A stretch of DNA of 64,000 nt, taken from positions 2,997 to 66,996 of the forward strand of contig JAFDAI010000005.1 in the NCBI GenBank assembly GCA_019313905.1. Reading direction: 5' to 3'. Of the stretch, positions 1 to 64,000 are shown piece after piece; the stretch's first letter is position 1; each line of letters begins with the position of its first letter. This stretch comes from Deltaproteobacteria bacterium (GTDB taxonomy: Bacteria > Desulfobacterota > Syntrophia > Syntrophales > UBA2210). The translations under genes and the position numbers were made by a program. Under the pieces are notes generated by a model. The model did no database searches. It had not been told where the DNA came from and was given only the letters and a program-made list of their open reading frames with translations.

Positions 1-988
1 TCCTGCCGGGCATTACTCTCCCTGTAAATTCGTCCACGATAACAACCTGACCGTCCTTTACAAGATAATCAATGTCTTTCCTGAACAGGGTATGTGCCTT
101 TAACGCCTGGTTTACATGGTGAAGGGTCTCCATATTTTTAGGTTCATACAGATTTTGGACATTCAGCAGTTTTTCGGATTTAGCCACACCCTCTTCCGTC
201 AAGACAACCGTCCTGCTCTTTTCATCTATGGTATAATCATGATCCTTTTTCAGTCGTGGAATGATCTGATTAACCCTGTAATATTTGTCTGTAGATTCTT
301 CAGACGGCCCGGAGATAATAAGAGGTGTTCTCGCCTCATCTATAAGAATACTGTCCACTTCATCAACTATCGCATAATGAAACTCTCTCTGGACATAATT
401 CTCGAGCTGGAAGCTCATATTGTCACGCAGATAGTCGAAACCAAATTCGTTGTTTGTACCATATGTTACATCGCAGCTGTACGCATTGCGTCTTTCTGTA
501 TCGTCTATTCCATGGACAATCACTCCGACAGAGAGACCAAGAAATTCATAAATGGGTCTCATCCAGTTTGCGTCTCTATTTGCCAGATAGTCATTCACGG
601 TAATCAGATGCACACCCTTGCCAGTTAACGCGTTCAGATACACGGGCATGGTCGAAGCCAGTGTCTTTCCCTCACCGGTCTTCATCTCCGCAATCTTACC
701 CTCATGCAGAACGATACCGCCTATGATCTGGGCATCAAACGGCCTCATTTCCAGAGTTCTCTTCGAGACTTCCCTGACAACGGCAAATGCCTCCGCAAGA
801 AGATCATCAAGAGAAGCTCCTTCAGCAAGTTTATCCTTGAAATATGGTGTCTTGGCCCTGAGCTCGGAATCGGTCAAGCTCTCAATCAAGGGTTCCTGCG
901 CGCTTACCTCTTTCATGATAACAGTCAGACGCTTTATTTCCCGGTCATTTTTACTTCCAACAATTTTTTTCAATACATAATTCAACAT
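1..988 (-). CDS. secA: Preprotein translocase ATPase SecA, N-terminal part (runs off window start)
   Basis: Manual translation: starts [21 protein letters not shown] at ATG 988; at the window edge reads [23 protein letters not shown], a hallmark SecA motif. Absent from the ORF track because it is truncated. Confidence 0.95.
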
Positions 989-1067
989 GATCACACCATA
1001 AAAAAACCCGGCAAGAAATATTACCGGGAGAGTCTAACTGACAGGTAGTGAGCAGAGCCCGTCCGCA

Positions 1068-1991
1068 TTAAAAAAGATGTCTCCGTGGATTCACGTAAAC
1101 GCCGTTTATACAAACACCGTAGTGGAGATGAGGGCCGGTACTCCTCCCGGAATTACCCACATATCCGATTATATCTCCTCTTCTTACCCTATGTCCCTTC
1201 TTAACGTTGCCTTTTTTTAACAGATGTCCATAGACCGTTACCACACCGCTTCCATGGTTTATCTTAACCATGTTTCCCATACCTCTTTGCTTAGATGTGC
1301 CGGCCACAATACCATCCGCGGGAGCCACAATCTCCTTACCAATTTCTGTTGCTATGTCGATACCCCTATGAAACTCTCTCTTTCCCGTAAAAGGCGAAGC
1401 TCTGTATCCAAATTCTGAAGTTACCCAGCCTATCGTAGGCCATATGGAAGGTGTAGAGGCAAGTATTGATTTCTGCTTTCCAAGAAAATTGAGTAGCTCT
1501 GTAAAACTGTCCTTTTGAAGAGCGGCTTCGTCAAGCAGGTTATCCATATTGTCATGTATTCTATCAATAAGGGCGGATTCTACTTCTGCCGCATGTGAAA
1601 CAGTCCTCTCGTCTTCGGGCACTGGCCCCCCGACACCCAGCAGCTGGCTGTTATTTCGATTATTGTCAAGATTTGTCATAATCCTTATCTTCTTATCGAA
1701 TTGCGCCAGGTTCATCATTTTCTTTTCAAAATCATCAACCTTACTTGCAAGAAAATCAAGGCGGTCTCTTTGAAGAGAGGTTACCTGCTCCAATCTGGCC
1801 AGTTCTTTTACCTTGTCTCTGGTGTCTATGTAATTATAAGAAAGATAACAAAGTGACAATAAAACGGTTATTATCGCAACGGAGATAAACGACAGAAATG
1901 CGGCTGAAACTCCCAGCTTCTTTATTGATCCCTTTCCCTGAGGAATAGCAAGAAAGGTATAATATCTGTTTCCCACCCCGGATCCTTTCAC
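1068..1991 (-). CDS. M23 family metallopeptidase with N-terminal TM and coiled coil
   Basis: HRGID and HLHY M23 zinc motifs; STPSIWP; GNSGRSTGPHLHY. Confidence 0.9.
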   Translation of the reverse strand: MKGSGVGNRYYTFLAIPQGKGSIKKLGVSAAFLSFISVAIITVLLSLCYLSYNYIDTRDKVKELARLEQVTSLQRDRLDFLASKVDDFEKKMMNLAQFDKKIRIMTNLDNNRNNSQLLGVGGPVPEDERTVSHAAEVESALIDRIHDNMDNLLDEAALQKDSFTELLNFLGKQKSILASTPSIWPTIGWVTSEFGYRASPFTGKREFHRGIDIATEIGKEIVAPADGIVAGTSKQRGMGNMVKINHGSGVVTVYGHLLKKGNVKKGHRVRRGDIIGYVGNSGRSTGPHLHYGVCINGVYVNPRRHLF

Positions 1992-2191
1992 ACGATTTCC
2001 AATGGAGGTCCCTGAAAAAACTCATGCCTGAGAGAACTCCCTTAAAACCCTGCTGGTTTTTCTGTGTTGCCAGAATATTAAAAGTCGATCTTCAATGAAC
2101 CCTGAAGCACCTGTAAACTACAGCAATACTCCCAATACTCTCGTGGAAACTACCACAGCTGTTTCAAATGTCAAGAAAAGATTGAAAATGG

Positions 2192-4144
2192 TCAGGTTCT
2201 TTTTTCGACTACAATAAGAGGATCTCCTACATCGACTTCATCTCCGGGCGATACCAACACATCTGAGATTACCCCGTTTATTTCAGAGATTACGTTGTTG
2301 AGCATTTTCATCGCTTCAAGGACAATCAATATCTGTCCTGCCGAAACATCTTCCTCCTCCGTAACGGGAATTTCACTTACCGTTCCCTTTATGGATGATC
2401 TGACATCTCCCGATTGCGCGAGCTCTTCTATCTCTTTGACTGAAAATGCAACCCTTTTTTCTTTCCCCCCGCCTTCCTGTTCAAGTTCTGTCAGTATGGG
2501 CTCGGGATGATGATTTATGGTCAGATAGGTAACCGCATCCCCTGTTTTTGTTTTTCGTTTCGGACCTATCTCTATAATATGGTGTTTTCCATAGGCATCA
2601 GAAAACTCAATTTTTTCTCCAAGATTGAATCCACCCTTCTTAAACCACACACCGGGAGGCAATACCCATGTCTTGCCATATTCCTCCTCGAATTTAAAGA
2701 AATTCGCCGCATCATTGGGATGTTGCAGATACAACACAAACTCATCTTCCGTTGCCGCCCGTCCAAGACGGTGTTCAAGCACCCTTCTGTCCACATCTAG
2801 ATCGATATCTTCTATCTTCTGATAACCCTTTTCTTTTTCTATTATTTTTTTCCAATCCGGCCCGAATACCGCTTCATATACGTCACCGGAGGGCTTATAA
2901 AACGGAAGGTCTCCATATCTTCCCAGCATTAGATTCTTAAGGTCATCATTCGCATCTTTATATCTCGTACCGCCAAGAACATTATTGACAGCTGTGGTCC
3001 ACAGGATCTGTGAACCCGGTGTTACGCTCCACCAATTCCCAAGCTCGGTCTGGACACGGGGCAATTCTTTCTGGAGAATTTCAGGCATCAAATGCAGAAA
3101 ATCACCCTTGACAGCCTGTTCAAAACTCGATCCCGTCGCTCCACCCGGCAGTTTATGGGTCTGAACCGTGGGATCAAATCCGAGAAACTGAGATTCAAGA
3201 TTCTTGTAATGTTCTCTCTCCGGACGCAGTTTATTCGAGGTATCAATGACCGACTGCCTGTCTATACCCAGCGCACGGTGTCCATATTCATTTAGCGTAT
3301 CGATGACCGTCAATATAGGGGGAGGTCCGTAGAAACCGGTGAAGGCATGATCAGCCGCATCCACAATTTTTGCCCCGTTTCTCACAGCCTCAACAATCCT
3401 TCCCACATCATTCCCGTCCGTGTTATGGCCGTGGTAGTGGATAATGAGATCCGGATACTTGTCCAGAATAGATTTCGTCAGATCTCCAATCCTCTTGGCA
3501 GTTCCAAGACCACCGTGATTCTTTATACAGAGAATTATATCCTCGCCGGTAACATCGAGTATCTCTTTCACCTTCCGCACATAAAATTCGTCGGTATGCT
3601 CCGGCCCCGTTGAGAAACATATCGAGGGCTCCAGTATGCAACCCGCATCTTTTACCTCTTCAAACACCGCAGTCATATTGGGTACATAATTAAGAAAATC
3701 AAAGACCCTCCAAAGATGCACGTAACGGGCAAAACTCCGGACTGTCAAACGAATCACATTTTCAGGATATGGCCTGTAACCGAAAAGATTGATTCCCCTG
3801 CAAAGAGTCTGAAACATCGTATCGGGCATTAACGAACTGAGAATCTCCAGCTTCTCCAGGGGATTGATCTGCCTGCGCAACATATCAACATGAATCGATG
3901 CGCCCCCTGATATCTCAAGAGAAAGATATCCCGAGTCGTTTCGCTCTTGGGAAACCAGGATCTGCGTGTGCGGCATTATACGATTTTTAAAGTCGGATTG
4001 GGAGAGGTCCCTCTCCGTGTTGGTTATGTAATATCCATCTCCCGCACTGATCTTGTCGAGTACATGGCGCACTCCTCTCTCACGCAAATCGCGGGGGGTA
4101 ATTCTCTCATCAATGGTCTGCTGCACCGTTTTAAGTCCTTTCAA
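2192..4144 (-). CDS. Pyruvate-carboxylase-like beta subunit (carboxyltransferase + biotinyl domain), divergent
   Basis: RDLSQS, LCRGINLFGYRPYP, HYHGH, VTPGSQI; C-terminal EAMKM biotinylation motif. Confidence 0.85.
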   Translation of the reverse strand: MKGLKTVQQTIDERITPRDLRERGVRHVLDKISAGDGYYITNTERDLSQSDFKNRIMPHTQILVSQERNDSGYLSLEISGGASIHVDMLRRQINPLEKLEILSSLMPDTMFQTLCRGINLFGYRPYPENVIRLTVRSFARYVHLWRVFDFLNYVPNMTAVFEEVKDAGCILEPSICFSTGPEHTDEFYVRKVKEILDVTGEDIILCIKNHGGLGTAKRIGDLTKSILDKYPDLIIHYHGHNTDGNDVGRIVEAVRNGAKIVDAADHAFTGFYGPPPILTVIDTLNEYGHRALGIDRQSVIDTSNKLRPEREHYKNLESQFLGFDPTVQTHKLPGGATGSSFEQAVKGDFLHLMPEILQKELPRVQTELGNWWSVTPGSQILWTTAVNNVLGGTRYKDANDDLKNLMLGRYGDLPFYKPSGDVYEAVFGPDWKKIIEKEKGYQKIEDIDLDVDRRVLEHRLGRAATEDEFVLYLQHPNDAANFFKFEEEYGKTWVLPPGVWFKKGGFNLGEKIEFSDAYGKHHIIEIGPKRKTKTGDAVTYLTINHHPEPILTELEQEGGGKEKRVAFSVKEIEELAQSGDVRSSIKGTVSEIPVTEEEDVSAGQILIVLEAMKMLNNVISEINGVISDVLVSPGDEVDVGDPLIVVEKRT

Positions 4145-4224
4145 GTCCTAACCCCGATAAACGGGATAAGTGCGTTAACGAAATTATCCCCCGCGGAAAA
4201 ACGCGGAAAACAATTTCTAACTTA

Positions 4225-5682
4225 CTAATACGCGTAAGGGTTAGTTTTTTTTGCATGGATTTCTGCGATCAACTGCGAAAGTTTGGCGACTTCCCGCTTA
4301 TTCTCCGGGTAGTCAAATACCTCGGGATGCGTGTCCAGATAAGATGTATCGAACTCGCCCTTACGAAAATCGGGCTCATCACAGATTGCCAGGTAGAATG
4401 GTATCGTCGTCTTCGGACCACAAATCAGGAAGTCGTTTAAGGCCCTCTTGAGACGCTGTATGGCCTGTTCCCAGTTATACCCGCGAACCATCATCTTCAC
4501 CAAAAGCGAATCATATTCAGTCGGAATTTTGTATCCCTGATACACCATACCATCCAGTCTTATACCGGGACCTCCGGGAGACTGGTATACTTCCACCCTC
4601 TTTCCACCTTCCGGCATGAAATCGTTTCTCGGATCCTCCGCGTTAATCCTTACCTGAATAGCCTTGCCCAGAAGGCGAACCCGTACTTCGGGAATTTTCA
4701 GGTGTTTCCCCTCCGCTATCATTATCTGTTCTCTTACTATATCCACACCACTCAACATTTCGGTAACCGTGTGCTCAACCTGAAGTCTCGTGTTAATCTC
4801 CATAAACCAGAATTCATTGGTGCGGGGATCAACCAGAAACTCCACGGTCCCAGCGTTTATATAACCGGACTCTCTAGCCGCCAGTATGGCCGTTTCATAC
4901 ATTGATTTAAGGACATCAACCGGGAGATCCGCAGGCGCTATTTCTATCAGCTTCTGGTGTCTCCGCTGAATGGAGCAATCCCGTGAACCGAGGTGGATGA
5001 TTTTCCCATACTGGTCCGCCAGTATCTGAATCTCCACATGACGCGGATTTTCAATACATTTCTCTATATAAATATTATCGTCGTTAAATGCCTGCAGGGC
5101 CTCCGACCTCGATAGAGGCATCTGGATCAGCAGGTCATCTGCATCTTCAACTTTTCTTATACCCCTGCCCCCTCCTCCCGAGGACGCCTTCAGCATAAGT
5201 GGATACCCGTATTTCCTGCCAAAATCAGTGGCCTTTCTTATCCCATCTTCTTCCCTGGAAAGATTTCCCGTACCCGGAATAACAGGTATGCCCGCCTTTT
5301 CCATAATCCCCCTGGCAACAATCTTGTTCCCCAGATTATGAATAACATCGGGAGGGGGACCGATAAAATTGATACCAGCTTTCTCACAAGCACTGGAAAA
5401 ATCGGGATTCTCCGCCAGAAATCCGTACCCAGGATGTATCGCGTTGGCGCCACTCTTACGAGCCGCCCATATCATCTTGTCAATATCAAGATAATCCTTC
5501 CTCGGCCCATCGCCTATCATGATAGCATCATCCGCAGATCTGATAAACAACGCTTCGTTATCCGGATTCTCGTAAACGGCTACAGATCCGAGCCCAAGTT
5601 CCTTGATCGTCCGAATCAATCTCAGGGCTATTTCACCCCTGTTTGCAACCAGAATTTTATTTATCTTTTTACCTGTTGTCAT
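4225..5682 (-). CDS. Biotin carboxylase (pyruvate carboxylase subunit A type)
   Basis: KILVANRGEIA, HPGYGFLAEN, GGGGRG, RDCSIQRRHQK, FMEINTRLQVEH. Confidence 0.95.
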   Translation of the reverse strand: MTTGKKINKILVANRGEIALRLIRTIKELGLGSVAVYENPDNEALFIRSADDAIMIGDGPRKDYLDIDKMIWAARKSGANAIHPGYGFLAENPDFSSACEKAGINFIGPPPDVIHNLGNKIVARGIMEKAGIPVIPGTGNLSREEDGIRKATDFGRKYGYPLMLKASSGGGGRGIRKVEDADDLLIQMPLSRSEALQAFNDDNIYIEKCIENPRHVEIQILADQYGKIIHLGSRDCSIQRRHQKLIEIAPADLPVDVLKSMYETAILAARESGYINAGTVEFLVDPRTNEFWFMEINTRLQVEHTVTEMLSGVDIVREQIMIAEGKHLKIPEVRVRLLGKAIQVRINAEDPRNDFMPEGGKRVEVYQSPGGPGIRLDGMVYQGYKIPTEYDSLLVKMMVRGYNWEQAIQRLKRALNDFLICGPKTTIPFYLAICDEPDFRKGEFDTSYLDTHPEVFDYPENKREVAKLSQLIAEIHAKKTNPYAY

Positions 5683-5796
5683 TATTACCCTTCCAAGTAG
5701 AGATGTGAGAAATTGTGCATGCTATATTTATCGGTTTGTCATGTCAAGAAAATAGGCGACCGCTAAGGTAGCATAGCGTGGCTTTTTGCGAATAAA

Positions 5797-6963
5797 TCAG
5801 ATGTAACTGTGCATTATTCTGTATAAATCTCTGTCCAAATTCCCGGAGCCTTCTCTTCTGTGCTCTTCCAGCACAGCCTTGAGCGCATTATAAGTCCTCG
5901 TGTCCGAAAGATCATCAAGGCTTGCGTATATGCCCTTTCTCCTGCCCAGACGATATATAAGTCTGTCGTCTTCTGGCATCGCGAAGAACCTGTCAATGAT
6001 GCCAAGGAGCTTCTCTTTGTCCCCGGGAAGCCTGCCTCCCAGTTCTTCCAGGAGATTGAGTATATGATCGCTGACTATTCGGCTTTTAATGCCATCAAGG
6101 TTTTCGATAAACAGTCTTATCTCTCTTACTACATCCTCATCACCAAGCGGTTTGAATTCCCCGTTCTTCATCATTTTGTAAAGGTCTGTGTCTCTTCTTA
6201 CCTGCAGTGATCTCATCCTTACGTAATCGGGTTTTATCTCATTGATAACCCTTGCGGTCTCCAAAGCATTTTCACGTGACCATCTATCACCCCCAAGACC
6301 CGGAATGATATACTCTGAGAGAGATATGCCCGATTCCACCACCTTTTGTCCGCCCTCTATATGATCCGCAGCAGTGGCACCCTTCTTGATAAACTTCAGG
6401 ACAGGGTCGCATCCGCTTTCCAGCCCGATATGGATCCTTGTCAGGCCGGCGTCGCGCAGCATACATAATTCCTCAATAGATTTCCGACGGGCGGTATGAG
6501 ACCGGCAGTATGAAGTAATTCTTTTGACAGCGGGAAATTTTTCTCTGATGAAAGCTATCATTTCAACCAGATCCCCTGTTTTCACTATAATGGAATCGGC
6601 ATCCTGGAGAAAAACAGATTCACCGCCGAAATAGAGCCATGCAGCTACCTGTCTAAAACTGTCGCTGTAGAATGCCTCGCTCCCGTAAATACGATCTATC
6701 ACAAAGCGCGTAACCGATCCCCCCTGCCCCAGTTTCCAGGATATCTCCCGTATCTGATCCGCTATATCCCCGGCTTCCTGTATATCAGCCTTGACCTCCT
6801 TTACAGATCTCAGTTTAAACTTTGTTCCGTGATAGGTATGGCAAAAGGCACACTTGTTCCAGGGACAATTTCTTGTAACCCTGATCAGAAGGCTTCTTGC
6901 CTCGCTCGGAGGCCTTATAGGCCCCTGTTCAAAAGAAAAATTCATAATATTATCACCATGCAT
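5797..6963 (-). CDS. Radical SAM protein
   Basis: GPIRPPSEA followed by CPWNKCAFC (CxxxCxxC); start may be the downstream Met (MNFSFEQ). Confidence 0.9.
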   Translation of the reverse strand: MHGDNIMNFSFEQGPIRPPSEARSLLIRVTRNCPWNKCAFCHTYHGTKFKLRSVKEVKADIQEAGDIADQIREISWKLGQGGSVTRFVIDRIYGSEAFYSDSFRQVAAWLYFGGESVFLQDADSIIVKTGDLVEMIAFIREKFPAVKRITSYCRSHTARRKSIEELCMLRDAGLTRIHIGLESGCDPVLKFIKKGATAADHIEGGQKVVESGISLSEYIIPGLGGDRWSRENALETARVINEIKPDYVRMRSLQVRRDTDLYKMMKNGEFKPLGDEDVVREIRLFIENLDGIKSRIVSDHILNLLEELGGRLPGDKEKLLGIIDRFFAMPEDDRLIYRLGRRKGIYASLDDLSDTRTYNALKAVLEEHRREGSGNLDRDLYRIMHSYI

Positions 6964-6966
6964 GCA

Positions 6967-7497
6967 TCAAATCATTTTTTTCAACTCATCTGAAAATACA
7001 TCATATATATCCCGACTGAACAAGACAAATCTGACCAGTTCTATATCTTCGTGGTTCTTCACATAATTAATTGTGGTCTCAAGGGCAATATGCGCCGCTT
7101 CCCTCGGGGGATAACCATATATCCCCGCGCTTATTGCTGGAAAAGACACGCTCCTGAGTCTATTTTGAGTAACCTTTTTAAGACTCTCCAGATAGGCGCT
7201 TTTCAGAAGGTCTGCCTCTCCCCGATTGCCCCCACTGTAAACGGGGCCTACAGTATGTATAATATATCCGGCCTTGAGGTTCCCCCCCCCGGTAACCACT
7301 GCCTGTCCCGTGGAACAGTAGCCTATCTCTCTGCACTCCTCCATGATGGAGGGGCCTCCCGCCCTGTGTATGGCGCCATCCACGCCCCCGCCGCCCTTCA
7401 ATCCCGAATTCGCGGCATTCACTATGGCTTCTGTTTCTTCCCTCGTTATGTCTCCCTGAACAAGTGCAATCATCGCATTATTGATCTTTGTTTCCAT
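6967..7497 (-). CDS. Macrodomain protein (O-acetyl-ADP-ribose deacetylase, YmdB-like)
   Basis: GDIT, NAAN, GGGGVDGAIHRAGG, FPAISAGIYG. Confidence 0.93.
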   Translation of the reverse strand: METKINNAMIALVQGDITREETEAIVNAANSGLKGGGGVDGAIHRAGGPSIMEECREIGYCSTGQAVVTGGGNLKAGYIIHTVGPVYSGGNRGEADLLKSAYLESLKKVTQNRLRSVSFPAISAGIYGYPPREAAHIALETTINYVKNHEDIELVRFVLFSRDIYDVFSDELKKMI

Positions 7498-7554
7498 GAT
7501 TACCTCCCTGCGTTAATCCCTGACACACATTCTGTTCATCCACGCTCCTTGAAG

Positions 7555-7583
7555 ATTCTAAAACAGATCTGTGAATTTATCAA
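7555..7583 (-). promoter_or_regulatory. Putative sigma70 promoter of the macrodomain-radical SAM operon
   Basis: Minus strand TTGATA-17 nt-TAGAAT, about 58 nt upstream of the ATG at 7497. Confidence 0.5.
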
Positions 7584-7780
7584 TCTATGGATGGCTGATG
7601 GCACAGGAGAGTTAAACAATGCAAGGGTCGCAAGGAAGAAATCGGAAATGTTACAGGTATCATGAAGGGCGGCAGAGAAACGCCTCTTGGATGTCTTTGC
7701 CACGAGACCCTTGAAAGATGGTATAGGCGTGGCATGTCCTGTTTTGAAAAACTTTTATGAAGGGCTTCGATTCTGTCCCG

Positions 7781-8386
7781 CTATTTCTTGATCTTTTCCT
7801 CATAGAACTTGATGGAATAATCTACACCGGACCACAGCGTCAGGGCAAGGGCAAGGTAGAGTATAACCATACCCACTGCATGCGCGTTAATACCAAAGAC
7901 CGTGTCATAATGTATCAACAGCGCTGATACCGCGACAATCTGGCACAGGGTCTTCTGCTTGCCCAGCCTGCTTGCGTCGATTATAAGGCCATCCGCCGAA
8001 GCGACACTTCGCAGGCCGTCCACTAATAAATCTCTCATGATAATAACAGCAACTATCCACGCCGGGATCCTGCCTATCGGAATCATCATAATCATAGCGG
8101 TACTCACTATAAGTTTGTCCGCCACGGGATCCAGAAACTTTCCCATTGTGGTTACGATATTGTACTTTCTCGCTACGTATCCATCTATCAGATCCGTAAT
8201 TGAGGCTACAATAAACAGGACGGCAATAACCATACTCAGGATTTTGCCGGGAGAAAGAAGAAGCAGAAACAATACCGGGATCACCGCGAGCCTGAGAAGG
8301 GTGATACAGTTCGGAAGATTGAATATCTCGCTTCTATCCTCTGATGTCGTCATCTTATCAAAGAAATCTTTCAGAAAGTTTATCAT
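7781..8386 (-). CDS. pgsA: CDP-diacylglycerol--glycerol-3-phosphate 3-phosphatidyltransferase
   Basis: NLPNCITLLR; DLIDGYVARK...GKFLDPVADK CDP-alcohol phosphotransferase motif; start reassigned to MINFLK just after the fsa stop. Confidence 0.92.
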   Translation of the reverse strand: MINFLKDFFDKMTTSEDRSEIFNLPNCITLLRLAVIPVLFLLLLSPGKILSMVIAVLFIVASITDLIDGYVARKYNIVTTMGKFLDPVADKLIVSTAMIMMIPIGRIPAWIVAVIIMRDLLVDGLRSVASADGLIIDASRLGKQKTLCQIVAVSALLIHYDTVFGINAHAVGMVILYLALALTLWSGVDYSIKFYEEKIKK

Positions 8387-8387
8387 G

Positions 8388-9035
8388 TCACCCCTTCGGA
8401 ACCTTACGCCAGTCGGCCAGAAATCTCTCAACACCCACATCTGTAAGCGGATGTCCGGCAAGCTGCTTTATAACCTTAAATGGGATTGTAGCAATATCGG
8501 CCCCGATAAGCGCCGCATCAAGAACATGAAGGGGGTGTCTGACACTGGCAACAATAATTTCGCAGTCAAATCCGTAGTTGTCGAAGATAGTCAGTATCTG
8601 CTCCACAAGATCCATTCCATTGTGGGAAATATCGTCAAGCCTCCCTATGAAGGGACTGACATAGTCAGCGCCCGCCTTAGCGGCCAGAAGTGCCTGCACA
8701 GGCGAGAAAACCAGTGTCTGGTTTACACTGACTCCCAGGTTCGATAACATCCGTGTTGCCTTCAATCCCTCGGTGGTCATCGGAACCTTCACCACAACAT
8801 TTTCCGCCAGCTTCGCCAGTTTCCTGCCTTCGGCAACCATACCATCGGCGTCTTCGCTTATCACCTCAAGACTTACAGGCCCCTCGACTATCTCCAATAT
8901 TTCTCTGACTACTGTGTCAAAATCCTTATTTTCCTTTGCAACAAGTGAGGGATTTGTGGTTACGCCATCAACCATCCCCAGTTCCAAACCCTCTTTGATT
9001 TCATCAATATTCCCGGTATCTATAAAAAACTTCAT
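8388..9035 (-). CDS. fsa: Fructose-6-phosphate aldolase / small transaldolase
   Basis: [31 protein letters not shown]. Confidence 0.92.
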
Positions 9036-9044
9036 ATAATCTCC

Positions 9045-9302
9045 TTAACTGTTTTCTTTCATGTATTTTTCAAGACATTCCCTGCTGCAAAAGTACAGCG
9101 TCTCGCCATTCAGGGTGGCTTTGTGGGCGCTGCTTACCGGCACATATGTGCCGCAACATGGATCTTTTACAAGCTCTTCGCCCTTTATCCTGGACGCCCC
9201 TCTGGGATGACTTTTCAATATCTTCTCTGACGGGGCAAACAAAAACCTTGAGAGACGATATATCACATATACGATAATGCCTGCAATTACTAAACGAATC
9301 AT
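9045..9302 (-). CDS. Small membrane-anchored YHS/TRASH-domain protein
   Basis: N-terminal hydrophobic helix; DPCCGTYV...YFCSRECLEKY. Confidence 0.8.
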   Translation of the reverse strand: MIRLVIAGIIVYVIYRLSRFLFAPSEKILKSHPRGASRIKGEELVKDPCCGTYVPVSSAHKATLNGETLYFCSRECLEKYMKENS

Positions 9303-9304
9303 TC

Positions 9305-9823
9305 TCAAACAAACTGGCGGCCCCACTCACCACTCAGCCATTCAACTTTATTTTCATCCTGAAGCCTGTCCAGCAGCCCCTTTACAGAAATCCCGAACGC
9401 GGGATGTATAGCACAGGGAGCTATCTCATTCAATGGAACAAGCACAAAACGTCTCTTGTGAAGCTCAGAATGCGGTATGACAAGTCCTTTCCCCTCTATG
9501 ACAGCCTGTCCATATAGAAGAATATCAATATCTATTATCCTTGGCCCCCATTTTTCGCCCCTGAGCCTGCCCATTTCATCTTCCACCCTCTGTACGGCAT
9601 TCATGAGGGCGCGCGGCCTGAGCCTGGTTCTTATCTCAATGACTCCATTTATAAACCAGTCCTGTTCTTCAAATCCGACTGGCTGAGTCTTATACAGTGA
9701 TGAGCATCTCAAAGCCTTAACGCCATCTATATCAGATATGCGTTTTACAGCAGCGGCACAGTTCGAAACCGGATTTCCCACATTGGAACCTATGCCCAGA
9801 AAGCAGACAACGCCATCATCCAT
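9305..9823 (-). CDS. folK: 2-amino-4-hydroxy-6-hydroxymethyldihydropteridine pyrophosphokinase
   Basis: LGIGSNVG, WGPRIIDIDILLY, IPH, RRFVLVPL. Confidence 0.95.
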   Translation of the reverse strand: MDDGVVCFLGIGSNVGNPVSNCAAAVKRISDIDGVKALRCSSLYKTQPVGFEEQDWFINGVIEIRTRLRPRALMNAVQRVEDEMGRLRGEKWGPRIIDIDILLYGQAVIEGKGLVIPHSELHKRRFVLVPLNEIAPCAIHPAFGISVKGLLDRLQDENKVEWLSGEWGRQFV

Positions 9824-9838
9824 GGTGACATCCTTGTT

Positions 9839-10657
9839 TCAATCCTTCAGGCCCAGAACATCCTGCATATCATAAAGCCCGTTCTCCCTGTCCATAATCC
9901 AGACAGCCGCCCTGATCGCCCCTCCGGCAAAATTATCGCGACTGTGGGCCCTGTGAATAAACTCCAGTCTTTCGCCCATACCGCCAAAGATTACCGTATG
10001 TTCTCCGACAATGTCACCGGCTCTTACGGTCTGTACACCTATTTCACTCCTCGGCCTCGCGCCTATCATGCCCCTGCGCCCATACACGCCGACTTTCTCG
10101 AGATCTCTGTCAAGTGCGTCTGCTACGATCTCGGCCATTTTCACAGCTGTCCCGCTGGGCGCGTCCTTCTTCTGATTATGATGCGCCTCTATGATCTCCA
10201 CATCATACCCATCACCCAAGATCCCGGCCACATCCTTAAGCACCTTGAACATTACATTTACACCCACACTCATGTTGGGAGCCAGAACGCATCTCGCCCC
10301 TCTGGATATCTCCGCCACCTGTTCCATCTCACCCGGTGTCAATCCTGTGGAACCTATTACAACAGCTTTATTATTCTCCGCGGCTATCCTGAGATGCGCT
10401 ACAGAGGCAGTGTGACTGCTGAAATCTATAATGACATCACCCCGTCCGACGCATTCGTTCAGGTCATCTTCCAGGATTACACCCGTTTTGCCCAGTCCCA
10501 GATATGCGCCGACATCACTGCCTGTGAGTTGGTGACCCTTCTGCTCCACCGCTCCTACAAGCTCTACCCCATCAGTGTCTTGGACAAGCGTTATTATACG
10601 CCCCCCCATCCTTCCGGCAGCACCGGTAACTATCACTTTTACCATTTTACTCACCAT
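9839..10657 (-). CDS. dapB: 4-hydroxy-tetrahydrodipicolinate reductase
   Basis: GAAGRMG, EAHHNQKKDAPSGTA; start at TAATG overlap with the dapA stop. Confidence 0.95.
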   Translation of the reverse strand: MVSKMVKVIVTGAAGRMGGRIITLVQDTDGVELVGAVEQKGHQLTGSDVGAYLGLGKTGVILEDDLNECVGRGDVIIDFSSHTASVAHLRIAAENNKAVVIGSTGLTPGEMEQVAEISRGARCVLAPNMSVGVNVMFKVLKDVAGILGDGYDVEIIEAHHNQKKDAPSGTAVKMAEIVADALDRDLEKVGVYGRRGMIGARPRSEIGVQTVRAGDIVGEHTVIFGGMGERLEFIHRAHSRDNFAGGAIRAAVWIMDRENGLYDMQDVLGLKD

Positions 10658-11532
10658 TACCAGATCAGACCATAATCGGTCATAATCTGCTTCAATTTCC
10701 CATAAGTTACATCGGACATCCTGCAAAGCGGAAGCCTTACTTCATATTCTATCTTGCCCATCATTGCCAGGGCGGCCTTTACCGGGACAGGGTTGGTTTC
10801 CAGAAAACACGCGTCCATCACCGGCCGCATCCTGTAGTGAAACTCTCTGGCCTTATCCGGGCGGCCCTCATCAAAAGCATCTACCATGGCTGCCATATCT
10901 TCAGGAATAATATTGGATACAACGGAGATAACCCCCCTGCCCCCCACCGCGAGAATGGGCAGGACTGTAAAGTCATCGCCTGACAGGACAACAAAGTCGT
11001 CGGAGCAGAGTTCCACGATCTTGCTTATCTGTTTCAGGTCACCCGATGCCTCCTTTATGCCTGCAATATTGCTGATTTTTGAAAGTCTGGCGTCGGTTTC
11101 CGGCAGGAGATTAATCCCTGTTCTGCCGGGCACATTATAGAGAACAATCGGCACAGGGACGGCTTCCGCCACGGCTTTGTAGTGTTGATAAAGCCCTTCC
11201 TGTGTAGGCTTGTTATAGTATGGAGTAACCAGTAATGTACCATCCACTCCCGCTTCGTACGCATGTCTGGTAAGTCTTATGGCCTCGGTTGTGTTGTTGG
11301 ACCCGGTCCCCGCAATCACAGGGACCCTCTTTCTGACGGCATCTACTGTAATCTCAATAACCCTGTCGTGTTCTTCATGGGACAGCGTCGCGCTCTCTCC
11401 CGTAGTACCGCAGGGAACAATGCCATCAGTTCCAGATTTTATCTGGAATTCGATAAGCTCCCTCAACGCCTCTTCATCCACCTTTCCATCCTTGAATGGT
11501 GTTACAATTGCGACTATTGATCCTCTAAACAT
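10657..11532 (-). CDS. dapA: 4-hydroxy-tetrahydrodipicolinate synthase
   Basis: GTTGES, PYYNKP, YNVPGRTG, IKEASG. Confidence 0.96.
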   Translation of the reverse strand: MFRGSIVAIVTPFKDGKVDEEALRELIEFQIKSGTDGIVPCGTTGESATLSHEEHDRVIEITVDAVRKRVPVIAGTGSNNTTEAIRLTRHAYEAGVDGTLLVTPYYNKPTQEGLYQHYKAVAEAVPVPIVLYNVPGRTGINLLPETDARLSKISNIAGIKEASGDLKQISKIVELCSDDFVVLSGDDFTVLPILAVGGRGVISVVSNIIPEDMAAMVDAFDEGRPDKAREFHYRMRPVMDACFLETNPVPVKAALAMMGKIEYEVRLPLCRMSDVTYGKLKQIMTDYGLIW

Positions 11533-11603
11533 AATCTTTCCTCCTGTGAAGATTTACCTGACCGGTTTAAAATCAGTTTATCCGTTTAACGCCAAAGCCT
11601 TTC

Positions 11604-12860
11604 CTATTGCAGAAAATCCGGAACATTTTCGCCTCTTGTCAGCTCTGTCCGGGTTTCTCTGGATCTTATCACATAAAACTCCCCGTCTCTGACAAGCACC
11701 TCCGGACTTCTCGGCCTTGAGTTGTAATTTGAAGACATGGAGTAACCATACGCGCCAGCACTCATGACAGCTATGAGTTCCCCCCTTTCCAGTTCGGGAA
11801 TAACCCTGCTCCTGGCAAGATAGTCGCCCGACTCACAAATGGGACCAACCACGTCAGATAACGTATCCTCTCGTTCTTTCAGCTCAACAGGCTGGACTTT
11901 ATGATACGAGTCATACAGGCTGGGCCTTGCCAGGTCATTCATCCCCGCGTCAACAATGACAAACTTCTTTCCAGCATTGGTCTTTGTATAAAGTACTTCG
12001 GAAACCAGGATGCCCGCGTTTCCCACGATTACTCTTCCCGGTTCAAATATGAATGTACAATCAATGTCTCTCACCCTGTCCATAATGGCCTTCGCGTAAT
12101 CCTGCGGATGAGGCGGGGTTTCATCATCATAGGTGATCCCCAGGCCTCCGCCCAGATCCAGATACTCGATGCTTATGCCTTCATTTCTGAGAGAGGATAT
12201 CAGCTCTTTCAGGCGATCCAGTGCGTCAATAAAGGGGGAAATCTCTGTAATCTGTGATCCTATATGGCAATCCACTCCTATGATCTCTATATGATCCAGT
12301 TTCCTGGCACGCCGGTACTCGTCCAGAGATTTTTCAATATCTATTCCGAACTTATTTTCCTTCATGCCGGTGGATATATGGGGATGTGTCATGGGATCCA
12401 CATCGGGATTCACACGCAGCGATATTCTTGCCACCCTGTCCATCTTTCCAGCGCATGCATTTATTACCTCAAGCTCCTGGGAAGACTCGATATTAAACAT
12501 AAGTATGTCGCTCTCCAGCGCATATCTTATCTCTTCCTCTCTTTTTCCGACTCCGGAATAGACTATCTTTCGTGGATCAGCCCCCGCTTCAAGAACCCTG
12601 TAGAGTTCTCCTCCGGAGACAATGTCCATACCGCTTCCTTCATTTATAAATATCTTGAGGATAGCCGCATTGGAATTGGCCTTCGCGGAAAAACAGACAA
12701 TATGGGGGATATCATCAAATGCCGAGTCAAAAACCTTAAAATGCCTCTTGAGCGTCTTGTGGCTGTAAAGATAAAAAGGTGTTCCCACAGCCTTCGCCAC
12801 TTCAGCAACAGGAACATCCTCACACCAGAGTTTGTTGTCTACGTAATGGAAATAATTCAT
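11604..12860 (-). CDS. lysA: Diaminopimelate decarboxylase
   Basis: AKANSN (PLP Lys), HIGSQ, EPGR, GPICESGD, GAYG. Confidence 0.96.
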   Translation of the reverse strand: MNYFHYVDNKLWCEDVPVAEVAKAVGTPFYLYSHKTLKRHFKVFDSAFDDIPHIVCFSAKANSNAAILKIFINEGSGMDIVSGGELYRVLEAGADPRKIVYSGVGKREEEIRYALESDILMFNIESSQELEVINACAGKMDRVARISLRVNPDVDPMTHPHISTGMKENKFGIDIEKSLDEYRRARKLDHIEIIGVDCHIGSQITEISPFIDALDRLKELISSLRNEGISIEYLDLGGGLGITYDDETPPHPQDYAKAIMDRVRDIDCTFIFEPGRVIVGNAGILVSEVLYTKTNAGKKFVIVDAGMNDLARPSLYDSYHKVQPVELKEREDTLSDVVGPICESGDYLARSRVIPELERGELIAVMSAGAYGYSMSSNYNSRPRSPEVLVRDGEFYVIRSRETRTELTRGENVPDFLQ

Positions 12861-12899
12861 AATATATCGGTTTCGGGTTTTAAGTCCCGATCTTCAGGT

Positions 12900-13346
12900 T
12901 CAGGGTATTTCTATCTGGGCGGTATTGGATTCCCCTCCACACATACCCGTTGAATCGCATATCACAACCCTGTAAGAATAGAGAAAACCCTTTCTTATAT
13001 TTCGCTCCAGGTATACAAACCTCCCCTTTTCATCCAGTCTTAGATCACGAAGTGGAAAGTATCCCACAATAACATATATACGCGGACAATGCGGACAACT
13101 ATTATCATCCGCTTTCAACGCGCTCTTCAAAATCCTGACATGATCCGCATGTCCACGCTCTCCGGGAATGCTCCATTTCAGAACGGCTCCATCTTTGTCA
13201 ATAGACACATCAAGGTCTGAAACTGTTTCGGGATAGTTGACGTGGAGGTAACGCGGATCGGCCTTTTTCCCACAACCGGAGCAGAATATCGACAGAAAAA
13301 ATGCCGTCATTATCAAGATTGCCCATAAGTTATTCCTTTTCATCAT
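12900..13346 (-). CDS. Lipoprotein (LptM/YifL-like N-terminus plus beta domain with CxxC)
   Basis: Signal peptide ending FCSG-C, then CGKKADP; CPHCP; sits between argH and lysA. Confidence 0.7.
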   Translation of the reverse strand: MMKRNNLWAILIMTAFFLSIFCSGCGKKADPRYLHVNYPETVSDLDVSIDKDGAVLKWSIPGERGHADHVRILKSALKADDNSCPHCPRIYVIVGYFPLRDLRLDEKGRFVYLERNIRKGFLYSYRVVICDSTGMCGGESNTAQIEIP

Positions 13347-13356
13347 ACGCGCACCC

Positions 13357-14742
13357 CTATGCCGGTTTGTTGGACTCTATTTCTTCTATTCTTTTTAATA
13401 CCGCTTCCCCGGCAGTTCCACCGGGAACATTCCTTGCGCCAACTGAACCATCCACACTCATGCAGGCATAGATATCATCATCAGCATCCTTCCAGAAAAG
13501 GCGAATCTCCTCTATGTCAAGCGATTGCATATCCTTCTGCTTTTCAATGCAATATCCGACAAGGCGTCCCACTATGCCGTGCGCCTCTCTGAATGGAATT
13601 CCCTTCATTACCAGATAATCGGCCACATCAGTCGCCGTGGAAAAGCCTCCCGCGGCGCTCTCCAGCATCCTGCTCCTGTTGAATTTCAGATTTTCAGTCA
13701 TATCCGAAAGAACTGCAAGGCAGGCCTTTACAGTGTCAACCGCGTCAAACAGAGATTCCTTATCCTCCTGAAGATCCCTGTCATACGTCATGGGAAGACC
13801 CTTCATCATGGTCAGTATCGCCATCAGGTCCCCATAGACACGTCCGGTCTTTCCCCTTATCAATTCAGCCACATCCGGATTCTTTTTCTGGGGCATGATA
13901 CTGCTGCCGGTGGTAAACGCATCGGATATATCGACAAACCCGAACTCCCCGCCGGACCAGATAACAAGGTCCTCACAGAAACGGCTCATATGCATCATTA
14001 TCAGGCTTGCATCGAAAATAAACTCCGCGACAAAATCTCTGTCTGAAACAGCGTCCATGCTGTTTCTTGAAATCCCGGGAAAACCAAGTAATCCGGCTAC
14101 ATATTCCCGGTCTATTGGGAATCCTGTGCCTGCCAGGGCCGCTGACCCCAGAGGCATGACATTTACCCTCTCCCTGCACTCCTTCAGGCGGCTCACATCC
14201 CTGTCCAGCATCTCCCAATAGGCAAGAAGGTAGTGGGCCAGAAGCACCGGCTGTGCCTTCTGCAGATGCGTGTAACCGGGCAGTATGGTATCAATCTCCC
14301 TCTTCGCCACATCAACGAGAGATGCCTGAAGTTCCGCCAGAAGGTCAAGAATATTTTTCACCTCATCCCGGAGATAAAGCCTCATATCAAGAGATATCTG
14401 ATCGTTTCTGCTTCTCGCGGTGTGAAGTCTGCCCCCTACCTCTCCAACGCGATCTATCAGTGATTTTTCTATGGCCATGTGTATATCTTCCAGATCGGAA
14501 GAGTAAGAAAATTCACCCTTTTCCATACTCTGCAGGATATCCTGAAGACCGGATATTATCTTTTCGGCATCTTCGGAAAAGATAATCCCCTGCGCGGCAA
14601 GCATACGGCAATGCGCAATGCTCCCCTCAATATCATAAGGATACAATCTTTTATCGAAATGAAGAGAGGATGTGAATTTCTCCACTCTTTTATCAGTGGG
14701 TTCGGAGAATCGCCCTCCCCACGGTTTCTTCTGTCTGGTCAT
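13357..14742 (-). CDS. argH: Argininosuccinate lyase
   Basis: WGGRF, HTARSRNDQ, GSSIMPQKKNPD. Confidence 0.97.
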   Translation of the reverse strand: MTRQKKPWGGRFSEPTDKRVEKFTSSLHFDKRLYPYDIEGSIAHCRMLAAQGIIFSEDAEKIISGLQDILQSMEKGEFSYSSDLEDIHMAIEKSLIDRVGEVGGRLHTARSRNDQISLDMRLYLRDEVKNILDLLAELQASLVDVAKREIDTILPGYTHLQKAQPVLLAHYLLAYWEMLDRDVSRLKECRERVNVMPLGSAALAGTGFPIDREYVAGLLGFPGISRNSMDAVSDRDFVAEFIFDASLIMMHMSRFCEDLVIWSGGEFGFVDISDAFTTGSSIMPQKKNPDVAELIRGKTGRVYGDLMAILTMMKGLPMTYDRDLQEDKESLFDAVDTVKACLAVLSDMTENLKFNRSRMLESAAGGFSTATDVADYLVMKGIPFREAHGIVGRLVGYCIEKQKDMQSLDIEEIRLFWKDADDDIYACMSVDGSVGARNVPGGTAGEAVLKRIEEIESNKPA

Positions 14743-14758
14743 AGGCCAATCCTGTTTA

Positions 14759-15967
14759 TTATTTCTTTAGCAACGCCTGCATTTTCAGTCTGAGCGCATT
14801 CAGCCTGATAAAACCGGTGGCGTCCTTCTGGTTATAGACCTCATCCTTTTCAAAGGTGGCCAGGTCCTCACTGTAGAGTGATACAGGCGCTTTGACGCCC
14901 ACCGGCATACAGTTCCCCTTGTATAGTTTAAGGCGGACTGTTCCGGTAACATCCTTCTGTGACTCATCCACCATCTTCTGTAGCATTTCTCTTTCAGGAG
15001 AGTACCAGAAACCGTTGTATATGATCTGCGCGTACCTCGGCATGATTGAATCTCTTATAAGCATGACCTCTCTGTCCATGGTGATTGTTTCCATCGCCCG
15101 GTGAGCGGACCACAGTGCGGTGCCGCCCGGCGTTTCATAGATTCCCCTTGATTTCATGCCCACAAACCGGTTTTCCACCATATCCACCCTGCCGATACCA
15201 TTTTCTCCCGCGAGCGTGTTCATGTGATCCAAGAGCTGCGCAGGTCTCATCTCTTCCCCGTCAACAGCCACTGGGGTTCCCTTTTCAAAGGTAATTTCCA
15301 CATATGTCGCACGATCGGGCGCATTTTCAGGAGACACGCTCATCACAAAAATGTCTTCCGGCGGCTCCACCCACAGATCTTCAAGGAGTCCTCCTTCATG
15401 AGAGATATGCAGAAGATTTCTGTCTTCACTGTAGGGGCTTTTCTTTGTTGATTTTATAGGAATGTTGTACCTCTCCGCGTAATCTATCATGGATTCCCTT
15501 GAATTTAAGCTCCAGTTTTCATCTTTCCAGGCCGATATAATCTTTATATCTGGATCAAGAGCCATGTAGGTCATCTCAAATCTCACCTGGTCGTTGCCTT
15601 TACCAGTAGCACCGTGACAGACGGCATCCGCACCCTCTTTGTGCGCGATCTCAATCTGCCTTCTGGCCACTATCGGCCTGGCGAGAGAGGTGCCAAGAAG
15701 ATACGTTCCCTCATATACCGCATTGGCTTTCAGAGCTGGAAATACAAAATCCCTTACGAATTCATCTTTCAAATCTTCCACATACGCCTTGACCGCACCT
15801 GTGGCAAGCGCTTTTTCCTCCAGACCTTCAAGTTCCTGCTTCTGTCCAACATCTCCGGTAAGTGTAATAACTTCACACCCATACGTTTCAATCAACCATC
15901 TGATAATCACGGAGGAATCAAGCCCCCCGGAATACGCCAAAACCACCTTCTTTATCTTGCTGTTCAC
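14759..15967 (-). CDS. argG: Argininosuccinate synthase
   Basis: [33 protein letters not shown]. Confidence 0.97.
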
Positions 15968-16890
15968 TTCTCATCTCCTCCAGTCATAAGTATCTCCATA
16001 ATCGCCTTCTGTACATGCAGGCGGTTTTCCGCCTGATCAATAATTACAGACTGCGGTCCATCTATCACACTTGCTGCTATCTCTTCCCCGCGGTGCGCGG
16101 GCAGGCAGTGCATAATGATGGCATCATCCTTCGCACAACCGACCAGTTTTTCATCTACCTGATAATCCCGGAACGCCGCCACCCTCTCTTCCTGTTCATC
16201 TTCCTGGCCCATGCTGGCCCACACATCCGTATATATCACGTCGGCGCCGGAGGCCGCATCGGCAGGAATACGCAAGAACTCTATCCCCTCCTTCGACTCC
16301 CCGATCCCTCTCTCCAATATGGCCTCATCGGGATCATACCCTTCAGGACAGGCGATGGCCAGATGAAAGGGAAGCCTGGCCGCGGCATTTATCCAGGAAT
16401 TAGTCATGTTGTTCCCGTCGCCGATATAGGCTATCTTCAGCCCTTCATACCCGCCCTTTTTTTCTATTATGGTGAAGATGTCGCTCAGCACCTGGCATGG
16501 GTGCAGCAGGTCTGTCAATCCGTTAATAACAGGTATTGTGGCATATTTCGCAAATTCTTCGATCAGATCCTGCTCGAATGTCCTTATCATGATACCGTCA
16601 ATGTATCTGGATACTACCCTTGCCGTATCAGCAACAGTCTCTCCCCTCCCAAGCTGTATATCGCGCCGGCTCAGGAATATACCGGTCCCGCCCAGCTGAT
16701 GGATCCCCGCCTCAAAGGACAGCCTTGTCCTTGTGGACGATTTGTCGAACAGCATACCCAGCGTCTTTCCCCTCAGGGAATCATGCACCTCGCCACTGTA
16801 CAACTGGTCTTTCAACTTTTTTGCGGTATTGAATATTCTGTTAAATCCATTGACATCAAGATCATGGATTGTCAGCATATCTTTCTTCAC
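15964..16890 (-). CDS. argF: Ornithine carbamoyltransferase
   Basis: [25 protein letters not shown]. Confidence 0.96.
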
Positions 16891-18107
16891 AGGTTTCTCA
16901 TCACCTCATCCAGGATATCAACCGCGCGGTCTATATCCCCTTTCGTAATAATCAGTGGAGGAACAAATCGCAGTACGTTGTCACATGTGCAGTTCATGAG
17001 CAATCCCTTATTCATGCACTCATTTACTATATCCGCACCCTTTATGGAAAGTTCCATTCCAAGCATAAGACCTCTTCCCCTGACTTCTTTAATGAAGGTA
17101 TGGTTTTCCTTCAATTCGTCGAGTTTTTCGCGGAAGTAAACACCCATCTTTCTGCAGTTATCCAGTACCCTTCCATACAGCAACTCCTCCATCACAGAGA
17201 TCCCTGCTGCCATAGCGAGCGGGTTTCCTCCAAAAGTGGATGCATGGCTTCCCGGTGTAAGAGATGCCGCCACCTTATCGGTCGCCAGCATGGCCCCAAC
17301 AGGAAAACCATTGCCCAGGGCCTTGGCTAATGTCATGATATCGGGTTTTACACCACTCGCTTCATACGCGAACAGGTTACCCGTGCGTCCCATGCCTGTC
17401 TGGACTTCATCCAGTATCAAAAGAACGCCCCTGTCATCACATATCTTTCTTACACCTTCAAGATATCCCTCCGCTGGAACCTTGATTCCCCCTTCACCCT
17501 GTATGACTTCCACCATAACGGCACAAACATCTTCCGTAACGGCCATTTCAAGTGAGGCAAGATCGTCGAAGGGAACATATCCAAAGCCGCTCGGCAGAGG
17601 ATCAAAGCCTTTTTGAAATTTCTCCTGTCCGGTTGCCGTAACGGTGGCAAGCGTTCGTCCGTGGAAGGAGTCTTTCATGGTCACTATACGATATCTGCCC
17701 TCGTCCATATTTTCATGGGCGTATTTTCGCGCCAGCTTGATGGCCGCTTCGTTTGCTTCCGCCCCGCTGTTACAGAAAAATGCCTTGTCCGCAAAGGAAT
17801 TTTCCACCAGAAGGCGAGCCAGCCTGATCTGCGGTTCAATGTGGTATATATTGGACACATGCATTAGTGTTTCGGCCTGTTTGCAGATTGCCCCGGATAC
17901 TGATGGATTGGCATGGCCAAGGCCGCACACGGCGATCCCCGCCAGGAAATCGAGATACTTCTTTCCATCAGAGTCCCATACATGTACCCCTTCGCCCCTT
18001 ACCAAGACAACCGGCAGGCGCGAGTAAGTGTTCATGATATATCTGCTCGAATTAGAGATAAGCTCTTCTGTTGTCATATTGCCTCTATCCTTCGGGTTAC
18101 GGGTCAT
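16887..18107 (-). CDS. argD: Acetylornithine aminotransferase
   Basis: NSGAEANE, FHGRT, DEVQTGMGRTG, AKALGNG; in arg operon. Confidence 0.93.
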   Translation of the reverse strand: MTRNPKDRGNMTTEELISNSSRYIMNTYSRLPVVLVRGEGVHVWDSDGKKYLDFLAGIAVCGLGHANPSVSGAICKQAETLMHVSNIYHIEPQIRLARLLVENSFADKAFFCNSGAEANEAAIKLARKYAHENMDEGRYRIVTMKDSFHGRTLATVTATGQEKFQKGFDPLPSGFGYVPFDDLASLEMAVTEDVCAVMVEVIQGEGGIKVPAEGYLEGVRKICDDRGVLLILDEVQTGMGRTGNLFAYEASGVKPDIMTLAKALGNGFPVGAMLATDKVAASLTPGSHASTFGGNPLAMAAGISVMEELLYGRVLDNCRKMGVYFREKLDELKENHTFIKEVRGRGLMLGMELSIKGADIVNECMNKGLLMNCTCDNVLRFVPPLIITKGDIDRAVDILDEVMRNL

Positions 18108-18126
18108 TTCTCCCGTCTCCTTTGAT

Positions 18127-19026
18127 TCAGTCTTTCACCACTTCCGTGCCGATACCGCTGTCTGTGAATATCTCCAGAAGAACCGCGTGATCCAGACGTC
18201 CATCAATTATATGAGTTTTCCCCACACCATTCCTGAGGGCCTTTATACAGCATTTTACCTTGGGATACATGCCCCCTCTTATTGTGCCAGCTTCGATCAG
18301 CTCTTCGGCTTCCACATTGTTGATGGAGTTTATCAGCCGATCTTTTTCGTCCAGAATCCCCTCCACATCGGTCAGGAGAATAAGTTTCTCTGCCCCGAGG
18401 GCAGCCGCCACCTCTCCCGCAACTATATCCGCATTTATATTATACGTTTCACCTCCGTCTCCGGCGCCGGTAGGCGCTATAACGGGGATAAATCCATCTA
18501 CTATCAGCGATTCGATGAGTCCGGAGTTAACCTTTCTCACTCTGCCCACCATTCCTATGTCTATTATCTCCGGAGGGGTATCCTTCGCTTTTTCGGTGCT
18601 CAGAATATATTTCTCCGCTTCTATAATGCTCCCATCTTTGCCACTTAACCCGACAGCCCTGCCGCCATGACTGTTGATCAGTCCCACTATTTCTTTGTTT
18701 ACCTTACCTGTAAGAACCATCTCGACTATATCCATAGTTTCTTCGTCCGTCACTCTCATCCCCCTGACGAATTTTGAATCCTTACCCATTTTCTCGAGAA
18801 AAACGCCAATTTGAGGCCCTCCACCATGTACTATTACCGGGTTGATCCCGATATACTTCATCATGACAACGTTCATGGCGAACATCTCTTTCAGATTGTT
18901 ATCCCCCATGGCATGACCACCATATTTGATAACTACTGTCTTGTCATAAAATCGCTTTATATAAGGCAGGACCTCCAGGAGTATGTCCGCTTTTTCCATG
19001 GGGCTTTTCAGATTGTACGAATTCAT
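18127..19026 (-). CDS. argB: Acetylglutamate kinase
   Basis: KYGGHAM, HGGGPQI, NINAD, GGMYPK; start placed after GGAG RBS. Confidence 0.95.
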
Positions 19027-19039
19027 GATTTTAAATCTC

Positions 19040-20452
19040 CTACAAGACATACCTGCTCAGGTCTTCATCTTCGACTACATCCTTCAGCTTATCCTTGACA
19101 TAATCGGCATCAATATTTATTTTTTTCTTCGCAACCGCAATATCCGGTGCGTCAAAAGATATCTCCTCCAAGAGTATCTCCATGACCGTGTAAAGTCTTC
19201 TGGCCCCTATATTTTCCATCTTCCCATTCACAAGCGCCGCTACCTCAGCGATCTCCTCTATGGCGTCGGACTGGAATATAAGGTCTATATCTTCAGTAGC
19301 CATCATCTCTACATACTGTTTTACCAGAGCATTGTGAGGTTCTGTCAGAATCCTTATAAAATCTTCCTTTTCAAGTGAATCAAGTTCTACCCTTATGGGA
19401 AATCTTCCCTGCAGCTCGGGAATAAGATCGGACGGTTTGGAAATACTGAACGCTCCTGCGGCGATAAAGAGTATGTGATCCGTTTTTACCATACCATACT
19501 TGGTATTTACATTGGATCCCTCCACAATGGGAAGGAGGTCTCTCTGCACACCCTCCCTGGACACATCAGGGCCCTGAGAGGAATCACCGCCCACAATCTT
19601 GTCTATTTCGTCAAGGAATATGATTCCCGATTGCTCAACCTTTTCCATCGCCGCCCTGGTGACCTTTTCCATATCGACAAGTCTCTGGGCTTCTTCATCG
19701 GCTAATATGTTTACCGCTTCAGAGACCTTGACTTTTCTTTCTTTCTTCTTCTGCGGAAACATATTTCCGAACATCTCTTTGATGTTCATCCCCATATCCT
19801 CAACGCCGGAGGTGGAAAAAATCTCTATCATGGGGCCGCTTGGGCTGTCCACAACTTCAATCTCTACAGTCCGCTCGTCCAGTTTCCCACTGCGAAACAG
19901 GCGCCGCAGCTTCTCGCGCGTTTCATTATGACGAATATCCTCCTGGACCTTTACATCACTCTCGGGCATATCCAGAAGTGTTCCTTCCGCTCCCGCTTCT
20001 GTTGCCTCTGTCTGTCCCTGATCCTTGCGCTTAAGGGGAAGGAGAATGTCAAGTATCCTCTCCTCGGCAAGTTCCATCGCTTTTGCCTTTACATTCTCCT
20101 GCTCCTCCGATTTAGCCATGTTTATTGCCAGCTCTACAAGGTCCCTGACCATTGACTCAACATCCCTGCCCACATAACCCACCTCTGTAAATTTGGAGGC
20201 CTCTATCTTCAGAAAGGGAGATTTATCAAGTTTGGCAAGCCTGCGCGCAATTTCCGTCTTTCCCACTCCCGTAGGACCTATCATTATGATATTTTTGGGT
20301 GCTATCTCTTCCCTGAGTTCTTCTGGTACATTCTGACGCCTCCACCTGTTCCGGAGGGCCACGGCAACCGCCCTCTTGGCGTCATGTTGCCCTATAATAT
20401 ACTTGTCCAGCTGGGACACAGTCTCTCTCGGTGTCAAATTCGTGGATGACAT
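19040..20452 (-). CDS. hslU: ATP-dependent protease ATPase subunit HslU
   Basis: [38 protein letters not shown]. Confidence 0.97.
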
Positions 20453-20487
20453 AAAGTTTCTACTCCTTGATTCTCAATGGTTAATTC

Positions 20488-20682
20488 TGACGTTATCGTA
20501 AAAAGTCTTTTCGTAGCGAATCCAAGCATTTTGGGGAAAAGATGCCGGCAGTGCCTGGCGTTAAGAAAATCTAACTGTTTGATCCCGCAGAAGGCGGGAG
20601 AGTTTTAGATTTTTAGCCAGGCGATGACAGTATTCCCAAAATGGTTTTGAGCGAAGAAAACCGACTTTTTACGACTGTATCA
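20488..20682. mobile_element. MITE-like element with terminal inverted repeats and internal palindrome
   Basis: Ends TGACGTTATCGTAAAAAGTC / GACTTTTTACGACTGTATCA (perfect core TCGTAAAAAGTC); nested inverted arms (CATTTTGGG/CCCAAAATG, GCCTGGC/GCCAGGC, AAAATCTAA/TTAGATTTT); related ends at 46079-46223. Confidence 0.7.
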
Positions 20683-20693
20683 ATTTTCAATGT

Positions 20694-21251
20694 TTAATTC
20701 TGAGTTGCCTCAACTACATCCAGTTCCTCTATTTTTACCCTGTCGTTCGTGAATATACATATATCAGCAGCTATGCGCATGGCCTCTTCGACAATCTCTT
20801 TCGCGTTCAGTGTAGAGTGCCCGATAAGCGCCCTTGCCGCTGCCTGGGCATATGGGCCGCCCGAACCTATTGCCAGGACCTCATCGTCCGATTCTATCAC
20901 ATCTCCATTACCTGATATTATAAGAAAATCCACGTCACTGACTGCTATCATCAGGGCTTCAAGGTGTCGCAAAACCCTGTCTGTTCTCCAATCCTTGGTC
21001 AGTTCAACCGCGGCCCTCAAAAGATTGCCGCCATACTGTTCCAGTTTCTGGTCGAACCTGTCAAAAAGGGTAAACGCGTCCGCTGTCGCACCTGCGAAAC
21101 CTACGATTACCTTGTCATGATACAACCTCCGAACTTTTCTGGCATTGTGCTTCAGGGCTATCGTATCAAGGGTCACCTGACCGTCACCAGCGACGGCCAC
21201 TTTTCCCTTGTGCTTCACTGCTACTATGGTTGTTCCTCTCATCTTATTCAT
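20694..21251 (-). CDS. hslV: ATP-dependent protease peptidase subunit HslV
   Basis: [27 protein letters not shown]. Confidence 0.97.
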
Positions 21252-22097
21252 GACTTTTGTTCTCCTCCGGCCCTCGGGTGGCTCCTGTCATATACCTCCA
21301 TCAATCTTGTCACGCTGACGGATGTGTACTTCTGGGTGGTGGAAAGGCTTTCATGCCCCAACAGTTCCTGTATGACTCTCAGATCGGCGCCTGCATCCAT
21401 GAGATGGGTCGCAAATGTGTGTCTGAGCGCGTGAGGACTTATCTTTCTGCCGATACCACTCAGGGTTATATACTTGTCTATAATTCTTCTTACACTCCTG
21501 GGAGTCAGCCTCGAACCGGACCTGTTCAGAAAAAGAGGTGATCCGGTATAACTCCCGTCCTTGTTTAACTATCCTTTCTTTTCTGCCTTTTCCCCTGACC
21601 TTCACCAGACTATTCGAAAAATCGACGTCGGCTACATTCAAACCAGTGAGTTCACCAACACGCACACCGGCTGAATACAGGAATTCGATTATGGCCCTGT
21701 CCCGCAGCCCTGATACATCCGATTCGAACTTAACTCCCAGAAGAGAGAATACTTCGTCTATACTCAGAAAGGAGGGAAGATATTTGTCCGCCTTCGGCGC
21801 CTGGACCATCTGAGCGGGATTATACCTGATTTTTCCTTCCCGAAGAAGAAATTTAAAGAACGCCCTGAGACTGGCCACTTTTCTCGACACAGTAGCCTTT
21901 TTTATCCTCCCGCGGTAGAGAGACGCAAGAAACGCTCTTATCACCGTCTGGTCAACATCGGCGGGCTTGTCCACCCCGTTCTTCAGAAGAAATTCTCTGA
22001 ACTGTCTCAGGTCGGACAGATAGTTCCTTTTTGTATGATAAGACAGGTTTCTTTCAACATCAATGTGAACACCAAAATCTCTGACGGCATCCTCCAT
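21248..22097 (-). pseudogene. xerC: Tyrosine recombinase XerC, interrupted by an internal deletion plus frameshift near 21567
   Basis: First frame: RDRAIIEFLYSAGVRVGEL...GKGRKERIV; second frame continues [12 protein letters not shown]...[13 protein letters not shown]...[16 protein letters not shown] to a stop overlapping the hslV ATG. Confidence 0.85.
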
Positions 22098-22138
22098 CCG
22101 AACATACCCTTCAGTCACCCTTCAAATCCGCTTTCCGG

Positions 22139-22639
22139 CTACATCTTATATTTTCCGAAGTCTTCGGAAGAGAGATTCTCAAGGAATTCTTTTAACTGTT
22201 CCCCTGTGTATTTGTTCAAGTCAGCCGTTTTATTGCCAAAATCGATATTTGTTGATTTCTCAATAACCTTTTCATCCACAAAGATGGGCGCGTCAGCCCT
22301 TAATGCAAGAGCAATCGCGTCGCTCGGACGTGCATCAACTGTAATGGAGACATCATCCCTCAGGATATGTATGGTTGCAAAGAAGGTGTTGTCTTTCAGG
22401 TCATTAATAACGATTTTCAGAACCTTAACTTCAAGAATTTTTAACATCTCGTTCATAAGATCATGCGTCATCGGCCTCGCCAGATTTATTTCTTCCATCT
22501 GTGTGGCTATGGCGCTTGCCTCGAACAGGCCTATCCATATGGGAATAGCCCTTTTCCCCTGCAGATCTTTCAATATTACTATGGGTGTATTTGTTATAGG
22601 ATCCATGGCAAGCCCAAATACCTTTACCTCTATAAGCAT
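22139..22639 (-). CDS. Bifunctional nuclease family protein (DUF151)
   Basis: PIWIGLFEA, RPMTHDL, DARPSDAIALALR. Confidence 0.92.
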   Translation of the reverse strand: MLIEVKVFGLAMDPITNTPIVILKDLQGKRAIPIWIGLFEASAIATQMEEINLARPMTHDLMNEMLKILEVKVLKIVINDLKDNTFFATIHILRDDVSITVDARPSDAIALALRADAPIFVDEKVIEKSTNIDFGNKTADLNKYTGEQLKEFLENLSSEDFGKYKM

Positions 22640-22648
22640 CTCTACCTC

Positions 22649-23968
22649 CTAAACCATTTCTCCTCTCAGAGAGTGCATGTGGGCCTGTACAATTCTCACA
22701 CGCACGGTTCTTCCTGTCAGGCCAATGTCACCCGCGAGATTAACAATTTTATTGCCCCTCGTCCTGCCGGTAATATCGGCGTCATTATTCTTGCTGACAC
22801 CCTCTATAAGTACATCCTTCACAATTCCCTCAAGACATCTGTTCTTTTCCAGACTGTTGCTTTCCTGAAGTGCCTGGAGCTCATATAATCTCTCACTCTT
22901 GACCCCTTCTTCAACCTTTCCATCATACCCTTCCGAAGCTGTGCCACGCCTGTCAGAATATTTAAAGGAAAAAACATTATCAAACCTTACTTCTTTCATA
23001 AGGTCAATAGTTTTTTGAAAGTCGCTGTCCCTCTCTCCCGGAAACCCGACGATGATATCTGACGTTATACTTATATCCGGGCACGCACTTTTTAACATGT
23101 CAATCTTTTTCAGATATTCCCCCGCAGTGTATCCTCTTTTCATTCTCTTCAACACATGATCAGAACCGGACTGCACCGGCAGGTGAATATGCTCACACAG
23201 ATTATCAAGATCGGCAAAACAGCCGGCAAGCCTCTCTGAAAGGTCTTTCGGGTGAGATGTGGTAAAGCGGATCCTGTCTACCCCGTCTATTTTACTGACC
23301 ATTCTCAATAATGCAGGAAAATCGGTGTCTCCAGAAAGTGTGCTGCCGTATGAATTGACGTTTTGCCCCAGGAGTGTCACCTCCCTGATGCCATTATCAG
23401 CGAGAAACCTGATTTCGTCAATTATGTCTCCGCCGGCCCTGCTTTCTTCCCTTCCCCTTACATAAGGCACAATGCAGTAGGAACAGAAATTGTTACATCC
23501 CTGCATAATTGTTACGTAGGCGCTCACATTTCCATCAGGAGGCAGGGTTCGGATGCCCAGAGATCTTACCGATTCGTGAAAAGAAGTGTCCACAACCTGG
23601 GATCCGGTATTGTTAATCTCCTCTATCATCTCGGGAAGACGGTGTATGTTATGCGTGCCAAGGACAAGATCAAGATATGGAGCTCTCCTGAAGAATCCTG
23701 TTCCATGTTCCTGGGCAAGACATCCCGCTACCCCAATAACAAGATCGGGCCTCTTTTCCCTTAGCCTTTTTAACCTTCCAAGCTGACTGTACGCTTTCTG
23801 GGCCGCTTTTCCCCTCACGCTGCAGGTGTTGACGATGATAATATCCGCCCTGTCGGCTTCATCTGTCTTGACATATCCCGCATCACTGAGAATCTGCGCC
23901 ATCTGTTCCGAGTCATGGACATTCATCTGACAGCCAAAGGTATGGATATAGAATTTTCCTGTGGACAT
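22649..23968 (-). CDS. miaB: tRNA-2-methylthio-N6-dimethylallyladenosine synthase
   Basis: TFGCQMNVHDSE, NTCSVR, GCNNFCSYC, C-terminal TRAM domain. Confidence 0.96.
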   Translation of the reverse strand: MSTGKFYIHTFGCQMNVHDSEQMAQILSDAGYVKTDEADRADIIIVNTCSVRGKAAQKAYSQLGRLKRLREKRPDLVIGVAGCLAQEHGTGFFRRAPYLDLVLGTHNIHRLPEMIEEINNTGSQVVDTSFHESVRSLGIRTLPPDGNVSAYVTIMQGCNNFCSYCIVPYVRGREESRAGGDIIDEIRFLADNGIREVTLLGQNVNSYGSTLSGDTDFPALLRMVSKIDGVDRIRFTTSHPKDLSERLAGCFADLDNLCEHIHLPVQSGSDHVLKRMKRGYTAGEYLKKIDMLKSACPDISITSDIIVGFPGERDSDFQKTIDLMKEVRFDNVFSFKYSDRRGTASEGYDGKVEEGVKSERLYELQALQESNSLEKNRCLEGIVKDVLIEGVSKNNDADITGRTRGNKIVNLAGDIGLTGRTVRVRIVQAHMHSLRGEMV

Positions 23969-24061
23969 AAAAGATACCCGCGTGCGTTAGCAAGAATTAA
24001 TGTTGGAGAAAATACTTGGAGAAATACAGATACCGACGATAATATCTTCGCCCTTAAAATG

Positions 24062-24088
24062 AAAAAGAGGGGGACTGCGCCCCCTCTT
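24062..24088 (-). terminator. Rho-independent terminator after ihfB
   Basis: AAGAGGGGG / CCCCCTCTT stem with U-tract on the minus strand. Confidence 0.6.
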
Positions 24089-24155
24089 GACTGCAATATA
24101 AGCCTATGACTCGATTTCCAGAATTTATTTACAAGAGATAAAAATATCGCACTAT

Positions 24156-24437
24156 TTATTTCCCGGAATTTACTCTTTCCTTGAGCTCTTTACCTACCTT
24201 GAAAAAGGGTAGCTTCTTGGAATCCACCTGTATAGTCCCGCCCGTCTTGGGATTCCTCCCGGTATATGAGCCGTAGTCTCTTACGACAAAACTCCCGAAC
24301 CCTCTGATCTCTATCCTGCCCCCATTCTTGAGCTGATCGCTGAACCCCTTGAAGATCAGACCTACTACATCTGCAGCCTGCTTTTCTGTCAGCCCATCTC
24401 TCTTACTCAAAGCATCTACCAATTCCGATTTATTCAT
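24156..24437 (-). CDS. ihfB: Integration host factor beta / HU family
   Basis: MNKSELV, RIEIRGFGSF, GRNPKTG, PFFKVGKELKERVN. Confidence 0.85.
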   Translation of the reverse strand: MNKSELVDALSKRDGLTEKQAADVVGLIFKGFSDQLKNGGRIEIRGFGSFVVRDYGSYTGRNPKTGGTIQVDSKKLPFFKVGKELKERVNSGK

Positions 24438-24562
24438 AAGACCCTCCTGTCAACTCGTCAAAATAATCTTAATAAAACCCTGCGTAGTTTCCAGCAAGGA
24501 ATTTCTTTCTGATATTATTTATTTTGTTATTAAAGTCAAGATAATTTTCATTGTTTTTCAGA

Positions 24563-25303
24563 TCAATTTTTTTTATCACGCGATCCCGAAAGTTCAATCA
24601 GGCTCTTTACTTCTCTTTTATGCATATATCTGTATTCTCCACTCTTAAGCTCTCCGAGACCAATATCGCCAATGGCGGTTCTTATCAGCCTCGCCACAGG
24701 ATGATCTGTCGAATCGAAGAATCTTCTTATTATTCTGTTTCTCCCCTCGAGTATTGTTAACTCTACCCAGGAGCTTTTTCTGTTGCTCTTTTCCATGGTC
24801 GCCCAGACCGGTTTAAAGCTGCCATCCTCCAGCATGGCGCCCTTTCTGATGGCCTCAATATCACTCTTTGTAAGGTTACCCCTGACTTTTACCATATAAG
24901 TCTTAGGTATCTTGAATGCCGGATGCTGTACCATGTGTGAAAAGTCGCCGTCATTGGACATTAAAAGCAGCCCTTCCGAATCGTAATCAAGCCTCCCGAC
25001 AGGGAATACCCTCTCAGGAACATCCCTTAACAGATCGGTGACGATCGGCCTGTTCTGCGGATCTTTCAGAGTGACAACATATCCCTTCGGCTTATTCAAT
25101 ATCAGATATACCCGGCTTACCGCATCCCCCGATATAAGCCCCCCGTCAACGCGTATCTCATCGCGCGAGGCGTCAACTTTCATCCCCGGTTGAGTTATTG
25201 TCATGCCATTCACGCTGACCCGCCCGTCCCGCATCATCTGTTCCGCCGTGCGCCGGGACGCTATACCATACCTGGCTATTATCTTCTGAAGGCGCTCTTC
25301 CAC
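24563..25303 (-). CDS. rluB: rRNA pseudouridine synthase (RluB-like, S4 domain)
   Basis: ERLQKIIA, NKPKG, GRLDYDSEGLLL; follows scpAB. Confidence 0.85.
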   Translation of the reverse strand: MEERLQKIIARYGIASRRTAEQMMRDGRVSVNGMTITQPGMKVDASRDEIRVDGGLISGDAVSRVYLILNKPKGYVVTLKDPQNRPIVTDLLRDVPERVFPVGRLDYDSEGLLLMSNDGDFSHMVQHPAFKIPKTYMVKVRGNLTKSDIEAIRKGAMLEDGSFKPVWATMEKSNRKSSWVELTILEGRNRIIRRFFDSTDHPVARLIRTAIGDIGLGELKSGEYRYMHKREVKSLIELSGSRDKKN

Positions 25304-25308
25304 AGGTA

Positions 25309-25830
25309 TTATTCCCCCAACTCTCTGAATTCTCTGAGCGTGGGCAGATCTGAAAGGGTCTTGAGACCAAATGTCTCAAGAAATTTCCTGGTAGTTCCAT
25401 AGATCATAGGTCTGCCCGGCACATCTTTTCTCCCCACTATTCTTACAAGATTTTTCTCCAGCAATCCCCTCAGGGTGCCACTTATATCCACACCCCGCAC
25501 TTTCTCTATCTCAGACCTCATGACGGGCTGCCTGTAAGCAACCACAGCAAGCGTTTCCATGGCAGCCGGGCTTAAAGCCGCCGGCTTTTGCCCCTTCAGC
25601 TTCTGCACCCATGATCCTACCGTTTCACCAGTCCTGAACTGGTACCCCCCGGCAACCTCCCTCAGGAATATGCCTCCATTTCTCTCTTCATATTCCCTTA
25701 TGAGATCATTGATTGCGGAAGAAATCTCCTTTTCCTTCACATCCTCCAGGATTCCCTCTATCCTTGAGAATGTTACGGGTGTATCAGAAACAAAGATAAG
25801 GGCCTCAATTACGGCCTTCAGATTATCCAT
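25309..25830 (-). CDS. scpB: SMC-Scp complex subunit ScpB
   Basis: IEALIF, VAGGYQFRT, ETLAVVAYRQP, GRPMIYGTT. Confidence 0.95.
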   Translation of the reverse strand: MDNLKAVIEALIFVSDTPVTFSRIEGILEDVKEKEISSAINDLIREYEERNGGIFLREVAGGYQFRTGETVGSWVQKLKGQKPAALSPAAMETLAVVAYRQPVMRSEIEKVRGVDISGTLRGLLEKNLVRIVGRKDVPGRPMIYGTTRKFLETFGLKTLSDLPTLREFRELGE

Positions 25831-26550
25831 CTATTTTCCCGCAAGGCATATCCTTATAGTCCCGTACGGAACCGCCTGGTATGCTCTGATTATTCTAAGT
25901 TTCATAAGTTCCAAGATGGCCAGAAAGGTATATATCAACCTCCTGCGGTTGCCCGCGTCCTCCAAGAGATCGGTGAAGGTAAGTTCACCCCTCCTTTCCA
26001 GTTCATCCACTATATCATTTATCCTGTCGGAAAGGGACATCTTTTCGACATCTATCTCCATCAAATCTTTCTGACCGACATCGAGACTTATTCTCCGGAA
26101 AGCTTCAACAAGTTCAAATATCCCGATTTCCCTGAGAGGCTGCTCCTCTTTCTCAATCTTTTCCCCCGCATGATCCCTGCCAAATACATCCCGGCCAAGA
26201 ATGCTCATCCTGTCCAGGCCCAGCGCCGCTTCCTTGAACGCCTTATACTCCAGAAGCTGTTTAACAAGTTCTTCACGCGGATCCACATCCTCTTCTTCCT
26301 CATCTTCTTCGCTGACGGGCAGAAGCATTCGCGATTTGATGTGTGTCAACGTGGCGGCGAGCACCAGATATTCCCCTGCAAGGTCAAGATTGAGGGACTT
26401 CATCGCGTCGATATATTTCATATATTGTCTGGTTATGAGGGCAATGGGAATATCGTATATATCGACTTCGTTCTTTCTGATCAGGTAGAGCAACAGATCG
26501 AGAGGACCTTCAAATATATCCAGCTTGATTTCATAAGCCCCGGCCGTCAT
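25831..26550 (-). CDS. scpA: Segregation and condensation protein ScpA
   Basis: FEGPLDLLLYLI, IKSRMLLP, FLAILEL. Confidence 0.95.
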   Translation of the reverse strand: MTAGAYEIKLDIFEGPLDLLLYLIRKNEVDIYDIPIALITRQYMKYIDAMKSLNLDLAGEYLVLAATLTHIKSRMLLPVSEEDEEEEDVDPREELVKQLLEYKAFKEAALGLDRMSILGRDVFGRDHAGEKIEKEEQPLREIGIFELVEAFRRISLDVGQKDLMEIDVEKMSLSDRINDIVDELERRGELTFTDLLEDAGNRRRLIYTFLAILELMKLRIIRAYQAVPYGTIRICLAGK

Positions 26551-27533
26551 ATCTTCACAGCTTCCCTTACCTGTTCCATGGTGAGACGCGCTATCTTCGA
26601 GGCCTCCTGTACGCCATCGGCTATTATACCCCTTACATCCTCCAAGTGGCTCAGGTAATAATCCTGACGTTCGTGTATGGGCGCCATGTTATCCAGTATC
26701 CGCTGCGCGAGACGCTTTTTGCATTCAACACACCCGATCTTGGCCTTTTTGCACCCATCTGATATCTCGTCCACCTCTGAAGAGGGCGAATATATCTGGT
26801 GAAACGCGAAGGCGTTGCATATCTCCGGCCTCCCCGGATCTTTTTTCCGCATCCTCTGTGGATCGGTAAACATGGAAGAAACCTTTTGTCTCAACACATC
26901 TCCCCGATCGCGAAGATAGATGGAATTATCGTACGATTTGCTCATTTTTCTTCCATCAATCCCGAGAAGCTTAGGCACTTCCGTCAGCAGGGGTTCGGGA
27001 ACGGGAAATACATCTTTGTACAGAAAATTGAACCTCCTCGCTATCTCACGCGTGAGTTCCACATGCGGGAGCTGGTCCACCCCTACAGGTACGCCATAGG
27101 CCTTGTACATTATTATGTCCGCGGCCTGAAGAACGGGATATCCCAGGAAACCGAACGTCGAGATATCTTTGTCGGATAATTCCGTCTTCATCTCTTTATA
27201 TGTCGGATTTCTTTCCAGCCACGAGAGAGGCGTTATCATGGAGAGTATCAGAAACAATTCGGCATGTTCCTTTACCTCAGACTGGACAAACAGTGTGCTC
27301 CTGGCAGGGTCCAGCCCCACGCTCAGCCAGTCCACAACCATATCCAGGGAGTTTGCCTTTATAAGATCGGTGCTTTTATAGTCACTTGTCAGTGCGTGCC
27401 AGTCGGCGACAAAGTAAAAACAATCATATATGTCTTTATTCTGGATATCCACCCAGTTTGCGAGAGCCCCGTGAAGATTGCCCAGATGCAGTCTCCCGGT
27501 GGGGCGCATACCACTCAAGATTCGTTTTTTCAT
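26547..27533 (-). CDS. trpS: Tryptophanyl-tRNA synthetase
   Basis: SGMRPTGRLHLGN, YPVLQAADI, KMSKS. Confidence 0.97.
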   Translation of the reverse strand: MKKRILSGMRPTGRLHLGNLHGALANWVDIQNKDIYDCFYFVADWHALTSDYKSTDLIKANSLDMVVDWLSVGLDPARSTLFVQSEVKEHAELFLILSMITPLSWLERNPTYKEMKTELSDKDISTFGFLGYPVLQAADIIMYKAYGVPVGVDQLPHVELTREIARRFNFLYKDVFPVPEPLLTEVPKLLGIDGRKMSKSYDNSIYLRDRGDVLRQKVSSMFTDPQRMRKKDPGRPEICNAFAFHQIYSPSSEVDEISDGCKKAKIGCVECKKRLAQRILDNMAPIHERQDYYLSHLEDVRGIIADGVQEASKIARLTMEQVREAVKI

Positions 27534-27592
27534 CGTTTTGCCTCAGAAAATATATTTAAGAGCGGTCGTATAACAAAAAAGAATGTCCCGTG

Positions 27593-28396
27593 TCAAACCA
27601 TCAGCTTCATTTCATCTATCCTGTGCAACAGTCTTTTTAGCTCTTTGTGTTTTTCCCCTTTTCTGCCGACAGCGGAAAGAACACCAAGCTCGTCCAGACG
27701 CCTTACAGGCAACAGCGGGTTTTCTTCCTTTAATATAAGTCTCAGTTCTGAAGAAATCCTGTGACCCGACAGCCTCTCGATAAGATCCGCAGAGACGGCA
27801 TCCCGAATGAGCTTTTCCGTAATACTCTCAATCCTGAAATCAAACCTCTTCTCAAACCTGGCGGCACGGAATATTCTCGTGGGATCATCAATAAAACTCT
27901 TTTCATGCAGAACTCTTATCAATCTCTTCCTTATATCATCCCTCGCATGGAAGAGGTCAAGCAATTCCCCAAACCGGTCGGGGTTCAGGTTGACCGCAAG
28001 TGTGTTTATGGAAAAATCCCTCCTGAACATATCATCCCTTATGGAACCGGGTACCACAAGAGGAAGCGCCGCGGGCCGTTCATAGGCCTCAGTCCTTGCC
28101 GTCGCTACATCGAGCTTGAAACCATCGGGAAACACAAGATTTGCCGTCCCAAATTTTTCATATGTGAGGAAACGCGCATTATGACCAACAGAGAATCCGG
28201 ACGCAAAGGCAATACCGTCTCCCTCTATAACCACATCAACATCGAGATTATCGCGCCGCAGGAACAGATCGCGCACAATCCCCCCTACGGCATACGCGCA
28301 AAAACCCATTTCTTCCGCACAGACGCCGGCGTCCCTCAACAGATTCAGGATACGTGATGGAAGCTGATTAAGTAACTCGCTGATATTCATAAGCAT
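27593..28396 (-). CDS. Short class II tRNA nucleotidyltransferase / poly(A) polymerase family protein
   Basis: VGGIVRD, DVD, DVATARTE, RRDFSIN, DDPTRIFRAARF. Confidence 0.88.
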   Translation of the reverse strand: MLMNISELLNQLPSRILNLLRDAGVCAEEMGFCAYAVGGIVRDLFLRRDNLDVDVVIEGDGIAFASGFSVGHNARFLTYEKFGTANLVFPDGFKLDVATARTEAYERPAALPLVVPGSIRDDMFRRDFSINTLAVNLNPDRFGELLDLFHARDDIRKRLIRVLHEKSFIDDPTRIFRAARFEKRFDFRIESITEKLIRDAVSADLIERLSGHRISSELRLILKEENPLLPVRRLDELGVLSAVGRKGEKHKELKRLLHRIDEMKLMV

Positions 28397-28450
28397 TTTC
28401 TATATATTCTGGAGGAAACTGCGGGTTGGGAAAAAACAGGAGAGGCAAAC

Positions 28451-28488
28451 AAAAAAATGGCCCCTGGCACTATCTAATACCAGGGGCC
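28451..28488 (-). terminator. Rho-independent terminator after HU gene
   Basis: GGCCCCTGG / CCAGGGGCC stem with 7-U tract on the minus strand. Confidence 0.7.
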
Positions 28489-28508
28489 GGCATGATCTTC
28501 AATTACTA

Positions 28509-28778
28509 TTAGACCTTTTCAGCAAGGGTCTTGCCCGCTTTGAACTTAATGACATTCTTTGCCTTGATCTGGATCTCTTCTCCGGTCTGCGGATTCCGGC
28601 CCGTTCTTGCTTTTCTCTTCACCACTGAAAACGTGCCAAAACCGACGAGACCGAGCTTGCCCTCTTTCTTGAGCGCACCAGTCACATTGGCAATGTACGA
28701 ATCCAGAGCTCCCGCAGCCTGTACCTTTGTTATCCCCGCATCCCCCGCAATAGCCGCTATCAATTCAGCTTTCGTCAT
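28509..28778 (-). CDS. hup: DNA-binding protein HU
   Basis: MTKAELIAAIA, LVGFGTF, ARTGRNPQTG; AGGAGAGG RBS before 28778. Confidence 0.92.
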   Translation of the reverse strand: MTKAELIAAIAGDAGITKVQAAGALDSYIANVTGALKKEGKLGLVGFGTFSVVKRKARTGRNPQTGEEIQIKAKNVIKFKAGKTLAEKV

Positions 28779-29068
28779 ATTTCCTCTCCTCCTTTTCACG
28801 GTTGTTGTGATATTTATAAACCAAGTACCTGAAACATGGTTTACACGTAATGCCTCCAAGCACCACTTCGTCCGATTGATAATGCCCAGCAAATCTTTTC
28901 TGGAAAGACTATAAGTAAAAGCACCGCAAACTCACGCCAGCACAATAACAGAAGCAATTAGATTCTGACGTAACATAAAGAAAATCAACAATCAAGCAAA
29001 AACTGCGGGGAATCACCGGAAAAACCCCGCTGGGAGAGAACGATCTTCCCGATTATCTCTTGAGAAAC

Positions 29069-29102
29069 AAAAAAAGGGAGGCGAACAGGCCGCCTCCCTT
29101 TT
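29069..29102 (-). terminator. Rho-independent terminator after pilA
   Basis: AAAAGGGAGGCG / CGCCTCCCTTTT perfect stem with U-tract. Confidence 0.8.
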
Positions 29103-29175
29103 ACCAGGGAATAGTGGTGGGTTGTATCAGGAGTTATAAGTATATCTGACCTCCTTTAGTTCCTTTTATGGCTTA

Positions 29176-29562
29176 TCAGCCCCCTTTGACAGCCGATGTA
29201 ATGGTGCCGTTTGCGTCAACCGAATAGACCAATGTGCCGTTGGCAGGCGTAGAGGTCATTACAAGGCCGGCCATGGTGCCCGTGGTAACCGCTGTAGTCA
29301 CATTGGCACTTGCCTTGAAACCGTTAGTCTGCAGGAGAGCTAAAGTTACAGTCCCTGTTGGATTTTCCGCAAAGTATGCCTGTGCCGCCGTGTAGGCATT
29401 TTTTACATCCGAGTTTGCCTGTGCGTTGAAACCCTTTGCCCTGTACGCCGAAAACTGCGGGATGGCGATTGCCGCCAGGATACCAATAATCGCGATGACG
29501 ATCATCAGTTCAATCAGTGTAAAACCCTTTTGTCCTTTTCTTCCGTTTAATTTCATCAACAT
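29176..29562 (-). CDS. pilA: Type IVa major pilin, Geobacter/Syntrophus-like
   Basis: Basic leader ...KGQKG|FTLIELMIVIAIIGILAAIAIPQFSAYR; monocistronic with RBS, sigma54 site and terminator. Confidence 0.93.
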   Translation of the reverse strand: MLMKLNGRKGQKGFTLIELMIVIAIIGILAAIAIPQFSAYRAKGFNAQANSDVKNAYTAAQAYFAENPTGTVTLALLQTNGFKASANVTTAVTTGTMAGLVMTSTPANGTLVYSVDANGTITSAVKGG

Positions 29563-29635
29563 GGTTCCTGCCTCCTTAAATCGATTTTTTTGATAACTTG
29601 AAATGCTACAATAGTTGTCTTTGATTTACTGGATT

Positions 29636-29651
29636 TGCAACGAGTATGCCA
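29636..29651 (-). promoter_or_regulatory. Sigma54 (-24/-12) promoter of pilA
   Basis: Minus strand TGGCATACTCGTTGCA, GG-N10-GC spacing, 74 nt upstream of the ATG. Confidence 0.8.
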
Positions 29652-29908
29652 GATTGATTTTTACAGCATAAACCTGTTCCAATGTTTGCACAACCTATTG
29701 ATATCACGACAGACTATTCAGCAGAAATTTTTCCTCACCTTGACGCTTCCATATCCGCGCTGTAATAGAAAACGGTGATTTTCACCTTTTATGTGTGATT
29801 TTCAGGGAGAGGCCGGTCAAGGGCTGGACGAGTACATGTGCCCCCTCTGCGGGACACAGAGACCCCACGCTACATAAGTGGATTTAACTTTTCAACAAGT
29901 TACCAGCA

Positions 29909-31519
29909 TCAAAAATAGATTGCAGGCCTTAACAGCAGGGGGGCTCCGATGTTGCCCAGATCTATGATGAAATGGCACACTACGCATGGAACAATGCTTT
30001 CATTTTTCTCCTTAATCAACCCCAGAAGCATCCCGTACAAAAAGGCAAACGAGGCAAACTGCAGGCCGCCTATAAAATAATGTGGAAGGGCATAGACCGC
30101 GCTTTGTATGACATTAACAAAAAGTGTCGACCTGACGAATTTCCTGAGGAGTTCAAAAAGAGTAAGCCTGTAGAAAATTTCCTCGCTGAACGCGTTCAGC
30201 AGGCTGAGAATGATAACGGGCAACCAGACGGCCGTCCTTGAACTATCCACGGGATTTCTCATGAGCAGATACATTGAATACCAGGAGCTGATGATAATTC
30301 CGACAAAAAATACATTTGAAAATTTTTTCCAGGCAAACTGTTTCACAAATGGAATCCTTGCCCATTTGAGCCACAAAAGGGACAACCATGCCAGGATAAA
30401 CAGCGGCAGGTAAGTCATTATACTGGCATACACCGTGGCCAATCTGGCGGAACCGGTAAATGGCCACCTGACATAACCGCGGCTGACCAGATACAAAACA
30501 GCACCCATGAAAACAAACATGCAAACCAGATATGAAACCAGTGGAAAATACCGGTTCATCCGCGATCTCAGCAATAAATTACGGGGCTTATGCTCCGTTT
30601 TGATTCCAGATGGCAACGGGCCTAAAAGGACTTCCGAAGAAGGCGCCAAATATCGCGGGTTTTTTTGTGTGAGCAGCAGGATAAGAGTGCCCGTCATTAT
30701 AAAAATGAGCATGATGAGCTGAGGCTGGGTGAGACCGAATGCCTCTATCCTGTTCGTTCTGATAAATTCCATAAGGAACCTGACAGTACCATACAGAACC
30801 AGGTATCCCCCTACTACCCCACCCTTATTTCGTATAAGACCAAAGGGCCACGCGAGCCACTCGCGAATCCGTATGAAAAGGCCTGCCTGATCAGACAAGA
30901 CCCCGGATGCCACTTTTTGAACAACCCCACCTATGTAAATTCGGTTGTAAATCCGGCTTAAAATAAAAAATATGGTCAGATTGGCCAGGATTGCGTAAAG
31001 GGGGACAGGATTTGTAAAGGAGAAGTGGCTGCCAAAGACAGTGAAGCTGAGGGGTTTTCCCCAGCAGCAGCCAGCGGATAAACATCCCAGCCTACCGATC
31101 GCGTGCGCCAGGGGCACGTGCATAAAAGCCATGTCAACGACGCGCATCTCAGCAAACCGGAAAAGAACTGTTAGAAGGAAAAAAAAGGCCACAGGCAGAA
31201 TCAGACTGGCGTGGAAGGTGTGAAGGGTACCGGAGGTAATTTGGGTGTAAAACAGTTCCAGGCTCCAGCTTTTCAAAGGATAGTGCAAAATGCCCCCCGC
31301 CCTGCTGCTTATATAACCGAGGGGGAAAAAGAAGAGGGCCATCATAAGGACGAAAGAGGTAACCTTTCGCTTCGGATAGCCCGCCTGCAACATCCTTCTG
31401 TAAAAGAAAAAAGAAGCGGTAAAGATGCCGAGCAGGATAAAAAAATAGTAAACCGCGTTTACGATCGAGAGGACCTGGTGATAATCAAAAAGATACCGCT
31501 GAAGGACAAACTTGAGCAC
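29909..31519 (-). CDS. Fusion of an Lgt-like diacylglyceryl transferase domain and a CPBP (type II CAAX/Abi) intramembrane protease
   Basis: N-half: TFHAS, IGRLGCLSAGCCWG, YGTVRFLMEFIR; C-half: SEEIFYR, YALPH, CHFIID. Confidence 0.8.
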   Translation of the reverse strand: MLKFVLQRYLFDYHQVLSIVNAVYYFFILLGIFTASFFFYRRMLQAGYPKRKVTSFVLMMALFFFPLGYISSRAGGILHYPLKSWSLELFYTQITSGTLHTFHASLILPVAFFFLLTVLFRFAEMRVVDMAFMHVPLAHAIGRLGCLSAGCCWGKPLSFTVFGSHFSFTNPVPLYAILANLTIFFILSRIYNRIYIGGVVQKVASGVLSDQAGLFIRIREWLAWPFGLIRNKGGVVGGYLVLYGTVRFLMEFIRTNRIEAFGLTQPQLIMLIFIMTGTLILLLTQKNPRYLAPSSEVLLGPLPSGIKTEHKPRNLLLRSRMNRYFPLVSYLVCMFVFMGAVLYLVSRGYVRWPFTGSARLATVYASIMTYLPLFILAWLSLLWLKWARIPFVKQFAWKKFSNVFFVGIIISSWYSMYLLMRNPVDSSRTAVWLPVIILSLLNAFSEEIFYRLTLFELLRKFVRSTLFVNVIQSAVYALPHYFIGGLQFASFAFLYGMLLGLIKEKNESIVPCVVCHFIIDLGNIGAPLLLRPAIYF

Positions 31520-31697
31520 ACAAAGACCTCTTTAGGAATCAAGAATAAATAAGTTATACAGATTGCGCCGTAATTCTGTTTGTTTTCAAGGCGTGTTGAA
31601 GCGCACATAACGAGTTATGTAAGCTTTGGCACAACACAGAAAACAAGCAAAAGGACAAGCAGGGTGTATGAGTTATTTATGCTTGCTGACTTAGTAC

Positions 31698-31729
31698 AAA
31701 AAAGTCCCGGCCGGACCGGGACCCTTTTT
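31698..31729. terminator. Hairpin terminator after the 1078-aa pilin-like gene
   Basis: GTCCCGG / CCGGGAC stem flanked by A6 and T5 tracts. Confidence 0.6.
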
Positions 31730-31762
31730 ATCCGCCAGAGACGGAAAATAGTTTATGATTAT

Positions 31763-34700
31763 CTACTGGGCCATTATTCCCGGAAATGCCACCGCACCCC
31801 CTACTCCCTGAATAAATCTCCAGGCAAAGTCGTCAAAATAGACGGTTTCTCTGTCATCAACCTGAATATCGGCATTTGCGTTGATACCGAGGGTGTGCGC
31901 ACCGAACTCCGGGATGTCCTGTGTGTTGAAATTATAGTCTTCAGTCGTGAATGTTGGCGAATATACTATCGTCGGGTTACCACCACCGTCATAGCCGATT
32001 TCCACCAGCTTGTGAGTAACCGCTCCACACCCGAGGATGGAGTGAGTGATCGTTTTACTGGTATAGGCCTTCTTTTTATCGGCAAGTCCTCTTCCCCAGA
32101 TGACCTGGGTGAAATAATCACCTTGATCGGGCCACTTGATAATGCCCCTGTCCAACTTCTTTCTGTTCAGATCGGTCGAAGATGCGTTACCGAAAGATGT
32201 ACCGACATCGTTGTCGGGACTTGCGAAAAAGGCGGTCAGGGCATTCACTCTTTGCTCGGGGTTATCAGGATTACAATCGGACACCATCTCGTAGATGTTC
32301 ACCATAATGGTAATCCATTCCCTGGGATATATTCGATAGTTGTAAATCGCCTTGTCCGTCTGATTGGTGGTGGCGGGAGGCCTGATGTAACCCACAGGGC
32401 CACTCGCCCCTCCGGCAACCGGTTTCCCGATCGGGTCCTCCTCGCTTACGGTAGCCGGGTCCCTCACCACTTCCGCCCCGGGAAGCCCGAGCACTGTAAT
32501 ATCCTCTACCTCATAAGTTTTGAAAAGGCCGTAGATATCGGTGATCTTCCAGACCAGTATCGGCGTTCCTCCGCTTCCTTCATAAATGACCTCGACGTTT
32601 TGGGTCCCGTCCCAAACAGTTTCATAGTACACATATACCTCTTCGTGGCCCACCAGGGGCGCGTATGCCATCCGTTCCCAGGGAGAATAGGAGCCACACC
32701 CTCCCGAATCAGTGGCATCTTTCTGCCACAGGACGAGGTAGGGAATTCCATCAAATGGAGGGGTATCGTCCCAGTGGCTTTCCTGGAAACCCTCGCAATT
32801 GACAGGATCCGCAACCGTTGTCGAACCATGATCGTCATAGATTGAGTCGGGGATATCGTCGTTTTCAGTGTAATAAGTTTCCTCGCCGCACCCAGACCCT
32901 TCGACATGCTCGGCCCTGCCCTGTATGCCTCTCATGATGGAGAGCCCGTAGTAGGAATATCCACTGTCGCCAGAAACCAGTTTAACCCTGAAGGACAACC
33001 CGGGCATGTAGTTTCCCGGATGGTTCAACGGATCAGTTTCTGAAAGATCGTCTTCCACGTCTGTAAAGCGGATCTTGGTCTGGAGATCATATCTGAGTTT
33101 CTGTTCCGATTCATTCCACAGGGTCTGCAATGGATTGGTACCGGAACCCCAGTCAACAGCGCCCAGGCTTTCCTCCATATAGACATCTTCAGGCACAAAA
33201 GCTGAGATGACCTGTTCGGTTCCGGTCACCTTTATGGCCATGTCTCCATCAATCTCTTCTCCGGCGTGTGACCCGATTATGGATCTGACATTGTCAGGGG
33301 TCATCTCACCCTCAATAGTTCTGTAAAGTTCCATCACGCTCAGGGGTTGAAAAAGGGTTATGGACCTCGAAACCGAATCGCTCCCCATATTGACCGTCCC
33401 TGTTGAGGTGAACCTGGCAAACTCATTAAATGTCATGACCGTCTGGTCAGTTAGCGAACGGGTAAAGGGGGGAACACCCGGGGGACAGTGCAAACCGGTG
33501 AGTCTCCCGTTGTCTGTATCCAGATAATCGTACTGCAAGAAAAGCTCGGTGCCTTCCGGAGTCACTATGGTAAAAGTCCCCTGTACCCTGGGCAAAATTG
33601 TCAGATTGCCACTTATAGCGAGGTTGCTTGTCGATTGCGCTCCACAACTCGCGGGAGAGATTGTCTGATCACCGTTTACCTTCGCAGCCGGGTATACGGG
33701 GGCATTATCCACGGGAGTGCCGCTGGCGCTCGTACTCAAAGTAAATGTAACGGAAGAGCCGTCTACCGAGTAACCGGAATATGGCACGGTTTCATATGTT
33801 GAACCGGATGCATCGGGCACCGCGACGCGCAGGTCTCCGCTTTCAGTACCGGCTCCCGCGACAAAGTTGGAGGGTAAATTTACGGTCCCGATACCGCCAG
33901 GAGGTGTGACAACAAGGCTGTTGACCGTGGAATTCACGCTTAAAGACTCCTCAAACCAGTTCAGCTCCATGCTGAGCCTGAATTGATCGTTGTCCACAGG
34001 GATGGATTGATTCAGGAATAAGGAATCCATAAGATCCTGTCGATTGATGTTGAAATTGGCATCCCTGTGTTCCACGACCCTGCTGACCGCGTAATTCAGC
34101 CCGGATTGTGCCAGGTACTGGGCCTTTTGCGCATATGCAAACCTGATCGTGCCCGTGCTGGAAGAGCTGAAAAGGGAGACCATGGCGGCCCCCAGAATAC
34201 CTATGATGACTATTGTCACGATCACCCCTATAAGTATGGAGCCTGATCGACCCACAGGCAGGTAAAGTTTCAGGCCTTCAAACGTTCCGTGCCTTTTGAG
34301 CAACATGAAGAGTATCCAGCCGAGAAGGATAATCATGATCAGACCGGCTTTGTGGCACCAGGTAGCAGTCATCGTTCCCCTATCCTCAAATCCGGCTATA
34401 GCCACAAAACATCCGGGGGTTGTGGTCCCGGTACTTCCCGTTGGAACTGAGTAGCCGCTAAAGCCCTGCGGGACATAGACGTTTGAGGGCAAAATCTCGT
34501 CCACAAAAGTCATGCTTGTTCCTTCCGATGCGCTCAAACTCATTGAGATGCCTATGCGGGAAAGATCGCTGAGCCTGTCCGAGATCGACCAGGCATTCCT
34601 TGAATAATCGAGGTAGGTCAAGGAAAATGCCGACACATTGTCAGCCAATGTAAAGAAATTGCTGTAACCGTCGTAATCGCTGCTTTTAACCTGAAGTGTG

Positions 34701-34999
34701 TTCCCCGACAATCGAAAGGTTTCATCTATAAGTCTTCCATCCGGGCTCCGTCTTTCAATGGTGATCGTGCCAGTCCCCGCCGCGCTGATGGAAGTGAGAT
34801 TCTGCAGAGACATCCTCAAACGGGTCATGGCCAGCTGATTTGTCTGCGTAAGCGCGGCTGAATCCTTGGCGAAAAGGAAGGCATTGGTCATCTGGACAAT
34901 TCCAAGGCCGGCTACGGCTGACATGACAGAAACGATAAGCAAGGACACGATTATCTCGATAAGAGTAAAACCTTTATTTTTTCTGAACGGCATTTGCAT
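31763..34999 (-). CDS. 1078-aa pilin-like protein: PilW/PulJ-like pilin, GCF-TM segment, PilX-like pilin and large acidic extracellular domain
   Basis: N-terminal KNKG|FTLIE; PGCFVAIAG at Cys197 followed by a TM helix and KRH; second prepilin-like site GRSG|SILIGVIVTIVIIGILGAAM at Gly253 and AQKAQYLAQSGLNYA. Confidence 0.8.
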   Translation of the reverse strand: MQMPFRKNKGFTLIEIIVSLLIVSVMSAVAGLGIVQMTNAFLFAKDSAALTQTNQLAMTRLRMSLQNLTSISAAGTGTITIERRSPDGRLIDETFRLSGNTLQVKSSDYDGYSNFFTLADNVSAFSLTYLDYSRNAWSISDRLSDLSRIGISMSLSASEGTSMTFVDEILPSNVYVPQGFSGYSVPTGSTGTTTPGCFVAIAGFEDRGTMTATWCHKAGLIMIILLGWILFMLLKRHGTFEGLKLYLPVGRSGSILIGVIVTIVIIGILGAAMVSLFSSSSTGTIRFAYAQKAQYLAQSGLNYAVSRVVEHRDANFNINRQDLMDSLFLNQSIPVDNDQFRLSMELNWFEESLSVNSTVNSLVVTPPGGIGTVNLPSNFVAGAGTESGDLRVAVPDASGSTYETVPYSGYSVDGSSVTFTLSTSASGTPVDNAPVYPAAKVNGDQTISPASCGAQSTSNLAISGNLTILPRVQGTFTIVTPEGTELFLQYDYLDTDNGRLTGLHCPPGVPPFTRSLTDQTVMTFNEFARFTSTGTVNMGSDSVSRSITLFQPLSVMELYRTIEGEMTPDNVRSIIGSHAGEEIDGDMAIKVTGTEQVISAFVPEDVYMEESLGAVDWGSGTNPLQTLWNESEQKLRYDLQTKIRFTDVEDDLSETDPLNHPGNYMPGLSFRVKLVSGDSGYSYYGLSIMRGIQGRAEHVEGSGCGEETYYTENDDIPDSIYDDHGSTTVADPVNCEGFQESHWDDTPPFDGIPYLVLWQKDATDSGGCGSYSPWERMAYAPLVGHEEVYVYYETVWDGTQNVEVIYEGSGGTPILVWKITDIYGLFKTYEVEDITVLGLPGAEVVRDPATVSEEDPIGKPVAGGASGPVGYIRPPATTNQTDKAIYNYRIYPREWITIMVNIYEMVSDCNPDNPEQRVNALTAFFASPDNDVGTSFGNASSTDLNRKKLDRGIIKWPDQGDYFTQVIWGRGLADKKKAYTSKTITHSILGCGAVTHKLVEIGYDGGGNPTIVYSPTFTTEDYNFNTQDIPEFGAHTLGINANADIQVDDRETVYFDDFAWRFIQGVGGAVAFPGIMAQ

Positions 35000-35025
35000 G
35001 TGATATCCCCCTTGCCACCCTGCTT

Positions 35026-35442
35026 CTATATTTCAATGCTTCCAAACAACAGTGCGTAGGTCAGACCGGATGACCCGGTTATAGTAACTTTTAAAAGGTC
35101 ACTGGAACTCCCCTCAACAGGAGTCCCGCCAGATCCGTAACCTGTTGCACCGGCTGTAACGGATATTCCTATTCCAGAGGCAGTGACATCGAAAAGTCCG
35201 CCGGTTATATTAGTTTGTAAGTCACTGATGCTGCCCAGTTCCCGGTATGCCCGCGAAATACTATCGGCCACCTGGTTCATGGCATGAACTTCCATGGTCT
35301 GAATCGCAGGCTGGGTGCTCCGGGTGAACACTCCACCCATCATTGAGACCAACATGGCCCCCAATATCGAGGTGATAATCAATGTCACGATTACTTCCAA
35401 CAAGGTAAAGCCTTCATGATTTCCCAATACTTCAGTTTTCAT
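35026..35442 (-). CDS. Minor pilin (PilV/PulI-like)
   Basis: HEG|FTLLEVIVTLIITSILG. Confidence 0.85.
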   Translation of the reverse strand: MKTEVLGNHEGFTLLEVIVTLIITSILGAMLVSMMGGVFTRSTQPAIQTMEVHAMNQVADSISRAYRELGSISDLQTNITGGLFDVTASGIGISVTAGATGYGSGGTPVEGSSSDLLKVTITGSSGLTYALLFGSIEI

Positions 35443-35963
35443 AATATAAATCCTGTATACGGAGTAATGTTGATAGCTCTTAACTCTAACCCTTCAGAGA
35501 CGTTTATGGGTGCGGCTGCTGTCAATCTCACGGTCGCACCGGCGTCCGTACAGGGAGACCCCCAATTTTCAAAGGAATATGTAAAGTCGGAAACCGAAAG
35601 ACCATATCCGGCAAGATCGACATCGAGATCATCCTCACCTGGCAGCTGTTTTTTTGTATTTATATTTCCACCAGTAAAGAGCCAGTACTTGTTCTGGAAA
35701 GAGTGAATCCCCCACACGTCATTTGAACTCATGCTCTTCATCTGGGCGTATCGCAGATGAGACTTCAGGATTTCCGTTCGTGCCACCAGTTCCGAATGAT
35801 GATCTGTAGCTCTCACCGCGACAAACGCGGAGACTATTCCAATCAAGACCAAAACAGCGATTACCTCTATCAAAGTAAATCCTGATTTATTTGTCCTTTT
35901 GCCTGGACCGGAACTATTTTTAATCATTGTTGCCCCTTTTCTGTTGAGGTCTTTAGCCGACAT
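35439..35963 (-). CDS. Minor pilin (FimT/GspH-like)
   Basis: NKSG|FTLIEVIAVLVLIG...LKSHLRYAQMKSM; start may be at 35927. Confidence 0.85.
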   Translation of the reverse strand: MSAKDLNRKGATMIKNSSGPGKRTNKSGFTLIEVIAVLVLIGIVSAFVAVRATDHHSELVARTEILKSHLRYAQMKSMSSNDVWGIHSFQNKYWLFTGGNINTKKQLPGEDDLDVDLAGYGLSVSDFTYSFENWGSPCTDAGATVRLTAAAPINVSEGLELRAINITPYTGFIL

Positions 35964-36543
35964 TACAGGAATATCTCTCCATCGTATAAGTGAGAAAACC
36001 TCCTATAATAATGCTGCCGATCGTGAGCGGCAGCAACGCAAAGGTCACAATTGGAATTCTCAAATCTATCTGAAGAATTACACTATTGATGATGATTACT
36101 CCTACATATAAAAATATGCCGAACTTGGCCGATCTGACCGATACCGGCCGACCTGAAACAAAGGATATGCCCAAAAGAGCAAAACCGATCGCGATTGCAA
36201 AAGAAAACTCCGGCTGATACAGTAACCAGATTGCCTGATAACTGGCACTGCTGATGGTTTCCAGGCTCCGCGAGAAAACGATTCCCACTACAAGATAAAA
36301 AAGGCTTACGAGGATAAAGTAGAAACCGCACTGGCTCTTCGTGATGCTTTCCGGAAATAACCTGAACCCTTTTAAATCGCGGGGCCGCACAAGAAAGTTA
36401 CGGATCCTGTTAACTGTTCCATATCGCACCGGACGCAGCCCGATCCGGGCCATAACCCGGTCGGCAAAATCATCGGGTGGCTGTACCGGAGACACCTCTT
36501 TTATCATATCCATGATGGCTTTGTTTTTGATTTTATCTCCCAT
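35953..36543 (-). CDS. Putative membrane anti-sigma factor (about 4 TM)
   Basis: PVQPPDDFADRVMARI then hydrophobic helices; directly downstream of the ECF sigma gene. Confidence 0.65.
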   Translation of the reverse strand: MGDKIKNKAIMDMIKEVSPVQPPDDFADRVMARIGLRPVRYGTVNRIRNFLVRPRDLKGFRLFPESITKSQCGFYFILVSLFYLVVGIVFSRSLETISSASYQAIWLLYQPEFSFAIAIGFALLGISFVSGRPVSVRSAKFGIFLYVGVIIINSVILQIDLRIPIVTFALLPLTIGSIIIGGFLTYTMERYSCNVG

Positions 36544-36581
36544 TTAACAATCCCATAAGCCGGAAAAGCTGATAGCCTTTT

Positions 36582-36666
36582 GTTGGGTTTCGCACCTCAA
36601 CCTAACCTACAACTCTTTGTGATTTTTTAACATTTCACTCGAACCCTTGAATCCTTGAATCCTCTG
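36582..36666 (-). repeat. REP-like palindrome (GTAG type) and short CTTGAATC-type tandem
   Basis: Minus strand GTAGGTTAGGTTGAGGTGCGAAACCCAAC; plus strand GAACCCTTGAATCCTTGAATCC. Confidence 0.5.
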
Positions 36667-36696
36667 GGATCACACCTGATTAATTGTAGATAACGT

Positions 36697-36720
36697 GTAA
36701 CTATTCAGATGGATAGGCTG
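36697..36720 (+). repeat. GTAACT-type repeat end, copy 1
   Basis: GTAACTATTCAGATGGATAGGCTG, similar to 37383-37406 and to the reverse complement of 38325-38348. Confidence 0.65.
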
Positions 36721-36782
36721 ATCCTATGTATTATATGTACTATATACAACCGGCAAAGCAGAAAGTCACACAAACAGACAAA

Positions 36783-37355
36783 TTACAACCTTTTATCCGG
36801 CTCACCGGACTGTTCCTCCATCAATTCCCGCAGTTTTTCCAGCCCCCGGTACGCCCTCATCTTCGCGGCACTCAGAGAAAGCCCTGATATTTCGGCAACT
36901 TCTTCAAATGAAAGTTCCTGATAGAATCTCAGCACCACAGCCTCTTTCAGGTTATCCGAAAGCCTGTGCAGGCACATATTCAGATGACATACCCTCTGTT
37001 CGCGAATCAGAGAGTGCTCGGGGTTGGAAGGATTATCTCGCGAGAGAAGATCAGTATCCTCTGTAAAGTCACGCAAAAATACCTTTTTCCTCTTCTTCAA
37101 GTGATTCCGGACGAGATTCAATCCTATCGTATAGAGCCAGGTAAAAAACTTCTTTCCCTGATCGAAACGCCCGAGATTCTCAAACGCCTTTACAAATGTC
37201 TCCTGCGCGAGATCGCTCGCGTCCTCATAGGATCCCGTCATGCGGTAAGCAAGGTTAAATATCGGCGCCTTGTATGTATCCACCAGCAGGGCATAGGAAT
37301 GACGATCCCCCTCAAGGACGCATCTTATGATGTCAATCTCTTTTTTTTCTTCCAT
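36783..37355 (-). CDS. ECF RNA polymerase sigma factor
   Basis: DASDLAQETFVKA, FFTWLYTI (region 2); LSFEEVAEISGLSLSAAKMRAYRG (region 4). Confidence 0.92.
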   Translation of the reverse strand: MEEKKEIDIIRCVLEGDRHSYALLVDTYKAPIFNLAYRMTGSYEDASDLAQETFVKAFENLGRFDQGKKFFTWLYTIGLNLVRNHLKKRKKVFLRDFTEDTDLLSRDNPSNPEHSLIREQRVCHLNMCLHRLSDNLKEAVVLRFYQELSFEEVAEISGLSLSAAKMRAYRGLEKLRELMEEQSGEPDKRL

Positions 37356-37382
37356 CTTCCGCCCCGAAGAGGGTGAAAACTA

Positions 37383-37518
37383 GTAACTGATCAGGTGGAT
37401 AGGCTGTAGGCTGAAGACTGTAAGCATTTAGGTTAAAACTAACAGCCTTTAGCCTATCTACCTTCAGCCTATCTACCTTCAGCCTAAAAAGCTTCAGCCT
37501 GACTACGTGAGTAGTCAC
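37383..37518. repeat. Miniature inverted-repeat element with internal AGGCTGAAG/CTTCAGCCT units
   Basis: GTAACTGATCAGGT...ACGTGAGTAGTCAC imperfect ends; 15-bp tandem AGCCTATCTACCTTC twice. Confidence 0.65.
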
Positions 37519-37541
37519 AATTCCCTGAAGAGTGGGAGATT

Positions 37542-37823
37542 TTAAGCTTCTATCCGTTTTTTGATGAGACTGTAAACTTCTTTTCGATGGATTATACCGA
37601 GAATTAAAATATCGTCACCGGAAACTTTAAAAACAACACGGTAATCTCCGACTCTTAACTTCCAGTATCCCTTAAGGGTTCTTTGCAACGGTTTCCCATA
37701 GGCTTCAGGTTGCGTGGCAAGCCGATCTTCTATGGCTCTTTTGATCATACCCCTGTTTTTAACATCAATTTTCGGCAGGTCAGATCTCTTGACATCCGGA
37801 TGGTATTTGAGTTTGTATGCCAT
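37542..37823 (-). CDS. RelE/ParE family toxin
   Basis: YGKPLQRTLKGYWKLRVGDYRVVF...IIHRKEVY. Confidence 0.9.
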   Translation of the reverse strand: MAYKLKYHPDVKRSDLPKIDVKNRGMIKRAIEDRLATQPEAYGKPLQRTLKGYWKLRVGDYRVVFKVSGDDILILGIIHRKEVYSLIKKRIEA

Positions 37824-37846
37824 TGCCTTTTCACAAGAGCTGAGCT

Positions 37847-38074
37847 TTAAGACCATACATCATCATGGCTTAGCGCCTTAGAGTCATTCCATGATTTTTC
37901 CCTTTTTTCGGCAAATCCGGAAAGGGCGATATCCTCTTGAATCTCCATGGCCTCTTTGAGCAAATCTCTGACCTTAGCGGACAATGAAACATTATCCTTC
38001 TCTGCCAGAAGTCGGACATCATGGTAAAGTAAATTGTTCAGGACTACATTTATACGTGGATTTTGAGCCGGCAT
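37847..38074 (-). CDS. Antitoxin (RHH/RelB-like)
   Basis: MPAQNPRINVVL...SLSAKVRDLLKEA...LSHDDVW; immediately upstream of the toxin. Confidence 0.85.
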   Translation of the reverse strand: MPAQNPRINVVLNNLLYHDVRLLAEKDNVSLSAKVRDLLKEAMEIQEDIALSGFAEKREKSWNDSKALSHDDVWS

Positions 38075-38310
38075 GATCTTTTCCTCCGAATAAAATTGAG
38101 AATAAGTGTAACAGTGGTGACACACCATGTCAAATTAAAAAATAGGTGGGGTCAGACCCCATGACCCAACTGGAATATTGTCAAGACAATTTTCCATAGT
38201 TATAGAATATTGTCGATAGAGGAGTTAAGTGACCAGCTATTAGCGGAGAAACAGTAGATTCTCGTACCAAACATGGCTTCGAAATGCGCCGTATCCCCAC
38301 TTTTTCCTAA

Positions 38311-38348
38311 CAATCTTCAGCCTACAGTCTACCCACCTGAGTAGTTAC
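38311..38348 (-). repeat. GTAACT-type repeat end, inverted relative to 37383-37420
   Basis: Reverse complement GTAACTACTCAGGTGGGTAGACTGTAGGCTGAAGATTG matches 37383-37420 at 33/38 positions. Confidence 0.75.
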
Positions 38349-38488
38349 CATGGATGTACGTTTAGTTTATAATACCGTAATGTCAACGTTTTTTTCAAAA
38401 TCTGCTTGCAAATAACACATCTTGCTGTATATATGCCAAGAGGTTTGCCATAGAGAATATTCCCTGAACCGAAAGTGAGGTCTCTGTA

Positions 38489-39373
38489 ATGCCGGATATA
38501 ACCATCATTATCCCAGCATACCGCGAAGAAAAAGTGATTCCCGATGTCGTCGGAAGAATACTCCGCGTAATGGATGCGACGGGTCGGGATTATGAGATAA
38601 TAGTGATAGATGACGGGTCAGACGATAAGACAGCCGCGGAGGCAGGAAGTGCCGGCGCTCGCGTAATATCCCACCCATACAATATCGGTAACGGAGCTGC
38701 GGTAAAGACCGGGATCAGAAACGCGAAGGGTAAGATTCTGGTCACACTTGACGGGGACGGCCAGCATTCGCCCGAAGACATACCCCGCCTGCTGGAAAAG
38801 ATGGATGCCTATGACATGGTGGTCGGCGCGCGAACGCGCGATTCGGAGGCCTCTTTCCACAGAACCATGGTAAACAGGATCTACAACTGGTTCGCCACAT
38901 ACATGTGCAAACGCAGGATCGAAGACCTGACATCGGGTTTCAGGGCGATAAAAACGGACATTGCCAGCCGCTTTGTCTCCCTGCTGCCCAACACCTTTTC
39001 CTATCCGACAACCATTACAATGGCAGTGGTACGCTCCGGATACAGTCTCGTGTACGTTCCGATAAAGACAACTCGCCGCGTGGGAAAAAGCAAAATCAAG
39101 CTGGTAAAAGACGGCTCCCGTTTTCTTTTGATCATTATCAAGATTGCCACACTTTTTTCACCCATGAGGATTTTTCTGCCCGTTAGTACGACCATGTTCC
39201 TTGCGGGACTGGGCTATGGTCTTTTCAAGATATTCTTCATAGGAGGACAGTACGGCCCTACCTCCGCCATGCTGATGACAGTAGCCGTTGTGATATTCAT
39301 GGTGGGACTTGTATCAGAACAGGTGGCACAGTTGAGGTTTGACAGAGCAGAAATTTACGATGACAAAAATTGA
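38489..39373 (+). CDS. GT2 glycosyltransferase (polyprenol-phosphate-sugar synthase / DPM1-like) with C-terminal TMs
   Basis: IIPAYRE, IDDGSDD, NIGNGAAV, DGDGQH, DLTSGFRA. Confidence 0.9.
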   Translation: MPDITIIIPAYREEKVIPDVVGRILRVMDATGRDYEIIVIDDGSDDKTAAEAGSAGARVISHPYNIGNGAAVKTGIRNAKGKILVTLDGDGQHSPEDIPRLLEKMDAYDMVVGARTRDSEASFHRTMVNRIYNWFATYMCKRRIEDLTSGFRAIKTDIASRFVSLLPNTFSYPTTITMAVVRSGYSLVYVPIKTTRRVGKSKIKLVKDGSRFLLIIIKIATLFSPMRIFLPVSTTMFLAGLGYGLFKIFFIGGQYGPTSAMLMTVAVVIFMVGLVSEQVAQLRFDRAEIYDDKN

Positions 39374-39417
39374 ACAACCTTTTCCTATATATTCACTTTC
39401 AGTGGAGTTGATCAATA

Positions 39418-40575
39418 GTGCTGTCTAAAAAGAATAACCTGCTTGTAACCACATCTACTTTCTGGAGATGGAAGGGTGATGTAATCCCCTCGTTTGTATA
39501 TGATCTAAGCAAACGTTTGGCAAAAGATTTTGATATTTGGGTGCTGGCTCCACATTCCAGGGGAGCGGCAATATCCGAACAATTGGACGGATTAAATATC
39601 TTCAGATACAAGTATTATTTTAACAAATATCAATACTTGGGTGAGAAAGCAATCCTTCCTAATTTAAGAAGAAATCCCTTTTTATGGCTACAGGTACCCT
39701 TTTTTCTTATTGCGCAATTACTTGCAATCAAAAAAATAGCGAAAAAACATAACATTTACCTTATACATGCTCATTGGATAATACCACAGGGGATCATAGC
39801 TGTTTTATATAAATTCTTCTTCAATAGAAATGTTAAGATAGTTGTTACAAGCCACGGAACTTTGAACAATATTGACCGCCTGACTGTTGTCAGTTCGGCT
39901 ATAAAAGATGAAGTTGTGTCTTTAGGAATAAACAGAAATCTGCCTATTGATGTCGTACCGATGGGTGTTGATTTCTCACTCTTCAGTCCGGAACATTTTA
40001 ACGAAAGCATAAAGAAAAAATATTCTATTAATGGCCCTTTTCTTCTTTTTGTAGGACGACTCTCTGAAAAAAAAGGCATTGAATATTTAATCAAGGCTAT
40101 GCCCTCCATTCTCCTTGATTTTCCGGAGACAAAGCTGTTGATAATCGGCGAAGGAGAAAAAGAGTTTGATCTCAAGTCTCTTTCAGAAAAATTAAACCTA
40201 ATGGATAAATCGGTTATTTTTGCGGGTGCAATATCAAATGAGAATCTTCCTCAATATTATGCTACAGCGGATATTTTTATTAATCCCTCCTATTCTGAAG
40301 GATTCGGCCTTGTTTTTGTTGAAGCTATTGGTAGTGGGACCTACACAATTGGTACGGATTTGCCTGCCATATCAGATATTATAAAAGAAGGGAAAACGGG
40401 GTTCATAGTAAAACAGAAAGATTCAGAACAGATTGCGGATAAGGTTAAATTCATTCTTTCAAACAAATCGAAACTCATAAATATAAAGCACAAGGCCAGG
40501 AAAATAATAATTAAGAAGTTTGATTGGAATATTATTTCTAAAATATATAAACAAATATTAGCGTGTGTTAAATGA
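39418..40575 (+). CDS. GT4 glycosyltransferase (apparent short in-frame deletion)
   Basis: HAHWIIPQG, FVGRLSEKKG, EGFGLVFVEA. Confidence 0.88.
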   Translation: MLSKKNNLLVTTSTFWRWKGDVIPSFVYDLSKRLAKDFDIWVLAPHSRGAAISEQLDGLNIFRYKYYFNKYQYLGEKAILPNLRRNPFLWLQVPFFLIAQLLAIKKIAKKHNIYLIHAHWIIPQGIIAVLYKFFFNRNVKIVVTSHGTLNNIDRLTVVSSAIKDEVVSLGINRNLPIDVVPMGVDFSLFSPEHFNESIKKKYSINGPFLLFVGRLSEKKGIEYLIKAMPSILLDFPETKLLIIGEGEKEFDLKSLSEKLNLMDKSVIFAGAISNENLPQYYATADIFINPSYSEGFGLVFVEAIGSGTYTIGTDLPAISDIIKEGKTGFIVKQKDSEQIADKVKFILSNKSKLINIKHKARKIIIKKFDWNIISKIYKQILACVK

Positions 40576-40842
40576 GTTGCAATAATGTTTTCCGCAGAAA
40601 GGGAGAGCGGGGTTGAAGTCGTATAGAAACAATTTTTTGATTGATCGCATAAAAAACCCCTTAAAGCGATTTTATTGTCATGAAATACAAGGTTTCTCTT
40701 GAGTTTTCCGTCAATGCAAAACAGCAAAGAAGATTATCACAGACAAATTTTACTAAAGTGTAACATCGAATGACAGCGAGTTTTCTGTGTGCTGATTTTA
40801 AAAAGGAAAAGCTGAAATCAATTTTTCGGATAAGGTGGTAAT

Positions 40843-41724
40843 ATGAAAATAGAATATCAACTGATTAAAGATGGATTAATGATTATGAAAAGGTTTGGAA
40901 TACGACATGCCATACGAAGAACAAAAGACTTAATTCTAGTTAAAAAAGAAGAGAAAAGAAGGGCTAAGCTATATAATAAGATTAAGCCTGAGGGAACAAT
41001 AATAAGAGAAATTATCGGCAGTAAGATGAAGCTGGATATGAGTGACCAGGGAATACATAGGGATTTGTTTCTAGATGGCATACGGGAACCGGTTGCAACA
41101 AAACATTTAATGGGTGTTCTGACAAAAAACGATGTGGTGTTGGATATAGGAGCAAATATAGGCTATTACACCCTCCTGGAAGCCAAACTATGTAAGAAGG
41201 TTTATGCCGTTGAACCAGTCCTAAGTAATGTGGTTGTTCTCAAAGACAACATAAAGTTAAATCATTATAACAATGTGGAAGTTTCTAGTTTGGCCTTTGG
41301 TAAAGCCACAGGGATAGAAAAGATGTACTTGTCGCCAAAGAGTAATTGGCATAGCTTTTACCCGATAAAAAATATGGTTGGAGAAGCGAAAATCAACGTT
41401 GACACCGTTGATAATTTTCTTAAAGACAGAGAAGATCCAACAATCGTAAGGATGGACGTTGAAGGATACGAATTGAACATATTGTATGGCATGACAGAGA
41501 CTTTAAAAAAGATAGATAGATTATTCATGGAAATCCACGCTGATATAATGAGTCTGGAAGATACGAAAAGATTGATTGAGATATTAAACAGTGAAGGTTT
41601 CTTCCCGGAACTGATTATAAAATATGACAGACCAGGTCTAAGCAGGATCTTGCCTGACGATTATATTGGCAAAATTTATAAGGGAGATAAAGGTGGATAC
41701 GAGGTTTTTTTCAGAAAAAAATAA
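40843..41724 (+). CDS. FkbM family methyltransferase
   Basis: VLDIGANIGYYT, YAVEP, RMDVEGYE. Confidence 0.9.
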   Translation: MKIEYQLIKDGLMIMKRFGIRHAIRRTKDLILVKKEEKRRAKLYNKIKPEGTIIREIIGSKMKLDMSDQGIHRDLFLDGIREPVATKHLMGVLTKNDVVLDIGANIGYYTLLEAKLCKKVYAVEPVLSNVVVLKDNIKLNHYNNVEVSSLAFGKATGIEKMYLSPKSNWHSFYPIKNMVGEAKINVDTVDNFLKDREDPTIVRMDVEGYELNILYGMTETLKKIDRLFMEIHADIMSLEDTKRLIEILNSEGFFPELIIKYDRPGLSRILPDDYIGKIYKGDKGGYEVFFRKK

Positions 41725-41732
41725 ATAGTCGT

Positions 41733-42728
41733 TTGAAATTCAACCCCCTATGCCATTCCAATCTATATAAGAAAGTTGATATGAGAAAAAAACGCATATG
41801 GCCTCTTATCACAATAGTATCTATTGCGGCCTTAATAATAATATATATCTATCATCACCCTTATTCCCTTGAACCTTTTAAAGATGTTAGTCCCTCTATC
41901 CTCATTTGTTTAATAATCAGCAGAATTTTGTTCCAAATAACAAACGGGCTTATATTGCGAGAAGTTGCATCCAAGTTTAATATAGTACTGACTATAAAGG
42001 AATGGTTTGGTCTTCCCTTTGTTACAGCCATGGGGAATTATATAACGCCCTTTTCCGGTGGTATGATTGCCCGGGCATCATATCTGAAGTACCGCCATAA
42101 TTTCTCTTATGCGCAGTTTGTATCGGTTCTTGGAGCAAGCTTCCTGATATTCTTCTGGATAGCCGGCATGACAGGCATAATTACTCTTATATTGTCTCTT
42201 GAGAGGTCAGCGATCTACTGGCAGTTAATTTTCTTTTTTGGAGCGGTTGTCCTAAGCATTTCAATGGTCGCCATTCTCCCTTCTGTAAAGCTGCCCGGCA
42301 ATAACAGACTGTCAACACTTATAAATAACTCACTTGAAGGATGGGATTTCATAAAAAGCGACCTGTTTCTTTTAACCAAACTCGCCCTGTATACACTTGC
42401 AAACATTTTTATAAACGGGATCTCCTTCTGGCTGGCATTTGTTGCACTGTATGGAACTTCTTTATCAGTTGGAAAGGCTTTTCTAATCAGCCTGTTTTCG
42501 ACCTTTTCCATTCTTGTGAGAATAACGCCTGGCAATTTAGGGGTTTTTGAGAGTATTGTCAGCCTTAGCTCTGGAATTTTAGGGGTTGGCGTTAGCCCTG
42601 GTTTAATGGTATCCCTGCTCATCAGGGCGGCTTCCATGATTCCTATCTTCACCCTGGGCCCGATCTTCAGTTTTGTGCTTACACGTGAATTAGCGGGTAA
42701 TAAAAGAAGAAATGACGATGATAACTAA
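41733..42728 (+). CDS. Flippase-like membrane protein (lysylphosphatidylglycerol synthase TM / YbhN family)
   Basis: Multi-TM; NYITPFSGG..ARASYLK; ITPGNLGVFE; start possibly MRKKRIW at 41781. Confidence 0.8.
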   Translation: MKFNPLCHSNLYKKVDMRKKRIWPLITIVSIAALIIIYIYHHPYSLEPFKDVSPSILICLIISRILFQITNGLILREVASKFNIVLTIKEWFGLPFVTAMGNYITPFSGGMIARASYLKYRHNFSYAQFVSVLGASFLIFFWIAGMTGIITLILSLERSAIYWQLIFFFGAVVLSISMVAILPSVKLPGNNRLSTLINNSLEGWDFIKSDLFLLTKLALYTLANIFINGISFWLAFVALYGTSLSVGKAFLISLFSTFSILVRITPGNLGVFESIVSLSSGILGVGVSPGLMVSLLIRAASMIPIFTLGPIFSFVLTRELAGNKRRNDDDN

Positions 42729-44844
42729 AGACAATGGATTTGATCTGAATATCAGGTGGCGTTTTCCCAGCGGCAGGAGATATGCCTTCACATTTGCCGT
42801 GCTTTTCATATCTCTTATCATCATCTACGGGAACACTTTCCACGGTTCATGGCACTTTGATGACCACGTCAATATTGTCGAGAATAGGAATATTGAACTG
42901 AAATCACTGTCCCTGAATGAAATGCAGAAGTCATTCTACGGCGTAGATTTTAGCCATGAAAAGATAAGTCGTCCCCTGTCATACCTGTCATTCGCTCTGA
43001 ATTATTACATAAGTGGCACGAATACTTTCGGATATCATGTCGTCAATTTCGCCATCCATTACCTGGCAGCGGTGTTTCTGTTTCTTCTTATATATAATAC
43101 CCTGCGATTGCCTTTCCTGAACGAACGATACGGTAATATCGCCTATGCCGTCGCCCTTCTCTCCGCCTTTTTGTGGGCGACGCATCCCATACAGATTACT
43201 GCCGTGACCTATATCGTCCAGAGGATGGCAAGCATGGCCGCACTGTTTTACATCATGGCAATGTATCTCTATCTCAAGGCAAGAACAACTCATGGGAACA
43301 AACAGCGCATAGTTTTTGTCGCGCTGTGCTGCGTGACGGCGATCCTTTCTTTTGCAAGCAAGGAAAATGCTGCCATGCTTCCTCTCAGCATATTCCTCTA
43401 CGATCTGTTCCTGATACAGGGCCTGACACATGAAAATATAAAGAAAAACCTGAAGATAGCTTTAGTTCCTGTTATCGTAATCCTGCTGGTCACTCTTTTT
43501 TATGTTGATCTGCCATCTATCCTTGAAGGGTACAAGAACCGCCCATTTACACTCACGGAAAGGCTGCTTACCGAGCCGCGTGTCATCCTCTTCTATATTT
43601 CGCTTCTGCTCTATCCTGTCACATACCGATTTGCCCTGCTGCACGATTTTGGGGTCTCTGCTTCCCTGCTCACACCATGGGCCACTGTACCGGCCATATT
43701 GACTATTACAATTATCATCGGCCTCGCACTGTGGCGATCACGGAAAAATCCACTGATCAGTTTCTGTGTCCTCTTTTTCTTTCTCAATCATATTATAGAA
43801 GGCTCCTTTATTCCCCTAGAGATTATCTACGAACACAGAAATTATCTCCCTTCAACTCTGCTGTTTGTACTGTTTTCCATCTTTATAATCAACGTCATTA
43901 ATTACTTCTCTTACAAAAAGAGTGTGCAATTCCTCATGGTATCCGGAATAATAATCCTTATGGTCTTCCAGGGCCATACCACATATTCTTACAACAAACT
44001 CTTCAGATCCGAATACATCAGGTTGCTCGATAATATCTCAAAGGCCCCTAACCTGAGTCGCCCTCACAACAATCTTGGAAGGTGGTACTGGGACAAAAAT
44101 ATCTATTCAAAGGCATTCGAGGAAAGTAACGAAGCGCTTCGCCTTGACAACTATTCAAACCTGAGGCTGCCCGCTATCACACATGAGAATATCGGCATAT
44201 ATTATCTGAGAACAGGCAGCTACGACAAAGCCATGGCACATTTCCTGGAGAGCGTCAGGATTTCCTCGGGAAACACCCATCCCCGCACGTACTTTGGCAT
44301 TGCAATGACAAATTATAGGATGGGCAATCTTAATGAGGCACAAAAGTACATAGAAGATGCCATCGCCATCCTGCCAGAAAGCGAGGAATACCGCGCGATA
44401 CTCAGCATGATCCTTTTGAAATCCGGCGACATTGATGGGGCCATACTGGCCGCCGGAAAGGCCCTGGAACTCAAAGCGGATTATAATATTCCCCTGGTAA
44501 TGCTTGCGGAGTCCTTCAGAAAAAAAGGAGACAACAAAAAGGCTGTTCGTTATTGGGAGGCATTTCTAAAAGAGAATCCCAGATATATCAAAGGCCATTT
44601 TGCCTTGGCCGAAGCGCTCTCAGTCACTGGTAATAAGAAAATGCTCAGCAAGATCATAGGGCGTTTGATGTATCTGAAGGGAGAAAAGAGTTATACTGAA
44701 ATAATACAGGAAGCAAACGGCAAGGATGACATCACACCTTATATCTGCGATCCGGATATACTGCTGCCTATTATCAGGAAAAGCCTTACCGATCAGGCAA
44801 AAGATGTAAGTATGGAAGCACGCAGCCTCACCGGGAGCAAGTGA
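42712..44844 (+). CDS. TMTC-like membrane glycosyltransferase (GT-C) with C-terminal TPRs
   Basis: WHFDD, RPLSYLSFALNY, GYHVVN..IH, HPIQITAVTYIVQR, SKENA, EHRNYLP, then TPRs (RPHNNLG...). Confidence 0.82.
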   Translation: MTMITKDNGFDLNIRWRFPSGRRYAFTFAVLFISLIIIYGNTFHGSWHFDDHVNIVENRNIELKSLSLNEMQKSFYGVDFSHEKISRPLSYLSFALNYYISGTNTFGYHVVNFAIHYLAAVFLFLLIYNTLRLPFLNERYGNIAYAVALLSAFLWATHPIQITAVTYIVQRMASMAALFYIMAMYLYLKARTTHGNKQRIVFVALCCVTAILSFASKENAAMLPLSIFLYDLFLIQGLTHENIKKNLKIALVPVIVILLVTLFYVDLPSILEGYKNRPFTLTERLLTEPRVILFYISLLLYPVTYRFALLHDFGVSASLLTPWATVPAILTITIIIGLALWRSRKNPLISFCVLFFFLNHIIEGSFIPLEIIYEHRNYLPSTLLFVLFSIFIINVINYFSYKKSVQFLMVSGIIILMVFQGHTTYSYNKLFRSEYIRLLDNISKAPNLSRPHNNLGRWYWDKNIYSKAFEESNEALRLDNYSNLRLPAITHENIGIYYLRTGSYDKAMAHFLESVRISSGNTHPRTYFGIAMTNYRMGNLNEAQKYIEDAIAILPESEEYRAILSMILLKSGDIDGAILAAGKALELKADYNIPLVMLAESFRKKGDNKKAVRYWEAFLKENPRYIKGHFALAEALSVTGNKKMLSKIIGRLMYLKGEKSYTEIIQEANGKDDITPYICDPDILLPIIRKSLTDQAKDVSMEARSLTGSK

Positions 44845-44897
44845 CCACGAGAAATGAGTGGGTGTTGCGCAAAATTCTCTACGCTTAAACCCTCTTA

Positions 44898-44933
44898 ATA
44901 AAATACCCCACTGCAATCCATGGGGCATTTTAT
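44898..44933. terminator. Hairpin terminator after the second tandem pilin
   Basis: ATAAAATACCCCA / TGGGGCATTTTAT; homologous to 45449-45484. Confidence 0.65.
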
Positions 44934-45371
44934 CTAATATTGGGGTAACTCCCAATCCGCTGTCGCTGATCCTGTACGACCCGAGGAAATCGACCATACC
45001 GCTTTCACAGTAACAATACTGCTGGTATTCGTAAATATATAGTCAAAATCTTCACTACCTGGTGGATGAGCGGCGGAGGCGTCTTTCACCTGAGTTGCAG
45101 TAGGCGCGACACCATTTGACATCGCAAGCCTCGCAAATTCTAATGAGCAGGTCGACAGTCCAGCCGCGAGAGCGCCATCAACCGCAGTCTCATTGGCATC
45201 CTGGGTAAGATCCATGAATTTGGGTATCGCCACGGCTGCCAGAATGCCCAGTATGATCAAAACGGCTATGATCTCAATGAGGGTAAACCCTCCTATGCCT
45301 CCCGGCAAGGGAAGGTAGCTTTTGCCGATGGTACGGTGCGGCCGTTTTGCTGGAAAGTAGGATCGATTCAC
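44934..45371 (-). CDS. Type IV pilin paralog (MshA-like), atypical leader
   Basis: LPGGIGG|FTLIEIIAVLIILGILAAVAIPKF; GTG start. Confidence 0.8.
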   Translation of the reverse strand: MNRSYFPAKRPHRTIGKSYLPLPGGIGGFTLIEIIAVLIILGILAAVAIPKFMDLTQDANETAVDGALAAGLSTCSLEFARLAMSNGVAPTATQVKDASAAHPPGSEDFDYIFTNTSSIVTVKAVWSISSGRTGSATADWELPQY

Positions 45372-45448
45372 TCTTTACTCCACCCAATAGAAGAAAAGCA
45401 GAACTAAGGTGTGATTCCATCACAAAAGACAGTTGTTGCATTTATTTA

Positions 45449-45484
45449 ATAAAATGCCCCCGCGTTAGCCGCGGGGCATTTTAT
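45449..45484 (-). terminator. Terminator between the two tandem pilins
   Basis: ATAAAATGCCCC(C)GCG / CGCGGGGCATTTTAT stem. Confidence 0.75.
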
Positions 45485-45505
45485 CGCATGCATTCATTCT
45501 AACTA

Positions 45506-45877
45506 TTAGGGCGCCTTCCAATTCCCAGTAACGGTTCCTGCGCTCGAGTCCGACCATGACACAGTCACAGTTACAACAGAACCGGCAGAAGCAAAACCGT
45601 AGTCAAAATCATCACTGCCTGGTGGATTAGCGGTGGCGGCTGTTACCACAGCGGCTGCAGTAGGCGCGACACCATTTGACATTGCAAGCCTCGCAAATTC
45701 TAATGAGCAGGTCGACAGTCCAGCTGAAAGACCACCTTCGAGTGCTTTAGTATTGGCGTCACTCGTCAAACTCAAGAACTTCGGTACCGCCACCGCGGCG
45801 AGAATGCCCAGGATGATCAGGACCGCGATGATTTCGATCAATGTAAAACCCTTCTGATTCCTCAACTTAATTTTCAT
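45506..45877 (-). CDS. Type IV major pilin (MshA-like)
   Basis: MKIKLRNQKG|FTLIEIIAVLIILGILAAVAVPKF; AAGGAGG RBS; own sigma54 site and terminator. Confidence 0.9.
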   Translation of the reverse strand: MKIKLRNQKGFTLIEIIAVLIILGILAAVAVPKFLSLTSDANTKALEGGLSAGLSTCSLEFARLAMSNGVAPTAAAVVTAATANPPGSDDFDYGFASAGSVVTVTVSWSDSSAGTVTGNWKAP

Positions 45878-45952
45878 TTTGAAATCCTCCTTTTTTGAAA
45901 TGGTTTTTTCATGGTTGTCTTAATATTCATAACATTTCATTTAAAAATATAA

Positions 45953-45968
45953 AGCATATTTCATGCCA
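45953..45968 (-). promoter_or_regulatory. Sigma54 (-24/-12) promoter of the MshA-like pilin
   Basis: Minus strand TGGCATGAAATATGCT, GG-N10-GC, 76 nt upstream of the ATG; adjacent to a sigma54 activator gene. Confidence 0.75.
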
Positions 45969-46078
45969 CATCTGCCAATTTTTTGACTACCCCCTCCTTT
46001 CTTCTTTCTCGCCGTTGCATCTGCAACCTTCGTTCGCACTATTCCATACCATTGTTTATACTGCCACGCAACCCATTA

Positions 46079-46223
46079 TGAAACATCCGTAAAAAGTCGT
46101 GAACCGGGTCATTGTGAGAAGCGTAGCGACGAAGCAATCTAATGAATACAGATGGTTATAACGTACGAGATTGCTTCGCTCCGCTCGCAATGACAGCCTT
46201 TTCGACTTTTGACGGATCTATCA
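46079..46223. mobile_element. MITE-like element carrying a GTCATTGCGAG-type palindromic repeat
   Basis: Ends TGAAACATCCGTAAAAAGTCG / CGACTTTTGACGGATCTATCA; inner arms GTCATTGTGAGAAGCGTAGCGACGAAGCAATCT / AGATTGCTTCGCTCCGCTCGCAATGAC. Confidence 0.75.
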
Positions 46224-46390
46224 ATATTATTCCATAGACTCTTTCTGCCTCCCCTTTTTTCAACAATTATCCGGGGGATACGATCCCGATTTAATGAAAC
46301 CAAATTGGGTCACACCCCAAAAACAGGCATCCAATCTTTGTAAATACCCCTTTATCCCCACATGCAATGCTCCAAATAATGTAGCGTCAT

Positions 46391-47746
46391 CTACAAATTT
46401 TGTTGCTTTTTCAGCGAGGGTACTTCTATTTCATATTTTCTTATCCGATGCCAGAGGCTGCGTTCCTTTATGCCCAGCAATCTTGCCGCTTTTACCTGTT
46501 TACCATCCGCCTTGACAAGGGCTTTGATTATCATATTCTTTTCCAATCTTTTTAACCTGCCGTCTATCGATATTCCCTCCTCCGGCAACTCATCATCGGA
46601 TATTTGGCGATTATCCTCTTCCAGTATATTCACCGGCAGGTGTGAGGTCTCAATAACACCCGATTCTGTCATAAGCGCGGCCCGCTCTATCACATTTTGA
46701 AGCTCTCTCACATTACCGGGCCATGAATACGTTTTCAGGTGTTCCATGGCGTCCGGAGAAATTTTTACCGGCCTGGGTGCATCCTTCAAAAAATAATCAG
46801 TCAGGACGAATATATCCTTCCTTTTTCTGAGCGGAGGCAGTATAAGGGGAAAAACATTAAGCCGGTAATACAGATCCTCCCTGAATCTTCCATCCTTCAC
46901 CATCTTGAAAAGATCTTTGTTGGTGGCGGCGATAAAGCGCACATCCACCCTTATGAGTTGATTACCGCCGAGCCGCTCAAATTCCTTCTCCTGCAATACG
47001 CGAAGCAGCTTTGCCTGGATTGCCAGGGACATATCCCCTATCTCGTCCAAAAAAATGGTGCCGCCATTGGCCAGCTCGAATTTCCCCTTCTTCCTCGCAG
47101 TCGCCCCTGTGAAAGCGCCTTTTTCATACCCGAAAAGCTCGCTTTCAAGAAGATCCCCGGGGATGGCGACGCAGTTAATCGTCACAAACGGCTTGCCTGC
47201 GCGAAGACTGTGCTTATAGATGCTCGTAGCGACAAGTTCCTTACCCGTGCCGCTTTCACCCATAATTAGGACCGTGGTATCAGTCGGGGCAACCTTAAGG
47301 ATCTGGCTGAATACCCCACGTATGATTTTGCTCTGGCCGATCATCTCCGGAAAGAGTTTCTCTGCTTCAACTCTTCCCAATATATCAGTGATCTCCCTCA
47401 ACACCTGTCCGTAATGTCCGATGTCATCATCAGGTTTCTGTCTTTTTTCAGCAGCAACACCCCGGAATACCGGCAACTTTTCTGTTTCTTTAACAAATTG
47501 TTTCACCGGCCTCAGTATGAGCCAGATCACTAGAAATCCACACAGGAAGGTAAGTACACTTATTCCGCCCCCCCATAAGAGGTGTGTTATTCCCAAGTGG
47601 TATGAACCGCTTGTCGTATGCAAGGCAATAATAAAAGACAGGATTGACATCCCGGAGAAGATACCGGGGATAATGATATAGAGGCTTATGCTGTATCTGG
47701 AACCGGCCGAGAAAGGTCTTCTGCCGGTTTTATCTGTCTGGGACAT
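46391..47746 (-). CDS. Sigma54-dependent transcriptional activator with two N-terminal TM helices and no receiver domain
   Basis: [36 protein letters not shown]-terminal HTH; hydrophobic segments at about aa 20-42 and 53-78. Confidence 0.92.
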
Positions 47747-47764
47747 GTTTTTTTAATCACTTTA

Positions 47765-48985
47765 CTATTTGACCATCTTCGTGAGATCCCACATGGGGAG
47801 AAATATGGCAAGGGCAAAAAAACCAACCACTGCCGCGAGAGAAATTATCAGGACCGGACCTATGGCATCAGACAACCCCTTTACTGCATATTCCACCTCA
47901 TCGTCATAATGGGTGGAAACCACCCTAAGCATTTCTTCAAGCTGCCCGGATTCTTCACCCACCGCTACCATATCCACTATCATGGGGGTAAAGTATTTTG
48001 CCGAGCGCAGGGGACCGGATATTCCCCTTCCCTCTTCAACTTTATCTTTCAGTCTCAAAAATTCCCTGCTTATGGCCGCGTTTCCGATTGTCCCGGAGAG
48101 AATTTCAAACGAGTCCAAAACAGTAACACCGCTCGCCTGCAAAATGGAGAAGATGCTTGCAAAGCGGGACATTGCCGCCTTCTCAAGAAGATTTCCTATT
48201 AAAGGAACCCGCAGAATAAATCTGTCTCTTACATACCGTCCCGGTTCGGTCTTGAACCAGTATTTCAAACCCACAATCACAAGAATGAGACCACCCAGCA
48301 ACAAATACCAGTAGTTATGCAGAAATCGGTACATATGCAGACATACAGCAGTGGGCAAAGGAAGATCCAGCCCTGCTTTGGTAAATATCTTTACGAACTT
48401 GGGAATAACAAATGTAAGAAGCACCAAAAAAGCCCCGACAAGGGCAATCACGACAATAATCGGATATTGCAGGGCCGATTTGATGTTTGATTTCACCTTG
48501 TGCTCATGCTCCATAATATAAATCAGTCGCTCAAGCACATCTGCAAGAGTACCGCTGGACTCCCCTGCTTTGATCATGCTGATATACAGAGGGGAGAATA
48601 TGCCGGGGTGTTTTCCGAAAACTTCATTCAGGGAAAAACCCTCTTTTATCTCTACAGCCATGGAGGCTATAGCGCTTTTAAGTTTCAGGTTCTGTGTCTG
48701 ATTCTCCAGCACCTCCAGCACTTTAAGTATCGACAACCCGGCAATAAGCATGGTTCTGAATTGCTTGGTAAACAGTATCAGTTCTTCCATTTTGACAGAT
48801 GCCAGCTTCGCCTGTATCCTGGCCAGGAAATCGCTGGATGTAGCGGAACTTTCCTCTGTCACAGCGGAAGGAATAAATCCCTGTTCGTTCAGCAAATTTT
48901 GGACCGCTCCAATCGATTCGGCTTCAACAACGCCGGAAACGGAGGCACCCTTTTGATTAATGGCCTTGTAAGAAAAGCTTGGCAT
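47765..48985 (-). CDS. pilC: Type IV pilus / T2SS platform protein (PilC/GspF/MshG)
   Basis: AGESSGTL, SALQYP, VGEESGQL, AIFLPMW. Confidence 0.9.
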   Translation of the reverse strand: MPSFSYKAINQKGASVSGVVEAESIGAVQNLLNEQGFIPSAVTEESSATSSDFLARIQAKLASVKMEELILFTKQFRTMLIAGLSILKVLEVLENQTQNLKLKSAIASMAVEIKEGFSLNEVFGKHPGIFSPLYISMIKAGESSGTLADVLERLIYIMEHEHKVKSNIKSALQYPIIVVIALVGAFLVLLTFVIPKFVKIFTKAGLDLPLPTAVCLHMYRFLHNYWYLLLGGLILVIVGLKYWFKTEPGRYVRDRFILRVPLIGNLLEKAAMSRFASIFSILQASGVTVLDSFEILSGTIGNAAISREFLRLKDKVEEGRGISGPLRSAKYFTPMIVDMVAVGEESGQLEEMLRVVSTHYDDEVEYAVKGLSDAIGPVLIISLAAVVGFFALAIFLPMWDLTKMVK

Positions 48986-49000
48986 TCACAATATCCTTGT

Positions 49001-50710
49001 CTATACCAGCATAACCGTTGATGCCGCTTCTTCAAGTGTTGTTATGCCCCGAACCACTTTGTCCGCGGCGTCATCTTTAAGGGTTCGAAGTTTTCCCGCC
49101 TTTTTCGCTCCCCGTGCAATCTCCTGTGCCGTCTTTCCCTTGACAATCATCTCCTGGATTGCCTCATCAATCTGCAAGACTTCAAAGACACCTGTACGCC
49201 CCTTATATCCGGTATTCATGCACTGGGCACACCCCCTGCCCCGTTGGAAATCGGCATTTTCAACTTTGTCAAGCCCCCATGCCTTTAACGCATCCATCGG
49301 AGGCGTATATGGCTCTTTACAGTACGGGCAAATAGTCCTCATAAGACGCTGCGCGAACGAGACCAGAAGAACGGAAGATGTGAGAAACGGCTCTATTCCC
49401 ATCTCTGTAAGCCTTGTAACAGCCCCCGCTGAATCATTCGTGTGAAGGGTGCTCAAAACCCTGTGTCCTGTGAGAGCGGCCTGTGTCGCGAGGCCCGCCG
49501 TCTCACTATCTCTTATCTCACCCACCAGCATGACATCGGGGTCCTGGCGGAGCATTGATCTGAGTCCGCTGGCAAAGGTCATACCCGCTTTGCGGTTAAG
49601 CTGCACCTGGCGTATATGATCCACCCTGTATTCAACAGGATCTTCCAGGGTGATGATATTGACATCAGGCTTATTGAGTTCTCTCAGGATTGCGTAAAGG
49701 CTTGTGCTCTTGCCGCTGCCTGTCGGCCCGGTACTGAGTATCATGCCATATGGTTTGACTATGGCTGATTCTATCTTTTCCCTGTCCTCATCAGACATTC
49801 CAAGCTGTTTAAGGGAATAAACCCCTGAACTCATATCAAGAAGGCGCAGCACTATATTCTCTCCATGGATAGTAGGAAGCGCAGATGCCCTGATATTAAT
49901 CTCCCTTTTCTCCATTTTAACTGTAAATCGCCCGTCCTGAGGGACTCTTGATACGGCTATATCCATATTTGAGAGGATCTTTACGCGCGACACAATAGGA
50001 AGCATGAGAGATTTTGGAGGAGATGGAACCTCACGAAGCTTCCCGTCGATACGAAACCTCAGTTGGGCCCTGTCCGCTTCCGGGCTGATATGAATATCAC
50101 TTGCGCCTTCGCGAACAGCCTGCGCGATTATAGAATTTACAATACGGACAACAGGGGCCTCTTCGGCCATATCCTGGAGAGAACTTACACGAACATCCGC
50201 TTTCACCGAAGATATTTCTTCTTCGACATCAACCTCCACCCCTTCCACTCCTTCCAGGATCTGTTGCAGTCCCCCGGTTTGAGCTCCGTACGTAAGGATA
50301 ATCAACTGGTTTATTTCTTTCTCTGAACAAATAACCGGTGTGACTTCCATATTTGCGAGCAACTCTATGGAATCAATAGCGTCGATATCCATAGGATCCG
50401 TCATGGCTACGGTGAGGAGATTTCTCTTCTTTTTCAGGGGAGTTACCTGGTATTTCTGAGCTATATCAAAGGGAACCAGGCTTGCCAGATCTTGGTCTAT
50501 AGGGTATTTTTCGGGAATATATTTCTCAACATTCAGTTGCTTGCTGATCTGGTCTATGATCTGATCTTCTCTGACCCACCCTTCCTGAATCAGATATTGT
50601 CCAAGCTTCAGACCTGCTTTTTTCTGCCCGGGCAACGCCTGTTCCAATTGATCTTCAGTCAACAACTCGGCGTTTACAAGCATTTCTCCTAATCTTTTTC
50701 GTATTCTCAA
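49001..50710 (-). CDS. pilB: Pilus assembly ATPase (PilB/GspE/MshE) with MshEN-like N-terminus
   Basis: RLGEML; GPTGSGKS, TLEDPVEY, LRQDPD, GEIRD, CPYC...CAQC. Confidence 0.92.
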   Translation of the reverse strand: MRIRKRLGEMLVNAELLTEDQLEQALPGQKKAGLKLGQYLIQEGWVREDQIIDQISKQLNVEKYIPEKYPIDQDLASLVPFDIAQKYQVTPLKKKRNLLTVAMTDPMDIDAIDSIELLANMEVTPVICSEKEINQLIILTYGAQTGGLQQILEGVEGVEVDVEEEISSVKADVRVSSLQDMAEEAPVVRIVNSIIAQAVREGASDIHISPEADRAQLRFRIDGKLREVPSPPKSLMLPIVSRVKILSNMDIAVSRVPQDGRFTVKMEKREINIRASALPTIHGENIVLRLLDMSSGVYSLKQLGMSDEDREKIESAIVKPYGMILSTGPTGSGKSTSLYAILRELNKPDVNIITLEDPVEYRVDHIRQVQLNRKAGMTFASGLRSMLRQDPDVMLVGEIRDSETAGLATQAALTGHRVLSTLHTNDSAGAVTRLTEMGIEPFLTSSVLLVSFAQRLMRTICPYCKEPYTPPMDALKAWGLDKVENADFQRGRGCAQCMNTGYKGRTGVFEVLQIDEAIQEMIVKGKTAQEIARGAKKAGKLRTLKDDAADKVVRGITTLEEAASTVMLV

Positions 50711-50743
50711 CTTACAGCCCTTTCTTCTTTTAACAAATAGATA

Positions 50744-52399
50744 CTAACGAGATGCCACATTGGAAAAGAAAACCGTGTCTTCGTCCCAATCCTTAATAAT
50801 TTTTGCGCCTGAAGAGATAAATTGCGGCAATCCGGCAATAGCACTTTGCGCGGACTTTTCATCGGCAAAGCCCTTTTTCAGGATGACGTCAAATTTCAGG
50901 CCCTCGCGACCATTCCAGTAGGGAAATATCTGGATCGGGGACAACTGCTCCGGATATTTTTTGTATAATTTATAAATATCCTCAAGGCTGTCTTTCTGCG
51001 CCACCAGCACCCAGCAGATCCATTCCGACGCGGGGCAAAAATCGGATGGAATCGCCGGAAGATTAACCATTTCTCCTGGTATAATCCTGTCCAGATTCTT
51101 TATATGGGGATTGGCCTTCCCTATCAACTCAATACGATCCGGAGTACAATCTTCACCATATATACTTTCAGCTATCTCACAAATGGTATCATTCTTCTTT
51201 ATGCCCAACTGTCCCAGCGACTCCGGATAACTCTCCCCGGGCAAAAATTCTTTTGCGACAAGAAACGGCTCAGCCGGATGATTCTCCATGGGCAAAGGCT
51301 CTTTTACCGCAAGAGATACCTCCATTGGAGCTTCCACTGGAACGGCAACCGTATTCACCGGTTGAGTTGTAATCTCGTTTCCCGATTCATTTAACATTCC
51401 TTTCTCAGCAGGTGTATACGTTGACTCTGCCGCACTTGATGGATATTCAACTGTTGCAATAAAACGTTTATACCACCCAGACTCAAACCCAAGCAACAGG
51501 ACAACTATCACACCCGCGACGATAGCAACCCACGCAATCTTTCCTGACCTTTCAACGGTCTTTCCTCTGTGAATACATGACCGCACCACGGACCATTTGG
51601 CCCTTGAACGATTTTGAATAATAAGCGCGAGAATAATCTGATGGCAAAGCCCGACTATTTTTCTCGGATATCCTCCTGTGGCACGATATATCGCCCAAAG
51701 AGCCGGAAATGTAAAGCGAACTGAATTACTCCCACCATTATCACCGGCAATATCCAGGCGAAATCGTATCATCGCCTTTGTATCGGCAAAGGTCATAGGT
51801 TGAAGATTATAAGAAAAGTTGATGCGATCCGCAAAACCCGGGTGTTCCTCAAGTACCTGATAAAACTCTTTCTGAGCAAAGATAATTATCTGTAACAGTT
51901 TGTGCTCATTTGTCTCGTAATTGAGAAATTCCCTCAACATTTCAAGGCAGAAATCCGGGAGTTTCTGCCCCTCGTCTATGATCAGCACCAATAGCTTGTT
52001 ATCATTGACCCCTTTACTAAAGAGATAATTCTTGATCTCCTCCCTTAATTGCCATTCTGTAATATCCGCCTTGCCGCTATCGATGCCCAGCATATCACCT
52101 ATGGCACGGAGAAGCTCCACCGGCTTACTGAAATAAGGGTCAAGCAGAAGGTATGTTTCAACATTTTCGTCATTGGCAAACTTGCGTATAATCTGCCTGC
52201 AGAGCGTGGTCTTACCGGCGCCCACATCCCCGATGACGACATTCAGTCCCCGGCGCAGGCGCACCGCAAGCTCAAGATTTTGCAAACATTCTACATGATG
52301 CGCAGATTCATAGAAATACTCCGGATCCGGGGAGTTGGAAAAAGGTTCACTGACAAAATTTAAGATCCCGTAGTATTCCACACGTAACCCCTCAGACAA
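50744..52399 (-). CDS. ExeA/MshM-like AAA ATPase with TM and periplasmic LysM-like domain
   Basis: PFSNSPDP, GDVGAGKTT, IIDEGQ, TGGYPR; C-terminal ANPHIKNLDRIIPGEMVNLP. Confidence 0.85.
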   Translation of the reverse strand: MSEGLRVEYYGILNFVSEPFSNSPDPEYFYESAHHVECLQNLELAVRLRRGLNVVIGDVGAGKTTLCRQIIRKFANDENVETYLLLDPYFSKPVELLRAIGDMLGIDSGKADITEWQLREEIKNYLFSKGVNDNKLLVLIIDEGQKLPDFCLEMLREFLNYETNEHKLLQIIIFAQKEFYQVLEEHPGFADRINFSYNLQPMTFADTKAMIRFRLDIAGDNGGSNSVRFTFPALWAIYRATGGYPRKIVGLCHQIILALIIQNRSRAKWSVVRSCIHRGKTVERSGKIAWVAIVAGVIVVLLLGFESGWYKRFIATVEYPSSAAESTYTPAEKGMLNESGNEITTQPVNTVAVPVEAPMEVSLAVKEPLPMENHPAEPFLVAKEFLPGESYPESLGQLGIKKNDTICEIAESIYGEDCTPDRIELIGKANPHIKNLDRIIPGEMVNLPAIPSDFCPASEWICWVLVAQKDSLEDIYKLYKKYPEQLSPIQIFPYWNGREGLKFDVILKKGFADEKSAQSAIAGLPQFISSGAKIIKDWDEDTVFFSNVASR

Positions 52400-52414
52400 C
52401 CGTCAGATGCTGGA

Positions 52415-54355
52415 TTACCTGCTGGCGCTGACTATACATTTAAGACCATGGCCACTTCTTTCCAATGAAGCAGAAACATCCATGGCCTCACGACGAGTTT
52501 GATAACCTTTCAAACTAACAACAAACCACTTTCCACTTGAAGTATTTCCGATTTCAGTTACCGTTGGAGAATACCCCATATCTGACAATCTTTTTGTTAA
52601 GTTCTCCATGTTGCTTTTTTCTTTCAAAGATGCCACCTGGATCACATATTTACAAGCCCCTTTTTCGGAGTCTTTCGAAATTTTCTCTTTTGTTTTCGGT
52701 GAGCCGGTTTCATTCGATTTGCTCGCTGAAGGTTCTGTCTCAATCTCACCACGTTCTCCATCTTTTTCTGCTTCCCCTGTTTCACTGACCACATCCGGTT
52801 TTAAAATATGTGGCGTGATAAAGATCAGCACCTTTTCCAATTTTTTCGTCTTACTTTCACCTTTAAACAAATAGCCCAGACCGGGGATGTCTTTTAACCA
52901 TGGAACCCCGCTATCTCCTCCTGAACTCCTCTGTTTGCTGAGTCCTGATATAACGATGGTCTCACCATCCTTGACTATCAGAGTTGTATCTGTCTGTTTT
53001 TTGATGATGTACGGGTTTCCCTGGACAGTACGTGAGGGATCAACTTCATCTTTTTTGATCAGTATCTTCATCTTCATGTTTTCGCCGTCAATTACATGAG
53101 GCGTGATTTCCAGACGGAGAACCGCGTCCTCCCATTTAACTTCCTGCTCACCATCTTCATAAGAGACATAGGGTATTCTTTCACCGTTCTCGGTGAACGC
53201 CACCTGATTGTCCAGCGTAGTTATAGAGGGACTGGAAAGGATATTCAGCTTGCCTTCCGACTGTAATGCAGTCAATTGCATCTCAAGGATACTTCCTCCG
53301 ATCTTTCCGAACATCAGCCCAAGCGACGCTGCTCCACCGGCTGCAGTCATGGCGCTACTACCAACAGGAAAGTTAATTCCCATACCCTGTCCACTGATAC
53401 CGGAAGAGCCATACACAGGCACATATCCGCCATCTTTAGGACTCTCCCCCGTCGTGCCGGAGCGTCCACCGGGGGTAATATAATAACTGTTGCTTCCCAT
53501 CGTATTGCCATATACGCCACCCCACTGGATCCCAAGTTCCCGGGCGGTATCTTTGGTTGTTTCGACGATATTTGCCTCTATCCGGATCTGTGGAGTAGGT
53601 TTGTCGATCTTGCTGACCATGGGAATAATTCTCTTAAGATCACCCCTGGTCGCCTGTATAACGAGCGAATTCGTGTGTTCATTTACCGTCACCGAACCAT
53701 AAGGCTCGCCTTTGTCATTTCTGGTCAGGAAACCTTCAAGAGTCTTCTTGAGTTTACCGGAATCTGCATAATCAACGGGGATAACCATTGTCAATAATGG
53801 AGACAACCTGCTCCTCATAATCTGTTGTTCCCTTTGCTCTCTCTGAATCTTTTCCAGCTCGAGATCGTTCTTCAGGTCTGCAACCGTTGTTATTCTTATG
53901 ATATTACCATCCCATACGTATGTGAGCATCCGGGAACGCGCAATACTGAGAAAAGCTTCATCCCACGGAACCCGCCTGAAGTCCACACTGACTTTGCCAG
54001 TTATCTCAGAGTTGATTATTATATTCTGTCTGGCTGCCTTGGCCAGTGCACGAAGGACAACACTTATATCGGTGTCACGCATTATAAGTGTTACCTTTCT
54101 GGTCGGCAGGGCTTTCCTCTTTGTTTTTACATCCCCTGTCATGCCCGGGTCATCCGGTATTTCCAGTGAACGAACCCTGGCAATCGGTGATGTGCCCGTG
54201 GACTTCTTCGCCTCGAGATTCCATTTTTCAAAAAATGTATCTTTCTTTATCTCTTTTGTGCCGGCACAGCCCAGGACAAATACACCAACCATAACGATCA
54301 GAAACAACCGCGCCAATCTTTCTCCTCTGATTACCCTCAACGCTATATCCTCCAT
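52415..54355 (-). CDS. pilQ: Secretin PilQ (lipoprotein) with C-terminal SPOR domain
   Basis: Lipobox VLGC; QIRIEANIVE, ELGIQWG, LRLEITPHV, VPWLKDIPGLGYLF; C-terminal YVIQVAS. Confidence 0.9.
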   Translation of the reverse strand: MEDIALRVIRGERLARLFLIVMVGVFVLGCAGTKEIKKDTFFEKWNLEAKKSTGTSPIARVRSLEIPDDPGMTGDVKTKRKALPTRKVTLIMRDTDISVVLRALAKAARQNIIINSEITGKVSVDFRRVPWDEAFLSIARSRMLTYVWDGNIIRITTVADLKNDLELEKIQREQREQQIMRSRLSPLLTMVIPVDYADSGKLKKTLEGFLTRNDKGEPYGSVTVNEHTNSLVIQATRGDLKRIIPMVSKIDKPTPQIRIEANIVETTKDTARELGIQWGGVYGNTMGSNSYYITPGGRSGTTGESPKDGGYVPVYGSSGISGQGMGINFPVGSSAMTAAGGAASLGLMFGKIGGSILEMQLTALQSEGKLNILSSPSITTLDNQVAFTENGERIPYVSYEDGEQEVKWEDAVLRLEITPHVIDGENMKMKILIKKDEVDPSRTVQGNPYIIKKQTDTTLIVKDGETIVISGLSKQRSSGGDSGVPWLKDIPGLGYLFKGESKTKKLEKVLIFITPHILKPDVVSETGEAEKDGERGEIETEPSASKSNETGSPKTKEKISKDSEKGACKYVIQVASLKEKSNMENLTKRLSDMGYSPTVTEIGNTSSGKWFVVSLKGYQTRREAMDVSASLERSGHGLKCIVSASR

Positions 54356-54361
54356 TAAAGG

Positions 54362-54841
54362 TTATTCTTCTAATAATGGGATGGTAATGCTCATCCCTTT
54401 TATTTTTCCCTCAATAACAACTGCAGAGGGCCTTATATGCCTTACAATATACCCCACAAATTCAAGTTCATCCCCGGCTTCATAGATCACGTTGTTTATA
54501 ATCGCTATCTTTTTATTGCCGATCTCCAGATAACCGGTATATTCCAACCCCAGACCCATAACGTTCACCAAAGAGGTGGTTTCTTTATAAAAAGGATCTC
54601 TCTCCCAATTGCTTTCAGCGCTGGTAACGATATCAGCATAAATCGGGTAAGATTCGCTGTCTTTTAAAATCTCCAAAGCATCCGTTATGAGATTGTCTAT
54701 TTCCGCTGTGCTCTCCGGGGTTACAGTATTTATCAGCTTCGGCGACGAAGCAATAAAGAAGCTATAAACGCCGTACAGAACAGCAGCCAACATGACAACT
54801 ACTATCACTATCTCCCTTGTCGATACTTTAACTCTTTCCAT
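54362..54841 (-). CDS. PilP/MshK-position pilus assembly protein
   Basis: N-terminal TM, WERDPF, AIINN..YEAGD; between pilO and pilQ. Confidence 0.6.
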   Translation of the reverse strand: MERVKVSTREIVIVVVMLAAVLYGVYSFFIASSPKLINTVTPESTAEIDNLITDALEILKDSESYPIYADIVTSAESNWERDPFYKETTSLVNVMGLGLEYTGYLEIGNKKIAIINNVIYEAGDELEFVGYIVRHIRPSAVVIEGKIKGMSITIPLLEE

Positions 54842-54912
54842 AATTTCCTTATAATCTCAACCATAAAGCTCAAAGCAAAAAACTGAAAGTTAAAAGCAGT
54901 CTCACACCTTTC

Positions 54913-55455
54913 TTAACCGATTGCCAGCCATACCTTGAGATAAAATTGCTTGTAGCTGGTTTTCTGCTTTATCTCTATTTCTTCTACCCGCTCCAGAGAA
55001 GGTATCCCTCCCAATTCTACCAGAAATCTTCTGAAATCGAGAATTTTTCCCTTCAGGTGGATATTAATCATTATATCGCGGGACTTCTCTGTCAAGGTTA
55101 ACGCATCTGGACTAACAGACACAACCTGCATATCGCATTCACCAGCTATTTCTTCAAATAGCGGGGCGATTGTATCTATGTCGTTTCTTGAAAGTTTTTT
55201 TATATCAGGTAACGGCAATCTCGCATGAACCTTATTTTTACTCTCCTTCACCAGTTCGTTATAGAGGGGCAACAAAACCTTCTGTTTTTCTATATGTTTT
55301 ACAACCTGTGCCGTTCTCACATCCATGGCGCCAATTGATTTTTGGTGCGGATAAATAGCGACAAGGTAGAAAATAGCAAAGATAACAAGACATATCAGAA
55401 GGTACATCACGCTACGACCGGGAATTTTACCAATATGCGTCTGGATATTCTTCAT
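54913..55455 (-). CDS. pilO: PilO-like protein
   Basis: TM, coiled coil and ferredoxin-like C-terminus (LKGKILDFRRFLVEL); operon position. Confidence 0.65.
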   Translation of the reverse strand: MKNIQTHIGKIPGRSVMYLLICLVIFAIFYLVAIYPHQKSIGAMDVRTAQVVKHIEKQKVLLPLYNELVKESKNKVHARLPLPDIKKLSRNDIDTIAPLFEEIAGECDMQVVSVSPDALTLTEKSRDIMINIHLKGKILDFRRFLVELGGIPSLERVEEIEIKQKTSYKQFYLKVWLAIG

Positions 55456-55463
55456 TTTCAGTC

Positions 55464-57326
55464 CTAAGTAAAATCAATATGTAAGGTAAAGTGAAGCGCC
55501 TCGCTTGCGTGAAAAGGCCCCCTGTTACTTTTATCAATCGCGATTTTTTTAAACATTGGAGACTTCTTAAGTTCGAACACATATTTTGCCAGGGCAGGCT
55601 CAAGAGAACCGGGGTCGCCTTCAATAGCGCCACTTACAGTCATTCTTTCCGTGGAATTCTTCCCTTTTTCCCCGGCAGTTGCCTCCATGTTGGCCTTAAC
55701 AGACAGGAGGCATACATTTTCCGGGGTCAGTTTTGACAACTCTCCTATAACCGCTATGCCAAAGTACCTTTTTTTAAACTTCTTCAGAATAAGCCGGTTT
55801 TCTCTGATTTTAGAAATCATTGCGCGGGCGGGGATTTCAATTGTCTGAACACCATTTTTCAGCTGCTGTTCAAGTCCAACCAGTTTAGTCTTCTTCTGAT
55901 CAACAACACCCCCCGTCCAGAAGAAAATCCCAACAAGAATCAGCATGATCACCGCGAACGCGGAAACTATTACGCGATTAACACTCTTGATACTTTTCAG
56001 TTTTTCCTTATCGCTATATGTAAAGATGAGATTGGGAGTATAAGACAAATCAGATAACGCCAAACCAAGGGTGGAAACGAAGGAAGCTCTATGCGAAACA
56101 GATGTGTTTGATGTAATGTGACCAGAAAATGGATTCTCCGGAGACATAGGATCCAGCACTTCACTTTCTATCCTGAGCTGACCGCCAATATAATCAGCCA
56201 TAGGCATGCAAATATCCATGTCACAGAAAACATATATAAAACTTACACTCTCATTACCAAGAACAACAGCATAATGTTCAAAGGTTCTTTCCACCTGCCT
56301 TACAAGTCGCTCCAGGGCGGAACTAATCATCTCAAATATTTTCTCTTTGCTAAGACCGAAACGGACATTCCCTCCATCCGGTTGAGAATTAGAGCCAAGA
56401 CTGGAAATCAGGTTTTTCGCATCTGCCAGACTCATGGGGGTTGATGCCTGCCCGGATCCGGATTCCTCGCCTGGAGAGATCGCCGTCCCCTCGCCCGAAA
56501 CAGCGGCAGCGGCATACTCTTCCATGAGAGATTCCGCCATGCTGTTTACCCCTGCCCTTATACCTCGCGTCATTACCAGGTTTCCCTCGGAAAAGATGTC
56601 TATGCGCGACGAATCACTTCCGATGTAAAGTGTAGCCACTGTTTGACTATCAAGGGGTATCCAGTTGGCCCTGAACAAATTTTGCATGGCAAAAGGAATA
56701 GCCGTGATGCCGGTCAAAGGGAAACCGATCCCGCTGAAAAGGTCTTCTATCTTATCTGTTTCACGCTTCGAGGCTGTACATACCAGTACCGACAGTTTCC
56801 TGATACCGCTTTCGACCACTTCACCCTGAACTTCAAAATCAAGGATTGTTTTCTCTTCGTCAAAGGGTGCGTTTTTCTTCGCTGTCCAGTAAACAGCGTT
56901 TTTAAGCTGTTTCTTCCCCACCTTAGGTATGCGGATGTTCTGCACTTCTACCTTGTCCGACTGGATAAGGCTCCATAAGTTGAAAATCTTTCCAGAACCA
57001 CAGAACTGTGTAAGCTCCGACTTCAGAAAGCCGGCAAATTCAGAAGAGCTTCTTGACATCCCGGCCTTAATAGGAACTTTTTTATAATCAAGTAATTCCC
57101 ACTGGCCGCTGGAAGGCTGATTCACCTTGACCAACTTCAGCTCATCGTGGCCGATATTCACGCCAACGGATACAGATTTCCCTGTGAAAAGGCCCTGCAT
57201 GTTTTCTTTTCTTGTCTTTTTGGATGGGAAAGTCACTGAAGCGTCAGGTGTTTCACCCGGCTGATCATCATTCCGGATCAGATCAAGCAATTTTTCTGTG
57301 GAAGAAATTTCTTTCGAAGAAGACAA
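55464..57326 (-). CDS. PilM-PilN fusion protein
   Basis: SVGVNIG actin-like start, LYIGSDSSRIDIF; PNL motif, TM, coiled coil and ELSKLTPENV PilN-like C-terminus. Confidence 0.75.
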   Translation of the reverse strand: MSSSKEISSTEKLLDLIRNDDQPGETPDASVTFPSKKTRKENMQGLFTGKSVSVGVNIGHDELKLVKVNQPSSGQWELLDYKKVPIKAGMSRSSSEFAGFLKSELTQFCGSGKIFNLWSLIQSDKVEVQNIRIPKVGKKQLKNAVYWTAKKNAPFDEEKTILDFEVQGEVVESGIRKLSVLVCTASKRETDKIEDLFSGIGFPLTGITAIPFAMQNLFRANWIPLDSQTVATLYIGSDSSRIDIFSEGNLVMTRGIRAGVNSMAESLMEEYAAAAVSGEGTAISPGEESGSGQASTPMSLADAKNLISSLGSNSQPDGGNVRFGLSKEKIFEMISSALERLVRQVERTFEHYAVVLGNESVSFIYVFCDMDICMPMADYIGGQLRIESEVLDPMSPENPFSGHITSNTSVSHRASFVSTLGLALSDLSYTPNLIFTYSDKEKLKSIKSVNRVIVSAFAVIMLILVGIFFWTGGVVDQKKTKLVGLEQQLKNGVQTIEIPARAMISKIRENRLILKKFKKRYFGIAVIGELSKLTPENVCLLSVKANMEATAGEKGKNSTERMTVSGAIEGDPGSLEPALAKYVFELKKSPMFKKIAIDKSNRGPFHASEALHFTLHIDFT

Positions 57327-57435
57327 AGCCCAACACCTCCATTTGTCTATTCTCTAAAAGCCAGGAAAATCACAAAACAATGTTTCAATCTATAAAGCAG
57401 TCAGTCGCAACAAGATGGCCGACAGTTTGTTTTTT

Positions 57436-57660
57436 TTAAGACATTTTTTTACAACGGTATTCTTCGAGAAGCTTTTTGGCTTTTTCCATATAATCTAAGG
57501 GAAAGTGCCTCAAGAGACGCAAACCATATCGAACCTCGGGAGGCTGGGGAATAATGTCCCTGCCTATATAGCTCCTTATCGTTTTAGCGGAAACTCCAAA
57601 CGTTTTCGCCGCATCAGAGATCGTGTAGTACGTCTTCCCTTTTATTATAATCATCGGCAC
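57436..57660 (-). CDS. Small MerR/Xis-like HTH protein
   Basis: YYTISDAAKTFGVSAKTIRSY...LRHF. Confidence 0.75.
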   Translation of the reverse strand: MPMIIIKGKTYYTISDAAKTFGVSAKTIRSYIGRDIIPQPPEVRYGLRLLRHFPLDYMEKAKKLLEEYRCKKMS

Positions 57661-57900
57661 TATCCTCTAATTGCACCCTACCGATTATCCATCCTGATAC
57701 CTTCGCCAATGCCAATCAGTACCGTAACCGTGAGGATCAGCACCTTAGATTCGTACGTACCGTACCTTTCGCACCCTTGTCAAGCATTTTTTGCATTTTT
57801 ATCAAGCAATCTGCATATTCGTCTTTTTCCGCAAATATAAACAATATCTAAATAAAAACGGGCAAAGGCGTGTATGATTACAGCAAGGAACGGGAATAGA

Positions 57901-57927
57901 TTGTCAAGCTTGATATTATATTGACAA
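57901..57927. promoter_or_regulatory. Inverted repeat / back-to-back -35 elements in the divergent intergenic region
   Basis: TTGTCAA-N13-TTGACAA. Confidence 0.4.
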
Positions 57928-58049
57928 GAAACTATTAAAAATATATGAAAACGCCATATTAAGTATTTACAAGATCTGTACACACCATAACAGCATAGAT
58001 GTTTGGCACTGTTGCCACACAGTATGCGACAAACACAGGGAGGGAAAAC

Positions 58050-59189
58050 ATGGATTTCAAACTGTCGGAAGAAATGAAGATGCTGCAGGATATGGCATAC
58101 AGATTCGCCCAGACGGAAATAGCCCCTGTCTCTGAAGAATGCGACAGGGAAGAAAAATATACACCCGAACTTCGGAAGAAAGGCGCGGAAAATGGCCTTG
58201 TCTGTGCGTGGGTTTCGGAAGAATATGGCGGGTCAGGCGTTGGAATTCTTGGCAACGCCCTGGTAACGGAGCAACTTTCCAGGATTGACATGGGTATAGG
58301 TCTCAACATAACAGCAGCCGGATTTGGATGCGAAGCAGTCTACTATTTCGGCACAGAAGAACAGAAGAAAAAATATCTGCCCCCTGTGTGCAGCGGTGAG
58401 CAGGTTAGCGCGGGCGCATTTACAGAACCAAACGCGGGAACAGATGTAGCCGGATATGGAACAAGAGCTGTAAAGGATGGAAATGATTACATAATCAATG
58501 GGAGTAAGATGTTTATCACAAATGGAACCGTCTGTGACTGGATGGTATGCCAGTGTATAACAAACCCTGATGCCAAGACACATCACAAATTCAGTCAGAT
58601 CATTGTGCCGGCTGACGCACCCGGTGTTACAAGAACCAAAATCCATGGAAAGATGGGAATCCGGGCAAGTGATACCGCGGAGATCTCATTGGAAGATGTC
58701 AGGGTACCGCAGGAAAATCTGATCGGTGAAGAGGGAAAAGGGTTCTACCAATTGATGCATTTCTTTGATATAACGCGAATACTGGTATCTGCTCAGGCAC
58801 TTGGACTTTCTCAGGGCTGTCTGGACGAAGCCGTGAAATATGCAAAAGAAAGAACTGCTTTCGGCAAACCTCTTGGCGCCTTCCAGATCACCATGCAGAA
58901 ACTGACAAAGATGGCTGTCAGGGTTGAGGCCCTGAGAAACCTGGTCTACAAAGCCGCGTGGTCGGTCGATTCCGGAAACCCCGATTATCACATAGGGGCA
59001 ATGGCCAAATATTACGGGGGGGAAACTGCTGTATTCTGTGCCAACGCCGCTGTTGAAATACACGGAGGTTACGGTTATATTGAAGAATATAAGGTACAAA
59101 AGTGGTACAGAGATGCCAAGATACTCGAACTTTACGAAGGGACGAAAGAGGCGGAAATAATGACTATCGGCAGGGTACTACAAGCATAG
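58050..59189 (+). CDS. Acyl-CoA dehydrogenase
   Basis: TEPNAGTD, NGSKMFITN, KMGIRAS, IHGGYGY, YEGT; start after GGAGG RBS. Confidence 0.95.
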   Translation: MDFKLSEEMKMLQDMAYRFAQTEIAPVSEECDREEKYTPELRKKGAENGLVCAWVSEEYGGSGVGILGNALVTEQLSRIDMGIGLNITAAGFGCEAVYYFGTEEQKKKYLPPVCSGEQVSAGAFTEPNAGTDVAGYGTRAVKDGNDYIINGSKMFITNGTVCDWMVCQCITNPDAKTHHKFSQIIVPADAPGVTRTKIHGKMGIRASDTAEISLEDVRVPQENLIGEEGKGFYQLMHFFDITRILVSAQALGLSQGCLDEAVKYAKERTAFGKPLGAFQITMQKLTKMAVRVEALRNLVYKAAWSVDSGNPDYHIGAMAKYYGGETAVFCANAAVEIHGGYGYIEEYKVQKWYRDAKILELYEGTKEAEIMTIGRVLQA

Positions 59190-59278
59190 CAAAACAGAGT
59201 CGCACCATTCCTTCCTGACCCTTCAGGCAGTGATGATGGTACCACTTTAAATAAGAAAATCAGAAAGGTGTAACAGTT

Positions 59279-59557
59279 ATGACTATTACAAAAGCAGAGC
59301 TGGTAAAAATCCTGCATTCCAACACCGATCTTCCGAAAGAGAAGTGCAGCAGGGTAGTAGAAGACATGTTTGAATTGATGAAAGAGAAGCTAGAACAGGG
59401 GAATGATGTTCTCATATCCGGATTCGGAAAGTGGTCGGTCAACTCGAAAAATCCCAGGAAGGGACGAAACCCTCAAACGGGTGAGGCGCTGATGCTGGAT
59501 GCCCGCAGGGTAATCACCTTCAAGTGTTCCAAAAAGCTGAAAGACTCCGTAAATTAA
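59279..59557 (+). CDS. ihfA: Integration host factor alpha-like protein
   Basis: MTITKAEL, ISGFGKW, GRNPQTG, RRVITFK. Confidence 0.75.
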   Translation: MTITKAELVKILHSNTDLPKEKCSRVVEDMFELMKEKLEQGNDVLISGFGKWSVNSKNPRKGRNPQTGEALMLDARRVITFKCSKKLKDSVN

Positions 59558-59821
59558 GTTTTTAACATCCTTGCAGAATCGAGTCCGCCTTGCCACGATA
59601 CCGGAAGATTGCTCCAGATGGACACGGTTTTACATCAGAAAAGCAAGGAATGTCCGGCAGAGACAGTCAATCGGCTAACATCCTGCATGAAAGTCTTACC
59701 AATGTTAATACCAACTGATTGAGAGATTGAAACAGAAATCAGCGGTATATGACCTGAACGTACAGACACGGTTTTTCCACCATCTGGTACAAAGGGCGAA
59801 AAACAGACGAGGCCAGACAGA

Positions 59822-61948
59822 ATGCTCACAAAAAAGGGTTTATTCGCTGATGCCAAGGAGATAACCGAATCCGCAGGGGAAAAATTTATTCTTCCACCAT
59901 ACCTGTTCAAGCATCAGGATCTGACCCGGCCTCCTAAATCCGCCGACAGAATAAATCAAAAAAAGCTTATAAACACCATAAATTACATCCATTTTACTGG
60001 CGGGCAGGTATGGGTACACCTCAAGGATCCCAGGTATGAGGAGGATATCTTTGTAAGCGCGCACCCGGAACCATGCACGGGAGAAACGATAACCTGTCAA
60101 TGGTCTAAGGAAAACACAACAAGTTTTGAACACCATCGCTTCCTGAATCTGGTAATTGATGATGGCTTGTCGGTAATATTAGTGCCGGCAAAGCTGTTAA
60201 ATATCAACAGGGATTGTTTTACGATTCATATACCTGATACCAGTTATGTCCTTGGAAAACGGCAGGCCAGACGATACACATGTCACAAAGTTACCGCTGA
60301 GTTCACCCAGAGCGGATTTCTGGCCAGTGGCTCTCTGTTGGATTTCAGCTTCCTTTCTTTCCGTGTCAAGATTACACCTAACTCTGGCGGATCTTTTCAC
60401 TGGCTGAATCCGGATGAACCGGTCATGATCAATCTATATAAAAACCAAAGGTTAATCTATTCCGGTCTCTGCCGTATCATTTACCAGACAGACAACATAT
60501 CGGTAAAAGAGGTTGTGGTAGCCCCCCTGTCCAAACAGATCAACCGCTTCCGGAAGAAAAAGATACGCGGTCAGCGCATGCAACTGGCGCCAACATCCAG
60601 CATCACCTTTGAACATCCCTTTTCCGGGAAAAAGATACGGCGGGATATCTACGATATTTCGGTCACCGGATTTTCCGTACATGAAAGTAACGATGACGGG
60701 GTGCTGGTCCCTGGTATGATCATTCCCGAGCTCAGCATCAACTACTACTCCGACATGCTGAAAATGACGTGTGCCGCTCAGGTCGTCAACCGCAGGGAAA
60801 GCGGAAACAGAAGCATGCATTGTGGTCTGGCTATCTTGGACATGGATATTGATACCTACGGTATGTTAAGCAATCTTCTCAATATCATAGACCCTCATGT
60901 CTATGTTTCCAATGAAATCGACATGGATGCCCTCTGGAAATTTTTCTTCGAAACAGGGTTCATATACCCCCAGAAGTACGACTCAATCCAATCTTATAGT
61001 GAACTCTTCAAGGAAACCTATCGAAAGCTCTACAAAGCCAGACCGGAAATCGCCACACACGTCACCTATCAGAAAAACGGACAGATATATGGACATGTAT
61101 CCATGGTAAGGGCATATGAACGGGCGTGGATGGTCCACCATCTTGCTGCCAGACCGATACCAGGAATCTCCAGGCACACCGGCCTCAACGTATTGAAACA
61201 ACTCCTGAACTACTTTGACGGTATCTACCGGCTTCCATCTGTAAAAATGGATTATATGCTTTTCTATTTCCGCCCCGAAAACAAATTTCCGGATCTCTTC
61301 TTCGGGGGATTTGCCAGAGACCTCAAGAATGCCAGTGCCTGTTCCATGGACCTCTTCGCCTACAAAAGCTACCAGACGGGATCCACGCAGAATCCACTCC
61401 CGGATGGGTGGCTGTTAAGGGAATATTCAGCCACAGACTCATGGGAACTTGAGCAGTTTTACAGAAATCGTTCCGGAGGACTTTTGCTGAATGTTCTATG
61501 TCCGGAATATGAACATTCAGATGACAAAACACTGGAAGAAGCATACAGGCGTCATGACCTCATTCGAAGCATGAAGATATATTCTCTGATCCACATGCAA
61601 AAGCTGAAGGCCGTTCTCTTCGTCAATCAGTCAGACCTGGGACTGAATCTATCCGAACTCCTGAATGGTATCAAGGCCATAATAACCGATCCAGCCAGCC
61701 TCCCATGGAATGTATTGTCCATGGTCCTTAACCAGTTGACAGACATATATAAAGTTGATAATATTCCTGTTTTAATCTATCCTCACACCTATTTTGAAGA
61801 CAACAATGTCCCTTATGATAAACAGTACCAGTTATGGATTATGGACACACAGTATGGGAATCATTATCTGGAATACATGAGGGATAAAACCAAGATGAAA
61901 CTTCAATATATATTCAAATTCCTTATTGGGAAGTACATGAAAAAATGA
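59822..61948 (+). CDS. Large tandem PilZ-like protein with an uncharacterised C-terminal domain
   Basis: RQARRY...LLDFS and RGQR...YDISVTGF PilZ-like RxxxR / DxSxxG pairs. Confidence 0.7.
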   Translation: MLTKKGLFADAKEITESAGEKFILPPYLFKHQDLTRPPKSADRINQKKLINTINYIHFTGGQVWVHLKDPRYEEDIFVSAHPEPCTGETITCQWSKENTTSFEHHRFLNLVIDDGLSVILVPAKLLNINRDCFTIHIPDTSYVLGKRQARRYTCHKVTAEFTQSGFLASGSLLDFSFLSFRVKITPNSGGSFHWLNPDEPVMINLYKNQRLIYSGLCRIIYQTDNISVKEVVVAPLSKQINRFRKKKIRGQRMQLAPTSSITFEHPFSGKKIRRDIYDISVTGFSVHESNDDGVLVPGMIIPELSINYYSDMLKMTCAAQVVNRRESGNRSMHCGLAILDMDIDTYGMLSNLLNIIDPHVYVSNEIDMDALWKFFFETGFIYPQKYDSIQSYSELFKETYRKLYKARPEIATHVTYQKNGQIYGHVSMVRAYERAWMVHHLAARPIPGISRHTGLNVLKQLLNYFDGIYRLPSVKMDYMLFYFRPENKFPDLFFGGFARDLKNASACSMDLFAYKSYQTGSTQNPLPDGWLLREYSATDSWELEQFYRNRSGGLLLNVLCPEYEHSDDKTLEEAYRRHDLIRSMKIYSLIHMQKLKAVLFVNQSDLGLNLSELLNGIKAIITDPASLPWNVLSMVLNQLTDIYKVDNIPVLIYPHTYFEDNNVPYDKQYQLWIMDTQYGNHYLEYMRDKTKMKLQYIFKFLIGKYMKK

Positions 61949-64000
61949 GCGATACCCCTCTTTATAACATCAAGCTTGTAAAGGTGTTTTTAGAATACAT
62001 AAATAAATATTATCCAGAAATTGATATTGAGCCTCTTCTGGAATACGCGGAGATTACTACCTATCAACTGGAAGATGAGGGACACTGGCTTACACAGAAT
62101 CAGGTTGATCTCTTTTTCGAAATTACAGCCCGCAAGACCGATAATCCTAATATCGCCCGAGAGGCGGGACGTTACGGTCCCCTTTCCAATGCAGCAGGTG
62201 CCGTACAGCAATACACAAGGGGATTTATCACTCCCTCCGCTGCTTACATGGTAATGGGAAAGTTGCTCTACCCGCAGGTAAGTCGCAGTTGCACAATCTA
62301 CACGAAAAATCTCGGTAATAATAAAACAGAAATTATCGTCACAGCAAATAAAGGAGTTATAGAAAAGCCTTATCAGTGTGAGAATCGGATGGGGATGTTT
62401 GAAGGAATAGCCAAATTGTTTACAGGCAAATTTGCCACAATTGAACATCCTACATGCATGCACAAAGGCGGATCAGAATGCTGTTACATCATCACCTGGG
62501 AACGCTCAAAATCATTTGTATGGAAGATAATACGTAATTACGCTTTCCTTTTGGGAAGCATGGCCTGCATCGGATTTTTTTTCGCTCTGCCGGGAAATTA
62601 CTGGATTATTTCTACTCTGTCACTTTCTCTGATCGTCATGGGGATAATTCTATATTCAGAATACACGGAGAAAAAGGAGCTTGGCTCGAAACTCGAAAAC
62701 GAGGGCACAATGGCCAGGGATCTCTTGGATGAAACCAATACCCGCCACAACAACGCCTTGCTTATCCAAGAGATAGGCCAGGGCACATCCAGCATACTGA
62801 ATACCGATCAACTTCTCTCCCATGTTATGAATATCCTCCAGAAACGCCTCGACTTCGAACGAGGAACCATTATGCTTGCCGACGAGAGAAGGCTTCACCT
62901 TGTGTATGCTCAGGGTTATGGATACAACCCGGACTTGGAAAATTTTGTAAAACAGACAACGTTTCATCTTGATAAAGCAAAATCTCTGGGACCTCTTGTA
63001 GTAGCGTTCAAGGAACAAAGACCCATTTTAGTAGAAAATATAGATATAATCAAAAAGGACGTTACGCCAAAGACACGTAAATTTATGAAAATGCTGGGAA
63101 TAAAATCGTTTATCTGCGTTCCGATAATATACGAAGGAAGGTCTGAAGGGGTTCTCGCGGTGGAAAGCTTGAAAGAACACAAGGCATTCAGCCAGAGTGA
63201 CATAAACCTCCTGATGGGAATTGCGCCTCAGATAGGAATCAGCATCAACAATGCCAAGACCTATCAGCAGGTCAAAGACAGCGAAGAAAGGTTCAGATCC
63301 CTTGGAGAAAATGCCCCAGATATTATCTATACATTGGATGCTGACGGGGCATTCAGTTATATTAATCCTGCTTGGGAAAAGATACTGGGGCACAAAAAAG
63401 AGGATGTTATAGGAAGGTACTTTGTGGATTTCGCAAAAAGCGGAGATGTGCGGAAATATACTCGCTTTTTAAAACGGGCAAGGAATAACAAGGAAACGGT
63501 TAAAGGTTTTACCGGCACACTTTTGACCAAGGAAGGATCAGAACGTCTCTTTAATATAAGTGGTTCCCCGAATTTTGATTCAAAGCTGAATGCAACCGGC
63601 ATGATAGGCACAATAAAAGATATTACCGAACTTGAAAAGAACGTGGAAATGTTGAAATCCGCCTTGGAAAGCACGATAACCGCCATGGCGGTCATTGTGG
63701 AATCAAAGGATCCCTACACGGCCGGCCATCAGAAAAGGGTAACGGATATAGCCGTAGCCATCGCCGAAGAGATGAATCTCCCGGAAGATAAAATCAGCGG
63801 TATCCGCATGGCTGCCATGATACATGATATCGGAAAGATAAATATTCCGGCGGAGATTCTCAGCAAACCCGGACAGCTGACAGATATCGAATTTAACATG
63901 ATAAAAACCCACCCCGAAGTAGGATACAACATCTTAAAAAATATCGAATTCATGTATCCGGTCGCCCAGATCGTATACCAGCACCATGAAAAAATAAATG
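61945..64000 (+). CDS. Sensor HD-GYP phosphodiesterase (V4R-like, 2 TM, GAF, PAS, HD-GYP), truncated at window end
   Basis: Manual translation from the ATGA overlap: MSDTPLYN...AREAGRY...QCENRMG...EHPTCMHKGGSECCY; ERFRSLGENAPDIIY (PAS); KDPYTAGHQKRV, HDIGK, HPEVG, QHHEK. Confidence 0.9.
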   Translation, partial: MSDTPLYNIKLVKVFLEYINKYYPEIDIEPLLEYAEITTYQLEDEGHWLTQNQVDLFFEITARKTDNPNIAREAGRYGPLSNAAGAVQQYTRGFITPSAAYMVMGKLLYPQVSRSCTIYTKNLGNNKTEIIVTANKGVIEKPYQCENRMGMFEGIAKLFTGKFATIEHPTCMHKGGSECCYIITWERSKSFVWKIIRNYAFLLGSMACIGFFFALPGNYWIISTLSLSLIVMGIILYSEYTEKKELGSKLENEGTMARDLLDETNTRHNNALLIQEIGQGTSSILNTDQLLSHVMNILQKRLDFERGTIMLADERRLHLVYAQGYGYNPDLENFVKQTTFHLDKAKSLGPLVVAFKEQRPILVENIDIIKKDVTPKTRKFMKMLGIKSFICVPIIYEGRSEGVLAVESLKEHKAFSQSDINLLMGIAPQIGISINNAKTYQQVKDSEERFRSLGENAPDIIYTLDADGAFSYINPAWEKILGHKKEDVIGRYFVDFAKSGDVRKYTRFLKRARNNKETVKGFTGTLLTKEGSERLFNISGSPNFDSKLNATGMIGTIKDITELEKNVEMLKSALESTITAMAVIVESKDPYTAGHQKRVTDIAVAIAEEMNLPEDKISGIRMAAMIHDIGKINIPAEILSKPGQLTDIEFNMIKTHPEVGYNILKNIEFMYPVAQIVYQHHEKIN

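Follow-up and report, generated by a model that had tools for sequence, protein, structure and literature searches.

A single-polypeptide fusion of an Lgt-like domain and a CPBP protease domain beside a type IV pilus cassette: a possible enzyme for lipidation and cleavage at a pilin cysteine

The closest described system is that of the myxosortases, CPBP enzymes that cut a C-terminal signal in a Cys-dependent manner (PMC11980579). In that 2025 paper the proposed model has two steps, lipidation and then cleavage, with the transferase left unidentified; the lipidating enzyme is drawn as 'Lgt-like', with Lgt as the leading candidate, and Rce1 is cited as cleaving only once its Cys is lipidated (PMC11980579). 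What this leaves to be named is the enzyme that lipidates the invariant Cys ahead of the CPBP cut. The available text of the myxosortase discovery preprint contains none of the terms Lgt, diacylglycer-, fused or fusion. For Lgt itself, the structure paper reports that E. coli mutants of H103, R143, Y235, R239, E243 and R246 do not complement, with the exception that Y235T is partly active, that N146 and E151 recognise the phosphatidylglycerol head group, with E151 mutants inactive, and that H103 is proposed as the peptide-binding site (PMC4728403). A CPBP-fold protein has also been tied to lipoprotein lipid modification in Staphylococcus aureus, where the N-acylation of lipoproteins requires LnsB, a distant relative of CPBP proteins (PMC7387801). 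The limited collection of literature that we searched held no account of an Lgt-CPBP fusion, and the suggestion of the preliminary description that such a fusion had not been characterised before agrees with this.

In the 64,000-nucleotide stretch of deltaproteobacterial DNA analysed here (the window), an Lgt-like and a CPBP domain share one chain (Table 1). The window's ORF list gives a single ORF with a GTG start, and in the family alignment the MLKF with which relatives begin falls at the same place. Both Pfam domains pass their cut-offs, LGT (PF01790) with 76.1 bits against 24.9 (two stretches, the better one at residues 23-192) and Rce1-like (PF02517) with 55.7 bits against 22.4 (residues 431-521), as expected from the preliminary description of one polypeptide uniting the two. 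The AlphaFold2 model of the fused enzyme (mean pLDDT 78.5, pTM 0.64) likewise matches both folds, E. coli Lgt 5azb (Foldseek E 1.5e-4, probability 1.00, target TM-score 0.56) and Rce1 4cad (probability 0.97, TM-score 0.49); a PDB sequence search with the whole fused protein gave no match at E <= 1. Confidence falls below a pLDDT of 50 at residues 294-318, the region of the linker, which we infer to be cytoplasmic. The Lys/Arg counts of the loops between the model helices agree with such a linker-inside topology, which would bring H103, R143 and H480 close to the periplasmic ends of their helices and would set E446/E447 and H516/D520 between mid-helix and the periplasmic half. The prediction thus puts both sets of catalytic residues in the membrane's periplasmic half, and the best explanation of the ORF is that it encodes a genuine bifunctional inner-membrane enzyme.

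Table 1. Coordinates in the window of the fused enzyme gene, its parts and the surrounding pilus genes
Feature	Coordinates	Strand	Remarks
Major pilin, 128 aa	29176..29562	(-)	PilA-like, without Cys
Whole enzyme ORF: Lgt-like domain, linker, CPBP domain	29909..31519	(-)	536 aa plus stop
CPBP (Rce1-like) glutamic intramembrane protease domain, residues 313-536	29912..30583	(-)	Pfam, invariant columns, 4cad
Linker, residues 291-312	30584..30649	(-)	Low model confidence; Lys/Arg-rich stretches on either side
Lgt-like domain, residues 1-290, seven helices	30650..31519	(-)	Pfam LGT, invariant columns, comparison with the genome's own Lgt, 5azb
Terminator-like GC-rich hairpin with T run, in the gap between giant pilin and enzyme	31703..31722	(-)	Also in L104
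Giant minor pilin, 1078 aa, candidate client	31763..34999	(-)	Prepilin N-terminus, two modules
Junction of the giant pilin, about residues 194-245	34265..34420	(-)	Cys197-Phe198 (codon 34409-34411), TM helix, KRH
Minor pilin, 138 aa	35026..35442	(-)	
Minor pilin, 174 aa	35439..35963	(-)	GspH-like N-terminus
196-aa membrane protein, probably an anti-sigma factor (weak assignment)	35953..36543	(-)	In the cassette always adjoins the sigma factor
ECF-type sigma-70 factor	36783..37355	(-)	Cassette head

The Lgt-like half resembles E. coli Lgt in its Pfam domain, its seven-helix fold and the conserved equivalents of its key residues. Among its own residues are H103, R143, C146, C151, C152, G154, P171/P173/Y175, Y239, Y243, R247, E251 and R254. 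H103 lies in TFHAS, R143 in IGRLGC, and R247, E251 and R254 make up RFxxEFxR; the equivalents of E. coli H103, R143, G154, P197, Y235, R239, E243 and R246 are invariant in all 22 aligned sequences, and every motif of either half named in the preliminary description is present in the ORF and invariant across the same alignment. The half differs from E. coli Lgt in reading HASL for HGGL and NPVPLYA (residues 170-176) for HPxQLYE, which is HPSQLYE in the genome's canonical Lgt, in some 28 aa inserted behind helix 5, peculiar to the window clade and modelled with low confidence (residues 198-225), in the protease attached to it, and in having Cys at the places of N146, E151 and L152. Neither the two head-group residues nor HGGL are therefore kept, both residues being Cys. 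The three Cys are invariant and form a signature, GRxxCxxxGCCWG, that was absent from the residues listed in the preliminary description. We considered and then dropped, as a strong claim, the idea that they mark a new lipid donor, because the sole Lgt in four of five Acidobacteriota genomes carries the same Cys signature, there with HGG kept; by itself the signature is not new.

On the housekeeping Lgt equivalog model (NCBIfam NF000778) the fused enzyme scores only 40.5 bits against a cut-off of 334. The genome has a separate full-length lgt (G000:C73:19343-20107; 240.6 Pfam bits, 239/240 profile positions), together with lspA and a prepilin peptidase. The fused gene is thus not the only lgt in the genome, and a separate housekeeping gene, on which the preliminary description depended, is at hand; the fused enzyme is an accessory Lgt paralogue, spare to the ordinary pathway.

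The CPBP half shares with Rce1 and the other type II CAAX enzymes its Rce1-like domain, its fold and the motifs EExxxR (E446, E447, R451), (F/Y)xxxH, here YxxxH (Y476, H480), and HxxxD (H516, D520), all three of which are invariant in 22/22 sequences and in 11/11 of a second set; N442, Q472 and C515 are further residues of this half. Judged by their residues, both domains look active. Unlike Rce1, whose partner is a soluble prenyltransferase, this protease has a candidate lipid transferase of the Lgt family on the same chain, and the prediction places its active site on the periplasmic side. The likeness to MrtX/MYXO-CTERM (and also to MrtJ, MrtS, MrtP and MrtA) lies in the combination of a CPBP enzyme with a signal in which a TM helix and then a basic tail follow a Cys motif; the candidate signal here, in contrast, is CFI-box-like and lies inside a pilin, not at a C-terminus. 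The preliminary description had also linked the CPBP half to the myxosortases and their MYXO-CTERM and JDVT-CTERM signals, and this was not supported. All Mrt models remained below cut-off (Mrt_core 24.4 of 100 bits, MrtS 36.8 of 130, MrtJ 31.1 of 75, MrtP 26.5 of 250), and unrelated stand-alone CPBP proteins score just as well on the same models (L004 and L093, included as controls, reach 39.2 and 49.2 bits). Membership of the myxosortases is therefore ruled out, and the link to MYXO-CTERM/JDVT-CTERM is one of analogy only.

The fusion family is small and patchily distributed. Among 1.84 billion proteins we found 78 representatives at E <= 1e-30, 19 of which cover both halves, while the rest are family-specific pieces that are Lgt-like only or CPBP only. 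Motif tags placed both halves in one ORF at 25 loci, and at 26 with L009 added, a count that includes duplicates (L101/L106, L120/L121, L011/L123). At six loci (L014, L015, L017, L108, L113, L114) the halves are encoded by two adjacent genes, which argues that they work together. The enzyme of L016 is 38% identical to that of the window and falls outside the window clade in our tree, whose deep branches are left open, so that the link to pilins described below may have arisen once or twice.

In the window the enzyme gene stands in a cassette of type IV pilus genes (Table 1), and four window proteins exceed the cut-off for the prepilin motif (TIGR02532). The giant pilin gene lies directly upstream of the enzyme gene in the window, in G016, in G014 (L101 and L106 apparently being the same sequence), in L104, in L107 and in L016, and partial pilin ends lie upstream of it in G015 and G010. 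In the window, the interval from the terminator-like hairpin to the enzyme start codon holds about 155 additional bases. The major pilin has its own sigma-54-type promoter-like site (29637-29652) and is not dependent on the fused enzyme. No gene for a small conserved Cys peptide was found beside the enzyme, the 12 short ORFs there being unconserved in a four-locus alignment. Among sequencing runs, none of RNA was listed as a holder, and the shares in DNA runs were small, 0.11 at most.

The giant pilin consists of a pilin module of about 190 aa, a junction, a second pilin-like TM helix that starts near residue 250, and a module of about 800 aa. From its sequence, the junction appears to be a short CFI-box-like element: it has at its head the Cys-Phe of CFI-box-CTERM (NF041770), keeps that domain's TM helix and basic stretch, and differs from it in being without the middle part of about 58 residues. 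The Cys-Phe is invariant in four aligned giant pilins and also occurs in L107, and the residue before the Cys, compared by eye with the small residue of a lipobox, is inconsistent (Gly, Ser, Phe, Ile, Tyr, Gln, Lys). At the aligned place, NF041770 (cut-off 40 bits) matches the L016 orthologue with 55.5 bits and the box of the G043 giant pilin with 80.3 bits. The window's giant pilin gave no match to it at E <= 1, because its box is too short, and across the window's genome nothing exceeded the cut-off, the best score being 18.2 bits, elsewhere. Each module has a gene of its own in G008, G018, G046 and at a second G009 locus, and there the first module stops just where the box would start. The literature collection mentioned above contained neither a mention of CFI-box-CTERM nor a processing enzyme for the CFI-box.

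To what extent do such junctions and the fused enzyme occur together? Profiling the fusion against Cys-TM signals, we found that a CFI-like junction adjoins the enzyme in the pilin-linked lineages. Giant pilins with internal boxes also occur in G009, G043, G021, G032 and G045, in all five of which the family profile matches the Lgt part only, none of the matches reaching the CPBP half, and the genes adjoining those pilins are unrelated; nor was the fused enzyme found in several relatives that have complete C-terminal CFI boxes. Of five enzyme-bearing genomes from other branches, one had NF041770 over cut-off and one had a giant pilin, as split genes away from the enzyme, and the pattern CF[IVM]ATA matched once in the five, spuriously. 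Family members of other lineages are without a CFI-type Cys-bearing neighbour, and in one other branch an MFS-spermidine-synthase-TPR protein is a fixed neighbour, together with DUF1189 and MORN proteins. The preliminary description's idea of a non-canonical Cys substrate therefore fares unevenly: a candidate does lie next door, with Cys197-Phe, TM helix and KRH, but it is of the CFI-box type, which is common in related genomes where the enzyme was not found.

Within the window's genome, a scan of all 6019 ORFs for Cys-TM-basic tails gave nine candidates, only one of which, on contig C136, was CFI-like. A scan of the same ORFs for the CF motif gave five matches; those in the giant pilin and on C136 were convincing, and one on C124 was an apparent stub. 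The C136 gene encodes a secreted protein of 548 aa with a short signal of this kind at its end, and no orthologue of it was found in 13 other genomes of the genus.

We consider the best reading of these data, with a probability of roughly 0.45, to be that the enzyme lipidates a Cys of the neighbouring pilin and then cleaves. The data establish the anatomy of the ORF, its conserved residues, its paralogy, its fused and split forms and its gene neighbourhood, from which the topology, the lipid donor, the sequence of reactions, the cut site and the client are inferred. The two halves would act in sequence on a Cys at the periplasmic end of the client's membrane helix, the Lgt-like half transferring a lipid, probably diacylglyceryl, onto the Cys thiol and the CPBP half cutting the chain beside the lipidated Cys. 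In the window's genome the most likely client would be the giant minor pilin, with the secreted protein of C136 as a second possible one. A cut at the junction would regain the two-protein state, which some relatives reach with separate genes; the first module would then carry a lipid at its C-terminus. In favour of this reading are the invariance of both catalytic sets, the fact that the halves travel together, the spare status of the enzyme, the giant pilin upstream, the invariant Cys-Phe of the giant pilins with the separately encoded modules of some relatives, the predicted topology and the Lgt-like lipidating step left open in the myxosortase paper (PMC11980579). Counting against it are the CFI-type junctions in genomes where the fused enzyme was not found, the other-branch enzyme genomes without CFI signals and with different fixed neighbours, the box of the window's own pilin being too short to score on NF041770, the terminator-like hairpin between the pilin and enzyme genes, and the replacement of HGGL by HASL and of E151 by Cys. 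The bolder form of the claim, a self-contained 'lipo-sortase' that would be the first natural pairing of Lgt-type and CPBP enzymes, with its Cys before and not after the membrane helix and a pilin split in two, we regard as doubtful.

The possibility that two genes were artificially joined, in assembly or through a sequencing error, can practically be dismissed even though split forms do exist in another branch, because independent assemblies carry the fused ORF: it is kept as a single ORF at 72-88% identity in four other genomes of the genus and occurs in metagenome contigs and distant lineages, and the fused loci counted above include a one-contig genome (G016), so that the assembly error raised in the preliminary description does not apply. 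A regulatory role is improbable as well. PrsW-type proteases act on anti-sigma factors, and with sigma and anti-sigma genes heading the same cassette the CPBP half could control the ECF sigma factor by cutting the membrane protein that resembles an anti-sigma factor; however, G009, G043, G021 and G032, four genomes in which the enzyme was not found, have the same cassette, many enzyme loci are without sigma/anti-sigma genes, and the Lgt-like half would be left unexplained.

Two other explanations deserve more weight, although we think both unlikely. In the somewhat stronger of the two, the enzyme would be a second, specialised route for N-terminal lipoproteins, its Lgt-like half lipidating the ordinary or odd lipobox Cys of a few clients and its CPBP half acting as signal peptidase or, as has been proposed for LnsB, as a substrate-presenting partner in the tailoring of the anchor, with the pilin neighbourhood incidental. 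The need for LnsB in N-acylation (PMC7387801) fits this, as does the finding that an Lgt with the Cys-type signature is the only one in those Acidobacteriota. So do the fixed neighbours in other branches, enzymes that could remodel an N-acyl anchor: at six loci a neutral ceramidase (an N-acyl amidase) lies directly upstream, and at L115 and L116 (Pfam-checked), with look-alike ORFs at L111, L124 and L118, the gene directly downstream is for a membrane acyltransferase of the Acyl_transf_3/HGSNAT type. However, LnsB lacks the CPBP catalytic motifs and is partnered by an NlpC/P60 enzyme (PMC7387801), whereas the fusion family keeps all the motifs and has an Lgt-like partner; the genome already has lgt and lspA; the N-termini of the L008, L015 and L017 ceramidases show no lipobox Cys; and no lipobox client was linked to the enzyme gene in any locus examined. 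The slightly less probable explanation is an envelope lipid enzyme that would transfer a diacylglyceryl or related group to a lipid or other non-protein acceptor, the CPBP half being a scaffold or having another target. The ceramidase and acyltransferase neighbours, in two branches, suit it too, as do the alterations of N146, E151, HGGL and HPxQLYE alike, and in one representative, P0051, the CPBP motifs persist, those of Lgt have been lost and a periplasmic domain of some 400 aa is new. Against it, we know of no Lgt-family member that acts on a non-protein acceptor, H103, the proposed peptide-binding His, is invariant, and the protease catalytic set is intact in every member, which argues for a peptide substrate.

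If lipidation followed by cleavage is indeed what the enzyme does, the lipidating step that is missing for sorting signals of the Cys type would fall to enzymes of the Lgt family, Lgt-type chemistry would extend to a signal with its orientation inverted, and cutting of a fused precursor would be a way to make minor pilins of type IV pili, here turning a two-module pilin into a minor pilin with a lipid tail and a large protein associated with the pilus. By analogy with the myxosortase model, the fused enzyme may be a natural example of the lipidating partner of CPBP proteases. The existence of a conserved fusion, and of split versions, of exactly these two enzyme types makes the guess in that model testable, and does so in a compact system of one gene and a neighbouring client with a single mutable Cys. 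Should the pilin link prove wrong, the family would remain a two-enzyme module, so far uncharacterised, and its fixed gene neighbourhoods, at least four in number, would still call for an explanation.

The additional domain of P0051 was also considered as prenyltransferase-like, which was unsupported, Pfam returning nothing for it. The Atlas points weakly, and as a lead only, to GH127/GH88-like barrels.

In a Pfam scan, the first half of the enzyme matched the LGT domain (76.1 bits, cut-off 24.9) and residues 431–521 the Rce1-like/CPBP domain (55.7 bits, cut-off 22.4). In our alignment of 22 homologues, 34–88% identical, the invariant residues are H103 (TFHAS), R143 (GRLGC), R247/E251/R254 and NPVPLY in the Lgt-like half, and E446/E447/R451, Y476/H480 and H516/D520, the three CPBP catalytic motifs, in the other, so that all motifs named in the preliminary description are present and invariant across the alignment. 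The AlphaFold2 model built on this alignment (mean pLDDT 78.5, pTM 0.64) is of low confidence only at residues 198–225, 294–318 and the last four, and the PDB structures it matches best are E. coli Lgt (5azb; probability 1.00, TM-score on target 0.56) and Rce1 (4cad; probability 0.97, TM-score 0.49). The proposed placement of both domains on one polypeptide is thus borne out by the single frame, the domain scan and the predicted fold.

The pilin cassette around the enzyme, in cassette order (window positions)
Feature	Position	Strand	Remark
ECF sigma factor	36783-37355		cassette member
Anti-sigma-like membrane protein	35953-36543		cassette member
Minor pilin	35439-35963		cassette member
Minor pilin	35026-35442		cassette member
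Giant pilin	31763-34999		cassette member; 1078 aa
Lgt-like/CPBP enzyme	29909-31519	minus	single open frame, 536 codons, GTG start
Major pilin	29176-29562		follows enzyme

The preliminary description would have been refuted had the fusion been two genes joined by error or the only lgt of its genome. Neither is the case, as the enzyme occurs as a single ORF (72–88% identity) in four of the 13 further genomes of the genus, including one assembled as a single contig, and the window's own genome (2.45 Mb in 171 contigs, 98.8% complete) carries the expected separate housekeeping lgt on contig C73 (240.6 bits, 239 of 240 Pfam positions matched). This genome also encodes lspA and a prepilin peptidase. 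We conclude that the fusion is genuine, intact and conserved, and that it is additional to the ordinary pathway.

In the 27 genomes searched from other genera of the same family and order, the enzyme was not found. Among 1.84 billion representative proteins, a profile search returned 78 family members at E <= 1e-30; 19 cover both halves, while the rest are Lgt-like-only or CPBP-only pieces with family-specific scores, some of which may be short-contig fragments. By motif tags, both halves lie in one ORF at 25 loci, with L009 one more; the fused loci include duplicate rows (L101/L106, L120/L121, L011/L123). At six loci (L014, L015, L017, L108, L113, L114) the halves are adjacent separate genes whose stop and start codons overlap or stand close, and L008, in the same branch, has the fused form. 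Since some lineages fuse the two halves and others encode them as separate genes, they very likely function together. The named family members come from metagenome-assembled genomes of Desulfobacterales type and Spirochaetes. Locus L016 falls outside the window clade in our tree, grouping with two ceramidase-linked members (supports 84–89, deep nodes being weak).

We compared the Lgt-like half with the genome's own Lgt and with the E. coli Lgt mutants described in the published study (PMC4728403). Equivalents of E. coli H103, R143, G154, P197, Y235, R239, E243 and R246 are retained across the family; mutants at H103, R143, Y235, R239, E243 and R246 did not complement, with the exception of the partially active Y235T (PMC4728403). 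In contrast to E. coli Lgt, the family has HASL for HGGL and three invariant Cys at the N146, E151 and L152 positions; compared with canonical Lgt, it has NPVPLYA for HPxQLYE and, in the window clade, an insert of about 28 residues. We at first took the Cys triplet to point to a different lipid donor and then gave this up as a strong claim, since the signature also occurs in hundreds of Lgt-only matches, chiefly Acidobacteriota (scan of genome contigs), and its bearer (190–205 bits) is the sole LGT match in four of five such genomes. Housekeeping Lgts thus include natural variants with this Cys signature, and the features setting the family apart are HASL and NPVPLYA only. Among the Acidobacteriota Lgts examined (L156–L160 in G048–G052), the sole Lgt of four of the five genomes reads GRLGCFAAGCCWG, with Cys at the N146/E151/L152 places; in E. 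coli, E151 contacts the phosphatidylglycerol glycerol head, and the E151A and E151Q mutants have no activity (PMC4728403).

For topology, we took the helices of the model, placed the Lgt N-terminus outside the membrane as in the structure paper, and counted Lys and Arg per loop; most fall in loops assigned inside. On this basis (model plus positive-inside rule), H103, R143 and H480 would lie near periplasmic helix ends, and E446/E447 and H516/D520 from mid-helix to the periplasmic half. The best NCBIfam scores of the CPBP half are to myxosortase models, yet far under their cut-offs, and two unrelated stand-alone CPBPs equal or exceed it on the same models, so that membership in any defined myxosortase family is rejected. 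Separately, a multi-TM protein of ~490–500 aa is paired with a stand-alone CPBP of ~215–225 aa in four genomes (G000:C165 = L004, L088; also L090, L091, L093); it matches the middle of the CFI-box profile weakly and partially (18–30 bits), and the window genome's copy has HEAT repeats (Pfam).

In G016, G014, L104, L107 and the distant L016, the gene immediately upstream is the giant pilin, and partial pilin ends lie upstream in G015 and G010. The giant pilin comprises a prepilin N-terminus, a ~190-residue pilin module, Cys197-Phe198, a hydrophobic helix and KRH, followed by a second pilin-like helix (GRSGSILIG...) and ~800 residues. The Cys-Phe is invariant in four aligned orthologues and also present in L107. 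The aligned stretch of L016 scores 55.5 bits on the NCBIfam model CFI_box_CTERM (NF041770, cut-off 40), whereas the window's short box, missing the middle of the domain, gives no score. Elsewhere (G008, G018, G046 and a second locus of G009) each module has a gene of its own, the two genes being neighbours and the first stopping just short of the box position. The box therefore sits at a gene-fusion seam, and cleavage at this point would return the giant pilin to the two-protein state. Within this order, the giant pilin is either a single gene with a CFI box at the seam (L151, L153, L154, L155, L152) or two adjoining genes without it (L142, L144, L133), which looks like a natural series for asking if the box serves as a linker that can be cleaved.

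Profiling the fusion against Cys-TM signals, as had been proposed, gave a divided answer: a giant pilin with Cys-Phe adjoins the enzyme in some lineages, but boxes occur where the enzyme was not found, and other branches have the enzyme where CFI signals were not found. Cassettes with an internally boxed giant pilin occur in G009 (short box) and in G043 (80.3 bits), G021, G032 and G045 (full boxes; G045 shows only part of the cassette on its short contig). In all five, the enzyme profile found Lgt-part matches only, and the boxed pilin has unrelated neighbours. Among 41 related genomes, CF[IVM]ATA gave 38 matches against four for the reversed control; of 30 inspected, several were spurious and about ten loci had full C-terminal boxes, one of them in an enzyme-bearing genome (G014). 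In five enzyme-bearing genomes of other branches, NF041770 exceeded its cut-off in one, CF[IVM]ATA gave a single, spurious match, and a giant pilin was present in one, as split genes. Given boxed pilins without enzyme and enzyme-bearing genomes without CFI signal, the enzyme is an extra that some pilin cassettes carry and not the general CFI-box processor.

Our best reading, held at a probability of roughly 0.45 in view of a link that is positional and confined to these lineages, is a coupled enzyme that would first lipidate the Cys and then cut, with the seam of the giant pilin next door as its client here. That the halves act jointly on a Cys of some membrane-anchored protein is the wider claim, and somewhat the likelier one. 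The major pilin, which has no Cys, is not a likely client; it occurs in 10 of 13 genus genomes, mostly without the enzyme and there following a putative PilR-like regulator gene (by eye, C-terminal sequence). The rival explanation, an N-terminal lipoprotein as client, is kept alive by other neighbourhoods, where a ceramidase and a membrane acyltransferase would both suit lipid-anchor remodelling. Ceramidase is an N-acyl amidase, and a secreted neutral/alkaline form stands immediately upstream at six loci (L008, L014, L015, L017, L108, L114), in L008 (Pfam 543 and 159 bits) 8 bases from the Lgt-like/CPBP gene; an Acyl_transf_3/HGSNAT acyltransferase lies downstream at four or five (L115, L116; the others look-alikes). 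At six Spirochaetes-type loci, the upstream gene encodes an MFS-spermidine-synthase-TPR protein, and DUF1189 and MORN proteins are encoded downstream.

The CPBP enzyme MrtX cuts MYXO-CTERM in a Cys-dependent manner, the lipidating enzyme is unidentified, with Lgt the leading candidate and 'Lgt-like' drawn in the model figure, and the case of a MYXO-CTERM lying internally, where two genes have fused, is also taken up (PMC11980579). A CPBP-like protein without catalytic motifs has been tied to lipoprotein N-acylation (PMC7387801). The myxosortase discovery preprint, searched by term, makes no mention of Lgt, diacylglycer-, fused or fusion. Our literature search found no paper on the CFI-box and no description of an Lgt–CPBP/CAAX fusion, in keeping with the earlier statement that no characterised example was known; both domains appear in one source's automatic protein name, so the architecture is database-visible yet, as far as searched, without study. 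With the fusion, an open step of Cys-type protein sorting could be tested using a single gene.

The window's genome has one more CFI-type tail and an apparent remnant of another. A secreted 548-aa BNR-like protein (G000:C136:25405-27051; L178, L212), with no orthologue in 13 other genus genomes, has the same short signal at its true C-terminus: an Asp run, Cys-Cys-Phe-Ile-Ala-Thr-Ala, a TM helix and RGKK. A secreted 543-aa protein, papain-like by eye (G000:C124:10955-12586), ends in a Gly run and CFISILRW right at the stop codon, which looks like the remnant of a lost CFI tail. Elsewhere in the enzyme family, the Lgt motifs have been lost from the representative P0051, which carries in front a ~400-aa periplasmic domain without Pfam match, homologous (E 1e-20) to an ORF of L117 (L117:2-1087) that lies two genes upstream of the enzyme, with a weak Atlas lead to GH127/GH88-like barrels.

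A terminator-like hairpin (31703-31722), also present in L104, separates the stop codon of the giant pilin from the enzyme gene; in L104 the ribosome-binding site follows almost directly, whereas the window alone has ~155 additional bases before the enzyme start (31520-31700). The major pilin has a sigma-54-type site of its own (29637-29652; TGGCAT, five bases, TTGC), near-identical in all four aligned loci, L107 differing at one position, and further upstream a conserved inverted repeat, GGTGAAAATCACC (29774-29786). At 40001-42000, G+C drops to 0.344, against ~0.45-0.50 elsewhere in the window, and GC skew switches sign.

What the first reader, a model, noticed from the sequence alone, without database searches (positions are those of the whole stretch)
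29909..34450. Candidate new system: internal Cys sorting signal in a pilin paired with its own Lgt-CPBP processing enzyme
Seen: at nt 34290-34450 the first pilin domain ends in a low-complexity linker (VPTGSTGTTTPG), then CFVAIAG (Cys197), a spacer, a TM helix (AGLIMIILLGWILFMLL) and KRH. The next gene on the same strand is the Lgt-CPBP fusion, although a hairpin lies between them. Known: linker-GC-TM-basic is the layout of Cys-type CTERM sorting signals, and CFVAIA resembles the CFIATA 'CFI-box'. Inference: PilD cleavage at Gly253 would make this signal C-terminal; the fusion enzyme could then diacylglycerylate Cys197 and cut off the TM, freeing the pilin for assembly and yielding a lipid-tagged pilus-tip subunit, e.g. 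for inserting into partner-cell membranes or tethering to the outer membrane.
Basis: inference. Interest (0 to 1): 0.9.

Follow-up and report, generated by a model that had tools for sequence, protein, structure and literature searches.

The report
Two-in-one pilin with embedded sorting signal
One gene encodes two pilus-tip subunits joined by a complete cysteine-type membrane sorting signal, and next to it lies a rare enzyme that fuses a lipid-attaching domain to a membrane protease and may process that signal.

Summary
The 1078-aa ORF (31763-34999, -) has a prepilin N-terminus, a ~185-aa pilin module, a linker, GCFVAIAG (Cys197), one TM helix, KRH, a basic loop, Gly253, a second pilin-type helix and an 825-aa module. 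It is a conserved family, not an artefact. All 70 long homologues keep the Cys. Cys-Phe and the Gly are invariant in 25 diverse members. 19 of those 25 hit NCBIfam CFI_box_CTERM. In 53 long-form members the Cys-to-Gly spacing (113-119 aa) equals the Cys-to-stop distance of ordinary C-terminal CFI-box proteins. Unfused relatives never carry the signal. The next gene is an intact Lgt::CPBP fusion with catalytic residues invariant and both folds recovered.

The enzyme link is only partly supported. Adjacency holds in one enzyme subclade (the window clade and its sister clade, with an 11-nt gap in L008). A stand-alone Lgt paralogue with a PAP2 gene follows the fused pilin in another lineage. Against this, most fused pilins have no such neighbour, most Lgt::CPBP genes are not near pilins, and CFI-box proteins occur in 98 of 401 phylum genomes versus 1 with the fusion. 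No lipidation or cleavage is shown. It is a new variant of Cys-type CTERM sorting.

The parts
36783..37355 (-). ECF-type sigma factor upstream of the minor-pilin genes
   Evidence: Pfam Sigma70_r2 66.9 bits and r4 43.2 bits. The same gene precedes the minor-pilin operon in L140 and L143.
35953..36543 (-). 196-aa membrane protein, possible anti-sigma factor
   Evidence: Only a weak NCBIfam anti-sigmaE hit (E 0.025). ORFs of 168-204 aa occupy the same position in L140, L141, L143 and L144.
35439..35963 (-). Minor pilin, GspH/FimU-like
   Evidence: TIGR02532 29.9 bits; GspH model 37 bits, below its cut-off; Pfam N_methyl.
35026..35442 (-). Second minor pilin (PilV position)
   Evidence: TIGR02532 22.7 bits, N_methyl 27.3 bits.
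31763..34999 (-). 1078-aa two-in-one minor-pilin precursor
   Evidence: 70 long homologues with the same layout.
34448..34999 (-). Pilin module 1 (residues 1-184) with prepilin signal G10|FTLIE
   Evidence: TIGR02532 25.1 bits and N_methyl 30.8 bits. Homologous to stand-alone 160-200-aa pilins in other genomes.
34391..34447 (-). Low-complexity linker plus Cys motif GCFVAIAG (Cys197 at 34409-34411)
   Evidence: This is the only invariant Cys in the 25-sequence alignment.
34295..34348 (-). Single TM helix of the embedded sorting signal (residues 218-235)
   Evidence: Hydropathy scan.
34241..34294 (-). Basic, presumably cytoplasmic loop KRH...GRSG ending in invariant Gly253 (putative internal prepilin-peptidase site)
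   Evidence: In the 67 sequences parsed, K+R is 2-7 and D+E is 0-2 in the 25 residues before the Gly.
31766..34240 (-). Pilin module 2 (residues 254-1078): hydrophobic pilin-type N-terminal helix without Glu5, plus a large extracellular module
   Evidence: Homologous to stand-alone genes that directly follow the module-1-type pilin gene. Homologues carry MAM/jelly-roll Pfam domains. The window's copy has no Pfam hit.
31698..31722 (-). Terminator-like hairpin and T-run between pilin and enzyme genes
29909..31519 (-). 536-aa Lgt::CPBP fusion enzyme
   Evidence: Pfam LGT and Rce1-like. 32 database clusters carry both domains. AlphaFold2 mean pLDDT 78.4. Foldseek: 5azb probability 1.00, 4cad probability 0.97.
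30650..31519 (-). Lgt-like domain (residues 1-290)
   Evidence: H103, D129, R143, G154, Y243, R247, E251 and R254 are invariant in 17 sequences and align to E. coli Lgt.
29912..30580 (-). CPBP/Rce1-like protease domain (residues 314-536)
   Evidence: E446, E447, R451, H480, H516 and D520 are invariant.
29176..29562 (-). 128-aa major-type pilin, followed by a strong terminator at 29072-29102
   Evidence: TIGR02532 41.6 bits; PilA_Myxo model 63 bits, below its cut-off; terminator.

Best explanation
The 1078-aa ORF is a polyprotein-like precursor of two pilus minor pilins. A small pilin (the position PilW holds in textbook operons) and a large adhesin-like pilin (the PilX position) are joined by a shortened but otherwise complete CFI-box-CTERM sorting domain. 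That domain consists of a Cys motif in the periplasm, one TM helix and a basic cytoplasmic tail. The TM helix is what makes the fusion topologically possible. Inferred steps follow. First, prepilin peptidase (present in the genome) cuts after Gly10 and also after the invariant internal Gly253. This frees pilin 2 and leaves pilin 1 tethered by a now C-terminal Cys-type signal. Second, the adjacent Lgt::CPBP enzyme acts on that signal: its Lgt domain transfers diacylglycerol to Cys197 on the periplasmic face, and its CPBP domain removes the TM anchor so that pilin 1 can leave the membrane with the tip complex. The architecture is shown. The cuts, the lipid and the enzyme-substrate pairing are inferred. 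In most other genomes with such pilins the same job would have to be done by unlinked, probably housekeeping, enzymes.
For: Architecture. All 70 long homologues keep the Cys. C195/F196 and G251 (P0035 numbering, equal to C197, F198 and G253) are invariant in A2, and C195 is the only invariant Cys, so a conserved disulfide is unlikely. 19 of 25 A2 members hit NF041770. Cys-to-Gly spacing is 113-119 aa in 53 long forms and 50-72 aa in 14 short forms, with 67 of 70 parsed. In 13 ordinary CFI-box-CTERM proteins the Cys lies 102-123 aa before the stop. Unfused module-1 pilins (160-200 aa) have no Cys tail (20 of 21 short hits, the 21st probably cut at a contig end). A Peptidase_A24 gene is present. 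Enzyme. Both Pfam domains are above their cut-offs, catalytic residues are invariant in 17 sequences and both folds are recovered. Linkage. L008 (enzyme 38% identical) has the same gene order with an 11-nt gap. Four closer relatives have pilin and enzyme clusters whose longest contigs are of identical length (5985, 6058, 181350 and 19914). In G376 and G050 a PAP2 gene and a divergent 280-aa Lgt (Pfam 77 bits) follow the fused pilin directly. No enzyme was found next to unfused pilin operons (G003, G008). The own genome holds only 2 CFI-like signals, the pattern expected for a dedicated sorting enzyme. Literature: the acyltransferase for Cys-type CTERM signals is unidentified with Lgt as leading candidate, and an internal MYXO-CTERM (MXAN_5598) is noted (PMC11980579, passages read).
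Against: Most fused pilins lack the neighbour. Counting loci with the downstream flank in view, 4 of about 19 have an Lgt-type gene next to them. These 4 reduce to 2 independent events, because the window clade and the L008 clade are sisters in the Lgt-domain tree. The fusion occurs in 1 of 401 phylum genomes, against 9 with fused pilins and 98 with CFI-box proteins over the cut-off. Of 10 other fusion-bearing genomes only 1 has NF041770 over the cut-off and only 1 has the fused pilin. A strict CF[IVM]ATA DNA pattern found no genuine signal in the 10 other fusion-bearing genomes. 0 of 5 metagenome fusion loci have a pilin nearby. A terminator-like hairpin separates the two genes in the window. 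The CPBP domain scores below every Mrt cut-off, and two other CPBPs of the same genome score alike. Cys197 lies 21 residues before the TM, further than I recall for MYXO-type signals. By the positive-inside rule and the recalled C-in topology of Lgt, the CPBP domain has the orientation of MmRce1, so a cut right beside a periplasmic Cys is not self-evident (inference). The second N-terminus does not reach the N_methyl model (E 0.85). There are no biochemical data.
Confidence: 0.4

Rival explanations
1. The embedded CFI signal is real and is processed, but by unlinked machinery: housekeeping Lgt and/or a still unknown CFI-box sorting enzyme. The neighbouring Lgt::CPBP serves other substrates, such as the C-terminally CFI-tagged secreted protein on contig C136 or ordinary lipoproteins. 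On this reading its position beside the pilin is a clade-specific accident of gene order.
For: 98 of 401 phylum genomes have CFI-box proteins and 9 have fused pilins, but only 1 has the fusion. Five fused-pilin genomes have only canonical or no Lgt hits and nothing relevant downstream. 12 further loci have none adjacent. Enzyme family members sit in non-pilin contexts. A hairpin separates the genes. MrtX processed its substrate in E. coli, which suggests a housekeeping acyltransferase (PMC11980579).
Against: Adjacency is kept from 100% down to 38% enzyme identity, with an 11-nt gap in L008. An independent Lgt paralogue lies beside the fused pilin in G376 and G050. The enzyme is never beside unfused pilin operons in the cases seen.
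Confidence: 0.3
2. The CFI/TM segment is only a topological connector that lets two pilins be made as one chain. It may or may not be cut by PilD, and the Cys is not lipidated.
For: The signal occurs in this pilin family only in fused forms. No stand-alone pilin-1 with a CFI tail was found. A TM crossing is topologically required for such a fusion. The middle part of the CFI box was lost repeatedly.
Against: A mere connector does not explain the data. The Cys is invariant, and Phe nearly so, across 23-77% identity. The Cys is retained even in very divergent short forms, 6 of 6 parsed. The domain-length spacing is exact.
Confidence: 0.15
3. Lgt::CPBP is a lipoprotein- or lipid-remodelling enzyme unrelated to C-terminal sorting. 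It could be an alternative Lgt with a CPBP partner acting on N-terminal lipoboxes, as the CPBP-like LnsB takes part in lipoprotein N-acylation in Staphylococcus.
For: LnsB precedent (PMC7387801, passages). A lipid-related neighbour occurs in another lineage (PAP2). A lipobox-like ORF lies near the Spirochaete copies (by eye).
Against: LnsB lacks the CPBP catalytic motifs, whereas here EE..R, H and H...D are invariant. A canonical Lgt is present elsewhere in the genome.
Confidence: 0.1
4. Assembly or frameshift artefact that joined two adjacent genes.
For: The genome is a 171-contig assembly with 5% contamination.
Against: The same open frame occurs in 70 database clusters and in 8 other genomes of the phylum sample (9 counting this one).
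Confidence: 0.01

Closest known systems
CFI-box-CTERM domain (NCBIfam NF041770)
   Same: Gly/Thr-rich linker, Cys-Phe-Ile/Val motif, hydrophobic span and basic tail. Homologues of this pilin hit the model over its full length.
   Different: Here the domain is internal and is followed in frame by a second pilin. The window's copy lacks the ~60-aa middle part and does not reach the model. No paper in the searched library names the domain and I know of no cognate enzyme.
MrtJ / JDVT-CTERM and MrtX / MYXO-CTERM (myxosortase systems)
   Same: Cys-containing tripartite signal plus a CPBP-family intramembrane protease. In the JDVT case the enzyme is encoded beside a single target. A two-step model of lipidation then cleavage is proposed (10.1101/2023.06.07.544157; PMC11980579).
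   Different: The CPBP domain is below all Mrt cut-offs and no more Mrt-like than other CPBPs of the genome. The protease is fused to an Lgt domain, which neither paper mentions ('Lgt' occurs 0 times in the preprint). The target is a type IV pilin.
MXAN_5598, an internal MYXO-CTERM in Myxococcus xanthus
   Same: A Cys-type CTERM signal inside a protein, thought to stem from a gene fusion (PMC11980579 discussion).
   Different: That is a single case. Here it is a family of at least 70 clusters with a conserved peptidase-type Gly immediately after the signal.
Canonical lipoprotein pathway Lgt-LspA, and eukaryotic CAAX processing (prenyltransferase then Rce1)
   Same: Lipid on a Cys thiol followed by membrane-embedded proteolysis. 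The domains here are homologues of Lgt and of Rce1.
   Different: The two activities are in one polypeptide. The presumed substrate has the Cys N-terminal to the TM (inverted relative to a lipobox) and 21 residues away from it.
Minor-pilin priming complexes and modular pilins of type IV pili
   Same: Operon of four pilin-like genes, the last one large and adhesin-like, upstream of a major pilin.
   Different: The third and fourth genes are fused through a sorting domain. I found no such case in print (listings and abstracts only).

Membership tests
CFI-box-CTERM (NF041770) | Profile score at or above the 40-bit cut-off | tested here: not met
   The window segment gives no hit at E<=10 and the own genome has none over the cut-off. 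Homologues meet it: L008 at 55.5 bits and 19 of 25 at E<=0.001.
CFI-box-CTERM (NF041770) | Cys-Phe-Ile/Val signature after a flexible linker, then a hydrophobic span and a basic cluster | tested here: met
   GCFVAIAG, TM 218-235, KRH. Compared with 13 canonical examples.
CFI-box-CTERM (NF041770) | Location at the extreme C-terminus | tested here: not met
   Internal, residues 197-238 of 1078. It would become C-terminal only after a cut at Gly253, which is inferred.
Lgt (PF01790; NF000778 equivalog) | Domain model above cut-off | tested here: met
   Pfam 76.1 bits versus 24.9. The housekeeping equivalog is not met (40.5 versus 334 bits). The genome has a separate canonical Lgt at 240.6 bits.
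Lgt (PF01790; NF000778 equivalog) | Conserved catalytic/essential residues (roles recalled from E. coli work: H103, R143, G154, Y235, R239, E243) | tested here: met
   Equivalents are invariant in 17 sequences and aligned to 5azb. The N146/E151 positions are Cys, which is also the case in housekeeping Lgts of many genomes.
Lgt (PF01790; NF000778 equivalog) | Lgt fold | tested here: met
   Foldseek 5azb: E 1.3e-4, probability 1.00, TM (target) 0.57.
CPBP / Rce1-like (PF02517) | Domain model above cut-off, with motifs EExxxR, FxxxH and HxxxN/D (motif definitions recalled) | tested here: met
   55.7 bits versus 22.4. E446, E447, R451, H480, H516 and D520 are invariant. 4cad probability 0.97, TM (target) 0.51.
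Myxosortase family (Mrt_core NF040914; MrtS, MrtJ, MrtP) | Score above the curated cut-offs | tested here: not met
   36.8 versus 130, 31.1 versus 75, 26.5 versus 250 and 24.4 versus 100 bits. Two other CPBPs of the genome score 39.2 and 27.1 on MrtJ.
Myxosortase family (Mrt_core NF040914; MrtS, MrtJ, MrtP) | Cleaves a Cys-type tripartite signal | not testable with these tools
   Only gene neighbourhood speaks for it.
Type IV prepilin (TIGR02532 / PF07963) | N-terminal G|FxxxE cleavage/methylation motif | tested here: met
   Residues 6-30: 25.1 bits (cut-off 16.3) and 30.8 bits (cut-off 21.2).
Type IV prepilin (TIGR02532 / PF07963) | The same motif at the internal site (Gly253) | tested here: inconclusive
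   N_methyl E 0.85 and no Glu5. However, the Gly is invariant and the module is homologous to stand-alone genes that start with a short leader, a Gly and a hydrophobic helix.

The most novel reading that the evidence does not exclude
Lgt::CPBP is a one-polypeptide maturation enzyme for 'C-terminal lipoproteins'. It puts diacylglycerol on the CFI-box cysteine and clips off the anchor. This would be the missing genetic link showing that Lgt-type enzymes lipidate Cys-type CTERM sorting signals. Its substrate would be a pilin polyprotein that prepilin peptidase cuts at an internal site, giving a lipid-tagged minor pilin at the pilus tip or base.
Probability: 0.3. Interest if true: 0.85.

Novelty: new variant of a known kind. 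Interest (0 to 1): 0.7.

Why it matters
Work on myxosortase states that the enzyme which lipidates the invariant cysteine of Cys-type C-terminal sorting signals is unidentified, with Lgt as leading candidate (PMC11980579). A natural fusion of an intact Lgt domain to an intact CPBP protease, encoded beside a protein with such a signal, offers a compact two-gene system for testing that model.

Separately, the fused minor pilins form a sizeable, apparently undescribed family. There are 70 clusters in one search. They occur in 9 of 401 genomes of the phylum sample, and 25 of 121 genomes of one order have strong matches to the pilin profile, many in fused-length open frames. The family implies that prepilin peptidase can act inside a polypeptide, and that a CFI-box domain, whose function is unpublished as far as I could search, works in pilus biogenesis.

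Tried and rejected
1. I scanned the window's signal segment against NCBIfam and Pfam at E<=10. There was no CTERM hit, so identity could not be shown directly and was reached through homologues.

2. I considered that Cys replacing the E. coli N146/E151 positions marks a special Lgt chemistry. This is rejected. The GCxxxGCCxG motif is found in high-scoring, sole or LspA-adjacent Lgts of many genomes.

3. I considered that the CPBP domain is specifically myxosortase-like. This is rejected.

4. I tested CFI-box versus Mrt_core co-occurrence in the phylum sample. 12 of 14 genomes over the Mrt cut-off are CFI-positive. However, only 25 of 53 at E<=1e-6 are, and 78 of 103 CFI-positive genomes have no such match. 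These are hand counts, and relatives are not independent. None of the 9 fused-pilin genomes is in the Mrt list. This is not decisive.

5. I searched for stand-alone pilin-1 with a C-terminal CFI tail. None was found. Short hits may be contig-truncated.

6. I searched the 10 other fusion-bearing genomes with a DNA pattern for CF[IVM]ATA. Only out-of-context frames came up. The pattern is strict and would miss variants.

7. The assembly-artefact idea is rejected.

8. Sequencing runs: no RNA holder is listed, and DNA holders have shares of 0.05 only.

10. Supplementary files of papers are closed. Table S1 of PMC11980579 and the supplements of the Haft preprint might list internal signals or Lgt fusions that I could not see.

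11. The labels 'PilW/PilX position', 'MFS/spermidine-synthase-like' and 'ceramidase-like', the Lgt topology and the roles of E. coli Lgt residues are recalled, not tested.

Full report
WHAT IS THERE. On the minus strand the window carries an ECF sigma factor (36783-37355) and a 196-aa membrane protein. Two small pilin genes follow (35439-35963 and 35026-35442). Next comes a 1078-aa ORF (31763-34999), then a 243-nt spacer with a terminator-like hairpin (31698-31722). After that lie a 536-aa ORF (29909-31519) and a 128-aa major-type pilin with a strong terminator.

The 1078-aa protein starts with a standard prepilin motif (G10|FTLIE; TIGR02532 25.1 bits, N_methyl 30.8 bits). After a ~185-aa module come VPTGSTGTTTPG and GCFVAIAG (Cys197). 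A 20-residue spacer follows, then one TM helix (218-235), KRH and a basic loop. Gly253 and a second, very hydrophobic pilin-type helix come next, followed by 800 further residues.

IT IS A FAMILY, NOT AN ARTEFACT. A search with residues 1-330 returned 70 long proteins (592-1887 aa searched). Every one has a Cys at the equivalent place, mostly GCFVATAAY. In an alignment of 25 of them (23-77% identical to the window's protein) Cys and Phe are invariant columns, and so is the Gly before the second helix. No other Cys is invariant.

19 of these 25 hit NCBIfam NF041770 CFI_box_CTERM at E<=0.001, the best at 4.4e-23. The syntenic protein in locus L008 hits it at 55.5 bits (cut-off 40) over profile positions 1-69 of 69. 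The window's own copy does not hit the model. It belongs to a short form in which about 60 residues between the Cys motif and the TM helix are missing. Of 67 sequences that my script could parse out of 70, 53 are long forms with 113-119 residues from Cys to Gly, and 14 are short forms with 50-72.

In 13 ordinary CFI-box-CTERM proteins from the same phylum the domain is truly C-terminal, with the Cys 102-123 residues before the stop. So in the long forms the second pilin begins exactly where an ordinary CFI-box protein ends. More distant fused pilins keep the Cys even where Phe has become Met and the middle part is gone (6 of 6 junctions parsed; 5 further proteins were not parsed by my pattern).

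THE TWO HALVES ARE TWO PILINS. In other genomes the halves are separate, adjacent genes. A 160-200-aa pilin ends just after a conserved ...NPRN... motif with no Cys tail. It is followed by a large gene that begins with a short leader, a Gly and the same hydrophobic helix (G003, G008; nine further loci; 20 of 21 short database hits). I call them PilW-position and PilX-position genes by place only. No PilW or PilX model was met, and the second N-terminus does not reach the N_methyl model (E 0.85). Homologues of the large module carry MAM/jelly-roll domains, so it looks like an adhesin-type tip subunit.

Joining a periplasmic C-terminus to the cytoplasmic leader of the next pilin needs one membrane crossing, and the CFI-box domain supplies it. 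I found the CFI tail in this pilin family only in fused proteins. The genome has a Peptidase_A24 gene (87.8 bits). The invariant Gly, the basic loop (K+R 2-7, D+E 0-2) and the domain-length spacing argue that the peptidase still cuts there. This is inference.

THE ENZYME. The 536-aa protein hits Pfam LGT (76.1 bits) and Rce1-like (55.7 bits). 32 database clusters share both domains. Source names point to Desulfobacterota and Spirochaetota metagenome bins, and none has a specific family name.

In 17 aligned members the residues that align to E. coli Lgt H103, R143, G154, Y235, R239 and E243 are invariant, as are the CPBP residues E446, E447, R451, H480, H516 and D520 (residue roles recalled). 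An AlphaFold2 model (mean pLDDT 78.4) finds E. coli Lgt (probability 1.00) and MmRce1 (probability 0.97) as the only meaningful PDB matches.

Two early ideas did not hold. The Cys residues at the N146/E151 positions are a common Lgt subtype, also seen in housekeeping copies. The sub-threshold hits to MrtS, MrtJ and MrtP are matched by other CPBPs of the same genome. The genome has a separate canonical Lgt (240.6 bits). In a FastTree of Lgt domains the fused and split copies form one clade apart from canonical Lgts (support values were not examined).

IS THE ENZYME PAIRED WITH THE PILIN? Evidence for:
- L008, whose enzyme is 38% identical, has the same order (two small pilins, fused CFI pilin, enzyme) with an 11-nt gap.
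- For four closer relatives the pilin and enzyme clusters have longest contigs of identical length. This is suggestive only.
- In G376 and G050 the fused pilin is followed by a PAP2 gene and a divergent 280-aa Lgt (Pfam 77.1 bits), on a branch separate from the fusion clade.
- Genomes that have the enzyme but unfused pilins (G003, G008) keep the two apart.
- The own genome has only two CFI-like signals, this one and the C-terminus of a secreted protein on contig C136.

Evidence against:
- The window clade and the L008 clade are sisters, so the fusion-pilin adjacency is one event. With G376/G050 that makes two.
- Five other fused-pilin loci of the phylum sample have nothing relevant downstream (a sixth, in G332, ends at its contig's edge).
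- 12 further loci from G376's order also have nothing relevant downstream. The one exception is a 260-aa Lgt 4.8 kb away on the other strand in one of them.
- In 401 phylum genomes the fusion was found once (the window's genome), fused pilins in 9, and CFI-box proteins over the cut-off in 98.
- Of 10 other fusion-bearing genomes, 1 has NF041770 over the cut-off and 1 has the fused pilin.
- 0 of 5 metagenome fusion loci have a pilin within 6 kb.
- Source names place a fused pilin and an enzyme in one further genome (MLS_D) at distant locus tags.
- In the window a hairpin with a T-run separates the genes.

The pairing is therefore plausible for this clade but is not a general rule. Most CFI pilins must rely on unlinked enzymes.

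MECHANISM, WITH ITS STATUS.
- Shown: the domain architecture and its conservation, the intact catalytic motifs, and the clade-specific synteny.
- Inferred: topology (N-in helix, periplasmic pilin 1, out-to-in signal helix, cytoplasmic basic loop, in-to-out helix of pilin 2).
- Inferred: two cuts by prepilin peptidase.
- Inferred: thioether lipidation of Cys197 by the Lgt domain, whose active site in E. coli faces the periplasmic leaflet (recalled).
- Inferred: removal of the anchor by the CPBP domain.

Counting helices from the cytoplasmic linker (residues 287-313, basic and of low pLDDT) gives the CPBP domain the same orientation as MmRce1. The exact cut site is therefore open.

What a lipidated minor pilin would do is unknown. 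It might be held at the inner membrane until priming, or tethered to the outer membrane.

KNOWN RELATIVES AND NOVELTY. The nearest described systems are the Cys-type CTERM signals with CPBP myxosortases, including the two-gene MrtJ/JDVT-CTERM neighbourhood and the single internal MYXO-CTERM of MXAN_5598. The preprint does not mention Lgt ('Lgt' occurs 0 times). The 2025 paper names Lgt as leading but unproven candidate.

Searches for 'CFI-box', for the motif strings, for Lgt with CPBP, and for fused or tandem pilins found no description of this architecture (for 65, 66 and 83 I saw listings and abstracts only). LnsB shows that CPBP-like proteins can serve lipoprotein acylation without protease motifs. 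Here the motifs are intact.

VERDICT.

Noticed in passing
own genome, contig C136 (G000:C136:25405-27129, minus strand; locus L268 3409-5052): A secreted ~510-550-aa protein ends in DDDDDSCCFIATASG, one TM helix and RGKKVW. This is a short CFI-like C-terminal signal and the only other one found in the genome. It has a partial hit to NF053835 'PDIAV motif-containing lipoprotein' (47.6 bits, below the cut-off of 90). It is a second candidate substrate for the Lgt::CPBP enzyme.
   Followed up: partly
own genome, contig C165 (locus L081 619-2094 and 2-676; L265): A 491-aa polytopic membrane protein weakly matches the middle of the CFI-box profile (positions 19-44, 18.2 bits). It lies directly beside a 225-aa CPBP protease gene. 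Similar weak matches occur in 496-557-aa open frames in 5 of the 10 other Lgt::CPBP-bearing genomes (G003, G005, G006, G007, G008).
   Followed up: no
loci L001, L003, L009, L010, L169, L170: A membrane protein of ~900-1140 aa with a LVYE/LIYE..W.R motif near its N-terminus recurs next to Lgt::CPBP genes. In the four Spirochaete loci it lies directly upstream on the same strand and ends in TPR-like repeats. I recall such proteins being named fused MFS/spermidine synthase; this was not tested.
   Followed up: no
loci L011-L030, L097-L108, L147-L158: Housekeeping Lgt comes in two motif types, GRxGNFxNGELxG and GRxGCFxAGCCxG. The second type is the sole or high-scoring Lgt in many genomes, and in L028 it lies just downstream of an LspA-like ORF (identified by eye, not tested).
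   Followed up: partly
genome G028 (1.8 Mb, listed as 100% complete): No PF01790 (Lgt) match at E<=0.001, although the genome has a fused CFI pilin.
   Followed up: no
loci L006, L007, L171: The Lgt and CPBP parts are separate, abutting or overlapping ORFs. These are split versions of the fusion that fall within the same clade of the Lgt-domain tree.
   Followed up: partly
window 37542-38128, minus strand: Two small overlapping ORFs (104 and 93 aa) look like a RelE/ParE-type toxin with its antitoxin. This is by eye only.
   Followed up: no
window 40001-42000: G+C drops to 0.344 against 0.43-0.52 elsewhere, with reversed GC skew. This is possibly foreign DNA.
   Followed up: no

Follow-up and report, generated by a model that had tools for sequence, protein, structure and literature searches.

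In the eukaryotic CAAX pathway, a prenyl lipid is placed on a cysteine by a soluble cytosolic enzyme, and the chain is then cut by a separate protease of the CPBP family, Rce1, which acts only once the Cys is lipidated. In bacteria, the myxosortases MrtX, MrtP, MrtJ and MrtS belong to the same family and act on Cys-containing C-terminal sorting signals. Among signals of this kind, MYXO-CTERM, JDVT-CTERM and Synerg-CTERM all have an invariant Cys and CPBP proteases that are known or predicted; to our knowledge, the enzyme supposed to lipidate that Cys first has never been identified. The CPBP fold is also found in SpdC of S. aureus, which lacks the catalytic glutamates. For the myxosortases a two-step model has been proposed, and its published form draws, for MYXO-CTERM sorting, an 'Lgt-like acyl-transferase' acting before the CPBP protease MrtX (bioRxiv 10.1101/2023.06.07.544157; PMC11980579). 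Another CPBP-family protein of S. aureus, LnsB, is reportedly linked with lipid modification of lipoproteins (PMC7387801); LnsB and SpdC both act on, or together with, lipoproteins and proteins of the envelope, and neither is fused to an Lgt. Lgt itself, the prolipoprotein diacylglyceryl transferase, moves diacylglycerol from phosphatidylglycerol to the Cys of a lipobox.

The gene described here joins an Lgt-like and a CPBP domain in one polypeptide. It lies in a stretch of 64,000 nucleotides (hereafter the window) from a contig of a Deltaproteobacteria bacterium of the order Syntrophales, where it occupies positions 29909..31519 of the minus strand and encodes 536 aa from a GTG start to a stop codon at 29909-29911. 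The Lgt-like domain (30650..31519, about residues 1-290) is followed by a basic linker (30560..30649, about residues 291-320), modelled with low confidence, predicted to be cytoplasmic by the positive-inside rule and running without stop or frame change into the CPBP or Rce1-like domain (29912..30559, about residues 321-536). The start (VLKF...), with a ribosome-binding site before it, is also present in two congeners. The first-pass annotation had read this frame as a single protein with Lgt-like and CPBP halves, and the open reading frame, Pfam and the fold search all agree with it. Both Pfam families score above their cut-offs, LGT (PF01790) with E 3.5e-21 and 76.1 bits against 24.9, and the Rce1-like family (PF02517) with E 6.4e-15 and 55.7 bits against 22.4.

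Structure prediction gave the same picture. The AlphaFold2 model (mean pLDDT 84.6, pTM 0.64, with residues 295-318 below 50) matches E. coli Lgt in its N-terminal part and MmRce1 in its C-terminal part. Residues 12-289 adopt the seven-helix Lgt fold (5azb: VIA Z 17.6, rmsd 4.8 over 231 residues), and residues 326-527 align with MmRce1 (4cad_L: Z 13.3, rmsd 3.4 over 184 residues); the CPBP half also matches SpdC (6u0o_A: Z 12.5). The next unrelated structures in the VIA search reach a Z of at most 5.8. Foldseek recovered 5azb (E 6.9e-5) and 4cad (probability 0.96) with the same model. By sequence alone, the single fused protein had no match in the PDB at E <= 1; the family profile did find 5azb.

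The motifs named from the sequence at the outset are all in their places. In the Lgt-like half they are HTFHAS (H103, codon 31211-31213), AIGRLGC (R143, 31091-31093), NPVPLYA (residues 170-176, with NPVPLY at 30995-31012) and RFLMEFIR (R247 at 30779-30781, E251 and R254). In the CPBP half they are SEEIFYR (E446 and E447 at 30179-30184, and R451), YALPH (H480, 30080-30082) and HFIID (H516 at 29972-29974 and D520 at 29960-29962), so that the EExxxR, xxxH and HxxxD/N motifs of Rce1 are shared along with its fold. When the family profile is aligned to E. coli Lgt (5azb, 5azc), the fold and the conserved residues H103, D129, R143, G154, Y235, R239, E243 and R246 are common to both; the fused protein differs in having Cys at N146, E151 and L152 (the triad C146/C151/C152, 31064-31084), Asn at H196 with NPxPLY in place of HPxQLYE, and a protease attached. 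Mutagenesis of the E. coli enzyme has shown both H103 and R143 to be essential; the lipid donor is bound by R143, and H103 is proposed to bind the peptide substrate (PMC4728403). The same work underlies the weight given to the catalytic His and to the Arg pair, R143 and R239 in E. coli, which align with R143 and R247 of the fused protein.

Across 23 aligned members, H103, R143, Y243, R247, E251 and R254 each show a conservation of at least 90%, and E446, E447, R451, H480, H516 and D520 are invariant (23/23). Judged by these residues, both halves look catalytically competent. The exceptions are all on the Lgt side: in two of the 23 (P0060 and P0072), and additionally in P0055, H103 and/or R143 and R247 are gone while the CPBP motifs are kept, so the family does not always need its fused domain to transfer lipid. 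One could then suppose that all function resides in the CPBP half, whether it acts as protease, immunity protein or scaffold, and that the Lgt half only binds lipid or a Cys already lipidated by the housekeeping Lgt. The invariance of the CPBP motifs beside a dead Lgt-like domain in these members fits such a division of labour, as does the match to SpdC, a CPBP-fold chain that was solved with the enzyme SagB (6u0o). Unlike SpdC, the fused protein keeps all CPBP motifs, and 21 of the 23 members retain the catalytic residues of Lgt, the His and the Arg pair among them, a purifying selection not easily reconciled with the role of a simple anchor. We therefore consider this explanation very unlikely.

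The fusion is real, rare and conserved. It was found in one of 401 sampled genomes of the phylum, the source genome itself, and in seven of the 38 genomes of the family; a full-text literature search found no description of an Lgt-CPBP fusion in print, just as the first-pass annotation knew of no characterised example. Thirty-two of 36 matches are full-length fusions of 484-540 aa, in clusters drawn from ENA, NCBI, JGI and Logan assemblies, and nine fused homologues of 524-540 aa have 58-88% identity. In four of the 22 loci examined (L013, L014, L017 and L135), the two halves are adjacent or overlapping genes, and in a quick tree these split forms are nested within the fused clade (SH-aLRT 98). 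That other genomes carry split forms might suggest that an assembly or sequencing error joined two genes here, an outcome that had been named from the start as fatal to the idea of a fusion. Fused proteins in 32 clusters from independent assemblies, the same fused frame in four congeners and the uninterrupted linker make such an error extremely improbable. Fused and split forms instead occur within one clade, which suggests that Lgt-like and CPBP activities are linked by evolution. In four DNA sequencing runs only 0.05 of the words sampled were present; RNA runs are absent from the list.

The fused gene is not the only lgt of its genome, as had to be checked. A canonical lgt (GRIGNFLNGELYG) is encoded elsewhere (C73:19343-20107, 240.6 bits to the Pfam family), as is lspA, and the fused gene is thus an accessory paralogue, which sets it apart from E. 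coli Lgt. It also fails the tests for a housekeeping enzyme: it scores 40.5 bits on the NF000778 equivalog, whose cut-off is 334, TIGR00544 is not listed among its matches, and instead of the signature G-R-x-G-N-F-x-N-x-E-x-x-G it has GRLGCLSAGCCWG. The Cys-rich pattern GRLGCxxAGCCWG was considered as a mark of an odd Lgt and rejected, as it is typical of the best-scoring Lgt of Acidobacteriota. Indeed, in each of five complete chromosomes from this phylum the best-scoring Lgt has the Cys-type signature, and in four of them it is the only member of the Lgt family. These proteins carry a nearly identical signature (GRLGCFAAGCCWG), yet they stand alone with about 265 aa (106 sequences), rank as the only or the best-scoring Lgt in their genomes, keep HPxQLYE and form a clade apart from the fused domain in a quick tree. 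A further family of Lgt paralogues with a Cys-type signature, 350-390 aa long, has GRLACxxxGCCYG. A Cys-type signature in sole or best Lgts is compatible with normal Lgt chemistry, and since Acidobacteriota share the variant, the failed housekeeping signature is no argument against Lgt-like chemistry in the fused protein. The NPxPLY that replaces HPxQLYE is a feature special to the fused-enzyme clade.

On the protease side, the profiles of the myxosortases do not claim the fused protein, which scores below cut-off on Mrt_core (NF040914, 24.4 against 100 bits), MrtP (26.5 against 250), MrtJ (31.1 against 75) and MrtS (36.8 against 130). Three other CPBPs of the genome reach 39.2, 33.0 and 27.1 on the same models, and the fused CPBP half is no better than these. 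What it has in common with the myxosortases, besides the CPBP family, is a link to type II secretion or pilin-like systems.

In the window this link is immediate. Upstream of the fused gene, on the same strand, is a fused minor-pilin protein of 1078 aa (31763..34999, N_methyl PF07963), in which a PilW-like prepilin part, a junction, a PilX-like helix and a large domain follow one another. It is preceded by two minor pilin genes of 138 aa and 174 aa (35026..35963, minus strand, with N_methyl and GspH-like matches). A PilA-like major pilin gene (29176..29562, minus strand, 128 aa, no Cys) lies downstream of the fused gene, in the same order in G566, and is closed by a strong terminator-like hairpin at 29072-29102. 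Another terminator-like element, a GC hairpin with a T-run (31703..31722, minus strand), separates the pilin gene from the fused gene; it is kept in two congeners, with the GTG start about 20 nt beyond, and in G566 and G573 there is only this hairpin and a ribosome-binding site between the two genes. In all five genomes of the genus that bear the fused gene (the window, G566, G569, G570 and G573), it directly follows an orthologue of the pilin gene (69-88% identical), whereas none of nine congeners lacking it has such an orthologue, the best match being 34% identical. The five congeners may be one lineage, and the count should not be read as five independent events. The same order is found in L016, a distant Desulfobacterium MAG, in which an enzyme 38% identical to ours follows, after an 11-bp gap, a pilin gene whose product is 35% identical over its length to the 1078-aa protein.

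It is the junction of this pilin protein (residues 190-250, 34250..34432, minus strand) that draws attention. A T/S/G-rich linker leads to GCFVAIAGF, with Cys197 at 34409-34411, followed by a membrane helix (218-234) and KRH, so that, by its sequence, the junction appears to have the build of a sorting signal. Since a Cys motif of CFI-box type, together with a membrane helix and basic residues, links its two halves, the 1078-aa protein is a candidate substrate of the fused enzyme. The junction Cys is kept in all nine fused pilin forms that were read (the window, G566, G573, G146, G157, G156, G127, G087 and G007), and in the two split pilin forms read, the first gene ends just before the position of this Cys. 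In G146, a different Cys-type Lgt paralogue (89 bits) and a PAP2 gene lie convergently about 20 bp from a similar pilin gene. A complex prediction of the enzyme with pilin residues 170-250, run without controls, had a score of 0.00.

We tentatively favour the reading that the fused gene encodes a two-step enzyme, which first attaches lipid to a Cys next to a membrane helix and afterwards cleaves the chain. The steps, lipid donor, order of events and client that we infer are as follows. The product would be an accessory bifunctional enzyme of the inner membrane, working beside the housekeeping Lgt/LspA pathway. In a client protein, a Cys located where a membrane helix meets the periplasm would receive a diacylglyceryl-type lipid on its thiol from the Lgt-like half, and the CPBP half, as a glutamate intramembrane protease, would cut the chain beside the lipidated Cys. 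In the genus the likeliest client would be the adjoining 1078-aa minor-pilin protein, with its joint of GCF(V/I/A)xxAGF, helix and basic residues; a cut there would separate two pilin-like proteins, the first of which would keep the lipid on its new C-terminal end. The logic would be that of the CAAX pathway, lipidation and then a CPBP cut, with the difference that the presumed transferase is an Lgt relative with a site facing the periplasm and is part of the same polypeptide as the protease.

The junction resembles a described domain family, CFI-box-CTERM (NF041770, cut-off 40 bits). Both contain CF(I/V)A together with a helix and basic residues, and the window junction differs in being a short form that lacks a middle part of roughly 45 residues and in being internal rather than C-terminal. 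In L016 the junction is a bona fide CFI-box-CTERM domain (55.5-61.1 bits); the window pilin protein has no match to NF041770 at E <= 0.01, nor was it matched in a genome scan at E <= 0.1. The CFI-box as a general client of the enzyme was rejected: NF041770 is above cut-off in only one of the ten other fusion-bearing genomes, and of 151 genomes of the order, the 68 with CFI-box-CTERM proteins all lack the fused enzyme. Thirteen of these have a fused pilin protein longer than 1000 aa in which the CFI-box forms the junction, and it follows that the enzyme is not needed for CFI-box junctions generally. A full-text search of the literature did not find the term 'CFI-box'.

Several other signals were tried and set aside. 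Searching ten genomes for the DNA pattern of CFIATA gave two matches, both in non-coding frames. A secreted protein of 548 aa (on C136) ends in CCFIATASG, a helix and RGKK; it is present in one of 38 genomes of the family, is not co-inherited with the enzyme and so cannot be a conserved client. A CPBP gene in a type II secretion cluster (on C165) was considered as the CFI-box enzyme and discarded, since it occurs in nine of 151 genomes, both with and without CFI-box proteins. The C-terminal GGC[DE] of PETase-like neighbours in two other loci (L255 and L131) was not retained as a tag, because cutinase/PETase-type hydrolases have a C-terminal disulfide; neither was the C-terminal ...YSCNVG of a 196-aa protein upstream of the pilins, which is not kept in G566. 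MYXO-CTERM (TIGR03901) and Synerg-CTERM (TIGR04564) had no match in any of the 11 fusion-bearing genomes, and the control genomes were also without a match.

The two-step reading has against it the terminator-like hairpin between the pilin gene and the fused gene, and also that the pilin link holds in only six of the 22 loci; most of the others are flanked by genes for lipid hydrolases, TetR proteins or acyltransferases. In four loci a neutral ceramidase gene is directly upstream of the fused gene, with gaps of 8 to 94 bp; the assignment rests on a Pfam score of 543 bits in L012 and on sequence likeness in the other three, and a TetR gene is divergently upstream in L012, the one locus in which this was checked. 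L254 has a TetR with a YsiA-like C-terminal domain, and in L255 and L131 a PETase-like hydrolase gene is upstream. It is possible to see in these genes, placed under the control of a fatty-acid-sensing TetR together with secreted lipid hydrolases, a system for remodelling or scavenging lipids, in which the Lgt half would move diacylglyceryl or glycerophosphate between lipids and the CPBP half would be a hydrolase or a pathway partner. The PAP2 gene that adjoins the Lgt-like paralogue of G146 would suit a non-protein acceptor, as would the replacement of E151, which selects the lipid head group in E. coli Lgt (PMC4728403). However, the sole Lgts of Acidobacteriota carry the same E151-to-Cys change, H103, the proposed peptide binder, is kept, and the pilin context is left without explanation. 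The characterised CPBP enzymes that we know of all act on or bind proteins. On balance, lipid remodelling seems unlikely to us.

Other neighbours recall lipoproteins. Directly downstream of the fused gene in three loci is an HGSNAT_cat/Acyl_transf_3 gene, a lipobox-like ...FAYGC is found at the start of the PETase-like neighbour in L255, and L135 is followed by a protein of 1864 aa with ...LLCTAC. In an alternative module for lipoprotein maturation, the Lgt half would lipidate the N-terminal, lipobox-type Cys of a few special lipoproteins, the CPBP half would replace LspA or, like LnsB, help to modify the lipidated N-terminus, and the HGSNAT/acyltransferase-3 neighbour would N-acylate or N-acetylate it. 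Such a module would make use of the Lgt fold and residues as they are kept, in the normal Lgt topology that the sequence suggests, and it has a parallel in S. aureus, where a CPBP-family protein is reported to contribute to the N-acylation of lipoproteins (PMC7387801). Against this, the genome already has a canonical lgt and lspA, which leaves a second module without obvious need, in three of four loci the signal peptide of the ceramidase neighbour is an ordinary one that lacks a Cys, the pilin neighbours have no lipobox, and no lipoprotein neighbour is common to the loci seen. We regard this as an improbable explanation. Two Spirochaete loci have other neighbours again, and the remaining loci have none that are shared.

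Returning to the two-step reading, the fusion may be a natural 'Rosetta stone' for a step still lacking in the sorting of bacterial surface proteins whose signals are made of a Cys, a helix and a basic tail: an Lgt-type enzyme, and not some unrelated acyltransferase, would lipidate the Cys and a CPBP protease would then remove the helix, and in the genus the signal would be the internal, cleavable joint of a two-pilin polyprotein. We consider this wider proposal doubtful at present. If it were true, processing would yield a minor pilin with a C-terminal lipid and a separate PilX/PilY-like tip protein, and the joint would be an unheard-of place for a sorting signal. In many genomes, fused minor-pilin proteins use the CFI-box signal itself as their internal joint. 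The conserved Lgt-CPBP fusion and its split form turn what had been a guessed Lgt-like step into a testable one, as the fusion offers one gene, an adjoining candidate client and point mutants for each step. Even if the enzyme served a second lipoprotein pathway or the remodelling of lipids, it would still be an accessory use of the Lgt fold, and paralogues of Lgt may more generally serve to lipidate proteins outside the lipobox.

The first-pass annotation had described window 29909-31519 (minus strand) as a single polypeptide joining an Lgt-like transferase to a CPBP protease, and this description holds. Translation from a GTG start gives one open reading frame of 536 aa. Its Pfam matches are to the Lgt family (PF01790; residues 23-192 plus one further segment, 76.1 bits, E 3.5e-21) and, at residues 431-521, to the CPBP/Rce1-like family (PF02517; E 6.4e-15), and all the motifs that had been quoted were found in place when the sequence was read. 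The AlphaFold2 model, built with 23 family members as input (mean pLDDT 84.6, pTM 0.64; the low-confidence segments are 199-209, the linker 295-318 and the final four residues, 533-536), matches both folds: residues 12-289 align with E. coli Lgt (5azb; Z 17.6, 231 residues aligned) and residues 326-527 with the archaeal CAAX protease MmRce1 (4cad; Z 13.3), followed by the CPBP-fold protein SpdC (6u0o; Z 12.5) and then by rows of Z 5.8 or less (structure comparison; Foldseek gives E 6.9e-5 for 5azb and a probability of 0.96 for 4cad). A word-indexed search returned 36 proteins, 32 of them with both Pfam domains; the two-domain homologues (484-540 aa, 33-100% identity to the query) come from ENA, NCBI, JGI and Logan assemblies. 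An exhaustive search of representatives gave 54 proteins at E <= 1e-30, including proteins of ~265 aa that match the Lgt-like half alone and others of ~217 aa that match the CPBP half alone. Among genome and metagenome contigs, 22 loci encoding both halves were read (L008-L017, L131-L135, the window itself and six genomes from its family), and at four of these (L013, L014, L017, L135) they lie in separate, adjacent or overlapping genes. In a tree of the Lgt-like parts, a quick maximum-likelihood search with long branches flagged, fused and split forms make up one clade (SH-aLRT 98) with the split forms nested within, to which neither the order's own housekeeping Lgts nor those of Acidobacteriota belong. 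Homologues from independent sources and a clade uniting fused and split forms thus exclude two genes joined by an assembly error.

The distribution of the fused gene is rare and patchy. Matches at E <= 1e-20 occur in two of the 151 genomes of the window's order, the second covering the Lgt part alone. Of 401 genomes sampled from its phylum 28 have a match, but both domains are spanned solely in the window's genome. Within the family the enzyme is present in 7/38 genomes, among them four congeners whose copies are 72-87% identical and two members of a different genus (39-46%), while the species-representative collection holds ten two-domain loci in Desulfobacterales-type and Spirochaete MAGs, and the ESM Atlas one cluster with both domains in all 54 members. 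Other Lgt fusions in the same atlas have as partner an O-methyltransferase (Acidobacteriota, 290 members) or a HAD phosphatase (Bacillota, 981 members). The window's genome, an assembly of 171 contigs and 2.45 Mb rated 98.8% complete and 5.05% contaminated, also encodes lspA (C164), three further CPBP genes and, at C73:19343-20107, a canonical lgt (240.6 bits, classical signature GRIGNFLNGELYG). The fused enzyme is therefore a paralogue beside a housekeeping lgt, not the sole lgt of its genome. It passes no NCBIfam model, reaching 40.5 bits on the Lgt equivalog against a cut-off of 334, and it stays below the cut-offs for the myxosortases MrtS (36.8/130 bits), MrtJ (31.1/75), MrtP (26.5/250) and Mrt_core (24.4/100). 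Since the other three CPBPs score alike on these models (39.2, 33.0 and 27.1 bits), the sub-threshold matches of the CPBP half are generic.

Residue conservation bears on whether the Lgt-like half is still an enzyme. In the 23-member alignment the CPBP residues E446, E447, R451, H480, H516 and D520 are invariant, as are D129 and G154 of the other half, in which H103, R143, C146, C151, C152, W153, N170, P171, Y243, R247, E251 and R254 are retained in at least 90% of members. Relative to E. coli Lgt, the family profile conserves H103, D129, R143, G154, Y235, R239, E243 and R246, replaces N146, E151 and L152 by Cys, and H196 by Asn. E. coli Lgt mutants of H103, R143 and E151 are described as inactive, R143 as contacting the lipid donor and E151 as a proposed selector of phosphatidylglycerol in the available text of PMC4728403. 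That the CPBP half alone functions, with a lipid-binding pseudo-Lgt attached, strikes us as quite improbable given this retention; the signs of it are P0060 and P0072, two of the 23 members, which have lost R143 and R247 (P0060 also H103) and kept all CPBP motifs, and P0055 (887 aa), whose CPBP is intact and whose Lgt-like part is degenerate, with an additional domain at the N-terminus. The Cys-rich signature was rejected as the mark of an odd enzyme: C[FL]xAGCCWG is carried by 106 stand-alone Lgts of ~265 aa, mostly Acidobacteriota records, and a Cys-type protein is the best Lgt match in five of five complete chromosomes and the sole Lgt in four. What sets the fused clade apart is NPxPLY, at a position where HPxQLYE stands in housekeeping Lgts of either kind. 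Further Cys-type paralogue families exist, with GRLACxxxGCCYG (389-526 aa) or with FNRVGCFLNGCCYG (282 aa, adjoining a PAP2 gene), at L129 (G127:C78), L130 (G157:C50) and L119/L128 (G146:C82); a canonical lgt is present in these genomes as well.

To our knowledge, the CPBP enzymes studied so far all deal with lipidated cysteines. Rce1 and MmRce1 cleave only once the Cys is prenylated. MrtX cleaves MYXO-CTERM, a Cys-containing C-terminal sorting signal, and prior lipidation by an 'Lgt-like acyl-transferase' has been proposed, with Lgt as the leading candidate (PMC11980579; bioRxiv 10.1101/2023.06.07.544157). The available text of bioRxiv 10.1101/2023.06.07.544157 mentions neither Lgt nor a fusion. 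A search outside subscription journals found, in titles and abstract openings, no description of an Lgt-CPBP/CAAX fusion, and no publication using the term 'CFI-box'. The earlier proposal that the fused protein lipidates and then cleaves is plausible and fits this published, unproven MYXO-CTERM model, yet it draws on the architecture and on a neighbourhood with pilins at 6/22 loci. We hold tentatively, with rather less than even confidence, that the enzyme would lipidate, and then cut, at a Cys beside a membrane helix.

Other candidate elements of protein sorting lie in the window's genome. At G000:C165:19315-24242 (L004, L088), outside the window, genes for a 225-aa CPBP and a 491-aa membrane protein lie within a type II secretion cluster, flanked by gspF/G/H-like genes on one side and gspI-like genes on the other. 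Weak matches to the middle of the CFI-box model (FRD...YY..P, 18-30 bits) come from the 491-aa protein and from ~500-aa frames of six further genomes, and this type of CPBP occurs in 9/151 genomes of the order, some of which have CFI-box proteins and some not. A 548-aa secreted repeat protein at G000:C136:25405-27051 (minus strand; L259), encoded inside a TonB-receptor/ABC-transporter cluster and found in 1/38 family genomes, ends in DDDDDSCCFIATASGRSG, a helix and RGKKVW, which reads as a textbook short Cys-type C-terminal sorting signal; as the assembly is rated 5.05% contaminated, this contig could be contamination. Three PEP-CTERM-like ends (VPEP/IPEP, helix, RRR) and one PGF-CTERM-like end (MPGFG, helix, HKKN, on a 761-aa protein), at C36:52853-53491, C69:6790-7437, C96:7692-7907 and C167:43-2328, indicate that an exosortase-type system is probably present too.

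In the window, the fused gene stands in a pilin cluster on one strand, in the order ECF sigma factor, 196-aa protein without known family, minor pilins of 174 and 138 aa, a 1078-aa protein with a prepilin N-terminus (31763-34999, minus strand), the fused gene, a PilA-like pilin of 128 aa and a strong terminator-like hairpin. A ParE-family toxin gene (104 aa), overlapping an upstream 93-aa gene by 10 bases (37542-38128, minus strand) and probably forming a type II toxin-antitoxin pair with it, separates this cluster from a glycosyltransferase stretch (38489-44844, plus strand; families 2 and 4, FkbM methyltransferase, LPG-synthase-TM-like and TPR proteins), probably an acquired surface-polysaccharide cluster, with a GC content of 0.344 at 40001-42000 against ~0.46. 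The 1078-aa pilin protein is itself a fusion: a PilW-like part (residues 1 to ~190) is followed by a T/S/G-rich linker, GCFVAIAGF with Cys197, a membrane helix (218-234), KRH, a second, PilX-like helix (254-277) and a large domain. Fused PilW-like and PilX/PilY-like minor pilins are widespread in the order (31763-34999, minus strand, in the window; L102, L103, L106, L107, L109, L113), and relatives of the protein occur in 76/151 genomes. A CFI-box-type Cys-Phe motif, helix and basic residues form the joint in all nine fused forms read (window, G566, G573, G146, G157, G156, G127, G087, G007), and in both split forms read (G137, G038) the first gene ends just short of that position. The window junction, a short form without a middle part of ~45 residues, falls below the threshold of the CFI-box-CTERM model (NF041770). 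At L016, a distant Desulfobacterium MAG locus, the junction of a 1206-aa homologue (35% identity) passes it (55.5 and 61.1 bits); the gene of this homologue ends 11 bp before that of a fused enzyme with 38% identity. The model matches exactly between two pilin-like matches, in frames of >1000 aa, in 13 genomes; in G138 it is the true C-terminus of a 310-aa open frame with a pilin part.

In all five genus members with the enzyme, its gene lies directly 3' of the pilin orthologue (69-88% identity), which is absent from all nine congeners without the enzyme (best 34%, G157); these five may be one lineage. The intergenic 86-88 bp of G566 and G573 contain just a conserved GC hairpin, its T-run and a ribosome-binding site ahead of the GTG. 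The enzyme gene probably relies for its transcription on read-through out of the pilin operon. Beside pilin genes of the same type, G146 has, ~20 bp from gene end to gene end, another Cys-type paralogue of Lgt (89 bits, FNRVGCFLNGCCYG) accompanied by a PAP2 gene, in addition to its canonical lgt, and G157 has a UbiA-family prenyltransferase one gene away, across a 318-aa gene without known family. Against the link, the fused enzyme is absent from all 13 genomes with the CFI-box joint in a frame >1000 aa and from all 68 of the order's 151 genomes with any CFI-box-CTERM protein, a CFI-box protein above the cut-off is encoded in only one of ten other genomes with the fusion, and at 16/22 loci no pilin genes are near. 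As part of the confidence given to lipidation followed by cutting, the junction is to us a somewhat doubtful candidate client here.

The other loci bear on two further readings. Lipid remodelling, which we consider unlikely, would agree with the neutral ceramidase directly upstream at L012, L013, L014 and L017 (about 7760-11850 in each; Desulfobacterales MAGs), at 543 bits (Pfam) in L012, where a divergent TetR gene lies upstream; these ceramidases have ordinary signal peptides and their hosts are anaerobes. An HGSNAT/acyltransferase-3 gene is directly downstream at three loci, a PETase-like hydrolase upstream at two, and at two Spirochaete loci the neighbours are an MFS/spermidine-synthase/TPR gene, DUF1189 and MORN genes; the remaining loci share no neighbours. 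To an alternative lipoprotein module we likewise give a low probability: a housekeeping lgt and lspA already stand elsewhere in the window's genome. The non-pilin contexts speak for lipid metabolism, or for a second lipoprotein pathway, as strongly as for protein sorting. The Lgt-CPBP architecture is a new variation on known families, and within the one clade of fused and split forms repeated fusion or fission ties the two activities together.
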